In this document: positions 1-28,394 of the stretch, piece by piece
Layout: each line of letters opens with the position of its first letter
Numbering within the stretch: position 1 is the stretch's first letter
Source of the DNA: Gammaproteobacteria bacterium
GTDB taxonomy: Bacteria > Pseudomonadota > Gammaproteobacteria > SZUA-152
Assembly: GCA_050118235.1 (NCBI GenBank)
Contig: JASFLF010000001.1
Location: 1 to 28,394, forward strand
Direction of reading: 5' to 3'
Length of the DNA stretch: 28,394 nucleotides
Notes under the pieces: generated by a model
What the model saw: only the letters and a program-made list of their open reading frames with translations
What the model was told of the DNA's origin: nothing
The model's database searches: none
Position numbers and translations under genes: made by a program

Positions 1-2
1 AC

Positions 3-719
3 GCTCATCCCTATGATTTTTTTAGCGTACGGTATGTATTCGCCGGCGCCGAAAAACTCAAGAACGAAGTTCGCCGCACCTGGGAGGACAAGTTCGGGGT
101 GCGTATTTTCGAAGGCTACGGCGCGACGGAAACCAGCCCGGTGTTGGCGGCGAATTCCGCAATGGACAATAAACCGGGTTCGGTGGGGCGGTTCATGCCC
201 GGTATAGAGCATCATTTGGAACCGGTATCCGGAATGGAAAAGGGCGCGCGTTTGTACGTACGTGGCCCGAATGTGATGCTGGGCTATATGTTTCACGACA
301 ATCCCGGCGAATTAGTGCAGCCTGAAGCGCACCTGGGTAAAGGTTGGTATGACACGGGCGATATCGTGGAAATTGATGAAGAAGGATTTGTGACTATCAG
401 CGGACGGGCCAAACGTTTTGCCAAAGTGGCCGGTGAGATGGTTTCCCTGATGGCGGTGGAAGCGCTGGCCAGTAAAGTATGGCCCGAAGCGCAACATGCG
501 GCGGTGGCCGTGCCGGATGCGAAAAAAGGCGAACAAATCGTGTTGATGACTACCCAAGAAGACGCCGACCGTCCAGCATTGGTTGAACGGGCACATCAGG
601 ATAACATTGGTGAGATTAATGTGCCCCGAAAGGTTATGGTGGTTGTCGCTATACCGGTTTTGGGAACGGGCAAGACAGACTACGTCTCCGCGCAATCTTT
701 AGTGGAGACCACTTCGTGA
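3..719 (+). CDS. aas: C-terminal part of bifunctional acyl-ACP synthetase / 2-acylglycerophosphoethanolamine acyltransferase (AMP-binding domain); 5' end lies outside the window
   Basis: Frame is open from base 3 (AHPYDFFSVRYVFAGAEKL...). It contains EGYGATETSP, GPNVMLGY, WYDTGD, GRAKRFAKVAGEMVSL and LGTGKTDY, typical of Aas-type adenylate-forming enzymes. Its stop overlaps the lplT start, as in aas-lplT operons. Confidence 0.9.
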   Translation, partial: AHPYDFFSVRYVFAGAEKLKNEVRRTWEDKFGVRIFEGYGATETSPVLAANSAMDNKPGSVGRFMPGIEHHLEPVSGMEKGARLYVRGPNVMLGYMFHDNPGELVQPEAHLGKGWYDTGDIVEIDEEGFVTISGRAKRFAKVAGEMVSLMAVEALASKVWPEAQHAAVAVPDAKKGEQIVLMTTQEDADRPALVERAHQDNIGEINVPRKVMVVVAIPVLGTGKTDYVSAQSLVETTS

Positions 720-1897
720 ACCGCAACGTCTATAAAGTACTCATCGCCCAGTTTATAACTGCGTTTGCCGACAATGCGGTGTTGTTTACCGTCATTACCA
801 TGGTGTTGCAGTCGGGGACTATGGACTCTTGGTATGTGCCCGCGTTGCAAGCCTCATTTTTAGTGGCTTTTGTGGTGCTGGCACCCTGGGTGGGTCCGTT
901 TGCCGATTCGCGCTCTAAGCCGTCCGTGTTGACCTATGCCAATGTGATTAAAGCCGTTGGCGCGAGCTTGTTGTTGTTCAACTTTGAACCTTTGATTGCC
1001 TATGCGCTCATCGGAGTGGGTGCCGCGGCGTATAGTCCGGCTAAATACGGTATCTTGCCCGAGTTAGTGGATGAACAAGCCTTGGTAAAAGCCAACGGTT
1101 GGATCGAGGGTTCGACCATTTTGGCAATATTGTCGGGGACTTTAGTGGGCGCGAAAGTGTCGGAATATTCCATTGAAGTGGCGTTGGTCATGGTGGTTGG
1201 ATTGTATGTGGCCTCTGCGGCGGTTGCCTTGTTTATTGCCAAAACCCCGGTGGTAAATAAAGAAGTTGGTGCGGCGCTACCCAAATTCAAACGCATGATG
1301 CGTCAGCTGTTGTCCACCCCAAGGGCGCGGTTTTCGACTATCGCAGTGAGCTTATTTTGGGCCTCAGCTTCGGTGTTGCGTGTGTTGCTGGTGGCGTGGG
1401 CGCCGGTGGTGTTCTTGATGAGCGAAACCTCGGAAATCGCCATGCTAACCATGTTTGTGGCAATAGGCATTGCTGTGGGTTCGGTGTTGGCGCAAAAATT
1501 CATTCCGCTGGCGTATTTGCGTCGGGCGCGCCTGGCGGCGTTTGCCATGGGTGCCGTGATTGTGTTGTTGAGTTTTGTGGATTCGCTGTGGATTGCAAGG
1601 TTCGTCTTGTTTTTGTCCGGCGTCGCCGGGGGCTTGTTTGTGGTGCCTATTAACGCGGCGTTGCAGGAAATCGGACACAAGTCCATCGGCAGCGGTGGTG
1701 CAGTGGGCATTCAAAACTTTTTTGAAAACCTGGCGATGCTGGTTGGGTCCGGACTCTATGCGTGGGCGGCCGGTGTGGGCGCCGCGCCGGTGGCCACGAT
1801 GTTTACCCTGGGTATCCTGGTGATTGTGGCGACGATAATTGTGTCCTGGCATTTACCGCCGGACACGGGGGACATCGACGATGCATTGCCTCGGTAG
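716..1897 (+). CDS. lplT: Lysophospholipid transporter (MFS)
   Basis: Highly hydrophobic 393 aa with AQFITAFADNA, YSPAKYGILPEL, LVKANGWIEG and GIQNFFENLAML. GTGA start/stop overlap with aas. Confidence 0.9.
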   Translation: MNRNVYKVLIAQFITAFADNAVLFTVITMVLQSGTMDSWYVPALQASFLVAFVVLAPWVGPFADSRSKPSVLTYANVIKAVGASLLLFNFEPLIAYALIGVGAAAYSPAKYGILPELVDEQALVKANGWIEGSTILAILSGTLVGAKVSEYSIEVALVMVVGLYVASAAVALFIAKTPVVNKEVGAALPKFKRMMRQLLSTPRARFSTIAVSLFWASASVLRVLLVAWAPVVFLMSETSEIAMLTMFVAIGIAVGSVLAQKFIPLAYLRRARLAAFAMGAVIVLLSFVDSLWIARFVLFLSGVAGGLFVVPINAALQEIGHKSIGSGGAVGIQNFFENLAMLVGSGLYAWAAGVGAAPVATMFTLGILVIVATIIVSWHLPPDTGDIDDALPR

Positions 1898-1919
1898 GAG
1901 CGAAGCTGTGCGCCGCGAC
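1894..1919 (+). repeat. Possible degenerate GTAG-type REP element
   Basis: GTAGGAGCGAAGCTGTGCGCCGCGAC at the lplT stop resembles GTAGGAGCG...CGCGA REP families. The stem is imperfect and this is a single copy. Confidence 0.3.
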
Positions 1920-1983
1920 TTGTTGAGATTATTTTCCAGTGCACGTGGCGCCCCATAAGTGCGCTTCCACAAAAACGGATAAT

Positions 1984-3231
1984 ATGAATAGAAGGCAATT
2001 TCTTAAATATTCCACGGGCATAGGCGCCATGAGTCTGGCGCTGAATGGTTGTCGCTACTGGCCCGCAGAAGGATTATTAAATCCGTGTTTGCCGGACAAC
2101 CTACCCCACGAGCTAAAAAATCATGATGTGGTGCAACGCGCATGGCAGGGCATAGACGTTGATCAGTTCTGGGATTGTCATACGCATTTAATCGGCTTGG
2201 GCGACAGCGACTCGGGAATCTGGGTCAGCCCGCATATGCGATCGTTGTTGCATCCCATTCAATTTACGCAGTTTACATTTTATCTAAACGGTTCCTGTGC
2301 GGATTCGAATGATGCGCAAGAGACGCAAACCATTGATGAGCGATTCGTTAACCGCTTAGTACGATTGCATGATGATTTTCCTAAAGGGGCGAAATTCATG
2401 TTGATCGCATTTGAGCATCATTATGACGGCGAAGGCAAACAGCGTGATGATCTAAGTCCTTTTTATACGCCGAATCACTATGCCGCTAAAATAGCCGGAC
2501 AGTATCCGCAGCGGTTCGAATGGATCGCATCGGTACATCCTTATCGTGAAGATTGTCTTGCCATGTTGCAATGGTGCGTGCGCAACGGAGCCCGCGCAAT
2601 CAAGTGGTTACCGGGTGCTATGGGAATCGATCCAGGCTCGCGAAAATGCGATCAATTTTATGAAGCTGTGGCCAAGTACAGGATTCCGCTGTTAACTCAT
2701 AGCGGCGAAGAGCAAGCGGTTAGTGTCAGCGGCAGCGAAGGTTTGAATAATCCTTTGTTAATGCGTCGTGCCTTGGAACATGGTGTGCGGGTGATATTTG
2801 CGCATTGTGCATCCCTGGGGGAAAGTGTGGATTTAGACAAAGGCCCTAATGGGGCTCGGGTCAGCAATCTGGATTTGTTTTATCGATTGTTGGCAGAGAA
2901 GAATTACCAAGAGCGGCTGTACGGCGATATCTCGGCGATTACCCAAGTTAACCGAGACAAAGCCGTCATTGAGGCCATTTTCACGCGTACTGAATGGCAC
3001 GCCAATCTGATCAACGGTTCGGATTACCCTTTACCGGGAGTGTTTCCAATTATTTCCACTCAGAGTTTTGCGGATTGGGGATATATTCAACAGAGGGAGG
3101 CCGATGTTTTGGCGCAAATTCGCCGTTTTAATCCTTTGTTATTCGATTTTGTGCTTAAGCGTATCATTAAAGTCAATGCCAACAGATTGGCCCCGGCTGT
3201 TTTCGAATCTCGGCGCGTTTTTTCCGCCTGA
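1984..3231 (+). CDS. Amidohydrolase-family metalloenzyme with Tat signal, possible lipoprotein
   Basis: The ATG at 1984 gives MNRRQFLK (twin-Arg), a hydrophobic stretch and LNGC (atypical lipobox). Metal-binding motifs: DCHTH, THSGEE, AHCAS, GSDYP. The ORF-track start at 1939 is probably too early. Confidence 0.8.
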   Translation: MNRRQFLKYSTGIGAMSLALNGCRYWPAEGLLNPCLPDNLPHELKNHDVVQRAWQGIDVDQFWDCHTHLIGLGDSDSGIWVSPHMRSLLHPIQFTQFTFYLNGSCADSNDAQETQTIDERFVNRLVRLHDDFPKGAKFMLIAFEHHYDGEGKQRDDLSPFYTPNHYAAKIAGQYPQRFEWIASVHPYREDCLAMLQWCVRNGARAIKWLPGAMGIDPGSRKCDQFYEAVAKYRIPLLTHSGEEQAVSVSGSEGLNNPLLMRRALEHGVRVIFAHCASLGESVDLDKGPNGARVSNLDLFYRLLAEKNYQERLYGDISAITQVNRDKAVIEAIFTRTEWHANLINGSDYPLPGVFPIISTQSFADWGYIQQREADVLAQIRRFNPLLFDFVLKRIIKVNANRLAPAVFESRRVFSA

Positions 3232-3318
3232 TCAATAGATACCTTCTTATCAAACTAGGGATTTCCCTTAGACTTCGTTTAATCAATGATAACTTGTATG
3301 TATAATCGTGTGGGACTA

Positions 3319-3357
3319 TCGTATTAAATAGCCGTATTAAATAATCGTATTAAACAC
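3319..3357. repeat. Three tandem 13-bp direct repeats upstream of the M18 aminopeptidase gene
   Basis: TCGTATTAAATAG / CCGTATTAAATAA / TCGTATTAAACAC, with invariant core CGTATTAAA. Confidence 0.75.
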
Positions 3358-3473
3358 TAAAAACGAAATACGTAATATTTATCTTACACACTTGGGGAGT
3401 TTATCCGATCTGGAGACGGCGGGTCTTGAACGGTTGGATAATGAAAGCGCGAACAAAAAAAAGGTGGTAAAAA

Positions 3474-4757
3474 ATGGAAGAGACTAGCTTTATCGACGGG
3501 TTATTAGAGTTTTTAAAACAATCACCAACACCATTCCATGCCGTAGACAATATCCACGAAATCCTCACAGCCGCTGGCTTTGTGCATTTGTATGAGGGGG
3601 ATGAATGGGATATCAGTCCGGGTGGCAGTTATTATGTGATCCGCAACGATTCTTCGCTGATTGCGTTCACCGTTGGCGCGCATCCCATGACAGAAACCGG
3701 CTTGCGAATTGTCGGCGCGCACACCGACAGCCCTTGCCTGAAAGTCAAGCCGCAACCGGAAATCACCAAAAACGGTTATTTGCAATTGGGCGTCGAAGTA
3801 TACGGCGGAGCACTATTGGCTCCGTGGTTTGATCGCGATTTGTCCATGGCCGGGCGCATCAGCTATTTGGCCACCGACGAAACCATTAAACACGCGCTTA
3901 TCGATTTTGGAAATCCCATCGCCGTCATTCCCAGCCTGGCGATCCATCTGGACCGCGAGGTCAATCAAAACCGCTCTATCAACGCACAAACTCAACTGGC
4001 CCCTATAGTAATGAACCTGGGTGAAGGTCAAGAGATGGATTTTCGTGAAATGCTTGCGGACCATACGCGAAGCCAGTATAGCGAAAGTGATATCGTCGAA
4101 GTTCTGGATTACGAACTGAGTCTTTACGATACCCAGCCGCCAGCACTGGTGGGAATCAATAAGGAGTTTGTATCCAGTGCGCGACTGGATAATCTTATTA
4201 GTTGTTACGTAGGCTTGATGAGTTTCATCGAAGCCGGTGAAGATGTATCTTGTATGCTGGTGTGCAATGACCATGAGGAGGTAGGCAGTGCCTCACACGC
4301 CGGCGCTCAGGGCACATTCTTGAAATCCGTCTTGGAGCGCTTGTGCGGGAGCAGCGAAGCATTTGGCCGCGCCATGGATCGTTCCATCGTGATCTCCGCG
4401 GATAACGCCCATGGCGTGCATCCAAATTTTACCGATAAATACGATGATAAGCACGGTCCCGTATTGAACAAAGGGCCCGTGATCAAAGTAAACGCCAATC
4501 AGCGTTATGCCACCAATAGTGAAACCGCTGCGATTTTCCGCCATTTATGCATTCGTGCCGATGTGCCAGTGCAGACCTTTGTGATGCGTAACGATATGCA
4601 ATGCGGTAGCACAATCGGTCCTATCACTTCAACAGAAATCGGCGTCAAAACCATAGACATAGGTGTGCCCCAGTTCGCCATGCATTCCATTCGTGAAATG
4701 GCCGGGCGTTACGACAGTTTTAACTTGTACAAAGTTTTGCGCGAGTTTTATTGTTGA
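3474..4757 (+). CDS. apeB: M18 family (aspartyl) aminopeptidase
   Basis: FLKQSPTPFHA, GAHTDSP, SARLDNL, DHEEVGS, SADNAH, GSTIGP and FAMHSIRE are M18 zinc peptidase motifs. Confidence 0.9.
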   Translation: MEETSFIDGLLEFLKQSPTPFHAVDNIHEILTAAGFVHLYEGDEWDISPGGSYYVIRNDSSLIAFTVGAHPMTETGLRIVGAHTDSPCLKVKPQPEITKNGYLQLGVEVYGGALLAPWFDRDLSMAGRISYLATDETIKHALIDFGNPIAVIPSLAIHLDREVNQNRSINAQTQLAPIVMNLGEGQEMDFREMLADHTRSQYSESDIVEVLDYELSLYDTQPPALVGINKEFVSSARLDNLISCYVGLMSFIEAGEDVSCMLVCNDHEEVGSASHAGAQGTFLKSVLERLCGSSEAFGRAMDRSIVISADNAHGVHPNFTDKYDDKHGPVLNKGPVIKVNANQRYATNSETAAIFRHLCIRADVPVQTFVMRNDMQCGSTIGPITSTEIGVKTIDIGVPQFAMHSIREMAGRYDSFNLYKVLREFYC

Positions 4758-4986
4758 TTTCGCCACGGGAGTAGCGCGGCAGCGTTGTCGATAGTATAGT
4801 ACGTGCGATCGCCAGTTCTTGCCCGGGAGGGCAATGGCAAAGCTTGTTTAAATTGACGCAGCGTGCGCTGTGCGCACGTCAAACCGCGGGTTTGCAGATG
4901 ATTATCGTGGGCGCTCTTTCACTGCCTCATTGCGTACGCTATGCATCAGTCATGAGATTTACGACACCCGTTAACGGGAGGTCTCT

Positions 4987-6000
4987 ATGAAACACACACT
5001 CTGTGTCTATCGGGGAGCTGCACTTGCTCGCTATGGTTTCGGTCATGGTCATCCGTTCAGCCCCGATCGGCTTGATGCTTTCTATCAGGAATTCCAACAG
5101 CAACAACTTGCCCATCACCCGGCGATTACGCTATGCGATCCTTGCCAAGCCTCGCAGGAACAGATCGAATGGTTCCATGATCATGACTATGTGGAAAAAG
5201 TAAAACAGCTCTCAGAGGTTGGTTTGGGGTTCCTGGACAATGGTGATACACCGGCTGTCAAAGGAATTTATGAAGCGGCGGCGACCGTGGTGGGTACGGT
5301 GTTGGACGGTATGGAGCGAATCATGGCAGGCCGGTGCGATAAGGTATTTATACCCATCGCCGGCCTGCATCATGCGAGCCGCAACAGTGCCGCCGGGTTT
5401 TGTGTGTTTAACGACTGCGGCGTGGTTATCGAAGCATTGCGCCGCTGTTATAACATAAAGAAAATCGCTTATGTGGATATAGATGCACACCACGGCGACG
5501 GCGTGTTCTACAGTTTCGAAAACGATCCGGATTTGTATTTTGCGGACTTTCACGAAGATGGCCATTACTTATATCCGGGCACTGGCTTTGACGATGAAAC
5601 GGGCAAAGGGCCGGCTAAAGGCACAAAGCTGAATATCAACATGCCTCCGGATTCCAATGATGAGGACTTTTTGGAGAAATGGTCCGAGGTGGAGGCGTTT
5701 TTCGAATCACATGCGCCTGAGTTTGTTTTGTTCCAATGTGGTGCCGACAGCATTGCCGGCGATCCCATTACTCACTTGCGTTATACCCCCCAAAGCCATG
5801 CGTATGCTGCTGAGCGTTTGTGCTATCTGGCGGATAAATACGCCCAAGGGAGGCTGTTGGTCATGGGAGGTGGGGGATATAATCACAAAAGTCTGGCACG
5901 GGCGTGGTGTGCCGTAGTGGATAAGATGGCAAATTATCCTGGCAGTACACTTAAAAAGAATTTTTTACCACGAAGCCATGAAGAGCACGAAGAAATTTAG
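4987..6000 (+). CDS. Histone deacetylase / AcuC-family zinc-dependent deacylase
   Basis: GHGHPF, GLHHA, GFCVFND, VDIDAHHGDG, YPGTG, QCGADS..GDP and GGGGY. GGGAGG ribosome-binding site upstream. Confidence 0.9.
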   Translation: MKHTLCVYRGAALARYGFGHGHPFSPDRLDAFYQEFQQQQLAHHPAITLCDPCQASQEQIEWFHDHDYVEKVKQLSEVGLGFLDNGDTPAVKGIYEAAATVVGTVLDGMERIMAGRCDKVFIPIAGLHHASRNSAAGFCVFNDCGVVIEALRRCYNIKKIAYVDIDAHHGDGVFYSFENDPDLYFADFHEDGHYLYPGTGFDDETGKGPAKGTKLNINMPPDSNDEDFLEKWSEVEAFFESHAPEFVLFQCGADSIAGDPITHLRYTPQSHAYAAERLCYLADKYAQGRLLVMGGGGYNHKSLARAWCAVVDKMANYPGSTLKKNFLPRSHEEHEEI

Positions 6001-6184
6001 ATAAGTATTTTTCGTAGTGGTGAATCCTTTGTCGGTGGGCATTACTCTGTAGGGAATCGAAGGCTAAAGTGGCCACATAAAGGCCCCATTCTCATTGCCT
6101 CGTAACATTTGAAAAAATTTCACATGAAGTGTTTTAAAAGATTTTTTTCTTCGTGTTCTTCATGGCTTGGTGGTGAATGGCAAT

Positions 6185-6220
6185 AAAAAAGCCTCACGGT
6201 GGTGATCCGCAAGGCTTTTT
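6185..6220. terminator. Bidirectional intrinsic terminator-like hairpin
   Basis: AAAAAAGCCT-CA-CGG-TGGTGAT-CCG-CA-AGGCTTTTT: a GC stem with an A-run on the left and a T-run on the right. Confidence 0.7.
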
Positions 6221-6242
6221 GACGTTGTTGAAACGAATGGAC

Positions 6243-6302
6243 TCAGTAACCTGGCGCTTTGGCACCTCCTCCATAAGTCCCACACATACAGTCATTAGAC
6301 AT
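6243..6302 (-). CDS. Putative 19-aa small peptide MSNDCMCGTYGGGAKAPGY
   Basis: Minus strand reads AAAGGAGGTGATCC-T-ATG TCT AAT GAC TGT ATG TGT GGG ACT TAT GGA GGA GGT GCC AAA GCG CCA GGT TAC TGA, followed by a terminator. Too short for the ORF track. Confidence 0.5.
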   Translation of the reverse strand: MSNDCMCGTYGGGAKAPGY

Positions 6303-6303
6303 A

Positions 6304-6317
6304 GGATCACCTCCTTT
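6304..6317 (-). promoter_or_regulatory. Extended Shine-Dalgarno sequence
   Basis: AAAGGAGGTGATCC is the reverse complement of GGATCACCTCCTTT, the conserved 3' end of bacterial 16S rDNA. Confidence 0.7.
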
Positions 6318-6575
6318 CATCAGGGTTACTACAAACCGCTCCGCAAACACCCCTGGAAATGAAGTGGAGCAGCGCCACCAAAATTCTATAAGTAGTAATC
6401 ATAGCCCAGAATCGGAAAATGTAAAACACTAAAAATAATTATAAATAAATTAGTAAGATAGCTCTATTTTGAAGTCGATTAATTGGCACTGTGGTGCTGT
6501 TGTGGGAATACTATGTTGTTGTTGAGCACTATTGGCATCGCCAATGCACTTTGCGTTTAAATTCCAGCAAATGGA

Positions 6576-9500
6576 TTGCGTATGTCTCAACATTTTCAGC
6601 ACAACGCCAAGGATAGGCAAAGTCAGCCGCTGTTTCTTGGCACTTGGATTGTTGTCGTCGTTTTGCTCATCACCGCTTGTACAGGGGGTGGGGGAGATGG
6701 CGGTTCGCCACCAGTCCGTAAATCGGCGACTCCCCAAACGCCGGCCAACCTCAACGCCATTGCCGGCAATCAACAGGTGACACTAACTTGGGGGACAGTG
6801 CCCGACGCATCCGGTTATACGCTGTATTGGAATAATACGCCTGATGTGGCTAAAGATTCTTCCCATGTGGTGCGAAACGTCTCTCCAGGCTATCGGCATC
6901 AGGAATTGACCAATGGTCAGGTTTATTTTTATCGAATTGCCGCCGCTAATGGCAGCGGCGAGAGTTTGCCCTCCGATGAAATCACCGCGATGCCCGGGGG
7001 ACACACACTTGCCGATACGGTGACGGATGCTAATCTTCGCCATTGTTTAACGAACTACAGCACCAGTACACCTGTTTATGCCGATACGATTAGCGGTGAA
7101 GTGGATTGCTCTTACCGCGGTATAAATGATCTTGAGGGCTTGCAGTTTTTAGCGGCACTGACGGCGCTTAATTTAGCCGGTAACAATATTCAAAATATTT
7201 CCGCATTAAGTCAGTTAAGTTCACTGACCACTTTGGACTTAAGTGGTAATCAACTTAACCGTGACGCGGAAGCTGTGTTAGAGGCTTTGTTCCAATTTGG
7301 GGCCTTGACGCAGTTGTCGATAGCAGGCAATCCGCAGCTGTCCTGCGCGTTCATCGATGCTATGCTCGATACCATTTCAGCTACCGATATTTCCGCCAGC
7401 GAAGCTGGTGTGAATTGCGCCGTTTACAGTCAAACACCGGCACCCATAGGTACATTAACGCCGGTGGCCGCTAAAGCCATCGGCGGCAATGAGAAGGTAA
7501 CCGTGACATGGGAGGAAGTGACTGGTGCTTCGCATTACAACATTTATTGGGGTACCGCAAGTGGAATAACCACAGAGTCGGAAAACGTCATCGCCGGTGC
7601 ACATCCGCCCTATGTGCATTCGGGATTGTCTAACGGTGCTACGTATTACTATGTGGTCACCGCGGTGTCCGGTGGCGCTGAAGGGCGGCTATCACCGGAA
7701 GTCTGGGCGACGCCCAGCAGTGAAGGTACGGCCATTGACGGTGTGTTTACCGATACCAACTTGCAATCCTGTGTTTCGGACTACGCGGTCGGCAAAGGGT
7801 GGACATTTACTCATGAGATAACCGGTTACCTGGACTGTTCCTCTCGCGCCATTTCGGATTTGCAGGGCATTGGGCAGTTGCCGGAGCTGTCCCAGTTGAA
7901 CGTCATGAATAACGCCATTGCCGATACCACGCCGCTGGCGACATTGACCAATTTGACGCGGCTGTATATCAGTAACAATCAAATCGATAGTCTAGTTGGG
8001 CTGGCGGATTTGTCATCATTGAATTTCCTTAACTTAGGGCGTAACCGTATCACCACGGTAAATGCGCTGGCGGGATTAGACAATCTCACAGCGTTGTATC
8101 TCAACAGCAATCAAATAGTGGACGCGGGAGCGTTGGCCGGCCTGATAAATTTGCAGATACTGGACTTGCGCGAAAACTCTATAGGTGGCGAGGATATTGG
8201 TAACATCGATGAATTGGCGAGCCTGGTAAATGCAAGCTCTATCTTGTTAGCGGGTAATTACGATATTGCGTGTACGGAACTGGCTGCATTGTTTACCGCC
8301 CTGGGGCCGAATATTGTGGATATCGCTGCCAACGTGGCTAGTATTGATTGTATAGGCGTGCCCAATCCTCCGCTAAATGTCAGTGCGGCCGGCGGCAATC
8401 AGCGCGTTATTCTAACTTGGGATAATATTATCAATGCGTCGGCGTATAACATTTATTGGTCCAATTCGCCCGCGGTAAGCATATCGTCCGCAAACAAGAA
8501 AGCCAATGTTCGCTCCGGCTACCAACACACGGCGCTAACCAATGGGCTTGCGTACTACTATGTAGTGACAGCCGAAAATGCCAGCGGTGAGAGTGAAATA
8601 TCACAGGAAGTTTCCGCCGTGCCTCAGCAAGTGGTGATCGCCGGTTTGTTTGCCGACAGTAATTTACAAACCTGCATAGAAGAGCTGGCTTCGATGAACG
8701 GATGGACTACGGCTGAGCAAGTCAGCGGGGTAGTAAATTGTTCCGCCAGGGCAATTTCCGATGTAAGCGGAATTGAGCATTTAACCGGCGTTACGGCATT
8801 ATCCTTAAATGAAAACAATCTCACCGACATTACCGCCATAGGCTATCTGGATAAGCTTCGTTCGCTGTCGCTGTACCGCAATAACATCACCAGTGTGGAT
8901 GCGCTGGTTAATATGACGGCTTTGCGTGATTTGTTTATTAGCAATAATCTCATCAGCAAAGTACACCCCGTGGGGAGCCTGCCGCAGTTGCAAGTGGTGG
9001 ATTTGCGCAATAACCGGATTGGCAGTAGCGGCAGTGGCGGTGTGGACCAACTCACTTCGCTGACAAACGCCACACTGATCAGCGTGTCTGGCAACCCATC
9101 TATATCGTGTATTGAATTGCAGAATCTGCTGGACACACTGGGTGCCAGTGTAATTGATATGAACAGCGCCATAGCCGGCGAGAATTGCACCCGGCCTTCG
9201 CTAATACCCGCGGGTATCCAGGCAGTGGGCGGTAACAGCCAAATCAGCTTACGCTGGGTTGAAGTGCCGGTGGCTACTGCGTATAACATTTACTGGGCTA
9301 CGGTATCGGGCGTGACACCTGCCAGTGGGCAGAAGGTAACCGTAACGTCACCACAATATGCGCACACCGGTTTGGATAACGATACGACGTATTATTATGT
9401 GATTACGTCGCAGTTGGCCAGTGGACAGAGCGCGCCGTCTGAAGAGCTTGCCGCACGACCTTCGGCCAATGGTGTACCGTTGGCGGGCTTGTTTCCCGAC

Positions 9501-10241
9501 CGGGCATTGGCCAAATGTGTGAATGCGCTTGCCAACAGCAATGGCTGGTCTTATGCGCTGGAGGTCAATGGTATATTAAATTGTTCCGCACAGCAGATTA
9601 CGGACCTGAGCGGCTTGGAACAGTTAAGCAACTTGAGCGTGTTGCGCTTGGGCAGTAATAACATTGAAGATATTTCTTCTGTGGCGTCGCTGGGCAATTT
9701 GACTTTCTTGGACTTATACAACAATGCCATTAGTGACGTCAGTGTTTTGTCTGGTCTTAACACTTTGCGCACCTTGTATCTGCATAATAATAATATTTCC
9801 GATATCAGTGCATTGGCGGGGTTGAACAATCTGGACTATTTGATCCTGGATGAAAACGCGATCAGTGATCCCACGCCGATTACCGGCATCAACACGCTAA
9901 CACGCTTGTTTTTTCGAGCCAATTTGTTAACCGACGTCAACGCTTTTGATCAGTTGACGCAGTTGACAGAGCTTTATTTGAACAACAACAGCATTACCGA
10001 CGTGAGCGCGTTGGCGGGTATGGTGTATTTGCAACAACTGGATTTACGTAATAATCATATTGGTGGTCAAGGGGTGGGCAATGTCGACACGTTATCGAGC
10101 CTCACCAATGTCAGCAAGATACGTCTATCGGGAAACAACTTGATTTCCTGTACCGAGTTAACCTCTTTGATCGCGGTGTTGGGGCCCAACGCTACCGACC
10201 TGGGTGAAGCCCAGCTAGGGGTTAATTGTCAGGCACCGTGA
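6576..10241 (+). CDS. Large lipoprotein with four tandem FN3 + leucine-rich-repeat modules (internalin-like LRRs)
   Basis: Hydrophobic WIVVVVLL, then lipobox ITAC, then a GGGGDGG linker. Four FN3-like units (GNxxVxLxW...YxxYW...YYY/F) are each followed by DxxLxxC...C-capped LxLxxNxI repeats ending GNxxISC...C. Start may be 6576 or 6582. Confidence 0.88.
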   Translation: MRMSQHFQHNAKDRQSQPLFLGTWIVVVVLLITACTGGGGDGGSPPVRKSATPQTPANLNAIAGNQQVTLTWGTVPDASGYTLYWNNTPDVAKDSSHVVRNVSPGYRHQELTNGQVYFYRIAAANGSGESLPSDEITAMPGGHTLADTVTDANLRHCLTNYSTSTPVYADTISGEVDCSYRGINDLEGLQFLAALTALNLAGNNIQNISALSQLSSLTTLDLSGNQLNRDAEAVLEALFQFGALTQLSIAGNPQLSCAFIDAMLDTISATDISASEAGVNCAVYSQTPAPIGTLTPVAAKAIGGNEKVTVTWEEVTGASHYNIYWGTASGITTESENVIAGAHPPYVHSGLSNGATYYYVVTAVSGGAEGRLSPEVWATPSSEGTAIDGVFTDTNLQSCVSDYAVGKGWTFTHEITGYLDCSSRAISDLQGIGQLPELSQLNVMNNAIADTTPLATLTNLTRLYISNNQIDSLVGLADLSSLNFLNLGRNRITTVNALAGLDNLTALYLNSNQIVDAGALAGLINLQILDLRENSIGGEDIGNIDELASLVNASSILLAGNYDIACTELAALFTALGPNIVDIAANVASIDCIGVPNPPLNVSAAGGNQRVILTWDNIINASAYNIYWSNSPAVSISSANKKANVRSGYQHTALTNGLAYYYVVTAENASGESEISQEVSAVPQQVVIAGLFADSNLQTCIEELASMNGWTTAEQVSGVVNCSARAISDVSGIEHLTGVTALSLNENNLTDITAIGYLDKLRSLSLYRNNITSVDALVNMTALRDLFISNNLISKVHPVGSLPQLQVVDLRNNRIGSSGSGGVDQLTSLTNATLISVSGNPSISCIELQNLLDTLGASVIDMNSAIAGENCTRPSLIPAGIQAVGGNSQISLRWVEVPVATAYNIYWATVSGVTPASGQKVTVTSPQYAHTGLDNDTTYYYVITSQLASGQSAPSEELAARPSANGVPLAGLFPDRALAKCVNALANSNGWSYALEVNGILNCSAQQITDLSGLEQLSNLSVLRLGSNNIEDISSVASLGNLTFLDLYNNAISDVSVLSGLNTLRTLYLHNNNISDISALAGLNNLDYLILDENAISDPTPITGINTLTRLFFRANLLTDVNAFDQLTQLTELYLNNNSITDVSALAGMVYLQQLDLRNNHIGGQGVGNVDTLSSLTNVSKIRLSGNNLISCTELTSLIAVLGPNATDLGEAQLGVNCQAP

Positions 10242-10371
10242 TACTACGCTGTCACTATGTCGAGTGTTTTTAGGAAGGATCTTAAAAAGTAGGACGGGCA
10301 AGTGCTAAGATTCTTCCTGGCAGAATGACATTCTGCGCGTGTCCAACTGATGATTCTGAAATGATGATAAG

Positions 10372-10400
10372 GCTGTGCGCCCGGGCAAAAGGCGCACAGC
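10372..10400. terminator. Hairpin between the convergent LRR-lipoprotein gene and msrA
   Basis: Perfect 10-bp stem GCTGTGCGCC / GGCGCACAGC with a 9-nt loop. No clear U-tract. Confidence 0.55.
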
Positions 10401-10414
10401 GCGGTGAATGTTGC

Positions 10415-10885
10415 TTAGTTGACGTGGCTGCCCATTTTGCGTTTGGCAAAATAATGTTGATGATATTCCTCCGCGGGATAGAACTTTTGCAGCGGGCGAA
10501 TATCGGTTACGATAGTTCTGGATTCGGTTAATTGGTTTTGCAACCGTTCTTTGGATGCAATAGCCGCGACTCTCTGCTCTTCGTTGCTATACAATATCAT
10601 CGATCGATACTGAGAACCAACGTTTGCCCCTTGGCGGTTCACCGAAGTTGGGTCGTGGCAATTCCAGAATATATGTAACAATTGCTTATAACTGATAACG
10701 GCAGGATCAAACCGTACTTGGAGGGCTTCAGCGTGGCCGGTGGTGCCACTACAAATGTCTTGATAGGAGGGATTAGGGTATTCACCGCCAGTGTAACCTA
10801 CCGTGGTTGAACAGATTCCCTGAAGTCGACTGAAAGTTTCCTCTAAACACCAGAAACAACCAGCCGCAAAAGTTGCTTTCTCCAT
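10415..10885 (-). CDS. msrA: Peptide-methionine (S)-S-oxide reductase
   Basis: AAGCFWC, GYTGG, TGHAE, HDPT, RQGANVGSQYRS and AEEYHQHY. Confidence 0.95.
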   Translation of the reverse strand: MEKATFAAGCFWCLEETFSRLQGICSTTVGYTGGEYPNPSYQDICSGTTGHAEALQVRFDPAVISYKQLLHIFWNCHDPTSVNRQGANVGSQYRSMILYSNEEQRVAAIASKERLQNQLTESRTIVTDIRPLQKFYPAEEYHQHYFAKRKMGSHVN

Positions 10886-11102
10886 AAATCACCTCTGCAG
10901 ATTAATAATAATTTTAATGCTTGTTAGAAATGACTAATATCTAATCAATTCATAAAGTGCTTTGGTGTTCGCTACAGCAATAAAACATAGTATCTAATGC
11001 ATCTATAATCAAATTTTTTTAATATAAAAATTTGCCGCAGAAATATTTATAAGATTAAGATTTTATTGAAAATATTTAGAATTGATCAAAAACCGAGCAA
11101 TA

Positions 11103-11684
11103 TTATTTCGTTGGTTGAAGAGTGAATTTCGCGATTTCGGTGTATTCCGCACCGGTTGGCTTGAGTTCGCTTTTGAACAGAATGACATGGTCTATGGGCA
11201 TTGTTGTTGTATCAGTCACTGCTAATAAACCCTCCAGGCCTTTTACAGGCTTGCGGAAACGACCCACCGTGATATGACCCCGGAACGGCCTTTCTTCGGG
11301 AGTGACGCCCGCCTCAACCGCCAGCGCTTCCATGGCTTCGGCTATCTGTTGCAACACAGCGTTTTTGTGTACTAGCGACGCCAGCATTCTCGCTTTCTTG
11401 ACGCTGGGAAAAGGCTGGGGGGAGGTGATCGTGACTGTGAAGACGGATTGACTTTCCAAAAAAATTTTTAAGCCGGCTTGGATTTGTTGTATTTGTTCCA
11501 AGTACAAGTCTCCAAGAAAGCGCATCGTAATGTGTATGTTGGATTCGGCTGTCCAGCGGATATGCTTAATCCAGGGATCTTTGCTATGTTGGTGTTTGAA
11601 ATTGTCTATAAATGCCAAGGCCGTTTCGCTGAGCTTTATGCCGATAAATGTGCGGAATTTTTCGGTGTCGGTAGTCATGGACAA
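11103..11684 (-). CDS. thpR: RNA 2',3'-cyclic phosphodiesterase (2H phosphoesterase, LigT-like)
   Basis: Two HxT motifs (HITMRFLG, HITVGR), RTFIGI and LFKSEL. Confidence 0.9.
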   Translation of the reverse strand: MSMTTDTEKFRTFIGIKLSETALAFIDNFKHQHSKDPWIKHIRWTAESNIHITMRFLGDLYLEQIQQIQAGLKIFLESQSVFTVTITSPQPFPSVKKARMLASLVHKNAVLQQIAEAMEALAVEAGVTPEERPFRGHITVGRFRKPVKGLEGLLAVTDTTTMPIDHVILFKSELKPTGAEYTEIAKFTLQPTK

Positions 11685-11730
11685 TATGGTAGTAAGTTAG
11701 GTCCTTGAATACAATAATGTTGATGGAATA

Positions 11731-12570
11731 TTACTTCTTGCGGCCTGCCCTAAAATAGTCGGTATTGTCATAATAAGCTTCCTCGTTATTATTGTCCCAT
11801 TCGGGCATGCCCAATAGAGGAAAGGGTTGCAAGTGTTTAGGGCTAGGGTAGTGATTATTTTCAAATGCCTGAGCTGTCATGCAATCCAAATAGCTGAGCT
11901 GCTGTGGTAACGGCCACTGGAAGCAGCTCGCATCAACATGAAACAAAGCAGCATGTGCCGTCAAACCGATATAGGGATTGAGCGCTTTTTCATAAACCGC
12001 ATGGCCGAATACAAAACAACGCAAGCGCGTTGTTAGTTCGTGACGGCGCTGCCAGAATAAATCTTTCCAACGGAATTCGCGAATACAATCCAACAACGAG
12101 TTATCGAAAGAGACTACTATCGCGCCACATTCATCGAATTGCGTCAACACATTTTCCATCGGAGTTCTTTGTGTACTGTCCGGTTTGGATTGTTTTCGTT
12201 GGCGAATGGCTTGATAGTGTTTGGCGTTTAACAGCGCTTTGGTCTTCGGGAAGGTATTCCACACCAAAACTTGAAAAAAATCATGCCAGTTCTCCGAGCG
12301 AGTTTGCACTTCACCGGTTAAATAAATCCGTGGTTCATAGTCATCCTGCCAATGCAGCGGTTTGGCGGCTTGTGGCACAAACTGAATTGCGGCGCCCCCC
12401 AAGGAGTGGATGGGGACAGGTTGATGTGCCAACAAGACTTGGTAATCCTCCAGGCTTGGCCAATGCTCGGATTTGCAGGATAATAAATCTGCCTGGGGTT
12501 GAAGTGGTAAATACAGCGGCGAAATTGCCATGAAATGGGGATTCCACTGATCAAGCGTTGTTTTTGCCAT
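11731..12570 (-). CDS. DUF3025-like conserved protein
   Basis: YEPRIYLTGEVQTRSENWHDFF, TQFDECG, VFGHAVYEK and PFPLLGMPEW match my recollection of this family. Confidence 0.7.
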   Translation of the reverse strand: MAKTTLDQWNPHFMAISPLYLPLQPQADLLSCKSEHWPSLEDYQVLLAHQPVPIHSLGGAAIQFVPQAAKPLHWQDDYEPRIYLTGEVQTRSENWHDFFQVLVWNTFPKTKALLNAKHYQAIRQRKQSKPDSTQRTPMENVLTQFDECGAIVVSFDNSLLDCIREFRWKDLFWQRRHELTTRLRCFVFGHAVYEKALNPYIGLTAHAALFHVDASCFQWPLPQQLSYLDCMTAQAFENNHYPSPKHLQPFPLLGMPEWDNNNEEAYYDNTDYFRAGRKK

Positions 12571-12684
12571 GGTTGTGAAAGATTAGTGTTTTTCTGCAAA
12601 ACAATGGTTATTGTGTGAAATGATTATGGCGGGGCATGGTGGCCGCCGTCATTTTTACAGCAGCCTATTATAGGTGGGGCTAAT

Positions 12685-13053
12685 ATGGAAAAACAAACTG
12701 TGGTTGTGTTAGGGGCAAGTAACAAGCCCGAACGCTTTGCGAACATAGCTATTAAGAAGCTGATTCACCATGGCCATGAGGTGATACCGGTCCATCCTAG
12801 ATTGATGGAAATAGATGGTCTACCGGTGGTCAGTGAGTTAAGTCAAATTCAAAACAGCGTTGATACCTTGACCCTTTATGTAGGGCCAAAACGTATTCTG
12901 CCGTTGATCGATGACATTGTTGCTTTAAGGCCAAAGCGGGTGATATTCAATCCCGGTACCGAGTCAGCAACGCTAGAACAGCATTTGACAGAAAACAACA
13001 TTCCGTTTGTAAGGGCGTGTACATTGGTAATGTTGGATTCCGATACGTTTTAG
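12685..13053 (+). CDS. CoA-binding protein (YccU-like)
   Basis: VVVLGASNKPER, VIPVHP, VDTLTLYV, RVIFNPG and ACTLVM. Confidence 0.88.
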   Translation: MEKQTVVVLGASNKPERFANIAIKKLIHHGHEVIPVHPRLMEIDGLPVVSELSQIQNSVDTLTLYVGPKRILPLIDDIVALRPKRVIFNPGTESATLEQHLTENNIPFVRACTLVMLDSDTF

Positions 13054-13060
13054 GTTATCG

Positions 13061-13987
13061 CTAGCTTTTAATGCGCTCAAGTTCGGCTAACACGTTATCT
13101 AATGGTGGTTCAATGATTGATTGCTCAATCGTTTCACTATCCAAAATCGGGTCATTAAGAACCATTTCGTCAAAAACGGTGTCGCCATCTTTTGCTGGTA
13201 ACTTCTGGCTGAGATTTTTGAAATCGAATAATTTGTCGTCCAGTAAATGCGACGGCGTTATGTTTTGTAAGGCTTGGAAGATGATTTCGGTTCGCCCTGG
13301 GTATTGTTTCTCCCAGTCGTGTAACATGGTTTTGATGTGTTTGCGCTGTAAATTTTGTTGTGATCCGCAGAGATTGCAGGGAATAATGGGGAATTCCATG
13401 GCTCTGGAATAACGGGCTATGTCTTTTTCAGCGCAATATGCCAGGGGGCGGATCACGGTATGGACGCCATCGTCGGTGAGCAATTTCGCCGGCATGGCTT
13501 TAAGTTTAGCGCCGAAAAACATATTTAAAAACAGCGTTTCCACAATGTCATCGCGGTGATGACCTAAGGCAATCTTGGTGGCACCCAATTCATTGGCAAC
13601 CCGATAGATGATGCCACGCCGCAGACGCGAGCATAACGAACACAAAGTTTTGCCCGCGGGTATTTTGTCAACCACAATGGAATAAGTATCTTCGGTCTCA
13701 ATGTGATAACGCACGCCGAGGGATTGCAAATAATTAGGCAGGACATCAGCTGGAAATCCCGGTTGTTTTTGATCCAGGTTCATGGCAATGATTTCAAAAT
13801 CAATGGGGGCGCGTTCCCTCAATGCCGTGAGGATTTTTAACAATGTATAAGAGTCCTTGCCGCCACTGAGACAAACCATGACCACGTCAGATTGCTCGAT
13901 CATATTAAAATCGCCAATGGCTTTGCCTGTCAGGCGTTCCAGGCGTCTTTCCAGTCTTTTGAAATTGGTGGAACCTTTCATATTCAA
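13061..13987 (-). CDS. ttcA: tRNA 2-thiocytidine(32) synthetase
   Basis: PP-loop [31 protein letters not shown] and [10 protein letters not shown]. Confidence 0.95.
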
Positions 13988-14141
13988 AATTTACCTATAG
14001 TCTTTACTCTTAGGGTGCAATGTCATAGTTGTGCTGTTGGGATCAGCCCTGATGGTGAGCAGAGTCGAACCGAGTATCGGGGGGTGACTCCAACAGCTAT
14101 ATTGTATGGCCTTGGGCCAGGACTTAACACAAAACTAGAAA

Positions 14142-14576
14142 TTAGCCGTGATGAAACAACCGTTGCCACCAGCGGCGACGGCTTTGCGGCGGTGGAAACG
14201 CATGGGGTAAGTCTTCGGGCTTGGTTTGAGACAGCACCCATCCCGGTAGCGGTGGGTGATCGCTAAATCCGCAACTCACGCCCAGGTTATTGGGATCAAA
14301 GATTTTTATAAAAGTGGGATTTTGCAATTCGTCAGCATAAACAATACCACAATAGTCTTCTTTGTGTTCGGATCGCAACAATTCATCTATTTCACTGATA
14401 AACCGCTGCAGCGCGTCCGAGGATGAAGGTTCCGTGGGTGGTGTTTCCCCCACTTGATATATAAACCATCGTTGGTCCTGGTGTTTGCGTACTGTGTTCC
14501 ACAGTTCATCCAGTTGTGGCCACCTAAGTACACCGTAAAAACTACCTTTGAATTGTTCTAAGAATTTTTTCGCCAT
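14142..14576 (-). CDS. Conserved hypothetical protein
   Basis: The 144-153 aa ORF reads as a real protein (FKGSFYGVLRWPQLDELW, EHKEDYCGIVYAD, FDPNNLGVSCG, C-terminal RRWWQRLF). Start is 14576 or 14603. Confidence 0.7.
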   Translation of the reverse strand: MAKKFLEQFKGSFYGVLRWPQLDELWNTVRKHQDQRWFIYQVGETPPTEPSSSDALQRFISEIDELLRSEHKEDYCGIVYADELQNPTFIKIFDPNNLGVSCGFSDHPPLPGWVLSQTKPEDLPHAFPPPQSRRRWWQRLFHHG

Positions 14577-14662
14577 GTATTGTGTATAACCTCGATGTTT
14601 CACTGAATTATCAATTAATTACCCTTCCATTAACTATTTGATCAGTTCCTTATGCAAACTTT

Positions 14663-14709
14663 TGTGATGGTATTCTCTCAAAAGTTGAGAAGTTCATCAC
14701 ACTTTTTTT
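14663..14709. promoter_or_regulatory. Nested inverted repeat followed by a T-run in the divergent intergenic region
   Basis: TGTGATG (14663-14669) / CATCACA (14695-14701) enclose TCTCAA-AAG-TTGAGA, followed by CTTTTTTT. Confidence 0.4.
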
Positions 14710-14798
14710 GCTTTAAGCAATTCTTAAGGTTGCGATAACTATTAAAAATACTCAACAATTATGTAAGGGAATTACCCAAGCGGAGATTTGAGAAAAAT

Positions 14799-15980
14799 AT
14801 GAATGAAGCGGCCATAAAACTTGCTGTGACTGGAATGGACCATAGATCACAACTTTTATTTACTAAAACAGTGCAATTGCAGTTACAAGGAATTTGCCGA
14901 ATTGTCGACGTGCAGGAAGCGGAAGTGGTTCTGATCGACATGGATTCGGCGAATTCCGAAGAATATTGGATTTCATTGAAAGATAATTTTCCAGAACTAC
15001 CGGTAATTGCTCTGTCGATTCGGCCGGTCAATGAAAAAAACACACTTTATTTGCGTAAGCCTATAAAAATTAACTCCTTGATAACTACGTTGCGAATATT
15101 GTTTCCAAAACGATTTATGGCGAAGGGAAACGAATTCAACAAGCAAAAAAATGTAGACGGGCAGTGTTCAAATAAGCAAGACAAGTCGTTAAATGCGAGA
15201 ACAACTATCGCAGATGTATTCAATAACACAGTGGATAAATCTTCGAATGTCGTTGCACTTTCAGACAAGGTATCGCCCGGAGAATGCATACTCGATGTGT
15301 TCGATGCTTCCTCTCATTTGATTTACTATGTCATGCAAGCTAGTTTGCAGGCAAAGGCGTTGAAAAAACTCGCCAAAATTTCACTGTGGAATGGCAGGAT
15401 CATTTTATGTAACTTTAGTCCCAACGTCATAATTACAAATGTTTCAGAAGGAATGCTGAGAAGTCTGGCCATCGTTCAATTGAATGAGAGTCAAACGAAA
15501 ATAACCATAGAGCATGTCGAACCGGACATATTGGATACGATTAATCCCAAGAAAGATCCGGCGTATAAAGAATTGAACGTGGAAAGTTTTATCTGGCAAT
15601 TGGCGTTGTTGACAGCAAGGGGAAGAGTGCCTTTGGAACTGCACGACAATATGTTTTTTGTTGATAAGCCGGTGTACATGGAATATTGGCCGAATTTAAC
15701 GCGACTTATGCCAGTACCCTATGCACAGCAGATAACGGCGTTGCTGGTTTTGCAGCCCAGGACTTTTAAAGAAATCTCTAAGACCTTGGCGATCGATGTA
15801 AAGCATGTCGCAGACTTATTCTTTGCGGCCGCGATGATAGGGTGTGCCGGTCAGGCTAAACGACCAGCCGATAAATTATTCGCACCGTTCGAGGTGGAAC
15901 AACACAAACACCGCAAAGTACTGTCTTCCATCATGAACAGACTACGCAGTATTGCTATGGGCAACGCGCAAAGTGCGTAA
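14799..15980 (+). CDS. Hypothetical protein with N-terminal receiver-like domain and C-terminal winged-helix-like region
   Basis: The N-terminus has VVLIDMD, PVIALS and YLRKP at receiver beta3/beta4/beta5-like spacing. The later part has FIWQLALLTARGRVP, YWPNLTRL and an HTH-like RTFKEISKTLAIDVKHV. Confidence 0.65.
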   Translation: MNEAAIKLAVTGMDHRSQLLFTKTVQLQLQGICRIVDVQEAEVVLIDMDSANSEEYWISLKDNFPELPVIALSIRPVNEKNTLYLRKPIKINSLITTLRILFPKRFMAKGNEFNKQKNVDGQCSNKQDKSLNARTTIADVFNNTVDKSSNVVALSDKVSPGECILDVFDASSHLIYYVMQASLQAKALKKLAKISLWNGRIILCNFSPNVIITNVSEGMLRSLAIVQLNESQTKITIEHVEPDILDTINPKKDPAYKELNVESFIWQLALLTARGRVPLELHDNMFFVDKPVYMEYWPNLTRLMPVPYAQQITALLVLQPRTFKEISKTLAIDVKHVADLFFAAAMIGCAGQAKRPADKLFAPFEVEQHKHRKVLSSIMNRLRSIAMGNAQSA

Positions 15981-15994
15981 ATATTGGAGAGATC

Positions 15995-16531
15995 ATGAGT
16001 TCACATAAAATTATTTTTACCGGTCCGGTCGGTGCGGGTAAAACCACTTCCATTGCGGCCATCAGCGATGTCGAGCCGTTCGTTACCGAACAAATTGCCA
16101 CAGATGCTACCAAGAACAGGAAAGAACAAACTACAGTAGCGATGGACTATGGCATGTTAAAGCTGGAGAACAACGAGCGAATCCATTTATACGGTACGCC
16201 GGGGCAGGAACGATTTAATTTTATGTGGGATATTTTGACCGACGGCGGAGTTGGGCTTATTTTATTGATCGATAATAAGCGAGCGAATCCCTTGGATGAT
16301 TTGTCCTTTTTTCTCCAGTCTTTTAAAAATTTTATTGAAGAGACTGCCGTTGTCGTCGGAGTAACCCGCATGGACATTGCATGCAAACCCACTTTGGAAG
16401 ACTATCGCAGGGTCATGAGGGAACTGAACATGAATATCCCAATCTTCGAAGTTGATGCTCGAGAAAGAAAAGACGTTATCTATCTGGTTCAAACCCTATT
16501 GTATTGTCTTGATCCCAGGATTGCGGCTTAG
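15995..16531 (+). CDS. Small GTPase, MglA / conservon CvnD (ATP/GTP-binding) type
   Basis: G1 GPVGAGKTT, G2 TTVAMDYG, G3 GTPGQERFNFMW, G4 TRMD, G5 DAR. GGAGA ribosome-binding site. Confidence 0.9.
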   Translation: MSSHKIIFTGPVGAGKTTSIAAISDVEPFVTEQIATDATKNRKEQTTVAMDYGMLKLENNERIHLYGTPGQERFNFMWDILTDGGVGLILLIDNKRANPLDDLSFFLQSFKNFIEETAVVVGVTRMDIACKPTLEDYRRVMRELNMNIPIFEVDARERKDVIYLVQTLLYCLDPRIAA

Positions 16532-16565
16532 TGAAAGTTATCGAAATGAGCGGTGTAGATTAATT

Positions 16566-17900
16566 GTGAGTGAATTCGTACTAGTTTTACAGGACTACGG
16601 GGTTGGTTTTGGTGAGAAAATCATCTTAAGCTCTGTCAATCTCGAAATTCCCGAACGGGGTGTTTTTTTGTTGATGGGGCCGGCTGGTACAGGCAAGTCA
16701 ACACTGCTAAGAACAATCGCCGGCATAAATGACGCAAATCCATCCCTGCGGACCTGGGGTTCAGCGAGCTATGCGGGAGAGCCTTTAAGTGAAAGTGAAC
16801 TGCCGGTGCTGGTGGCTCAAAACACAAAATTATTGCTCGCCAATGTGTTGGACAACGTTATTCACGACTTACCCGAACGACGGTCACTGTCAAGAATTCA
16901 ACAAATCGACATGGGGAAAAGACTATTGGTACATAGCGGATTGAGTGAACTCTCGGAAGATCTGGAAAAAAGCGTGGTGGATCTACCGCTTCACTTGCAA
17001 AGACACCTGGCTATTGCTAGATCCGCTGCCGCCAATCCTAAGTTACTTCTAATTGATGAGCCCACTACCGGAGTCGAGGAACAGGTTTGTAAATCATTGA
17101 TTGAATATATTAAGCAAGAATCCGAACGCCGGGCGGTTCTTGTCGTCGTGCATAATCAGAAACACGCGAATTTGTTTAAAGGAAAAATGGCGCTATTAGC
17201 AGGCGGATGGGTCCATGAGAGTAAGGATACATTGCGTTTTCTTAGTAATCCGGAATCCTCTGCCGGCAAATGTTTTGTGCAGACCGGATCGTGTGATGTG
17301 CCATCACCTTCCGCAAAACTGGAAGAATTAAGTGATGAGGCAATCAGCAAATACAATCCTCCGCCACTATGTGAGGCGGCAAAACAATATGTCAGTGACG
17401 CGTTTGGCCCGCGTAATTTTCTATGGCTGAAAAAAGGTCGTTTGGCAGGCACCCCTAAGCCCGGATTGTTAACCGATATTGATCATGATTTGAAAGCACT
17501 TAAAAGAGTTGGAGTGACAGTATTGGTAACGTTGACTGAGTCGCCCATGGACAAAGAAATTCTGGATGAATACGAGATTCGTAATGTGTTTTTCCCAATT
17601 GATGACATGGGGTCTCCCAATATCGAGGATGCCAAAAAACTGTGTTATCGAATCAGCCGACTGTTGCAAAAAGATGAAGTGGTTGCTATGCATTGTAAGG
17701 CCGGATTAGGAAGGACCGGAACAATGTTGGCTGCGATGTTGATCTGGGATGGGCTGTCCGCTTTAGAAGCCTTAGAAAGTACTCGACGCATTGAACCGAG
17801 ATGGGTGCAATCTGATGACCAGATAGTATTTTTAGAGGAGTTCGAAAACAGTGTTGACGCCGATAGAGGAAGTTTAACAAAAGTATCGTCTTGTGTGTGA
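16566..17900 (+). CDS. Fusion of an ABC-type ATPase domain and a dual-specificity/tyrosine (CX5R) phosphatase
   Basis: Walker A GPAGTGKST, Q-loop LVAQ, Walker B LLLIDEPTTG and H-loop VVVHN. C-terminal FPIDDMGSP and HCKAGLGRTG. Likely start is the GTG at 16566, because the ORF-track start overlaps the GTPase gene. Confidence 0.88.
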   Translation: MSEFVLVLQDYGVGFGEKIILSSVNLEIPERGVFLLMGPAGTGKSTLLRTIAGINDANPSLRTWGSASYAGEPLSESELPVLVAQNTKLLLANVLDNVIHDLPERRSLSRIQQIDMGKRLLVHSGLSELSEDLEKSVVDLPLHLQRHLAIARSAAANPKLLLIDEPTTGVEEQVCKSLIEYIKQESERRAVLVVVHNQKHANLFKGKMALLAGGWVHESKDTLRFLSNPESSAGKCFVQTGSCDVPSPSAKLEELSDEAISKYNPPPLCEAAKQYVSDAFGPRNFLWLKKGRLAGTPKPGLLTDIDHDLKALKRVGVTVLVTLTESPMDKEILDEYEIRNVFFPIDDMGSPNIEDAKKLCYRISRLLQKDEVVAMHCKAGLGRTGTMLAAMLIWDGLSALEALESTRRIEPRWVQSDDQIVFLEEFENSVDADRGSLTKVSSCV

Positions 17901-18087
17901 AGTGTGGAAATTTTGTTGTGTAAAACAGTAAGTAGTGGAAACTAGTTGAATAAAAAATTGGATATAGTTAAGTAACAAAAAAGTAAAAGTAATATTAACC
18001 TATCAAAAAACTATTCTATTGGACGATAAATAGATAGTTGTGAAAAACAACCAAACAAATACGTTGGGCTCAAATAGGAGTAATATA

Positions 18088-18492
18088 ATGTCATTAGATC
18101 AAGTATTAAACGAAGCGATGAAACAGGTTCCGGAATGTGTCGCTGCAGGTTATGTGGATTTATCTACTGGTATGTTGCTGGGCGTCAAAACTGTCGACTC
18201 CCATCCTGCCGAAGTCTTGGAAATAGTCGCAGCGGCGACTTCGGATATGTTTCAGGGGGCTAATGTTACATTGATCGAAAACATGTTTAAAAAGGCTCGA
18301 GGCACATCGGATGATGCACGGCACTACTTCCAAGAGATGGTTGTAATGAGCGAGAACTTGCTGCATTTGTTTATGCGATGTAAAGGAAATGAAGACCATG
18401 TTGTGGTTTTCGTATGTCGGAAATCCGCAAATATGGGTATGGTATTGACGAAAGCAAAAACTGCGTTGCCGTCGCTGGAGGCTGCTGTATAA
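18088..18492 (+). CDS. Roadblock/LC7-like protein (divergent)
   Basis: AGGAG ribosome-binding site at 18076-18080 precedes the ATG at 18088. The 134 aa have a roadblock-like helix/strand pattern (VAAGYVDLSTGMLLG, EMVVMSENLLHLF, NMGMVL). Confidence 0.7.
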   Translation: MSLDQVLNEAMKQVPECVAAGYVDLSTGMLLGVKTVDSHPAEVLEIVAAATSDMFQGANVTLIENMFKKARGTSDDARHYFQEMVVMSENLLHLFMRCKGNEDHVVVFVCRKSANMGMVLTKAKTALPSLEAAV

Positions 18493-18659
18493 AGGCACAG
18501 TGTTGAAAGAGGGTTATCAGAGTATTGTGATTGGATTACTTATGCAATACTCTTTTAACCAATTAGCGAACTAAGTGGTGGACAGGTAAGCTTTTGATTT
18601 ATAAAAAGTGTAAACAGATAGACATTCTTATTTCTGAAATTTATAAGGAAAAGTAGATC

Positions 18660-19070
18660 ATGGCATCTGCAACAAGTTCGATAGAATCGGGGCGTAGTGA
18701 AGTTGCCATTGATAAAATGATTCGCCCCATATTACGAAGGCTAAATAGCGCTTCCGGACAAATTGAGGCGTCGTCCGTCATGTCGAGAGATGGAATAGGG
18801 GTGGCGTCAGTATTAGCCGATGGTGTAGATCCAGATCGTTTAGGGGCTATGTGTGCATCATTGTTGTCTCTGGCGGATACCACTGCGAAAGAATTGCAGA
18901 GGGGAAAAGTCAACCAGCTAGTATTGGAAGGAGAGAACGGCTACGTATTGATTATCCATGTCGGCACCAAAGCCGTGTTGGGTATCGTTACGCGAAAGAA
19001 TGCCAACCTGGGAATGGTGTTTGTGGAAGCGAAGAAAACCGCTGAAGAGATTCTTAGAATACTTCCATAG
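18660..19070 (+). CDS. Roadblock/LC7 (MglB-like) protein
   Basis: SSVMSRDG, DRLGAMCASLLSLA, LVLEGENGYVLI and NLGMVFVE are typical of roadblock/LC7 proteins. Confidence 0.88.
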   Translation: MASATSSIESGRSEVAIDKMIRPILRRLNSASGQIEASSVMSRDGIGVASVLADGVDPDRLGAMCASLLSLADTTAKELQRGKVNQLVLEGENGYVLIIHVGTKAVLGIVTRKNANLGMVFVEAKKTAEEILRILP

Positions 19071-19104
19071 TGATTTTCCTAAAGGTGAAAGAGCAAGTGG
19101 AGAA

Positions 19105-19515
19105 ATGGTTATGTGTGGTTCTACGAGTAAAAATAAAGCGAATATAAATTGTGAAGAGGGTAGACGCCTAGGCTGCGGAACATTCTGTTGCCGATTGCTG
19201 GTTCGGTTGGATCCCAATGAAATGGAACCTACAGATGATGGAATGCCATCTAAAGGCTTTGTAGACAAACTGCCCGATGGTAATTGCATCCACTTCCACC
19301 CAGACAAGCAGATTTGTAAAATTTGGCACAAACGCCCCAGAGTATGCCGAGAATACGAGTGTAATTCGGATTTTTTATTGCAGGTTGTACTAAGAAACGG
19401 TTTTAGTACGTTAGGGAAACTCGCAAAACAAGCGTCGAAGTCCTTCATACCCAAAGAAACCTACATCGATATTCCATTGCTTGACGACGACCATAACGAT
19501 CAAACACAGTCTTAG
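19105..19515 (+). CDS. YkgJ-family cysteine-cluster (Zn or Fe-S chelating) protein
   Basis: C...GCGTFCC, GNCIHF, CKIWHKRPRVCREYEC. GGAGA precedes ATGs at 19105 and 19111; the ORF-track start overlaps the roadblock gene. Confidence 0.8.
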   Translation: MVMCGSTSKNKANINCEEGRRLGCGTFCCRLLVRLDPNEMEPTDDGMPSKGFVDKLPDGNCIHFHPDKQICKIWHKRPRVCREYECNSDFLLQVVLRNGFSTLGKLAKQASKSFIPKETYIDIPLLDDDHNDQTQS

Positions 19516-19559
19516 CGGGATGTTCGTATTTGTAACTTGTAGCGGTAGCTAGAGGTACG

Positions 19560-20012
19560 CTAGTTGATCGTTTTCTGGGTTTCTATTAGATGAACCATTT
19601 TCCTATAGTGCACACCTTCTATATGCCTAGACTCATCCGTCAATTCAAAATTTTTCGATTGGTAAAATCGCGTGGTTGGCTCAACGGCATTGACCCACAC
19701 GCTTGGTAAATGCAACGTCTTGGCGATGTGCAGTAGGTAAATGAGGATGGCTTTGCCAATCGTTCGGCCCCGCCAAGAGGGTAATATGGCTATTTGCCCA
19801 ATCTCTCCATTTGGGTGTATGCAACCGGTTCCGATGGTGTTGCCATCACCGTCGTATGCAAGCACGTGATAACAATCGGGATCCGAATCGCTAATGATTT
19901 GATTGCGAGAAAAACCGAATTCTTTAACAAACACCGTTTCGCGTATGTGTTGAATCGTGTTTTGGTGATCTTTCCATTTGGAAAGATAAAAGCTGTAACC
20001 GGGTTTAGACAT
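19560..20012 (-). CDS. GNAT family N-acetyltransferase (YjcF/ElaA-like)
   Basis: IRETVFVKE, IGQIAILPSWRGRTIGKAIL (acetyl-CoA motif A) and FYQSKNF. Confidence 0.85.
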   Translation of the reverse strand: MSKPGYSFYLSKWKDHQNTIQHIRETVFVKEFGFSRNQIISDSDPDCYHVLAYDGDGNTIGTGCIHPNGEIGQIAILPSWRGRTIGKAILIYLLHIAKTLHLPSVWVNAVEPTTRFYQSKNFELTDESRHIEGVHYRKMVHLIETQKTIN

Positions 20013-20218
20013 AATACATCGAATGCTATATATTCTATTGAATACAAATAGTTATTACTGCTAGTTAAAGATCTCTATTATATAGAGGTTTTATTATTAT
20101 GCGATATGTTAGTGCGAATTACTATAAATTTGTTTATGCCGGTTGGAGATAGACGAGAAATGCAGTAGGACATTGATATTTGGACTGCAGTTTCCTTTGC
20201 GAAGCGCAAGATGGCTTG

Positions 20219-22411
20219 TCATTGCAACGAAAAATAAAATACCGCACCTTCACCCGGCTTGCTTTCTGCCCATATTTTACCACCATGGCGGTCAATGATT
20301 CTTTTGACGGTGGCCAGGCCAATGCCGGTTCCGGGGAATTCGTCAATACCGTGTAAACGCTGAAACGCACCAAATAGCTTTTCCGAGTATTGCATGTTAA
20401 ATCCAACGCCATTATCTTTTACAAAGTATATGCAATGAGCATTATCCAGCCTGCAGCCGCACTCCACCATGGCGTCGGTGTTTTGGCCGGTATATTTCCA
20501 CGCGTTATCCAAAAGATTGTCCATGACAATTCGTAGCAATCTTTGATCGCCTTTGGTATTCATGTTGGGCTCAATTTTTATGGTGATCTTGCGTTCCGGG
20601 TATAGTTCCGCTAAAGATGCTGCCGCTTCTTCGGCGATATCGCTCAAATTAACCGGTGCAATTAATAGCTTGTGACGGGATACGCGCGACAATAGCAGTA
20701 TATCATCAATAAGTTGCGCCATACGCTGGGCTGCCTTTCGTACCCGGTTTAGATAGTCGATACCGTGTTCGTCCAGTTTATCCTGGTAGTCTTCCAATAA
20801 TAACTGACTGAAACCATCGATGCTTCTTAAGGGTGAGCGTAGGTCGTGGGAAACGGAATAACTGAAGGATTCCAGTTCCCGTATCGCACCTTCCAATTCC
20901 GCGGTTCGTTCCGAAACCATGTGTTCCAGTTGCTCACGGTAGCGCTTCAGTTCTGACTCAGTTTGCTTGCGCTGTTTTATGTCACGTACGAACACCACGC
21001 CGGAAGGTTCGCCATCCCATTGGCTGATAAATGCGGTCAGTTCCACCGGAACCGGTTCGCTGGATTTTTTATCGGTAAACAACGTTTCGTATTGGATAGG
21101 CTCATTCTGACCTTTTAGGCGTCGCTTGAATCGTTGTACTACGTTATCTTTTTCGCTGGGGTGTACCACATAATCGAGATCCGATCCTATGATTTCGTCA
21201 ACCGTGGTATTTAATATCTCGGCCATGTGCTGATTGGCGAAAACATGTTTGCCTTTTTTGTTGACCAAAATGCCATCGGTGGCGTTGTTGGCCAGAGAGC
21301 GCAAATTTTCCTCGCTTTCTTTAATTCGTTTTTCATTTCGGATACGATCACTAATGTCCGTTGTAATCCCACATATCGCATAAACATCATTGTTTATATC
21401 GAACAGACAAAATTTTGTTGAGATAAACGTCTTTAGCTCTTCTCCGTGAGGGACAATTTCTTCAATCTGTTGAATGGACTTGCTGGCTATCACTTTTTCG
21501 TCATTCGCCCGTAATTTATAGGCTATTTCTTGCGGAAATAACTCATAATCCGTTTTTCCCAGGAGGTGTTCCTCAGTGCTATCGAAAAAATCTGCAAACT
21601 GCTTATTAGCCAGCAAATATTTACCGTCCTTGTCTTTGGCGTAAATGATCGTTGGAGAATTATCCAAGATGGCTTGCAATAAATTTTCGTTTTCTCTTAA
21701 TGAGTCCTCTCCATTGCGTAAAGCAGTAAACAACTTGCTAATTGTCGCGCTCAGCTCTCCCACTTCGCCGGTAAAGCATGGAATAGGCGTAATTATACGA
21801 TGATTATCAATGTACTCAGTAACCGCGGTGGAAAGAGTCTTCAAATTCTTAGTTAAGGATGATAATAAAATGTAGAGAATAATAACCGTGGCCGTTACGA
21901 TGACCAGGGCGTCAATAATGTCTCTTTTTCGCACACCGGATACCAGGTGGTTTATGTCATTGGTGCTGAATTCCAAATGGAGTTCACCTACTGGAGTGTT
22001 GTTCTCCCGAAGTGGGAATACCACGTGAAACGAATCTTTGCCACCCAGGTTTTTTATGTTGCTCAACAAATCTCGATTGATGGGTGTGGATTGCCTGGCA
22101 ATGCCTGCTTGAGCAATAGTCTCATGGTCCGCCGATTTAACCGCGATGAAATTAGCGTTATGAGATTTACCAACACGCTTTACAATTTCAAGAATTTCCT
22201 CAATATCGTTATGTCTTATCGCTGAGACCAAAGTCGATGATATGAGCGTTGAAAATTCCGATATTTCTTCTTGTTTTTGTAATAGTAACTGATCCTTTGT
22301 GAGGTTGATGTCGTTCCATACCAGCAGGGAAAAAAGCACCATTTCTACAAACGCAATAGTAATGATCAATTTGGTGACTAGAGATACATCGCGATTGGAA
22401 AGTAATTGCAT
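20219..22411 (-). CDS. Membrane sensor histidine kinase with two PAS domains (orphan)
   Basis: Two hydrophobic segments and a HAMP-like linker. PAS regions ILDNSPTIIYAKDKDGKYLLAN and LANNATDGILV. H-box YSVSHDLRSPL, N-box NLLDNAWKY, G boxes VKDNGVGF and GTGIGLA. Confidence 0.92.
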   Translation of the reverse strand: MQLLSNRDVSLVTKLIITIAFVEMVLFSLLVWNDINLTKDQLLLQKQEEISEFSTLISSTLVSAIRHNDIEEILEIVKRVGKSHNANFIAVKSADHETIAQAGIARQSTPINRDLLSNIKNLGGKDSFHVVFPLRENNTPVGELHLEFSTNDINHLVSGVRKRDIIDALVIVTATVIILYILLSSLTKNLKTLSTAVTEYIDNHRIITPIPCFTGEVGELSATISKLFTALRNGEDSLRENENLLQAILDNSPTIIYAKDKDGKYLLANKQFADFFDSTEEHLLGKTDYELFPQEIAYKLRANDEKVIASKSIQQIEEIVPHGEELKTFISTKFCLFDINNDVYAICGITTDISDRIRNEKRIKESEENLRSLANNATDGILVNKKGKHVFANQHMAEILNTTVDEIIGSDLDYVVHPSEKDNVVQRFKRRLKGQNEPIQYETLFTDKKSSEPVPVELTAFISQWDGEPSGVVFVRDIKQRKQTESELKRYREQLEHMVSERTAELEGAIRELESFSYSVSHDLRSPLRSIDGFSQLLLEDYQDKLDEHGIDYLNRVRKAAQRMAQLIDDILLLSRVSRHKLLIAPVNLSDIAEEAAASLAELYPERKITIKIEPNMNTKGDQRLLRIVMDNLLDNAWKYTGQNTDAMVECGCRLDNAHCIYFVKDNGVGFNMQYSEKLFGAFQRLHGIDEFPGTGIGLATVKRIIDRHGGKIWAESKPGEGAVFYFSLQ

Positions 22412-22604
22412 TACTTGCGTCGGTCTCAGTGGTGAAAAAATAGTTCTGTAGAAATGCTTTCCCGTTTGTTGCTACATACATCAGGAGTTTAGCATTGTTG
22501 ATATGAATTGTAAGGCATGCGGGCGGCCGAGGGTAATGGCAAAGAAATATAATTAATTTAATATACTATAATGATAGTGTAACTAATTGTTTTTAAAGGT
22601 AATA

Positions 22605-22626
22605 AAAGACTTGTAAATAAGTCTTT
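22605..22626. promoter_or_regulatory. 8-bp inverted repeat upstream of the histidine kinase gene
   Basis: AAAGACTT-GTAAAT-AAGTCTTT. Confidence 0.35.
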
Positions 22627-22652
22627 GGAAGCATTTGGTGAGATTCAAAATT

Positions 22653-22727
22653 CATGACTTGAAAAAACGTAGTAGTTTTCCGGTTTGGTTTGAGCCCTGA
22701 AAAAGACTACGTTGTTTTCAAGCCATG
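22653..22727. repeat. Long imperfect inverted repeat downstream of adk
   Basis: CATGACTTGAAAAAACGTAGT ... ACTACGTTGTTTTCAAGCCATG, about 21-22 bp arms with one mismatch and one bulge. Confidence 0.65.
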
Positions 22728-22761
22728 ACTATCAAGCTGTAGCTATATAGTAGTCGTGGAA

Positions 22762-23409
22762 TTACACACCTAATTTGTTTTTGATGGCATCGATAACCGC
22801 TTCACTGGAGGTGGCGGTGACAGTTATTAGCATACCTTCTTTGTCATAAAAACCAATTAACGGCGCAGTTTTTTCATTGTAGGTTTCCAGGCGGTGGCTG
22901 ATAGCTTCTTCCGTTTCGTCTTCACGTTGTATCACGGGGCTACCACATTTGTCACAAACGCCTTCTTTTTTCGGCGGATTGCTTTTGACGTTGTAAATCG
23001 CCTGGCATTCGGTGTTCGAGCAAGTGCGTCGAGTGGTTAAACGGTCTAATATGACATCACGCGGTACGTCGATGTTTACCGCCATATCCAACTGAATGCC
23101 TAATTTCGCTAGTAGTTCTTTTAATGCTTCTGCTTGCGGTATGGTGCGGGGAAAGCCATCCAGTAAAAAGCCTTTTTGGCAATCGGGCTCTTGTAAGCGT
23201 TTTTCCATTATGCCCATAATCAGGGAATCGGGCACCAAGTCACCGCGCTTCATATATCCTTCGGCTTCTTTGCCCAAGTCCGTGCCGGCTTGCACGGCCC
23301 CGCGGAGTATATCACCCGTGGATATTTGTACAGATCCATCCATTTGTGTCAGTTGTTTTGCAACAGTGCCTTTGCCTGCGCCCGGCGCGCCCAATAAGAT
23401 CAATTTCAT
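22762..23409 (-). CDS. adk: Adenylate kinase (long form, Cys4 LID)
   Basis: GAPGAGKGT, ISTGDILR, GFLLDGFPR and REDETEE. GGAGGA ribosome-binding site before the ATG at 23409; the ORF-track start at 23460 is too early. Confidence 0.96.
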   Translation of the reverse strand: MKLILLGAPGAGKGTVAKQLTQMDGSVQISTGDILRGAVQAGTDLGKEAEGYMKRGDLVPDSLIMGIMEKRLQEPDCQKGFLLDGFPRTIPQAEALKELLAKLGIQLDMAVNIDVPRDVILDRLTTRRTCSNTECQAIYNVKSNPPKKEGVCDKCGSPVIQREDETEEAISHRLETYNEKTAPLIGFYDKEGMLITVTATSSEAVIDAIKNKLGV

Positions 23410-23580
23410 TCGGTTCCTCCCCGTGATGTGGATTTGAATAGAGACGCATTGTGCCTGCAAAATATCAATAAAATCAATACATAAAATGTTCTTTTGGACG
23501 TAGTGATAGAATTAATAGATCAATATCCGGCAACAATGCTTGGTTGATGTTTGAAGTATGACGGCAATCAATATGGGAAT

Positions 23581-25485
23581 CTACATTAATTGTTCCCAAC
23601 GCCCATAACAATTTTCCAATTCAATGGTGATTTGTTCAAACCTCGCAAGTGTGGTTGTTATTGTGTGGTTGTCTTGTTTATAGAAATCAGGTTGACCCAT
23701 GGCGTGCTGAAGATCTGCTTGTTCTTTTTCCAGGAACTCAATGCGCGCGGGCAATTCGTCCAACTCGCGTTGTTCCTTATAACTGAGTTTTTTCTTTTGA
23801 GACTTTGCTTCAGATTCCGATTGGATTGGTGCTGGTTTTTCAGCATTTATATGGGTGTCTACTTGATATTTTGCGGCGGTGGGAGTCGGTGACGGACGTT
23901 GTCTTATCCAGTCATCATAACCGCCGACATATTCTTCGACCCGCCCATCTCCTTCGAATACGATGGTGCTGGTGACCACATTGTCCAGGAACGCCCGGTC
24001 ATGGCTTACGACGATAATCGTGCCATTGTAATCGCCGAGTAACTCTTCCAATAGCTCCAGTGTTTCGATATCAAGATCGTTGGTGGGTTCGTCCAAGACC
24101 AATAAATTCGCTGGTTGAATAAACAGCCGCGCCAATAACAAGCGATTGCGCTCACCGCCGGACAACGATTTAACCGGGGAGCGTGCCCGCTGTGGTGGGA
24201 ATAAAAAGTCTTGCAAATAACCCATCACATGACGGCTCTGACCGTTGACGGTGATCATATCACTGCCTTGGTTTAAGTTATCCACCACCGTGCGCTCCAG
24301 ATCCAACTGACTGCGTTGTTGATCAAAATAAGCGGTTTGTAACCGGGTACCCAGTTCAACAATACCATTGTCGGGTTGAAGTTCGCCCAGGAGTATTTTG
24401 ATCAGTGTACTTTTACCTGAACCATTGGGACCAATGATGCCGATACGGTCGCCGCGCATGATGGTAGTTGAAAAATCGTTAATGACGCTTTTATCGCCAA
24501 ATTGTTTGCTAATGTGTTGCGCTTCGATCACGATCTTACCGGATTGCTCTCCGGCGTCTAATTGCATGTTTACTTTGCCCATGGTATCAAGGCGCTGGTG
24601 TCTTTGCTCCCGCAATGATTTTAAGGCGCGTACCCGCCCCTCATTGCGCGTTCGCCGTGCTTTAATGCCTTGGCGAATCCAGACTTCTTCTTGCGCCAGT
24701 TTTTTATCGAATTTGGCGTTATGCTGTGCTTCGGTGTCCAGTCGCTCCTGTCTTTTACGTAAATAGTCATCGTAATCGCCCGGCCAGGAGGTCAATATAC
24801 CGCGATCCAGTTCCAAAATCCGGGTTGCCAACCGGCGCAAAAAGCTCCGATCGTGAGTAATAAACAATAACGCCCCATTGAAGCCCAGTAGGAATTCTTC
24901 AATCCAGGTGATGGCTTCAATATCCAGATGGTTGGTTGGTTCGTCCAACAATAATAGTTCCGGTTGCAAAACCAAGGCCCGCGCCAACATTACTCGGCGC
25001 TTATAACCCCCCGATAACGCCGCCATATTGCTGTCACCAGGTAACTCCAGTTTCGTAAGAACGGTATTGACGCGTTGTTCCAAGCGCCAGCCGTCACAAG
25101 CATCAATGGATTGCTGCAATGAAGCCATTCGGTTAGTGAGCGAGTCGCTGGGTTCGCTCGCCAGTTTTTGTGAGACATGATGGTAGTCCGCCAATAAACG
25201 CCCGGCTTCTTCCAATCCCGAAGCAACCACGTCATACACTGTAAGGGATTCGTCAGGCGGGACATCTTGTTCAAGATAGGCGATGCGCAGGTGTGGTTGC
25301 TGCCAAACATCACCTTCATCCAAGTTGATGGTTTTGTTGAGGACCCGTAGCAAGGTGGATTTCCCCACACCATTGCGGCCCACCAAACACACCCGTTCAC
25401 CGGCGTCTATTTGCAGATTGGCTTTATCCAGCAACGGTACATGGCCAAAGGCCAGGGAAGCGTTTTCCAGTTTTATGAGAGGCAT
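23581..25485 (-). CDS. uup: ABC-F family ATPase Uup
   Basis: Two ABC cassettes (GRNGVGKST/LSGG/LDEPTNHLD and GPNGSGKST/LSGGE/LDEPTNDLD), WIRQGIKARRTRNEGRVRAL, and C-terminal KLSYKEQREL coiled coil. No transmembrane segments. Confidence 0.95.
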   Translation of the reverse strand: MPLIKLENASLAFGHVPLLDKANLQIDAGERVCLVGRNGVGKSTLLRVLNKTINLDEGDVWQQPHLRIAYLEQDVPPDESLTVYDVVASGLEEAGRLLADYHHVSQKLASEPSDSLTNRMASLQQSIDACDGWRLEQRVNTVLTKLELPGDSNMAALSGGYKRRVMLARALVLQPELLLLDEPTNHLDIEAITWIEEFLLGFNGALLFITHDRSFLRRLATRILELDRGILTSWPGDYDDYLRKRQERLDTEAQHNAKFDKKLAQEEVWIRQGIKARRTRNEGRVRALKSLREQRHQRLDTMGKVNMQLDAGEQSGKIVIEAQHISKQFGDKSVINDFSTTIMRGDRIGIIGPNGSGKSTLIKILLGELQPDNGIVELGTRLQTAYFDQQRSQLDLERTVVDNLNQGSDMITVNGQSRHVMGYLQDFLFPPQRARSPVKSLSGGERNRLLLARLFIQPANLLVLDEPTNDLDIETLELLEELLGDYNGTIIVVSHDRAFLDNVVTSTIVFEGDGRVEEYVGGYDDWIRQRPSPTPTAAKYQVDTHINAEKPAPIQSESEAKSQKKKLSYKEQRELDELPARIEFLEKEQADLQHAMGQPDFYKQDNHTITTTLARFEQITIELENCYGRWEQLM

Positions 25486-25638
25486 ATGGTGATTTTTACA
25501 AAAGGTATCTATAAAAACTCAAGAGGCAGAATGTTACAACATTGGGTGTGGCAAAGGAAACTTCAATTGGAATAGCGACCATCTCTTGTTTCTGTCAGTC
25601 TTCTTCCATCCGTGGGTCAAACCATGGAAATAGAATTC

Positions 25639-25685
25639 ACCACGAAGGGCACGAAGATAACAGCAGTTCTAAAATCCTTCGTGGT
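25639..25685. repeat. REP-like palindromic element with CACGAAG units
   Basis: Perfect 10-bp arms ACCACGAAGG / CCTTCGTGGT, plus an internal second CACGAAG at 25650-25656. Confidence 0.6.
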
Positions 25686-25776
25686 AATTAAAATATTTTG
25701 ATTTTTATGGAATAAAAGTTAGTGAAATGTCCACTATATATAAAAACGGATTGTAATCCATGCGTAAATTTTTAAT

Positions 25777-26304
25777 ATGTTGAAAGATAAGCAAAAATTT
25801 CTTCACTGGATAGACAACTGCCATGCGGCGCTGTTTAAACACGCCTTCTGGATGACAGGCAACCGTGCGCTGGCGGAGGATCTGGTGCAAGAAACTTTTT
25901 ATCAGGCCTGGAAAAACCGCCACAGTATTGAGAACGAAGAGAATCCGTTGCCCTGGTTTTTAACCGTACTGCGACGGGAGGTATATAAGGAATATCAGCA
26001 AGCGCGTTTTGATGCTTTGTCCGTGAGCGAGCAACACATAGAAAATTCCAGCAACTTTTCGGAAAGCGATCTTGATACGCTGATTGATTTGGGCAATGGC
26101 TTGATGTCTTTGAGCGCCCGACAACGGGAATTATTGCTCTTGCATGGTCTGCACGGATTCACTTATGAACAAATTAGTGAGCAACTAAGCATCCCCATAG
26201 GCACGGTAATGAGCCGAATCGCCAGAGCGCGCCAATCGCTTCGAGCGTTTTACACGAAAGATGATATAGATAAGGTGATTGTACCTTTCAAAAAGAGAAA
26301 GTGA
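25777..26304 (+). CDS. ECF (sigma-24 family) RNA polymerase sigma factor
   Basis: Region 2 AEDLVQETFYQAW and region 4 GFTYEQISEQLSIPIGTVMSRIARAR; 175 aa. Confidence 0.92.
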   Translation: MLKDKQKFLHWIDNCHAALFKHAFWMTGNRALAEDLVQETFYQAWKNRHSIENEENPLPWFLTVLRREVYKEYQQARFDALSVSEQHIENSSNFSESDLDTLIDLGNGLMSLSARQRELLLLHGLHGFTYEQISEQLSIPIGTVMSRIARARQSLRAFYTKDDIDKVIVPFKKRK

Positions 26305-26316
26305 GGTTTAGAAGTA

Positions 26317-26934
26317 ATGGACCAAGAACAACGCGAAGCACAAACACTTCATAAGTTGCTCAACGCACCTAAAGTGCCCGAAGATTTGGCGGCAAAACTC
26401 AAGAACAATCTGGAAAAGCAGATGGTTAAGCCAGAACAGCTTGGAAACACAGCACGACGATACCGAAAGTGGGTGTACGGTTTAGCGGCTAGTTTGACCA
26501 TTGCAATTGTGGTGGCCGTGCAAATCAAGACCGAACCGGAATTGGTCTCACTTGCCTATAGGCACGCCGAGGAAGAAGCCCATCTAGTGGGAGCCATTGA
26601 TGGCGGCTATCAGTCCTGGTTCGATAAGGCCGGTTTGCAGATTCCCTCTGAAGCAAACGCCATTGTTTTAAGTAAAAACTGCGCGCTAGGGGAACAAAAA
26701 ACCAAACATCTGAGATTCGATTTACCCAATAAGGGAACAATCAATTTGTTTCTGTATCAAGACGGCGCGGGTCTGCCGGGCCGGGTACAAGCTGATGGCA
26801 CTATAGATGGCCAGTCTTGGATAAGTATTTCCCCGCGAGAGGATATCCGTTTGCTCGCTTTATACGATTCAACTGTCAGTAAAGCGAAAATCACCCAAAT
26901 CATTCAATCCATGTTTGAAGAACACTCCGCTTAG
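26317..26934 (+). CDS. Putative membrane anti-sigma factor (loosely resembles DUF3379-type proteins)
   Basis: Directly follows the ECF gene. Short cytoplasmic N-terminus, one TM helix (WVYGLAASLTIAIVVAV), then a periplasmic domain (NCALGEQKTKHLRF...INLF). Confidence 0.7.
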   Translation: MDQEQREAQTLHKLLNAPKVPEDLAAKLKNNLEKQMVKPEQLGNTARRYRKWVYGLAASLTIAIVVAVQIKTEPELVSLAYRHAEEEAHLVGAIDGGYQSWFDKAGLQIPSEANAIVLSKNCALGEQKTKHLRFDLPNKGTINLFLYQDGAGLPGRVQADGTIDGQSWISISPREDIRLLALYDSTVSKAKITQIIQSMFEEHSA

Positions 26935-26965
26935 CAGTTAAACCAACCACTACAAAGGAACAATA

Positions 26966-28030
26966 ATGAAAAGACTATCCATTCTGTTGATAAGCGCCAG
27001 TATAGGCCTGTCGTTATTGACGCCCATTACCCATGCGCAAGCGCCGGATATCGGGCCATTGCCACCGGTGCCGGTGAATCCGGACAATCCACCTACACCG
27101 GAACGGATCGCATTGGGGAAGAAACTGTTTTTTGATAACCGCATATCCGGCAATGGCACCATGAATTGCAGCAGTTGTCATATTCCCGAAACCGGCTGGA
27201 CGCTACCAACGAAGTACTCAGTGGCCAACGAAGGCTTCGTCGAGCGCCGCAATTCGCCCACATTGCTAAACGTCGGTTATAACAAAGCCTTGATCTGGGA
27301 CGGGCGCGCGCCCAGTTTGGAAAAACAAGCGGTGGGATCCACTAAAAATCCGGTGCATAAAGGTCAGGACATCGACAAGCTGATGAAAATTCTCAATGAT
27401 GATGCAGAGATGGTCAAAATGTTCCAGACAGCTTACGGCAGCAAACCCAATCCCGGCGATTATGGCAATGCGATTGCCGTGTTTCAACGCCATACCATTA
27501 TCACAGGAGAGAGTCCGTTCGACCGTTACATGAAAGGCGATGAAAAAGCTATCTCCGAAGCGGCCGTCAACGGCATGACATTGTTCAAAGGCAAGGGCGG
27601 TTGTATCCAATGTCACAACGGCCCGAACTTCACCGACTCGGATTTTCATAATATCGGTCTAAAGCGTAACCCCGATTTTGACAAAGAAGAATTTCAAAAA
27701 ATCTTGAAATTCGATGCCAAACGCATGGGTTTAAAAGAATGGGAAACCATCAACGACGACCCCGGACGTTATTTAAAAACCCACAACATGGAAGACTGGA
27801 AAAAATTCAAAACGCCAACTTTACGAAACTTACCCGATACCGCTCCTTACATGCATGACGGCCGCTATGCGACCATAGACGAGGTAATCGATCATTACAA
27901 CCGGGGCGGGGATAAAGCGAAAAATCAAGACAAACGTATTAAACCGTTGAAATTGAGTGATAAAGAAAAGCAGGAATTGAAAGAATTTTTGCTGTCCTTG
28001 AAAGGCGATCTTCCAAAAATACTGTATTGA
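26966..28030 (+). CDS. Periplasmic di-heme cytochrome c peroxidase / MauG family protein
   Basis: Signal peptide, LGKKLFFD, two CxxCH motifs (CSSCH, CIQCH), RNSPTLLN, WDGRA and FKTPTLRN...APYMHDG. Confidence 0.92.
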   Translation: MKRLSILLISASIGLSLLTPITHAQAPDIGPLPPVPVNPDNPPTPERIALGKKLFFDNRISGNGTMNCSSCHIPETGWTLPTKYSVANEGFVERRNSPTLLNVGYNKALIWDGRAPSLEKQAVGSTKNPVHKGQDIDKLMKILNDDAEMVKMFQTAYGSKPNPGDYGNAIAVFQRHTIITGESPFDRYMKGDEKAISEAAVNGMTLFKGKGGCIQCHNGPNFTDSDFHNIGLKRNPDFDKEEFQKILKFDAKRMGLKEWETINDDPGRYLKTHNMEDWKKFKTPTLRNLPDTAPYMHDGRYATIDEVIDHYNRGGDKAKNQDKRIKPLKLSDKEKQELKEFLLSLKGDLPKILY

Positions 28031-28057
28031 TCTCTTTAGCGTCATTAAGCTTCAATT

Positions 28058-28080
28058 AGCCGCTTTATAAGCGGCTTATT
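28058..28080 (+). terminator. Intrinsic terminator after the di-heme enzyme gene
   Basis: AGCCGCTT-TAT-AAGCGGCT followed by TATT. Confidence 0.6.
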
Positions 28081-28394
28081 ATTACCCGTATGCATCGGAA
28101 GTATTTTGCGTAGAGCGCGGCAATTTGTCATAAATTAGAAATTTTCACTACAGTTTGGAAAACAGTGACATTTATTTTTCAAGGATACAAGGACAAGAGA
28201 AATAAGTGCATGCTTGATAAATAAATTATTAGCACCAACCCCAACACTCTGCTATAAATATATTTATAACAATTGAGCGTAGTGCGGCTTTCAGACACTA
28301 TAGTAACTGCAAAAACGATGTTCTGTTTGATCGTTGCACGATCTCGACGAAGGGGAAACAATCATATGCAGTGTAATCGAACTCGTTTGGTTCT

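Follow-up and report, generated by a model that had tools for sequence, protein, structure and literature searches.

The minus-strand unit at positions 6425-6185 of the window, the whole 28,394-nt stretch of gammaproteobacterial DNA analysed here, is best explained as an independently transcribed, structured and translation-gated mini-mRNA of a conserved family that lies outside the Rfam models and is distantly like CC2171, a reading suggested by sequence comparison and held with somewhat less than even confidence. An earlier note on this DNA had taken the region for a novel ncRNA motif or a translation-coupled RNA switch, which fits a conserved structured RNA with a tiny, translated-looking open reading frame (ORF) that falls below every Rfam threshold. 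In the mechanism that we propose, access to the Shine-Dalgarno sequence (SD) would be set by competition between the anti-SD of the ribosome and anti-SD mimics inside the RNA. For most members of the family the mimic would be CYUCC in codons 9-10, which is also the 5′ arm of helix P3 and would be held there by an SD-like 3′ arm. A ribosome translating the 13-14 codons would have to melt P3, P4 and P1, so that translated and untranslated molecules would differ in fold and probably also in stability or in the segments that they expose; the output of such a switch could be the peptide, RNA stability or the exposed RNA segments. The window would hold an atypical copy, in which a mimic in the terminator loop (10 of 11 positions) can mask the SD instead of a lost internal mimic.

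Should the family prove to be what it looks like, it would form a conserved class of structured RNA in several phyla, abundant in marine metagenomes, and supply a large natural set of ORFs seemingly starting at isoleucine codons behind a maximal SD. Isoleucine start codons are very rare in bacteria. Such a family would also be a reason to re-examine CC2171-type “non-coding” small RNAs (sRNAs) as tiny mRNAs. The element offers a compact natural system for SD/anti-SD competition and for the opening of stop-codon pseudoknots by ribosomes, and the window copy has its anti-SD mimic placed elsewhere, in the terminator loop, the internal one being absent. The family apparently has no name in Rfam or in the literature: the portions of the literature on CC2171, structured-RNA discovery and AUC start codons that were available held no description of it, and the SD string occurred there only in 16S primers.

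Promoter, terminator and neighbouring genes

The unit reads as a gene that stands alone, with a promoter and a terminator of its own, giving an RNA of about 205 nt from the minus strand. A sigma-70-like promoter at 6398-6425 (TTTACA, a 16-nt spacer and TATGAT; 10 of 12 hexamer matches) would place the transcription start near 6391, and promoter-like boxes can be read at an equal distance in relatives. Between promoter and SD lies an untranslated leader of about 90 nt. The unit ends at 6185-6216 in an intrinsic terminator, a 10-bp hairpin (stem 6216-6207/6199-6190, loop AUCACCA 6206-6200) followed by a U-tract to 6185; the hairpin was recognised in the RNAfold fold and does not appear in the output of a simple terminator scan. 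The gene downstream, of the histone-deacetylase family (4987-6000), lies on the opposite strand and converges on the unit, and the gene upstream, for a 1221-residue LRR/fn3 protein, starts at 6576 and diverges from it, so the unit stands alone. The terminator hairpin, taken as 6185-6222, has an A-run on one flank and a T-run on the other, with UGGUGAU as its plus-strand loop, and could thus also terminate the convergent histone-deacetylase-family gene. The 1221-residue protein (6576-10241) begins with what looks like a signal peptide and has fn3 plus leucine-rich-repeat blocks repeated four times; at the locus of the genus mate (L002) the LRR/fn3 gene is missing between the element and the LigT/DUF3025 genes.

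Flanking genes vary from locus to locus, with the downstream gene often convergent, and no conserved neighbour was found: around 16 relatives the genes have nothing in common and in many cases lie on the opposite strand. One member lies beside a gene of the MbnB/TglH/ChrH family (RiPP-modifying; L053 2-550) and another upstream of a heavy-metal P-type ATPase gene (L036 2-871), neighbourhoods that do not recur in the other loci examined. Eight marine contigs (L060, L066, L071, L078, L099, L103, L116 and L129) carry a conserved box, TGTTATATAAA, immediately before the element's 5′ tail; in this one clade the box looks like an extended −10 element, consistent with independent transcription. RNA-library contigs from four studies cover the element and, as assembled contigs that carry no strand, ends or level, give weak support to its expression: an identical 272-nt contig corresponds to 6090-6361 and a 152-nt contig to 6225-6372, and two further contigs are strain variants. 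Near-identical copies of the element occur in several metagenomes and RNA libraries.

Distribution of the family

The family is patchily distributed, in Gammaproteobacteria, Desulfobulbaceae, MAGs of the PVC group and many marine metagenome contigs. A BLAST-type DNA search of 40 relatives gave six true loci; L007 and the weaker matches below it are not family members. The covariance model R1, built from the BLAST-found loci, places the element in 7 of the 32 genomes of the window's family; the order consists of the same 32 genomes, so that the order-level search adds none. A motif scan over one genome per species returned 27 loci: 17 of gamma type, six of a Sphingomonadales type, one uncertain and three chance matches. 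The 17 gamma-type loci come from MAGs or isolates labelled Thiohalomonadales, Gammaproteobacteria, Amphritea, Motiliproteus, Oceanicoccus, Cellvibrionales, Pseudomonadales, Acidiferrobacteraceae, Ectothiorhodospiraceae, Desulfobulbaceae, Lentisphaerae and Kiritimatiellae. Within the family of the Amphritea record 4 of 121 genomes carry the element, and across 150 other families of the class a covariance-model search added one true member (L176), a further match (L177) being false and inside a coding region. Each of the five carrier genomes checked has a single copy.

A metagenome scan with a pattern that left the start codon free matched at least 80 loci. Among the matches listed, R1 recognised 43 of the 74 loci checked with it and had no match at E ≤ 0.01 for the other 31; six listed loci were left out of this check. 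Several R1-negative loci lie in long open frames and one is the end of a 16S gene. A scan of viral contigs gave one match, judged to be chance, and nothing convincing. Member counts overstate independence, since many of the sequences are close relatives, and most members were collected with patterns fixing CAGGGG, CCCTG and the SD.

The window scores 113 bits with R1, a model for which it was itself one of the source sequences, and 82.5 bits with R2, built from 68 hits. It has the features that define the family (hairpin P2 with CCAGGGG in its loop, CCCUG, GGAGGUGAU(C/U) followed after 2 nt by a start codon, a short frame and a terminator) and is atypical in its 19-codon ORF and its missing internal CYUCC.

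Conserved helices and a candidate pseudoknot

The best supported helix is the hairpin P2 (6338-6370), with its 5′ arm at 6370-6361, its 3′ arm at 6348-6338 and the loop CCAGGGG at 6356-6350. Its base is the GCUCC/GGAGC hairpin to which the earlier note had drawn attention. Compensatory changes are found at 8 of 11 pairs among seven sequences and at all 11 among 65 distinct homologues. In the alignment of these 65 sequences, which was fitted to P2 and P3 and thus favours them, the two helices have 86.8% of their cells paired, vs 60.0% in shuffled and 37-44% in slid controls, and all 19 pairs show changes on both sides. The window's own P2 is weakened by mismatches, GCUCC/GGAGC and a few further pairs being formed; among the RNA-library contigs the strain variant X19 restores three mismatched pairs, and X15 mends one pair and breaks another.

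CCAGGGG is constant in the P2 loop, and 3-12 nt before the SD sits CCCUG (6321-6325 in the window), likewise invariant. CCCUG is present in every member found by covariance model and in 17 of the 17 gamma-type members, which were collected with a pattern that did not contain it. Loop and CCCUG would form an H-type pseudoknot just 5′ of the SD, a pairing that we infer, because both strands are invariant and hence cannot covary. The strands of this candidate pseudoknot are the only invariant segments of the family, the stretch that joins P2 to CCCUG being variable.

The ORF ends within a hairpin domain closed by P3; in the window this helix is GGACU 6280-6276/AGUCC 6243-6239 (domain 6239-6280), in a register 1 nt off that of the family alignment. 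The domain also encloses an inner hairpin, GGUGC/GCGCC (6266-6262/6257-6253), and the 3′ strand of P1 (AGCGCCA, 6258-6252). For about half of the members the inner hairpin P4 shows the stop codon in a loop, UUGACGC, five bases of which pair with the 5′ tail to form P1. The long-range pairing of UGGCGCU (6371-6377) with AGCGCCA in the earlier note is this family helix, formed in about 30 of the 65 aligned rows and with moderate covariation. P1 and P4 have 78% of their cells paired (slid controls of P1, 17-48%), all five P1 pairs change on both sides, and the P1 5′ strand follows the stop codon: GCGUC with UGA, GCGUU with UAA and GCGCU with UAG. Shuffle tests of P1 in single sequences were not significant, p ≤ 0.05 being reached in 4 of 54 members.

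Another proposed helix, AGUAACCCUG (6330-6321) with CAGGUUACU (6245-6253), fared differently. The complementarity is real, with one bulged G, as are all four complementarities in the earlier note, each present on the minus strand at its position on inspection of the sequence. It is, however, specific to the window. The relatives have CAGGUU at this place as the 3′ arm of P4, and where CAGG changes to CAAG the P4 partner compensates and CCCUG does not; the helix is therefore unsupported, CCCUG and CAGGUU being better explained by the pseudoknot and by P4. Folded by itself, the window's RNA does not stand out (z −1.31; 23 of 200 shuffled sequences do equally well), so that the case for structure rests on the comparison of homologues.

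A short frame behind a maximal Shine-Dalgarno sequence

The mini-ORF of the window (6243-6302, minus strand) runs from ATG to TGA (stop at 6245-6243) and encodes MSNDCMCGTYGGGAKAPGY in 19 codons, relatives having 13-14. Across 56 distinct members the frame opens two bases after GGAGGUGAU(C) and comprises 13 codons in 16 members, 14 in 35, 11 in two, 15 in two and 19 in the window only; it is closed by TGA (20), TAG (19) or TAA (17). Of 55 members, 54 have frame 0 open over 11-15 codons, against 16 and none for the other two frames. Indels between the start codon and P3 are whole codons, and the members of one marine subgroup have nothing in common in their final three or four codons, yet seven of eight stop after codon 14. 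The frame thus has the look of one that is read by ribosomes.

Start codons among the matches listed for 38 metagenome members, which were collected with a pattern that left the start codon free, are ATC (22), TTG (8), ATT (3), ATA (2), ATG (2) and GTG (1). All 18 genome-derived members start with ATG, which the search pattern imposed on most of them, those from BLAST or the covariance model excepted.

The main rival to a translation-gated mini-mRNA is a plain small-peptide gene, in which the 13-14-residue peptide would be the product and the helices would serve mRNA stability and efficient initiation; we regard it as unlikely, though of real weight. The conserved length of the frame and the in-frame indels suit this alternative, as does the marine ATC clade (21 sequences), where codons 2-10 vary mostly at their third positions (entropy 2.03/2.68/4.12). 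No such excess is seen in the 35 other members (12.5/10.9/12.9), and the apparently synonymous sites of the marine clade fall in the loop of a predicted small hairpin. A loose consensus of 13-14 residues can be written, M-[SN]-[SN]-x-[SC]-I-x-G-A-S-[GE]-x-x-x, in which G-A-S recurs across clades, but its codons are fixed at the nucleotide level (GGA GCC UCC) and lie within P3, and conservation between clades is weak, some peptides differing as strongly as MSERLIEQTPGQAC and INSQSIKGASGYLS.

Predicted masking of the Shine-Dalgarno sequence

The SD of the window, AAAGGAGGUGAUCC (14 nt; 6304-6317, minus strand), is maximal: its complement is GGAUCACCUCC, which we take to be the 3′ end of 16S rRNA and which is consistent with the 16S gene end found at locus L088. 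Family members have a perfect SD of 13-14 nt. Its last base is not invariant, since the members found by covariance model alone (L176 and L184-L186) carry GGAGGUGAUU in place of GAUC; a G-U pair with the 16S tail is still possible there.

The earlier note's central claim was that the terminator carries an antisense copy of the SD. The mimic, GGAUCACCACC (6208-6198), differs at one of its 11 positions from the reverse complement of GGAGGUGAUCC (6314-6304), a 10/11 match, and consists of the 7-nt loop AUCACCA with two stem pairs on each side. Matches with at most one mismatch to the 11-mer complementary to the SD number four in the 28-kb window, vs 0.23 expected, and none of 100 shuffles reached four; two of the four belong to the element itself. 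The other 10/11 matches to this 16S-tail-like 11-mer (GGATCACCTCC) lie on the minus strand at 11421-11431, inside a LigT-family gene, and at 21562-21572. The SD-terminator duplex of the window is predicted at −16.8 kcal/mol (z −4.1 to −4.5 against shuffled terminators). The copy is thus non-random, but it is not a feature of the family: the SD-terminator duplex has a median of −7.85 kcal/mol and reaches z ≤ −2 in 1 of 54 members, the window alone, so the mimic is real in the window and lineage-specific.

What most of the family shares is a complement within the ORF. For the duplex of the SD with ORF bases 16-39 the median energy is −12 kcal/mol, and 38 of 54 members reach z ≤ −2, so that masking of the SD in cis, as the earlier note had suggested, holds for the family through the internal complement and not through the terminator. 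The most conserved ORF segment, GGAGCYUCCG (codons 8-10), is the P3 5′ arm and contains the anti-SD-like CYUCC, and the P3 partner arm of CYUCC is SD-like; CYUCC could instead have been retained for P3 pairing or for its Gly-Ala-Ser codons. RNAfold gives a mean predicted probability of 0.80 that the SD is paired in the members, with a partner upstream (0.41), within the ORF (0.26) or downstream (0.04); that the upstream partner prevails over the one in the ORF speaks against the proposed switch. In the window the upstream partner is an anti-SD-like CACUUC (6360-6365, minus strand), which in the minimum-free-energy fold pairs with GAGGUG of the SD and excludes P2 (probability 0.77 that the SD is paired with upstream sequence).

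The window's internal complement, at −2.9 kcal/mol, is among the three weakest of the 54. Its internal mimic has been lost (UCC to UAU) together with the usual stop (AAA at codon 15), and a mimic stands in the terminator loop instead, which can plausibly mask the SD in place of the internal one. The genus mate L002 has −8.5 kcal/mol internally and −11.2 kcal/mol at the terminator, with z about −2.

These figures also bear on an improbable but reasonable alternative, that the window copy is a decaying or drifting variant whose terminator/SD complementarity is functionless, perhaps inherited and shared with the terminator of the genus mate. The lost stop (the sole 19-codon case among 56), the lost internal CUUCC and the weak, mismatched P2 would be expected of such a copy, and the terminator of L002 is indeed related (GCGGAU..CACCACC), at just −11.2 kcal/mol. 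The SD, start codon, CCAGGGG, CCCUG and P1 are nevertheless intact, near-identical copies recur in several metagenomes and RNA libraries, and a 10/11 match is unlikely to arise by chance.

A fold-back that hides the SD had led the earlier note to hok and aapA, type I toxin mRNAs in which long-range 5′-3′ pairing can hide the ribosome-binding site. That the unit is such an mRNA, or a leader-peptide attenuator or riboswitch for a downstream gene, is barely credible. Long-range 5′-3′ pairings and the potential for SD masking do exist, the order of ORF, hairpins and terminator resembles an attenuator, and two marine members have sub-threshold Rfam matches to Leu and Thr leaders. The defining features nevertheless fail, namely a hydrophobic toxin, a conserved SD fold-back and a consistent co-oriented downstream gene. 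The peptide, 13-19 residues long, is not hydrophobic, as the earlier note had already observed: neither MSNDCMCGTYGGGAKAPGY nor its relatives have a hydrophobic stretch, and the peptide is unconserved between clades. The fold-back does not hold beyond the window, the only one of 54 members with a significant terminator complement, and P1 joins the 5′ tail to the stop-codon loop without involving the SD. A scan for consensus promoters, the one search made for a plus-strand antisense RNA, found no plus-strand site within 6185-6400 and no antisense promoter within the element; the downstream gene lies on the opposite strand here and in many relatives, with varying identity, and the codons of no single amino acid are enriched.

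Relation to CC2171 and other known systems

CC2171 (RF01867) is an alphaproteobacterial small RNA, and it is the recurrent weak match of the family in Rfam. No Rfam 15 model reaches its gathering threshold on the window, and at permissive thresholds nothing in the window and the 40 relatives lies above a gathering score; CC2171 scores 22.4 bits on the window (E 0.019; gathering score 75), 26-35 bits on other gamma-type members and up to 61.6 bits on the Sphingomonadales loci, and a search of the window's own genome with RF01867 gives no match at E ≤ 0.01. Aligned to the CC2171 consensus, the window matches its maximal SD, start codon, UCU CAU, structured domain and terminator. The consensus, GAAAGGAGGUGAUCC followed by 2 nt and GUG UCU CAU, has the same maximal SD, spacing and first codons as the element, and CC2171 likewise stands alone, with a structured domain closed by a helix beginning near codon 3 and a terminator; unlike the element, its model has no 5′ P2/pseudoknot domain, and its ORF length and 3′ domain differ. 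We treat the likeness as an architectural resemblance, not as proof of homology. The Sphingomonadales loci (L034, L035, L037, L038, L042 and L052) are CC2171-like, with frames of 18-19 codons (MSHGSA...HYR) behind the same maximal SD. These conserved frames suggest that CC2171 may itself be a tiny mRNA; in the part of the source seen it is treated as a non-coding sRNA, expressed according to Northern blots and of unknown function (bioRxiv 10.1101/2022.01.24.477521).

The element could alternatively be a trans-acting sRNA of the CC2171 type, with an incidental ORF and with its SD-like and CCAGGGG segments serving as seed or protein-binding sites, which we judge very unlikely. Its own promoter and terminator, its lack of conserved neighbours and its weak CC2171 matches (22-35 bits; 61.6 in Sphingomonadales) agree with this, as does the confirmation of CC2171 expression by Northern blot (bioRxiv 10.1101/2022.01.24.477521), and the window's own genome has a second copy in which the 3′ domain is preserved, with no SD and a stop at codon 4. 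A frame open in 54 of 55 members, with three types of stop and variable last codons, is hard to explain without translation.

Structured RNA, pseudoknot and mini-ORF also occur together in the odc1 motif of the Breaker laboratory, whose mini-ORF has a fixed length of 11 residues and a UUG start; this motif regulates in cis and is invariably found upstream of a single gene family (PMC8632094). The element shares with what is described there a conserved structure, a pseudoknot (here a candidate), a mini-ORF of fixed length and a non-canonical start, but differs in having no conserved downstream gene, a perfect SD and, in many members, AUC, AUU or AUA starts.

Two further systems offer partial parallels to the translation-gated mini-mRNA. 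Translation of a short ORF remodels SD/anti-SD hairpins in ermC-type leader attenuators, and the AUU start of infC is sensed by IF3, the use of near-cognate starts depending on initiation fidelity. The element is like them in its short ORF amid SD/anti-SD hairpins and its near-cognate starts, and unlike the ermC leader it has no second SD with a downstream ORF under control. A bolder proposal, which we consider rather improbable, is that the class of AUC, AUU, AUA and UUG mini-ORFs, behind a 13-nt perfect SD in a stand-alone RNA with two pseudoknots and a stop codon paired to the RNA's own 5′ end, would serve to sense or buffer the translation apparatus (for example initiation fidelity through IF3, or free-ribosome availability) instead of as a peptide gene or conventional sRNA, with CC2171 as its alphaproteobacterial branch.

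The second, degenerate copy in the window's own genome lies at L028 1501-1571 (G000:C20:12087-12157, minus strand). It has kept the 3′ domain, its SD is deleted and its frame reads ATG TCT AAT TGA. About 870 nt upstream of it, on the same strand, is a group II intron (RF02005 and RF00029 matches at 2439-3071).

Follow-up and report, generated by a model that had tools for sequence, protein, structure and literature searches.

The locus and its predicted transcription unit

The window, that is, the whole stretch of 28,394 nucleotides that was analysed, contains a small element on the minus strand beside a divergent LRR gene and a convergent gene (4987-6000, + strand). The minus strand reads gAAAGGAGGTGATCC (6317-6304), a T, an ATG (6302-6300) and a frame of 19 codons that ends with a stop at 6245-6243. 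The codons after ATG are TCT AAT GAC TGT ATG TGT GGG ACT TAT GGA GGA GGT GCC AAA GCG CCA GGT TAC TGA. The reading bears out an earlier note on this DNA, which had described a 14-nt complement of the 16S rRNA 3' end, AAAGGAGGTGATCC, followed after 1 nt by the ATG of a 19-codon ORF. The features of the locus are:

6383-6425, minus strand: predicted promoter region from a consensus scan, with -35 TTTACA (6425-6420) and -10 TATGAT (6403-6398)
6390-6383, minus strand: second -10-like sequence TATAGAAT, within the promoter region
6371-6377, minus strand: 5' strand of the predicted helix P0, TGGCGCT, at or near the predicted RNA 5' end, pairing with AGCGCCA (6258-6252)
6336-6372, minus strand: predicted hairpin P1, stem CTGCTCC (6372-6366) with GGAGCGG (6342-6336), loop CCAGGGG (6356-6350)
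6321-6325, minus strand: CCCUG, proposed partner of the P1 loop sequence CAGGG in the pseudoknot PK1
6304-6317, minus strand: extended Shine-Dalgarno sequence (SD)
6243-6302, minus strand: mini-ORF of 19 codons and stop, translation MSNDCMCGTYGGGAKAPGY; the family norm is 14 codons
6239-6280, minus strand: predicted P3 domain, GGACT (6280-6276) pairing with AGTCC (6243-6239), enclosing the 3' half of the ORF
6272-6263, minus strand: second SD-like run GGAGGAGGTG, inside P3
6252-6258, minus strand: 3' strand of P0, AGCGCCA; elsewhere in the family, this is the stop codon plus CGCC in the hairpin loop of P3b
6185-6220, minus strand: predicted intrinsic terminator, stem AAAAAGCCUUGCGG/CCGUGAGGCUUUUU, loop AUCACCA, then U6

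The TAGAAT hexamer named earlier as a -10-like element is present at 6388-6383 on the minus strand. The TTTACA/TATGAT pair is a better sigma-70 match than TAGAAT, is separated by a 16-nt spacer and lies slightly upstream. In most homologues, the -35 is of the TTGACA type and the -10 ends 5-10 nt ahead of the P0 strand. These -10 positions place the predicted RNA 5' end at approximately 6392-6376. The downstream terminator was confirmed by RNAfold as a 13-bp hairpin followed by a U-run (6220-6185); a simple terminator scan did not flag this hairpin. A GC-rich hairpin with a T-run is located at the matching position in every homologue. T-runs are present on both strands of the terminator, which therefore probably also ends the convergent deacetylase-family gene. 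Together, the signals support the separate unit of about 190 nt that had been proposed, unrelated to the divergent LRR gene, as a predicted transcription unit. The terminator was also considered as an antisense copy of the ribosome-binding site. Its loop AUCACCA (6206-6200) complements GGUGAU, and a same-genus genome (G001) has CACCACC in an arm of its terminator; no other member has such a sequence, and the candidate was rejected.

In one metatranscriptome, a 272-nt contig (6090-6361) is identical to the window, and the neighbouring genes are uncovered in that run. The contig is strandless and extends 95 nt beyond the terminator. In three other RNA runs, the neighbours were covered and the element was not.

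Distribution and predicted RNA structure

The alignment comprises 35 homologues (34 distinct in the ORF tally) from Gammaproteobacteria, Nitrospinota, Desulfobulbaceae and Lentisphaerae; an incomplete further match came from Kiritimatiellae. Within the order, the element is present in 7 of 32 genomes and four of seven genera. It was also recovered from 21 additional species genomes spread over four phyla and from 19 contigs of metagenomes. Both exact-pattern scans required CAGGGG, CCCTG and ATG; the seven copies found by BLAST are unbiased. A conservation check in related genomes, as suggested by the earlier note, gave a positive result: SD and reading frame are kept across phyla. No gene neighbour is conserved across the phyla, and the searches for tRNA linkage and for plasmid or phage matches found none. 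Nor were any modification or export genes near the element conserved.

Several matches were rejected. Five of the 24 metagenome matches (L063, L064, L069, L078 and L079) are chance matches without an SD, and one match of the genome scan (L039) is also due to chance. A search of a phylum sample of 150 genomes with model R1 gave three weak matches, all chance: L046 and L047 appear inside coding sequence, and L048, traced in relatives, is a coding region with three-base periodic conservation.

The predicted parts follow the same order in all homologues: P0 5' strand, P1, CCCUG, extended SD, AUG frame, P3 and terminator. The conserved 5' domain of hairpin and pseudoknot (6377-6321) and the helices enclosing the ORF had been missed in the earlier note. 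P0 was found unprompted by RNAalifold. Across the 35 sequences, it has compensatory changes in four of its five pairs and 91% of cells paired, with the pair variants GTGTC/GACAC, GGGTT/AACCC and CTGGTGTT/AGCACCAG. For P1, compensatory changes occur in all 11 model pairs, and 84% of cells are paired. P3a and P3c have compensatory changes in 11 of 15 pairs across the family; the inner part of P3 in the window, P3b, deviates from the family consensus. For the whole model, 83.5% of cells are paired versus 73.1 ± 0.6% in shuffles, and none of 500 shuffles reached 83.5%. With the partners slid, the paired cells amount to at most 48%. The covariation score was 0.372 versus 0.193. P0 and full P3b cannot coexist because no nucleotides lie between their strands, and a drawing of a single state is therefore too simple.

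These data bear on a group of readings in which the element encodes a leader peptide or works as an attenuator, serves a neighbouring gene in cis or as antisense, lies opposite a protein gene, or is a chance ORF. A short ORF followed by a terminator resembles ribosome-dependent attenuators, and a leader role had been suggested before. However, beyond the terminator lies the 3' end of the convergent gene and no gene to be regulated, the neighbours, including the genes downstream, differ in every lineage, and the approximately 30 nt between P3 and the terminator do not fit an attenuator. An ORF of 61 codons (6177-6362, + strand) does lie opposite the element. It is not kept: 34-38 codons are open in Nitrospinota, and the linker lengths vary by non-multiples of three. 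The covariation of the helices is not predicted by protein coding on that strand. Conservation across phyla excludes a chance ORF. We consider the attenuator, antisense and chance readings as already refuted by the context and covariation data, and the group as a whole keeps hardly any probability.

The loop sequence CAGGGG of P1 and the tract CCCUG are each invariant in 35 of 35 sequences; the loop motif was required by the search patterns. CCCUG is located 6 nt upstream of the GGAGG core of the SD and 3 nt upstream of the 14-nt complement. The PK1 helix was picked by RNAalifold. Covariation cannot support it, since both CCCUG and CAGGG are invariant. Without PK1, thermodynamic folding pairs the CCCUG tract with the SD. 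The probability of the SD being unpaired was 0.32 in pseudoknot-free folding and 0.41 with PK1 imposed, and was 0.34-0.35 for the rest of the RNA. An anti-SD-like sequence, CACUUCAUUUC, in the P1 apex of the window drives the single-sequence minimum free energy structure. It is not conserved and was rejected as a family feature.

The invariant loop could also belong to a sensor, riboswitch-like or protein-gated, with the CCAGGGG/CCCUG pseudoknot as the binding site for a small molecule, for a ribosomal or platform protein or for the ribosome. CCCUG would be gated between the P1 loop, leaving the SD free, and the SD, masking it. The invariance exceeds the needs of pairing, as the P1 stem changes completely around it. 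When the pseudoknot is left out, the SD core is predicted to pair by default with the YUCCCUG tract in 18 of 34 members, and the mutual exclusion of P0 and P3b, both supported, suggests two states. However, the invariance arises partly by construction, with both motifs in both search patterns and only the seven BLAST copies unbiased. With 4 bp and a loop of 8-9 nt, the hairpin that would mask the SD is weak, a downstream gene to control is absent, no Rfam riboswitch matches and the gene context gives no clue to a ligand. A sensor function is therefore improbable.

Ribosome-binding site and reading frame

The extended SD tract, also given as GGAGGUGAUC, has GGAGG as its core. Complementarity to the 16S rRNA tail, claimed earlier, holds. 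No 16S gene was found in the MAG of the window or in five relatives. Two 16S 3' ends were found in the order, GGATCACCTCCTTTC and GGATCACCTCCTTTA, both from a genus without the element. Against these tails of two same-order genomes, the match is 14-15 nt long and spans the single-stranded tail completely. The window has a single copy of the 14-mer; allowing two mismatches at most, 0.18 occurrences are expected per shuffled window. The exact 12-mer AAGGAGGTGATC has one copy in the whole 4.05-Mb draft genome, a 76%-complete MAG. One-mismatch matches to it number 12 genome-wide, versus 13 for a reversed-pattern control.

Only 9-10 nt of the tract, GGAGGTGAT(C/T), are invariant within the family. 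The 5' extension varies, and two non-complementary nucleotides precede the ATG. This arrangement can also be written GGAGGUGAU(C/U), NN, AUG. The SD was not part of the pattern in the metagenome scan; all 19 true members have GGAGGTGAT(C/T) exactly 2 nt before ATG. The earlier note had taken the spacing between SD and ATG as very short and had argued from this for an RNA that holds 30S subunits. The GGAGG core and the ATG are 7 nt apart, the usual optimal distance, and the additional complementarity fills the spacer; that argument is therefore wrong.

The start codon is ATG in 34 of 34 members. ATG was included in both scan patterns, yet it is also present in the seven copies found by BLAST. 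Thirty of 34 members have an ORF of 14 codons, and the stop codons at the common position are TGA (25), TAG (5) and TAA (4). In the window, the usual stop is lost (TGA to AAA, plus 1 nt) and the frame continues to the next TGA. The sole length change inside the ORF is a 3-nt deletion in Lentisphaerae. Of the 34 members, 32 have frame +2 closed and 12 have frame +1 closed.

Does selection maintain the peptide? The RNA would then be a very small, very well initiated mRNA, and the peptide of 14 amino acids (19 in the window) would be a regulator, a signal, a metal ligand or the precursor of a modified peptide. Across phyla, members share the frame, the start and the place of the stop, at which TGA, TAA and TAG replace one another, and the only indel comprises 3 nt. 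Codon 2 varies synonymously (TCT, TCG and TCA) in alphaproteobacterial relatives and still encodes Ser, and Ile6 is coded by ATT, ATC and ATA. Within one large group, the sediment gammaproteobacteria, the peptide is nearly constant, MSNxCIxGASGGxC.

Other observations point away from the peptide. The groups have different peptides (MSNRCIIGASGGTC, MSERLIEQTPGQAC, MLSDSIKGASGVIC and MSDGCIEVLTG) that share only Met-Ser and, usually, a C-terminal Cys. The conserved codons 9-14 form the strands of P3a and P3b, so that pairing of the RNA accounts for their conservation. In the main group, S2, R4 and C5 are without any synonymous variation, which suggests that the nucleotides themselves are constrained. 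Close relatives differ by more non-synonymous changes (N3Y, N3H, I6T, I7T, I6M and I7C) than synonymous ones. The copy in the window replaced the whole C-terminal third and kept P0, P1, PK1, the SD and P3a. A conserved core with conserved maturation or export neighbours, typical of a RiPP or functional micropeptide, is not present. Furthermore, synthetic RreB and RreR peptides, from the alphaproteobacterial mRNAs described below, were unstructured and without phenotype (PMC5711450).

A functional micropeptide is thus unlikely, though it is still the best placed of the other explanations. The metal-binding or modified micropeptide of the earlier note does not stand, with peptides that differ by group, best-kept codons in RNA helices and no conserved genes for modifying enzymes nearby. 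Its CxC motif is not conserved either, as Cys7 occurs in few members. The second in-frame ATG is present at codon 6 (6287-6285) but is not conserved: this codon is ATT, ATC, ATA or ATG. Of that interpretation as a whole, the separate unit, the extreme SD and the small ORF persist; the CxC micropeptide and the argument from spacing do not.

Relation to rre mRNAs and proposed function

Small mRNAs named rreB and rreR ('ribosome-regulated expression') have been described in Alphaproteobacteria only (Hahn et al. 2017, RNA Biol, PMC5711450). The rreB RNA co-sediments with 30S subunits, is weakly translated and decays in a start-codon-dependent manner (PMC5711450). Overexpression of rreB caused no growth phenotype (PMC5711450), which disfavours a simple titration of ribosomes. 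Follow-up work on the function of rre was not found in the searchable literature.

Several features are shared with the new family. The rre RNAs are stand-alone transcripts of about 165-190 nt with their own promoter and terminator in a non-conserved context, as predicted from sequence for the unit in the window. Their SD is lengthened on both sides so that it pairs with the free 16S tail, and 7 nt separate its GGAGG core from the start. The second codon is Ser (UCN). The small ORF has 14 codons in rreB and 18 in rreR, compared to 19 in the window and 14 in the family, and its 3' half lies in a long hairpin. Peptide sequences are unrelated between clades. The alphaproteobacterial rre loci follow the scheme GGAGGTGATCC-N-(A/G)TG-TCN, with 7-nt spacing, an ORF of 14-25 codons and a hairpin-locked 3' half.

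The differences concern taxa, 5' end and start. The new family occurs in Gammaproteobacteria, Nitrospinota, Desulfobulbaceae, Lentisphaerae and Kiritimatiellae. The rre RNAs begin about 10 nt before the SD (caacaaNcGAAAGGAGG) and have no structured 5' domain, whereas the new family has a covarying 5' domain of about 60 nt. This domain (P0 strand, P1 and pseudoknot) is absent from all 13 alphaproteobacterial rre loci displayed. Complementarity to the 16S rRNA is uninterrupted over at least 16 nt in rre RNAs and, with 16-17 nt, reaches into the GTG start; it spans 14-15 nt in the window, always before an ATG. GTG is the rule in rreB and rreR, and ATG was noted in Azospirillum (PMC5711450). Binding to 30S and weak translation have been demonstrated for rreB only.

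Over the whole window, no Rfam family reached its gathering threshold. At the level of E-values, a single family aligned, RF01867, 'Caulobacter sRNA CC2171'; the window scored 22.4 bits (E = 0.005) and the best-scoring of 11 loci of the new family 29.3 bits, below the gathering threshold of 75 bits. CC2171 was validated by Northern blots in Caulobacter and Methylorubrum (Rfam RF01867). The alignment spans GAAAGGAGGUGAUCC, the start, UCU and the terminator over the full length of the model; the middle of the model is unaligned, and it has no counterpart of P0, P1 and PK1. The letters shared with CC2171 and rreB are largely dictated by the combination of a perfect SD and a start codon. None of the alphaproteobacterial loci was recovered by model R1 in the 150-genome sample. 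With a score far below the cutoff and a 5' domain absent in the alphaproteobacterial RNAs, homology to rreB/CC2171 is not established. By its sequence features, the family can be regarded as a new, differently built relative of the rre mini-mRNAs outside Alphaproteobacteria, with rreB/rreR and CC2171 as the closest known RNAs.

Pseudoknots beside an SD are known from platform operators. In the 'entrapment' of E. coli rpsO by S15, a pseudoknotted operator sits on the 30S platform just upstream of the SD. Operators of this type resemble the element in a pseudoknot located a few nt 5' of the SD and in a proposed stalled 30S-mRNA complex at the start codon. In contrast, they are 5' untranslated regions of real genes and need a repressor protein; the RNA of the window has no downstream gene beyond the 14-codon frame and no known partner protein.

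The locus is probably a gene of its own, encoding a small structured mRNA of about 190-205 nt that works like the published rre RNAs; we infer transcription, 30S binding and weak translation of the window RNA by analogy. The RNA would consist of two domains joined by a mostly unstructured stretch. The 5' domain would comprise the variable P1 and the pseudoknot of the invariant CCAGGGG loop with CCCUG, ending 5-10 nt before the ribosome-binding site. The 3' domain would be the long P3 helix, starting at about codon 6 and taking in the remaining ORF. As a clamp, the RNA 5' end may pair via P0 with the stop-codon loop. The linker between the domains holds the extended SD, of which 10-15 nt can pair with the 16S tail, an AUG spaced 7 nt from GGAGG, and roughly five codons left free. 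A 30S subunit could dock very tightly via the long duplex of SD and anti-SD, with the AUG set in the P site. Departure from the start would be hampered by the strong duplex behind and the stable P3 ahead; by analogy with rreB, the RNA is proposed to stay on ribosomes and to be weakly translated. Translation through the frame would have to open P3 and P0, which may expose the RNA and couple decay to translation. Selection would then keep the RNA and the act of translation, not the peptide. A role in binding or holding 30S subunits, which the earlier note gave as its alternative, would agree with the experiments on the related rreB RNA (PMC5711450).

A bolder reading sees a dedicated riboregulator that clasps the 30S subunit and is not truly an mRNA. 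The SD duplex (10-15 bp) would be the anchor, the pseudoknot would dock on the platform side, P3 would block the entry side and P0 would close a ring round the neck of the subunit. Such an RNA might retain or store free 30S subunits, sense them, or alternate between closed and open states, with the 14-codon frame as a timer of release and decay. This full clasp is unlikely. If true, it would be a new class of ribosome-acting RNA, horizontally spread among sediment and marine bacteria.

Under the preferred reading as an rre-like mini-mRNA, the family extends a published curiosity. Small mRNAs with a giant SD have been unexplained in function since 2016, and the same design appears outside Alphaproteobacteria in at least four other lineages. 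The ribosome-binding core is invariant, the frame length is kept and the peptide is free; selection therefore appears to act on the encounter of RNA and ribosome and not on the peptide. For annotation, such a gene is at present missed by both ORF callers and Rfam. The covariation-supported model (P0, P1, PK1 and P3, with PK1 itself lacking covariation) defines precise mutations, and with Amphritea sp. HPY (NZ_CP194015.1) and Motiliproteus sp. MSK22-1 (NZ_MIEQ01000049.1), two carriers are in culture and open to experiments.

Signals of the locus and its ribosome-binding site

The earlier note had described an extended Shine-Dalgarno (SD) sequence in front of a 19-codon ORF. Both are confirmed on the minus strand at 6317-6243, within the following transcription unit.

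6425-6420 and 6403-6398, minus: better -35/-10 pair, TTTACA and TATGAT, just upstream of the next
6390-6383, minus: -10-like TATAGAAT (consensus scan)
6317-6304, minus: extended SD gAAAGGAGGTGATCC, followed by T (sequence read)
6302-6300 (ATG) to 6245-6243 (TGA), minus: mini-ORF MSNDCMCGTYGGGAKAPGY, 19 codons (sequence read)
6220-6185, minus: terminator, a 13-bp hairpin then U6 (RNAfold)

The 14-mer SD occurs once in the window. Its 12-mer AAGGAGGTGATC occurs once in the 4.05-Mb draft genome, with one-mismatch matches at the level of a reversed-pattern control. The source genome is a 76%-complete MAG of 696 contigs, and a 16S gene is absent from it. Two 16S 3' ends were found in the order, GGATCACCTCCTTTC and GGATCACCTCCTTTA; by these, the SD is complementary to 14-15 nt, the entire free tail. 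The 'very short' SD-ATG spacing of the earlier note was a misreading, as the GGAGG core lies 7 nt from the ATG. Two anti-SD-like tracts are present on the minus strand of the window copy: the terminator loop AUCACCA (6200-6206) and CACUUCAUUUC in the apex of hairpin P1 (6354-6364), a tract similar to the 16S tail CACCUCCUUUC. In the window RNA, the SD could be masked by either of them; neither is conserved outside the genus.

DNA of this genome is present in wetland, marine-sediment and rhizosphere metagenomes. The region is partly represented in four metatranscriptomes. In one (X17), a contig of 272 nt (6090-6361) matches the window exactly, and the neighbouring genes are uncovered in that run; the three others cover the neighbours and not the element. 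These contigs are strandless and library preparation often loses small RNAs, so that they give a weak indication of expression. The terminator hairpin (6185-6220) has T-runs on both strands, and the metatranscriptome contigs that cover the convergent deacetylase-family gene (4987-6000) stop at 6125-6159. The hairpin is probably a bidirectional terminator.

RNA structure and reading frame

Thirty-five members were aligned to a covariance model (R1), and pairs were counted for the structure including the pseudoknot. Overall, 83.5% of cells are paired; shuffles give 73.1 +/- 0.6 (none of 500 as high), and sliding the 3' partners gives at most 48%. The covariation score was 0.372 versus 0.193. The helices are:

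P0: extreme 5' strand GCGUC with the stop codon plus CGC (GACGC); in the window TGGCGCT 6377-6371 with AGCGCCA 6258-6252, minus
P1: hairpin of 11-13 bp, nearly every lineage having its own sequence; compensatory changes in 11 of 11 pairs
PK1: proposed pseudoknot of the P1 loop CCAGGGG with CCCUG, 5-10 nt 5' of the SD; selected by RNAalifold
P3a/P3c: long helix that begins near codon 6 and ends well past the stop; compensatory changes in 11 of 15 pairs
P3b: inner hairpin with the stop codon in a 7-nt loop; changes mostly one-sided

P0 is 91% paired with four of five pairs compensatory (e.g., GTGTC/GACAC, GGGTT/AACCC and CTGGTGTT/AGCACCAG), and RNAalifold alone predicts the same helix. The PK1 strands are invariant, which makes covariation impossible there. 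Acidiferrobacteraceae copies have a wholly different yet complementary P3b, AUCGG/CCGAU. Since no nucleotide separates the 3' strands of P0 and P3b, full P0 and full P3b are mutually exclusive; judging from the pseudoknot geometry, either the inner P3b pairs would open or the RNA would switch between two states. Most members have a TTGACA-type -35 and a -10 that ends 5-10 nt before the P0 strand, which thus probably forms the RNA's 5' terminus.

The ATG is invariant at a constant 7-nt spacing. Of 34 members, 30 have a frame of 14 codons. The 21 members from searches that set no frame length comprise 17 with 14 codons, two with 11, one with 13 and the window with 19. Stops lie at one position (TGA in 25, TAG in 5 and TAA in 4 members), and the sole length change within the ORF is a deletion of 3 nt. 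Of the other two frames, +2 is closed in 32/34 members and +1 in 12/34. The invariant ATG and the kept frame length and stops argue that translation of the short frame is probably under selection. Across groups, the peptides have a common Met-Ser and usually a C-terminal Cys, and share nothing else. Codons 9-14 are strands of helices. S2, R4 and C5 have zero synonymous variation in the main group, and close relatives differ by more non-synonymous than synonymous changes. Group-variable peptides, helix codons and the non-synonymous excess suggest that the peptide sequence is largely not selected. The window copy lost the usual stop (TGA to AAA, plus 1 nt) and gained an unrelated 6-residue tail; P0, P1, PK1, SD and P3a are all retained despite this. 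The transcription unit and the ribosome-binding idea of the earlier note hold, but the CxC micropeptide does not, because the peptides vary between groups.

An internal SD-like run (GGAGG, GGAG, GAGGT or GGGG) precedes the stop codon by 7-8 nt in 30/34 members, the same spacing as from the true SD to the AUG. In the window it is GGAGGAGGTG (6263-6272, minus), with the stop shifted 18-22 nt away. The run could hold a terminating ribosome or simply be the P3a/P3b junction.

Relation to rre RNAs and a proposed docking mechanism

CC2171 (RF01867) is the only Rfam family aligning to the window. The window scores 22.4 bits with it, where the cutoff is 75, and the highest-scoring of 11 family loci reaches 29.3 bits. 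The alignment spans GAAAGGAGGUGAUCC, start, UCU and terminator. In Bradyrhizobium, rreB is an mRNA of 165 nt whose SD measures 17 nt and whose 14-codon sORF starts with GTG; it co-sediments with 30S subunits, is weakly translated and is stabilised by start-codon removal (Hahn et al., PMC5711450). Several orders of Alphaproteobacteria contain relatives (rreR, 18 codons; PMC5711450). Thirteen alphaproteobacterial loci retrieved with the Rfam model share GGAGGTGATCC-N-(A/G)TG-TCN with 7-nt spacing and, like the element, a hairpin-locked 3' half of the ORF; their frames have 14-25 codons. Unlike the element, their RNA begins some 10 nt 5' of the SD and lacks a CAGGGG/CCCTG domain. By membership tests, the window RNA belongs neither to rreB/rreR nor to RF01867. 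By its structure it is a subfamily of its own, and it occurs in other phyla. The layout of SD, start, frame and hairpin common to both kinds, through homology or convergence, suggests by analogy that it works like an rre RNA. A literature search returned no paper describing this subfamily and no functional follow-up on the rre RNAs.

Pseudoknot-free thermodynamic folding predicts no special exposure of the SD (P(unpaired) 0.32, or 0.41 with PK1 imposed), and the default partner that it predicts for the SD is the YUCCCUG tract. Access to the SD could therefore be gated by PK1, which keeps a sensor-type RNA in consideration as an improbable reading. A 30S-docking, rre-like small mRNA is the best-supported reading and is considered fairly likely. 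Extrapolating from rreB, this RNA would dock on the 30S subunit by a 10-15-bp SD:anti-SD duplex. The AUG would then sit in the P site and roughly five free codons would lie in the channel, with the pseudoknot immediately behind and the P3 helix immediately ahead. Initiation complexes would form easily and clear slowly. Passage of translation through the frame would force P3 and P0 open and probably trigger decay.

Distribution and neighbouring genes

The BLAST check for relatives proposed in the earlier note (40 relatives searched) detected the element in six further genomes of the family. A MAG from the same family carries the label Thiohalomonadales (L025), and its element is identical to the one in G003. 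Occurrence in the order is patchy (7 of 32 genomes, four of seven genera), and R1 found no true member among 150 genomes sampled evenly across the phylum. An exact-pattern scan with one genome per species yielded 21 true loci. Gammaproteobacterial carriers were Amphritea, Motiliproteus, Oceanicoccus, Cellvibrionales, Acidiferrobacteraceae, Ectothiorhodospiraceae and others; the non-gammaproteobacterial ones were four Nitrospinota, one Desulfobulbaceae, one Lentisphaerae and one Kiritimatiellae. A metagenome scan with the SD region left free in the pattern gave 24 loci. All 19 true members among them have GGAGGTGAT(C/T)-NN-ATG; the remaining five were obvious chance matches.

Conservation of the flanking genes is limited to close relatives. 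No tRNA association and no phage or plasmid matches were seen. Past the terminator lies the 3' end of the convergent deacetylase-family gene in the window, so the element leads no gene. It is a conserved, independent gene.

The divergent neighbour (6576-10241, plus) codes for a protein of 1221 aa in which many leucine-rich repeats accompany an N-terminal fibronectin type III domain (Pfam LRR_4, LRR_8, fn3); other genomes show no linkage between it and the element. A 430-aa ORF (1939-3231, plus), flanked by MFS transporter and M18 aminopeptidase genes, has no Pfam match at E <= 0.001.

A second, degenerate copy is located in the same genome (G000 contig C20:12088-12155, minus; L049:1501-1568). 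It retains ATG TCT AAT, P3a, P3b and the terminator, has TGA at codon 4 and GGGTTTTACC where the SD would be, and is without P1 or pseudoknot. Its identity to the intact copies of another genus (g3) is 79-80%, and same-genus genomes lack it at this position, which suggests a separate acquisition and later decay.

Follow-up and report, generated by a model that had tools for sequence, protein, structure and literature searches.

Does a cluster of six genes that combines a small GTPase, its putative roadblock partners and an ATPase-phosphatase fusion represent an undescribed signalling system? The window analyzed here, a 28,394-nt stretch of gammaproteobacterial contig JASFLF010000001.1, had been proposed in a first-pass annotation to encode such a system, and the open reading frame (ORF) calls bear out its layout of six co-oriented genes (g1 to g6), all on the + strand between positions 14799 and 19515. 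The spacing reported for the first three genes, 14 nt between g1 and g2 and 34 nt between g2 and g3, is exact. Two longer AT-rich spacers follow. The first (17901-18087; GC 0.27), on the + strand of which no terminator-like site was found, separates g3 from g4 by 187 nt, and the second (18493-18659; GC 0.32) separates g4 from g5 by 167 nt; in most relatives, the g3-g4 gap is shorter than about 100 nt, as against 187 nt in this window. The description of the block as AT-richer holds in comparison with positions 1-10000 of the window (GC 0.431 in the locus versus 0.499) but not with the immediate flanks (0.447 and 0.430), and the composition is therefore not island-like. Fragments of g1-g6 with at least 99% identity are present in four metatranscriptome libraries, a hint that the locus is transcribed, although one that counts as weak evidence because DNA carry-over is possible.

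The GTPase is encoded by g2 (15995-16531, 178 aa). It matches the Pfam families ATP_bind_1, Ras and Roc, and its best solved relative is MglA of Thermus thermophilus (E 1.6e-5), in line with the initial assignment to the MglA type. Its motifs are GPVGAGKTT (G1), YGTPGQERF (G3), TRMD (G4, with no Lys) and EVDAR (G5), and the G motifs, including the Lys-less G4 and the DAR G5, are invariant in 55 orthologues. Among the 5412 homologues found, many are annotated as originating from gammaproteobacterial MAGs. To our knowledge, the Group 3 MglA systems, which the locus resembles most, have never been characterized biochemically. They were defined bioinformatically (Wuichet and Søgaard-Andersen, 2015, PMC4316618) and are described in the main text of that study as comprising a receiver/wHTH protein, an MglA homologue and one or two MglB homologues in beta- and gamma-proteobacteria; the same text distinguishes Group 3 GTPases from those of Group 1 by G4 and G5, and keeps Group 2 (the conservons) apart from Group 3, the DAR G5 being common to both. 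The present locus shares with Group 3, so described, the beta/gamma-proteobacterial hosts, the non-canonical G4 and the DAR G5 of g2, the receiver-like/wHTH protein that adjoins the GTPase, and the presence of roadblock genes. Judged by these diagnostic motifs and the gene context, the GTPase core of the locus matches the Group 3 MglA type.

Upstream of the GTPase gene, g1 (14799-15980, 393 aa) encodes a protein with a receiver (CheY-like) domain at its N-terminus (residues 1 to ~102). A disordered stretch (~120-158) links this domain to a conserved C-terminal module (~160-393), in which an alpha/beta part resembling a roadblock is combined with a winged helix-turn-helix (wHTH) and a terminal helix. 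No significant Pfam family was found for this protein; its AF2 model has a pLDDT of 87, and that of the C-terminal module alone a pLDDT of 95. In a Foldseek comparison with the PDB, the N-terminus retrieves receiver domains only (HupR, DivK, CheY and the CikA pseudo-receiver; TMt 0.5-0.65), and the receiver residues are largely kept among 76 relatives (D14 in 64, D47 in 62, D49 in 73, S73 in 58, K87 in 68 and P88 in 76), in which weak wHTH matches also appear. The family is large (896 clusters at E<=1e-3). The model of the C-terminal module has no counterpart in the PDB, and the Pfam profile PF14332 does not match g1; comparison with the Atlas gives TM 0.53-0.61 to PatA_N (PF14332) clusters, and on this structural likeness the module can be described as PATAN-like. 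The reading of g1 as a receiver/wHTH protein is upheld, but the idea that input arrives through the receiver-like domain is not: roughly half of the g1 homologues encoded in ABC-phosphatase loci lack this domain, a departure from Group 3, and it therefore cannot be the general input of the module.

The third protein, g3 (16566-17900, 444 aa when begun at the ATG; a TTG at 16452 opens a longer ORF), was taken to be an ABC-phosphatase fusion, and both Pfam and a PDB profile search confirm an ABC ATPase joined to a CX5R phosphatase. Residues ~1-240 form a soluble ABC-type ATPase (ABC_tran), followed by a conserved, Cys-containing linker (GSCxVPSP) and, at residues ~275-430, a DUSP23-like/archaeal-PTP-like Cys phosphatase with the motif HCKAGLGRTGT, which matches the Pfam families PTP-SAK, Tc-R-P and DSPc and, in the PDB, a DSP family protein (4.6e-32), then Tk-PTP, DUSP23, SsoPTP, Cdc14 and PRL. 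In 55 orthologues, Walker A residues G38, P39, G43 and K44, Q85, the Walker B pair D164-E165 and H196 are invariant in the ATPase, as are D347, H376, C377 and R383 in the phosphatase, which contains the additional invariant motifs SDxFGPRxFLWL and EPRWVQS; LxLAxQR stands in place of LSGGQ family-wide. By its residues, the phosphatase appears to be catalytically intact, and its substrate could be a small molecule instead of a protein.

A scan of a one-genome-per-species collection with the phosphatase domain yielded 488 stretches confirmed as the fusion type, and the best 80 of these 488 loci were examined, each gene being scored only where the flank was long enough. Within this set, g3 is immediately followed by g4 in 77/77 loci and preceded by the GTPase gene in 64/73; g1 occurs in 52/63, and an MglB-type roadblock gene (g5) lies downstream of g4 in 60/73. 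The same gene order is found in metagenome contigs with a GTPase 86% identical to g2 and in dozens of beta/gamma-proteobacterial genomes, and the arrangement is therefore far above chance. Marinobacter, Thiobacillus denitrificans, Microbulbifer and Halospina are among the carriers that can be cultivated. In an even sample of high-quality genomes of the class, the GTPase type was detected in 46/295 and the fusion in 5/295; all five fusion carriers encode the GTPase, which adjoins the fusion in four. These counts bear on the hardly credible view that the six genes are not one system, with g3 either a conventional ABC-transporter ATPase or a neighbour unrelated to the rest. Such a view could appeal to PstB as the best NCBIfam model for the N-terminal half of g3 and to the two long AT-rich spacers, which could hold separate promoters, but the PstB score of 107 bits is far under the cut-off of 343, LSGGQ is replaced across the family, no permease or binding-protein gene family is recurrent in the best 80 of the 488 loci, and the succession of GTPase, fusion and g4 recurs as given above. 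As far as comparative genomics goes, gene co-occurrence refutes it.

Co-occurrence is thus strong for the first five genes, but it does not extend to the sixth. The g6 product (19111-19515, ~134 aa) matches the Pfam family CxxCxxCC (PF03692; 27 bits, cut-off 23), so the Cys-cluster protein of the original proposal is real and, by this match, a putative Zn/Fe-chelating protein. Its ORF is open from 18958, a start that would place its first 113 nt within g5; the relatives, 128-137 aa long, align from query residue 52, for which reason the true start is most likely the ATG at 19111, or 19105. Only 14/60 of the best loci have a CxxCxxCC gene in the 4.2 kb downstream. The conserved unit therefore comprises five genes, g1-g5, rather than the six initially put forward, and g6 is a facultative accessory gene.

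The two small proteins of this unit both have the roadblock fold, as had been supposed. For g4 (18088-18492, 134 aa; the ATG at 18088 has AGGAG just 5' of it, and the ORF lister placed the start at GTG 18040), no Pfam or NCBIfam match and no PDB sequence match was found. When g4 is compared with the g5 family by hhalign, its 38 C-terminal residues align at 90% probability, and a nearly identical cluster (feature score 0.98) has an Atlas model with TM 0.74-0.90 to Roadblock/LAMTOR2 clusters; on this model, g4 is predicted to be a divergent roadblock-fold protein. Its alignment has a mean column identity of 71% and 38 invariant columns, among them C17, H79, H93 and C110, with H39 nearly invariant; no other protein of the module is as strongly conserved as g4. 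The g5 protein (18660-19070, 136 aa) is a Roadblock/LC7 protein of the MglB/CvnB type that matches Robl_LC7 (3.5e-15, 55.9 bits, cut-off 23) and, in the PDB profile search, the roadblock proteins 7f8m (1.6e-26) and 9jue (1e-22), CvnB5 (3leq, 1.5e-12), MglC and MglB; in three loci of genus g7 from the same family, g5 was not found next to g4.

The CvnB5 match raises the unlikely alternative of a proteobacterial conservon, in which g5 would be CvnB, g2 CvnD, the wHTH part of g1 CvnC (an exchange factor), and an unlinked kinase would replace CvnA. In g2, the G3 box GTPGQxRF and the DAR of G5 fit this scheme, one of the 76 g1 relatives matches DUF742 (E 0.0017), and a PAS-PAS-HisKA-HATPase kinase is encoded on the opposite strand 700 nt downstream of the locus (20219-22411). 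However, this kinase is absent from the called genes on the contigs of the closest relatives, the operon itself contains no CvnA-type kinase, as noted in the original annotation, and a search of the host genome for DUF742 (PF05331) found nothing. Furthermore, the hosts belong to Pseudomonadota, Groups 2 and 3 are separated in the main text of PMC4316618, and an ABC-phosphatase partner is absent from the conservon literature searched.

The genes that surround the conserved unit provide indications of its function. Genes for Bac_globin, Fer2-globin or Fer2-FNR-globin (reductase-globin) proteins lie downstream in 43/60 of the best loci, an indication of redox or gas input. There is no globin gene in this window, and in the host genome (a 76%-complete MAG) globin-type genes are present only as fragments away from the locus; a paralogous locus type holds protoglobin. 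Other recurrent neighbours are GGDEF/EAL genes (16 loci) and a signalling-gene cluster exemplified by an HD-GYP protein (18 loci). A Myxococcus MglA/MglB-like switch of polarity and type IV pili, with g1 in the role of RomR and the phosphatase as a secondary regulator, is improbable on this background. MglA is the nearest solved GTPase and roadblock partners exist; PATAN regulators act on the type IV pilus motor of cyanobacteria, according to a preprint abstract-level statement (10.1101/2021.06.11.447907); and mglB alleles and Tn-seq data from the Group 3 host Snodgrassella are tied to colonization and possibly to pilus motility (PMC11112851), evidence that is, however, indirect. Against this, globin/ferredoxin and c-di-GMP genes are the recurrent neighbours, families of pilus or gliding genes are not recurrent in the best 80 of the 488 neighbourhoods, and the G4 and G5 differences between Groups 1 and 3 apply here.

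An anti-phage or inter-bacterial conflict system is a very remote prospect. The idea comes from the Pfam families of the phosphatase, since PTP-SAK denotes the DSP-PTPase domain found in 'Swiss Army Knife' proteins and the Tc-R-P family derives from polymorphic toxin systems, and PADLOC models weakly match the ABC ATPase fold (mad3, 1.6e-12). These matches, however, involve generic P-loop/ABC stretches only, and the other five proteins match nothing; the GC content equals that of the flanks, a search of a plasmid collection gave no match, the gene order is stable from family to family and for the most part congruent with lineage, and the neighbours are housekeeping or signalling genes.

The locus is accordingly best explained, with a probability of roughly three in four, as a distinct and widespread subtype of the Group 3 MglA-type small-GTPase signalling system. 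In such a system, g2 would alternate between GTP and GDP states, and, as in the analogous cases of MglB, MglB/MglC and CvnB, g4/g5 homo- or heterodimers may bind it and tune hydrolysis or exchange. In g1, the PATAN-like module could be an additional GTPase partner (exchange factor, scaffold or effector), modulated in this genome by phosphorylation or metal binding at the receiver. The enzymatic arm would be g3, in which the Walker A, Q-loop, Walker B-Glu and H-loop are intact and the signature is degenerate; the ABC domain is therefore probably a slow ATP-gated dimerization switch rather than a transport engine. Together with docking of g3 to g4, this switch might make the dephosphorylation of a putative protein target depend on the nucleotide state of the GTPase. 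A four-chain complex prediction (g2+g4+g5+g3) scored 0.01 against a mark of 0.32, a result that, according to the tool, speaks neither for nor against. The globin/2Fe-2S/FNR-globin, CxxCxxCC and c-di-GMP neighbours of relatives, together with the oxidation-sensitive catalytic Cys, suggest O2, NO or redox state as the physiological input and a behavioural or lifestyle decision as the output.

Comparison with known systems delimits what is new. The conservons, or AGPS (CvnA-CvnD; MfpB-D), are likewise operons with a small GTPase, a roadblock protein and a wHTH-type third protein, proposed to act as a G-protein-like regulatory complex; unlike them, the present locus has neither a membrane histidine-kinase-like CvnA nor a recognizable DUF742, belongs to another phylum, and includes a phosphatase and an ABC ATPase. 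The Myxococcus/Thermus MglA-MglB systems (with MglC, RomR-RomX and RomY) similarly combine a Ras-like GTPase, dimeric regulators of the roadblock fold and a receiver-domain protein, but in this Group 1 arrangement the partners other than mglB are encoded away from mglA, a phosphatase is absent, and the output is the polarity of motility machines, of which there is no sign at this locus. PATAN response regulators (PatA, PixG) join a receiver to a roadblock-like domain with a helical/wHTH insertion and have a known genomic association with MglB homologues; in g1 the order is reversed (receiver first), and the likeness is one of predicted structure only. The phosphatase domain of g3 shares with DUSP23/VHZ and the archaeal SsoPTP and Tk-PTP the HCX5R(T) P-loop, an upstream general-acid Asp in PxxDxxxP and the similar size of a small single-domain DSP, but, unlike them, is fused behind an ABC-type ATPase and carries the extra invariant motifs. 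The claim of an undescribed system stands in part. No description of the ABC-phosphatase/g4 insert was found in the literature searched, and in the main text of PMC4316618 phosphatases go unmentioned and the term 'ABC' appears solely with reference to transporter sequences that were excluded. Compared with Group 3 as set out there, the locus differs in that the ABC-ATPase/Cys-phosphatase fusion and g4 lie between the GTPase and the MglB-type gene, and this insert alone is the new part, the GTPase/roadblock/receiver-wHTH core being already catalogued as Group 3.

All six plus-strand open reading frames that the first-pass annotation had placed at 14799-19515 are present in the window, and the gaps of 14 and 34 nt that it gave between the first three are exact. 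These genes encode a receiver/winged helix-turn-helix (wHTH) protein (g1), an MglA-type GTPase (g2), a fusion of an ABC-type ATPase with a putative Cys-dependent phosphatase (g3), a probable roadblock-fold protein (g4), a roadblock protein (g5) and a CxxCxxCC protein (g6, above the Pfam cut-off for this family). The observation was thus real and the annotation largely correct, its domain calls being upheld by Pfam, structure and profile matches. The most likely start of g3 is ATG 16566, given that every orthologue also has the resulting length of 444 aa; that of g4 is most likely ATG 18088, which follows an AGGAG box and gives 134 aa; and that of g6 is most likely ATG 19111 or 19105 rather than 18958, because a frame of that length would share 113 nt with g5 and the proteins of relatives measure 128-137 aa. 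The spacers between g3 and g4 (17901-18087, GC 0.27) and between g4 and g5 (18493-18659, GC 0.32) are long and very AT-rich.

The locus, which by eye had seemed AT-richer than the aas-lplT region, is AT-richer than bases 1-10000 of the window (GC 0.431 vs 0.499) but not than its immediate flanks (0.447 and 0.430); there is accordingly no hint of an island, and a horizontally transferred island was rejected as a candidate. A defence system was likewise rejected: PADLOC returned only generic ABC-fold matches, for g3, and this reading finds no support either in the composition, which equals that of the flanks, or in mobility, given that a plasmid collection held no match to the locus. The source genome (G000) is a metagenome-assembled genome (MAG) of 696 contigs, 76% complete, and DNA near-identical to the window is found in wetland, marine-sediment and rhizosphere metagenomes. 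Four metatranscriptome libraries, from wetland and rhizosphere, contain fragments of all six genes with at least 99% identity, and one contig crosses the g2/g3 junction; these fragments attest presence in RNA libraries, where DNA carry-over is possible, and are only a hint of expression, not proof of transcription or of one common transcript.

The core of the locus can be assigned to a previously delineated class. Prokaryotic MglA homologues have been split into five groups, of which Group 3, according to the main text of the study, is almost exclusive to beta- and gamma-proteobacteria, often lacks the Lys of the G4 motif (a deviation from [NT]KxD) and has DAR as G5 (Wuichet and Søgaard-Andersen, 2015; PMC4316618). 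The same text describes the Group 3 locus as "typically" comprising a conserved unknown protein, for which Phyre2 gave a receiver-like N-terminus and a wHTH C-terminus, the MglA homologue and one or two MglB homologues. The Pfam matches of g2 (ATP_bind_1, Ras and Roc) identify it as a small GTPase, and its nearest solved relative, the best match in the PDB, is MglA of Thermus thermophilus. Among the 55 aligned orthologues, the boxes GPVGAGKTT, YGTPGQERF, TRMD and EVDAR are essentially invariant, as are, strictly, D154 and R156 and, nearly so, R125; G4 is without Lys and G5 reads DAR, as in Group 3. The host range also fits, the names and record titles of homologues being those of Gammaproteobacteria, Thiobacillus, Marinobacter and similar organisms. 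The adjacent receiver-like and wHTH protein is g1 (AF2 model and Foldseek, with weak HTH matches in relatives), and the MglB homologues are g5 (Robl_LC7 and PDB roadblocks) and, probably, g4 (Atlas model of a near-identical cluster). Since hosts, motifs, adjacent protein and MglB homologues all agree, the core is of a known kind, Group 3, hitherto defined only bioinformatically, an assignment that is made by these features, the GTPase tree covering its own family. A Group 3-type GTPase is encoded in 46 of 295 high-quality genomes sampled evenly from the class, or about one in six.

The N-terminus of g1 is predicted to adopt a CheY-type receiver fold. In the AF2 model (pLDDT 87) this fold spans residues 1-102, with disorder at 120-158; all top Foldseek matches in the PDB are receiver or pseudo-receiver domains, and the pocket residues D14, D47, D49, S73 and K87-P88 are conserved. 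Pfam PF00072 gave no match to g1, and the model shows helices alpha2 and alpha4 shortened or missing. In a separate model of residues 160-393 (pLDDT 95), a roadblock-like alpha/beta unit precedes a winged helix, and a long helix closes the chain; a helix-helix-helix-wing element lies at 309-352 in the AF2 model. The 76 relatives of g1 yield weak matches to HTH_20, HTH_5 and PF0610-like families and a single match to DUF742 (PF05331; E 0.0017). The C-terminal model resembles Atlas clusters of the PATAN domain (PatA_N, PF14332) with TM scores of 0.53-0.61; none of the 76 relatives has a Pfam match to PF14332, and neither PF14332 nor PF05331 was detected in the 76%-complete genome. A Foldseek search of the PDB found no counterpart of this module (best E 0.06), and the weak top matches, FAM91A1 and SEA/GATOR subunits, were set aside. 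The g1 homologue of roughly every second ABC-phosphatase locus measures only ~200-240 aa and consists of the C-terminal module alone, with no consistent separate receiver gene upstream; the receiver is therefore an optional input and not, as had been proposed, the defining one.

The two roadblock proteins differ in how readily they are recognized. g5 is a canonical Roadblock/LC7 protein (Pfam Robl_LC7), and its family profile matches solved roadblock proteins of the PDB, including MglC, MglB and CvnB5 (3leq, 1.5e-12). g4 matches no family in Pfam or among other family models, a PDB profile search gave no meaningful match, and hhalign of the g4 and g5 families reaches 90% over 38 residues only, the C-terminal strand-helix. 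The probable roadblock fold of g4 comes from the Atlas model of a near-identical cluster (feature score 0.98), not from one of the window protein itself; this model matches Roadblock/LAMTOR2 clusters with TM scores of 0.74-0.90. g4 is exceptionally conserved (71% mean column identity, 38 invariant columns), and among 55 beta- and gamma-proteobacterial orthologues of this gene (18088-18492, alignment A9) Cys17, His79, His93 and Cys110 are invariant and His39 nearly so. Such Cys and His residues are unusual for a roadblock protein and would fit a metal-binding, heme-binding or redox site.

The match of g5 to CvnB5 raises the question of whether the locus is an actinobacterial-type conservon (CvnA-D), for which a CvnB-type roadblock protein is thus at hand and which holds as a working analogy. 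As an identification, however, it fails. The absence of CvnA noted from the sequence is borne out by Pfam, with no CvnA-type membrane histidine-kinase-like gene among the six; DUF742 is found neither in the window proteins nor in their genome, with the one match among g1 relatives as the exception; and the host phylum differs. A kinase nearby (20219-22411, minus strand) is a PAS-PAS-HisKA-HATPase_c histidine kinase of 730 aa without a receiver domain, which converges on the locus 700 nt past g6 and is absent from the genes called on the contigs of the closest relatives (L005-L007). It could in principle serve as phosphoryl donor to the g1 receiver.

In the N-terminal ABC-type ATPase of g3, Walker A (G38, P39, G43, K44), the Q-loop (Q85), Walker B (D164, E165) and the H-loop (H196) are invariant, and the LSGGQ signature is absent, being replaced by LPLHLQR in the window and LxLAxQR in the family consensus. 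The C-terminal domain is a putative Cys phosphatase with intact catalytic residues: the P-loop (HCKAGLGRT in the window) conforms to an invariant HCxAGxGRTGT, H376, C377, R383 and the general acid D347 are invariant, and a PxxDMxxP motif lies upstream of the P-loop. Its best matches among solved structures are a DSP-family protein (4.6e-32), then Tk-PTP, DUSP23 and SsoPTP. The linker between the two domains (window 17285-17300, residues ~238-250) has the consensus GSCxVPSP with an invariant Gly-x-Cys (G241, C243), which places a conserved Cys, C243, outside both catalytic domains. Clustered at 90% identity, the fusion family is large and tightly conserved, with no fewer than 659 clusters, nearly all 434-473 aa long with both domains present.

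Two phosphatase motifs were used to scan a one-genome-per-species collection; they hit 540 stretches, 488 of them confirmed relatives. Carriers with a name include Thiohalophilus thiocyanatoxydans, Halospina denitrificans, Marinobacter spp., Microbulbifer spp., Exilibacterium, Oceanobacter, Thiobacillus denitrificans, Sulfuritalea, Gallionellaceae, a Planctomycetales isolate and a Polyangiaceae MAG. When the best 80 of the 488 loci were surveyed with profiles of the six window proteins, the order g1-g2-g3-g4-g5 proved nearly universal. Counting for each gene only loci with enough flanking sequence, g4 lies directly downstream of g3 in 77/77 and g2 directly upstream in 64/73, with g1 upstream in 52/63 and g5 downstream in 60/73. 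The proposed co-occurrence across genomes thus stands for g1-g5, strongly linked in these best 80 loci, but not for g6, which occurs within 4.2 kb downstream of g3 in 14 of 60. This linkage, together with the missing permease, excludes the reading of g3 as an ordinary transporter ATPase; no permease family is among the genes that recur next to the 80 loci, and none is at the window locus. In the even sample of 295 genomes, five encode the fusion, all five with the GTPase and four with it adjacent; compared with the 46 GTPase-encoding genomes, this makes the ABC-phosphatase form a minority Group 3 subtype, roughly one in nine.

Outside Pseudomonadota, g3-g4 pairs occur in L124 (the Polyangiaceae MAG) and L126 (Planctomycetales bacterium 10988), with no GTPase gene detected in the 9-kb flanks; the two proteins may be capable of working on their own, with no linked GTPase. 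Two Marinobacter MAGs (L115 and L125) have two neighbouring copies of the fusion, arranged as g3-g4-g5 and, ~4 kb further on, g1-g2-g3-g4. The GTPase of a MAG labelled Rikenellaceae (L093) nests among Thiobacillus sequences, which suggests mis-binning rather than transfer; a 1.5-kb contig labelled Zixiibacteriota (L071) carries g3 alone and is not in the tree. In the sister lineage of the window GTPase (L008 6845-8558, 72% identity), only the g1-GTPase pair is found at this place, followed by an opposite-strand sulfatase gene; the genes downstream of the pair were lost or relocated. Within the family to which the window belongs, a genome has up to three locus types: type A, the present one; type B, encoding a ~250-aa TPR-like protein, a g1-like protein, GTPase, a 211-aa protein, in some cases a protoglobin, and a roadblock protein; and type C, encoding a g1-like protein, GTPase, a roadblock protein and a g4-like protein. 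The GTPase tree puts types B and C together with part of type A in a clade of poorly resolved branching; it speaks neither for nor against monophyly of the ABC-phosphatase form, and hence no order of gain or loss is claimed for the three types.

Beyond g1-g5, the most frequent neighbour is a gene for a truncated globin (43/60 loci), rather than g6; it encodes the globin alone, a fusion with a 2Fe-2S ferredoxin, or a fusion with ferredoxin and an FNR-type reductase. Bac_globin lies downstream of the module in L056 (10594-12186), L130 (10447-11310), L076 (10030-10668) and 45 further loci, and a protoglobin takes its place in type B loci (L042, 7821-8411). These neighbours suggest that Group 3 GTPase systems receive a gas or redox signal through heme. 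By the window locus itself there is no globin gene, and elsewhere in the 76%-complete genome related genes are present only as fragments. Sixteen loci have GGDEF/EAL genes, and a further cluster of signalling genes, typified by an HD-GYP protein, recurs in 18. A GNAT acetyltransferase gene (19560-20012, minus strand) is convergent to g6, as it also is on the metagenome contigs with an 86%-identical GTPase (L005, 10184-10636), and may be conserved only within the genus of the window. The genes upstream are ordinary: methionine sulfoxide reductase A (10415-10885), a LigT-like 2H phosphoesterase (11103-11684), DUF3025 (11731-12570) and a PP-loop ATPase (13061-13987). A 153-aa ORF on the minus strand (14142-14603) has no family match. 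A Myxococcus-type polarity switch finds no support in the gene context.

To our knowledge, bacterial Ras-like GTPases are understood in two settings only, Myxococcus polarity and, in part, the actinobacterial conservons, and we know of no biochemistry of Group 3 systems. The domain identities, intact catalytic residues, degenerate ABC signature, strict linkage and lack of a permease are the established part of the present case. By analogy with MglB, MglC and CvnB, g4 and g5 would regulate the GTPase cycle of g2, with the PATAN-like module of g1 as a possible further partner of the GTPase; g3 would be the enzymatic arm, docking via g4, and its ABC domain would serve not as a motor but as a dimerisation switch gated by ATP. 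An input of O2, NO or redox is suggested by the redox-protein neighbours and by the catalytic Cys, which can be oxidised. Prediction of a complex of g2, g4, g5 and g3 from order-matched 55-row alignments, run without controls, gave a score of 0.01, the mark being 0.32, and counts neither for nor against an interaction. That the fusion and the ultra-conserved g4 constitute a new effector/regulator class for bacterial Ras-like GTPases, with a redox- or gas-gated GTP state directly controlling protein dephosphorylation, is in our estimate rather doubtful, with a probability of roughly three in ten. If true, this would be a bacterial path from G-protein to phosphatase without known precedent, joining GTP state, ATP binding and protein phosphorylation in one operon, possibly with a link to O2, NO or redox sensing. 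The subtype offers a concrete handle, with genes for an assayable putative Cys phosphatase and ATPase hard-wired to the switch and with cultivable hosts such as Marinobacter, Thiobacillus denitrificans, Microbulbifer and Halospina, and is an interesting and directly testable system.

In the literature searched, functional data on Group 3 are confined to indirect evidence on colonisation from the mglB genes of Snodgrassella (PMC11112851), full-text searches for the combination of GTPase and ABC-phosphatase returned nothing relevant, and the main text of the study that defined the group makes no mention of a phosphatase (PMC4316618). The proposal of an undescribed system accordingly holds for the ABC-phosphatase/g4 insert but not for the core, and a wholly unprecedented six-gene system it is not. 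Compared with the known Group 3 systems, the locus is a Group 3 MglA system in which the new element is the ABC-phosphatase/g4 insert, widespread and uncharacterised.

Follow-up and report, generated by a model that had tools for sequence, protein, structure and literature searches.

We identified a gene that encodes an ABC-type ATPase fused to a cysteine phosphatase and which, together with the 134-135-aa gene directly downstream of it (here named MglB1), forms a cassette, pairing an ATPase-phosphatase with a Roadblock protein, that is accessory to signalling of the MglA/MglB type. The gene lies within a 28,394-nucleotide stretch of DNA from a gammaproteobacterial assembly (GCA_050118235.1, contig JASFLF010000001.1), which is referred to below as the window. 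The operon in the window encodes, in order, a receiver-like input protein, a GTPase, the fusion, MglB1, a second Roadblock protein and a Cys-cluster protein (Table 1). The analyses described here establish the architecture of the fusion and the conservation of its catalytic residues; they also show that its LSGGQ signature has been lost, that it has no conserved permease and that its gene neighbours are fixed.

Table 1. Genes of the operon and motifs of the fusion protein in the window. Fractions are counts among 95 aligned representatives of the fusion family.
Feature	Coordinates	Strand	Details
Input protein, 393 aa	14799..15980	+	Receiver-like N-terminus (by eye); weak wHTH signal in C-terminal domain
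MglA-type small GTPase	15995..16531	+	Pfam ATP_bind_1 4.9e-13, Ras 6.5e-07
ABC-ATPase/Cys-phosphatase fusion gene	16566..17900	+	444 aa, no internal stops (translation)
Layout of fusion protein			NBD ~residues 1-240; conserved linker 240-280; DSP domain ~281-430
Walker A, GPAGTGKST	16677..16703	+	G38 95/95, K44 94/95, S45 91/95
Q-loop, Gln85	16818..16820	+	95/95
Degenerate ABC signature position, LPLHL instead of LSGGQ	16983..16997	+	Translation
Walker B and catalytic Glu, LLLIDE (LLLIDEPTTG)	17043..17060	+	D164 95/95, E165 94/95
H-loop, His196 (VVVHNQ)	17151..17153	+	93/95
Post-NBD linker motif, TGSCDVPSP	17283..17309	+	G241 93/95, C243 81/95
Phosphatase acid loop, FPIDD (general acid Asp347)	17592..17606	+	D347 93/95, P344 86/95
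Phosphatase P-loop, HCKAGLGR (Cys377 and Arg383)	17691..17714	+	Translation and conservation
MglB1, 134-aa Roadblock-fold protein	18088..18492	+	ATG behind AGGAG ribosome-binding site
Second Roadblock/LC7 (MglB-type) protein	18660..19070	+	Pfam Robl_LC7 3.5e-15
CxxCxxCC protein, putative Zn/Fe-chelating	19105..19515	+	Pfam 7.3e-06; start re-set to ATG behind GGAGAA

The fusion gene begins at GTG 16566, the first in-frame start once the GTPase gene upstream has ended (stop at 16531), and its homologues share the same start position. All of the motifs that a first-pass annotation of this DNA had named are present in the translation of 16566-17900, at the positions it gave. Pfam model ABC_tran matches residues 21-168 (4.6e-12; score 47.1 against a gathering threshold of 25), and DSP-type models span residues 282-403, namely PF22785 Tc-R-P (2.2e-21; 76.8 against 27) and PF22784 PTP-SAK (6.2e-19; 69 against 27); PF00782 DSPc scores 29.1, under its gathering threshold of 33.5. 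These domain matches are far beyond chance. In the AlphaFold2 model of the fusion (pLDDT 85, pTM 0.79), the NBD is nearest in fold to E. coli PstB (9k3s_C, TM 0.85), followed by MlaF of MlaFB, ArtP and others.

The phosphatase domain had been likened to Cdc14 and PTEN. The domain itself is borne out, and its P-loop is one that we take to resemble that of Cdc14, a likeness of use as a lead; the kinship does not extend beyond this P-loop motif, and features specific to those enzymes (the N-terminal pseudo-DSP domain of Cdc14, the C2 domain of PTEN) have no Pfam match in the fusion. The best matches are instead DUSP23-like bacterial and archaeal DSPs, with PDB entry 25xa nearest by sequence (5.6e-25), then DUSP23 and archaeal PTPs (Tk-PTP). 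DUSP23/VHZ-like and archaeal Cys phosphatases (25xa, 2img/4erc, 5z5b; E-values of 5.6e-25 to 1e-11) have in common with the fusion the HCxxGxGRTG P-loop, the Asp acid loop about 30 residues upstream and the size of the domain, but the DSP domain of the fusion is joined to an NBD by a conserved linker, and the fusion family has invariant motifs of its own, GPRxFxW and EPRWVQSxxQ. The linker motif TGSCxVPSP is likewise conserved.

The fusion is not an artefact. A word-indexed search recovered more than 120 full-length homologues of 434-469 aa (53-90% identity), all with both domains, and an exhaustive search of 1.84 billion representatives returned 454 fusion-family clusters (50% identity) at E<=1e-30. 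Homologues that are always split had been put forward as the observation that would overturn the fusion, and those that appeared split proved to be frameshifted fusions. Most of the 'split' homologues in a search with the DSP half are fragmentary and come from contigs about 1 kb long. Two matches on long contigs, P0151 and P0144, were considered as split genes and rejected, each being a frameshifted fusion whose ABC part was called immediately upstream. The sole true stand-alone DSP among the DSP-half matches is P0172, from Rhodocyclaceae.

We assessed residue conservation in an alignment of 95 diverse representatives that are 36-54% identical to the query. The catalytic residues of both the ATPase and the phosphatase are kept in 93-95 of the 95; in the P-loop, the counts are 94 for H376, 93 for C377, 95 each for G380 and G382, and 94 for R383. 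The ABC signature is the exception. The window sequence around this position is LPLHLQRHLAIAR, in which LPLHL corresponds to 16983-16997, and the replacement of LSGGQ noted in the first-pass annotation is confirmed and extends across the family, with a degenerate signature in all 95 representatives. The first position is still Leu (L140) in 89 of 95 sequences, and R146, beyond the motif, is equally frequent (89/95). The second position is most often Pro (44) or Ser (16); at the third, Leu (40), Arg (12) and Pro (9) predominate, leaving Gly outside the three commonest residues and in at most 8 of 95. The fourth position is Gly in 21 sequences and Ala in 20, and the fifth is variable. The D-loop, which reads TGVE in the window just after Walker B and the catalytic Glu, could also be taken as degenerate, a reading that the statistics of the 95 sequences rule out: the family consensus, [AT]-G-L-[DE], is an ordinary ABC variant.

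Architectural variants of the fusion were also found. Tandem relatives of 755-1903 aa have two NBDs ahead of the phosphatase. In NBD1, Walker A, Walker B and the H-loop are intact and are followed by the same tail (TGGCxVPSP), and NBD2 is a dead pseudo-NBD that has lost the Lys-Ser of Walker A, the catalytic Glu and the H-loop His. Judging from these sequences, non-catalytic NBD folds are tolerated in the fusion family. The combination of a competent NBD1 with a dead NBD2 also suggests that NBD-to-NBD pairing matters structurally in the family.

The genetic context of the fusion was counted over 79 related loci, with denominators that vary per neighbour. The GTPase gene is directly upstream of the fusion in 69 of 74 loci, in at least 20 of them with a 4-nt overlap. 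Its product has the G4 sequence VTRMD (TRMD) and the G5 sequence VDAR (FEVDARE), and D154 and R156 are invariant in 34 orthologues. Group 3 MglA systems, which are found in beta- and gammaproteobacteria, combine three elements (Wuichet and Sogaard-Andersen, 2014; PMC4316618). A conserved protein resembles a receiver domain at its N-terminus and a wHTH domain at its C-terminus; the MglA homologue has DAR as its G5 motif and departs from NKxD at G4; and MglB is encoded once or twice. The window shares the GTPase with DAR and a deviant G4 and the Roadblock genes, along with an upstream protein whose receiver-like/wHTH-like make-up is putative; the relatives are gamma- and betaproteobacterial, and the coupled Roadblock proteins are represented by the Robl_LC7 match and by the Roadblock fold of MglB1. 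As far as these sequence features go, the frame of the window operon is a Group 3 MglA system.

The input protein varies. In the window its receiver pattern was recognized by eye and its wHTH domain has a weak Pfam match (E 0.002). It shares 21-28% identity over most of its length with the upstream proteins of other Group 3 loci, and values of up to 41% apply to short stretches only. Input proteins differ between loci, being either receiver-like or of the GAF-HWE histidine kinase type. The C-terminal domain, which lies just before the GTPase gene (15576-15887 in the window), is common to both types. [quoted passage not shown]

Group 3 loci that lack the fusion have a different gene at its position. 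In 27 such loci that we sampled, the operon comprises the input protein, the GTPase, a protein of 216-227 aa and Robl, and the place occupied by this protein indicates that the fusion and MglB1 form a cassette that replaces it. In an even sample of 400 genomes of the class, the GTPase is present in 60 and the fusion in 6, and about 6 of those 60 carry the fusion. The cassette thus substitutes for the 216-227-aa protein in about a tenth of Group 3 systems.

The constant partner of the fusion is MglB1 and not the GTPase, a relationship that the first-pass annotation had overlooked. MglB1 is directly 3' of the fusion in 72 of 73 loci, and its mean column identity (77%) is the highest of the operon, compared with 64% for the GTPase, 58% for the fusion and 57% for Robl. 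In the window, GTG 18040 was set aside as its start in favour of ATG 18088. MglB1 has no Pfam match, and a profile search against PDB sequences gave nothing significant; its fold was shown by Foldseek, where the AlphaFold2 model (pLDDT 88) has the Roadblock/LC7 protein 3kye, LAMTOR and MglB as top matches. A profile comparison aligns MglB1 with the Robl protein at 91.8% probability. An ESM Atlas search returned only the protein's own family. MglB1 also has conserved Cys and His residues.

MglB1 also accompanies the variants, being 60-75% identical beside the tandem-NBD forms and the stand-alone DSP form. At tandem-NBD loci L134, L165 and L166, MglB1 is present without an adjacent GTPase, and at the stand-alone phosphatase locus L019 it follows the DSP gene with no NBD. 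Since MglB1 follows the phosphatase gene in every form seen, the GTPase is optional and the phosphatase-MglB1 pair is the core. MglB1 was detected in none of the 27 sampled Group 3 operons without the fusion. Another class of the phylum also yields MglB1-like matches, which are 27-34% identical and frequently arranged in tandem; neither an ABC nor a DSP gene lies within 1.5 kb of them.

Further downstream, the Robl_LC7 gene follows MglB1 in 61 of 70 loci and is not confined to operons with the fusion, also occurring in Group 3 operons that lack it. The CxxCxxCC gene is present in 18 of 62 related loci and in L133, the locus of the closest relative (69% identity). A truncated-globin gene is absent from both the window and L133, which end with the CxxCxxCC gene. 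Across the related loci, 50 of 62 have a globin gene after the fusion gene, at a distance of 0.5-3.9 kb that is in most cases about 1-1.6 kb; it encodes either the globin alone (about 175-206 aa) or a globin joined to a reductase of the 2Fe-2S/FAD/NAD type (about 520 aa).

It is well established that the Ser and Gly of LSGGQ touch the gamma-phosphate of ATP across the NBD dimer, and that mutation of this motif preserves ATP binding while crippling dimer closure and hydrolysis. The reading that we favour, with modest confidence, is that the fusion and MglB1 form a soluble, transporter-independent ABC ATPase-phosphatase unit in which the nucleotide state of the NBD sets the phosphatase, which dephosphorylates a component of the module. 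The NBD would bind ATP, but without the Ser/Gly clamp that the partner subunit normally places on the gamma-phosphate. Because this clamp is lost, established ABC biochemistry suggests a slow nucleotide-state switch and not a motor. The NBDs probably still pair with each other, given that the D-loop is kept and that tandem-NBD relatives exist. The conserved linker would then couple the nucleotide state to the activity or accessibility of the attached phosphatase. MglB1 could most plausibly be the component that is dephosphorylated; it alone accompanies every architectural form, which makes it the best candidate for a partner or substrate. In this genome, the two-gene unit is plugged into a Group 3 MglA switch operon. 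Prediction of a complex of the fusion, the GTPase, MglB1 and Robl gave a score of 0.02, below the mark, with 34-row ordered alignments, which is uninformative either way. The intact catalytic Glu and H-loop His are also compatible with a real, fast ATPase, and this counts against a switch. A further point against this reading is that the operon has no conserved protein kinase that could generate a phosphoprotein substrate.

A broader version of this proposal, which we put forward only tentatively, is that the ABC-phosphatase and MglB1 are a self-contained and undescribed switch, in which the Roadblock protein regulates, or is a substrate of, the ATPase-phosphatase and not a GTPase, with or without MglA, and which would be wired to O2, NO or redox signals via the downstream truncated-globin or reductase-globin gene in most lineages. 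Roadblock proteins have been described as NTPase regulators (Koonin and Aravind, 2000, via PMC4316618).

Alternatively, the fusion could be an ordinary transport ATPase with its permease encoded elsewhere, with the phosphatase as an appended regulatory domain of an importer resembling that of PstB. PstB is the best match of the NBD in both family and fold, the catalytic residues of the NBD are intact, and a distant permease is possible in a genome that is 76% complete. The fusion shares Walker A, the Q-loop, Walker B with its Glu, the D-loop and the H-loop with PstB of the E. coli PstSCAB importer (9k3s/9k3x), but differs from it in having LPLxx in place of LSGGQ, a C-terminal phosphatase and a signalling operon with no PstA/PstC permease. 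Its best NCBIfam model, PstB (TIGR00972; 8.9e-31), scores 107.1 bits, far under the equivalog cut-off of 343.2. The earlier observation that no permease is nearby holds in the window, which contains no ABC permease or cognate binding-protein gene and in which the sole multi-TM ORF is an MFS gene (716-1897), 15 kb from the fusion. It is also sustained in the 52 related loci that extend 3 kb or more to either side: ORFs with four or more TM segments occur within 3 kb in only 5 of them, differ in size and are on the opposite strand in 4 of the 5 cases, and 47 loci have none, so that no conserved permease is apparent. Taken with the fixed position of the gene between GTPase and Roadblock genes and the family-wide degeneration of the signature, these results make a transport ATPase very improbable. 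The earlier proposal that the ABC domain does not drive transport gains support from the lack of a conserved permease, from the signalling operon and from the degenerate signature alongside near-invariant ATP-site residues.

Two further alternatives retain the signalling context. The NBD could serve only as a scaffold that docks MglB1 or the GTPase, as MlaF docks MlaB, with the phosphatase constitutively active. MlaFB is among the top fold matches, and the degenerate signature, the dead pseudo-NBD2 of the tandem variants (a non-catalytic use of an NBD within the family) and the existence of a stand-alone DSP with MglB1 in the absence of any NBD are all in keeping with such a role. We nonetheless regard it as quite unlikely, since Glu165 (94/95), His196 (93/95) and Gln85 (95/95) are conserved on par with the Walker A Lys, which would be unexpected if hydrolysis were irrelevant. 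It is also conceivable, if unlikely, that the phosphatase has as its substrate not a protein but another phosphate ester (a nucleotide, lipid or other small molecule), in which case the operon would connect this activity with the GTPase switch or with O2/NO sensing. Lipids, RNA ends and inositol pyrophosphates are all known substrates of enzymes with the DSP fold, the operon has no conserved protein kinase, and globin or reductase-globin genes follow in most loci. However, the nearest solved relatives of the domain, DUSP23 and archaeal PTPs, are protein-phosphatase-type DSPs, and so close an association with a single Roadblock protein is easier to reconcile with a protein partner.

We found no published description of this ABC-phosphatase fusion in the literature on the fusion itself, on Group 3 MglA systems or on a link between globins and Roadblock proteins. 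The word 'phosphatase' appears nowhere in the account of the Group 3 systems, and its mentions of ABC concern ABC-transporter sequences that were left out of its analysis (PMC4316618). The actinobacterial conservons (AGPS; CvnA-D) also place a small MglA-family GTPase, a Roadblock protein and a sensor in one operon, and some relatives of the window locus resemble them further in using an input of the histidine-kinase type. However, the window GTPase belongs to a different group, conservons do not contain an ABC-phosphatase, and the window operon has neither a CvnA-type membrane histidine kinase nor a DUF742 (CvnC) protein.

ABC NBDs are known for powering transporters and a small number of soluble machines that act in translation and DNA repair, and Roadblock proteins are the ancient regulators of Ras-like GTPases (MglB, Ragulator). 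Here, an NBD that has systematically lost its dimer-clamping motif appears to have been recruited to control or accompany a phosphatase in a GTPase/Roadblock module. If a Roadblock protein is tied to an ABC ATPase-phosphatase in this way, Roadblock regulation would extend to another class of NTPase, and the Group 3 MglA systems of beta- and gammaproteobacteria, which are poorly understood, would gain a phosphatase branch.

Relatives of the fusion were found in 486 genomes, mostly of gamma- and betaproteobacteria, in a scan of one genome per species. Matches to the fusion in Thiobacillus denitrificans come only from MAGs. Isolate-derived carriers include Marinobacter, Microbulbifer, Halospina denitrificans, Thiohalophilus thiocyanatoxydans and Exilibacterium, and Sulfurifustis variabilis was among the matches of the word-indexed homologue search. 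Cultured carriers (Marinobacter, Microbulbifer, Halospina, Thiohalophilus and Sulfurifustis) could make the fusion amenable to experimental testing.

Group 3 MglA operons, the type of GTPase switch operon that houses the fusion of an ABC ATPase to a Cys-phosphatase and the adjacent 134-aa Roadblock-fold protein MglB1 in the window, also occur without these two genes. In 27 such ordinary operons (L104-L131), an unannotated protein of 216-227 aa is encoded downstream of the GTPase and upstream of Robl, the Roadblock/LC7 gene that comes second in the window. This is the exact place that the ABC-phosphatase and MglB1 occupy in the window.

Five long relatives of the fusion combine a competent first nucleotide-binding domain (NBD1), a catalytically dead pseudo-NBD2 and the phosphatase; Pfam searches of their large N-terminal regions returned no match. 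The MglB1 gene follows the tandem-NBD gene at all three loci, none of which has an adjoining GTPase gene. Two kinase genes lie upstream of the tandem-NBD gene in L166, one for a Hanks-type kinase, the other for a PAS hybrid kinase.

MglB1 is encoded at 18088-18492 of the window. Across the 34 orthologues in its alignment, Cys17, His39, His79 and His93 are invariant, as are the hydroxyl residues T35, S38, T51, Y80 and S88; Cys110 is lost in a distant form. The invariant Cys/His and Ser/Thr/Tyr residues may serve as metal, redox or phospho-sites. Distant MglB1-like Roadblock paralogues (27-34% identity) were also observed in genomes from another class of the same phylum (L142-L164), where tandem pairs are common, up to six copies occur per genome and Robl-like genes adjoin them. 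No ABC or phosphatase gene was found within 1.5 kb of these paralogues.

The longest ORF of the CxxCxxCC gene (18958-19515) shares 113 nt with the Robl gene. Its true start is likely the ATG at 19105, which is preceded by GGAGAA and gives a 136-aa product with no overlap.

Other genes of the window and the examples from related loci are listed in the table. The ABC-F protein is a second non-transport ABC ATPase of the window, and an ordinary one. The 153-aa ORF is flanked by ttcA and the GTPase operon.

A truncated-globin gene follows the Roadblock genes of the fusion operon in most lineages (50 of 62 related loci). It encodes either the globin by itself or a protein of about 520 aa in which the globin is joined with a 2Fe-2S/FAD/NAD reductase. 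No truncated globin is present in the window; the only globin of this genome, a 29%-identical one, is found on contig C477.

Features of the window and of related loci
Feature	Position or locus	Strand or place
430-aa ORF, no Pfam match	1939-3231	+
1221-aa protein, numerous leucine-rich repeats plus three domains of the fibronectin type III family	6576-10241	+
153-aa ORF, no Pfam match	14142-14603	-
Canonical soluble ABC-F protein (two ABC_tran, ABC_tran_Xtn, ABC_tran_CTD)	23581-25485	-
ECF sigma factor, DUF3379-like putative anti-sigma protein, di-haem cytochrome c peroxidase (consecutive)	25777-28030	+
Long fusion relatives, 755-1903 aa (P0227, P0231, P0223, P0226, P0241)	L134, L165, L166	
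Truncated-globin gene (examples)	L009:10866-12452, L019:7646-9133, L020:8533-10128	downstream of Roadblock genes
216-227-aa protein (examples)	L106:2039-2689, L124:2033-2716
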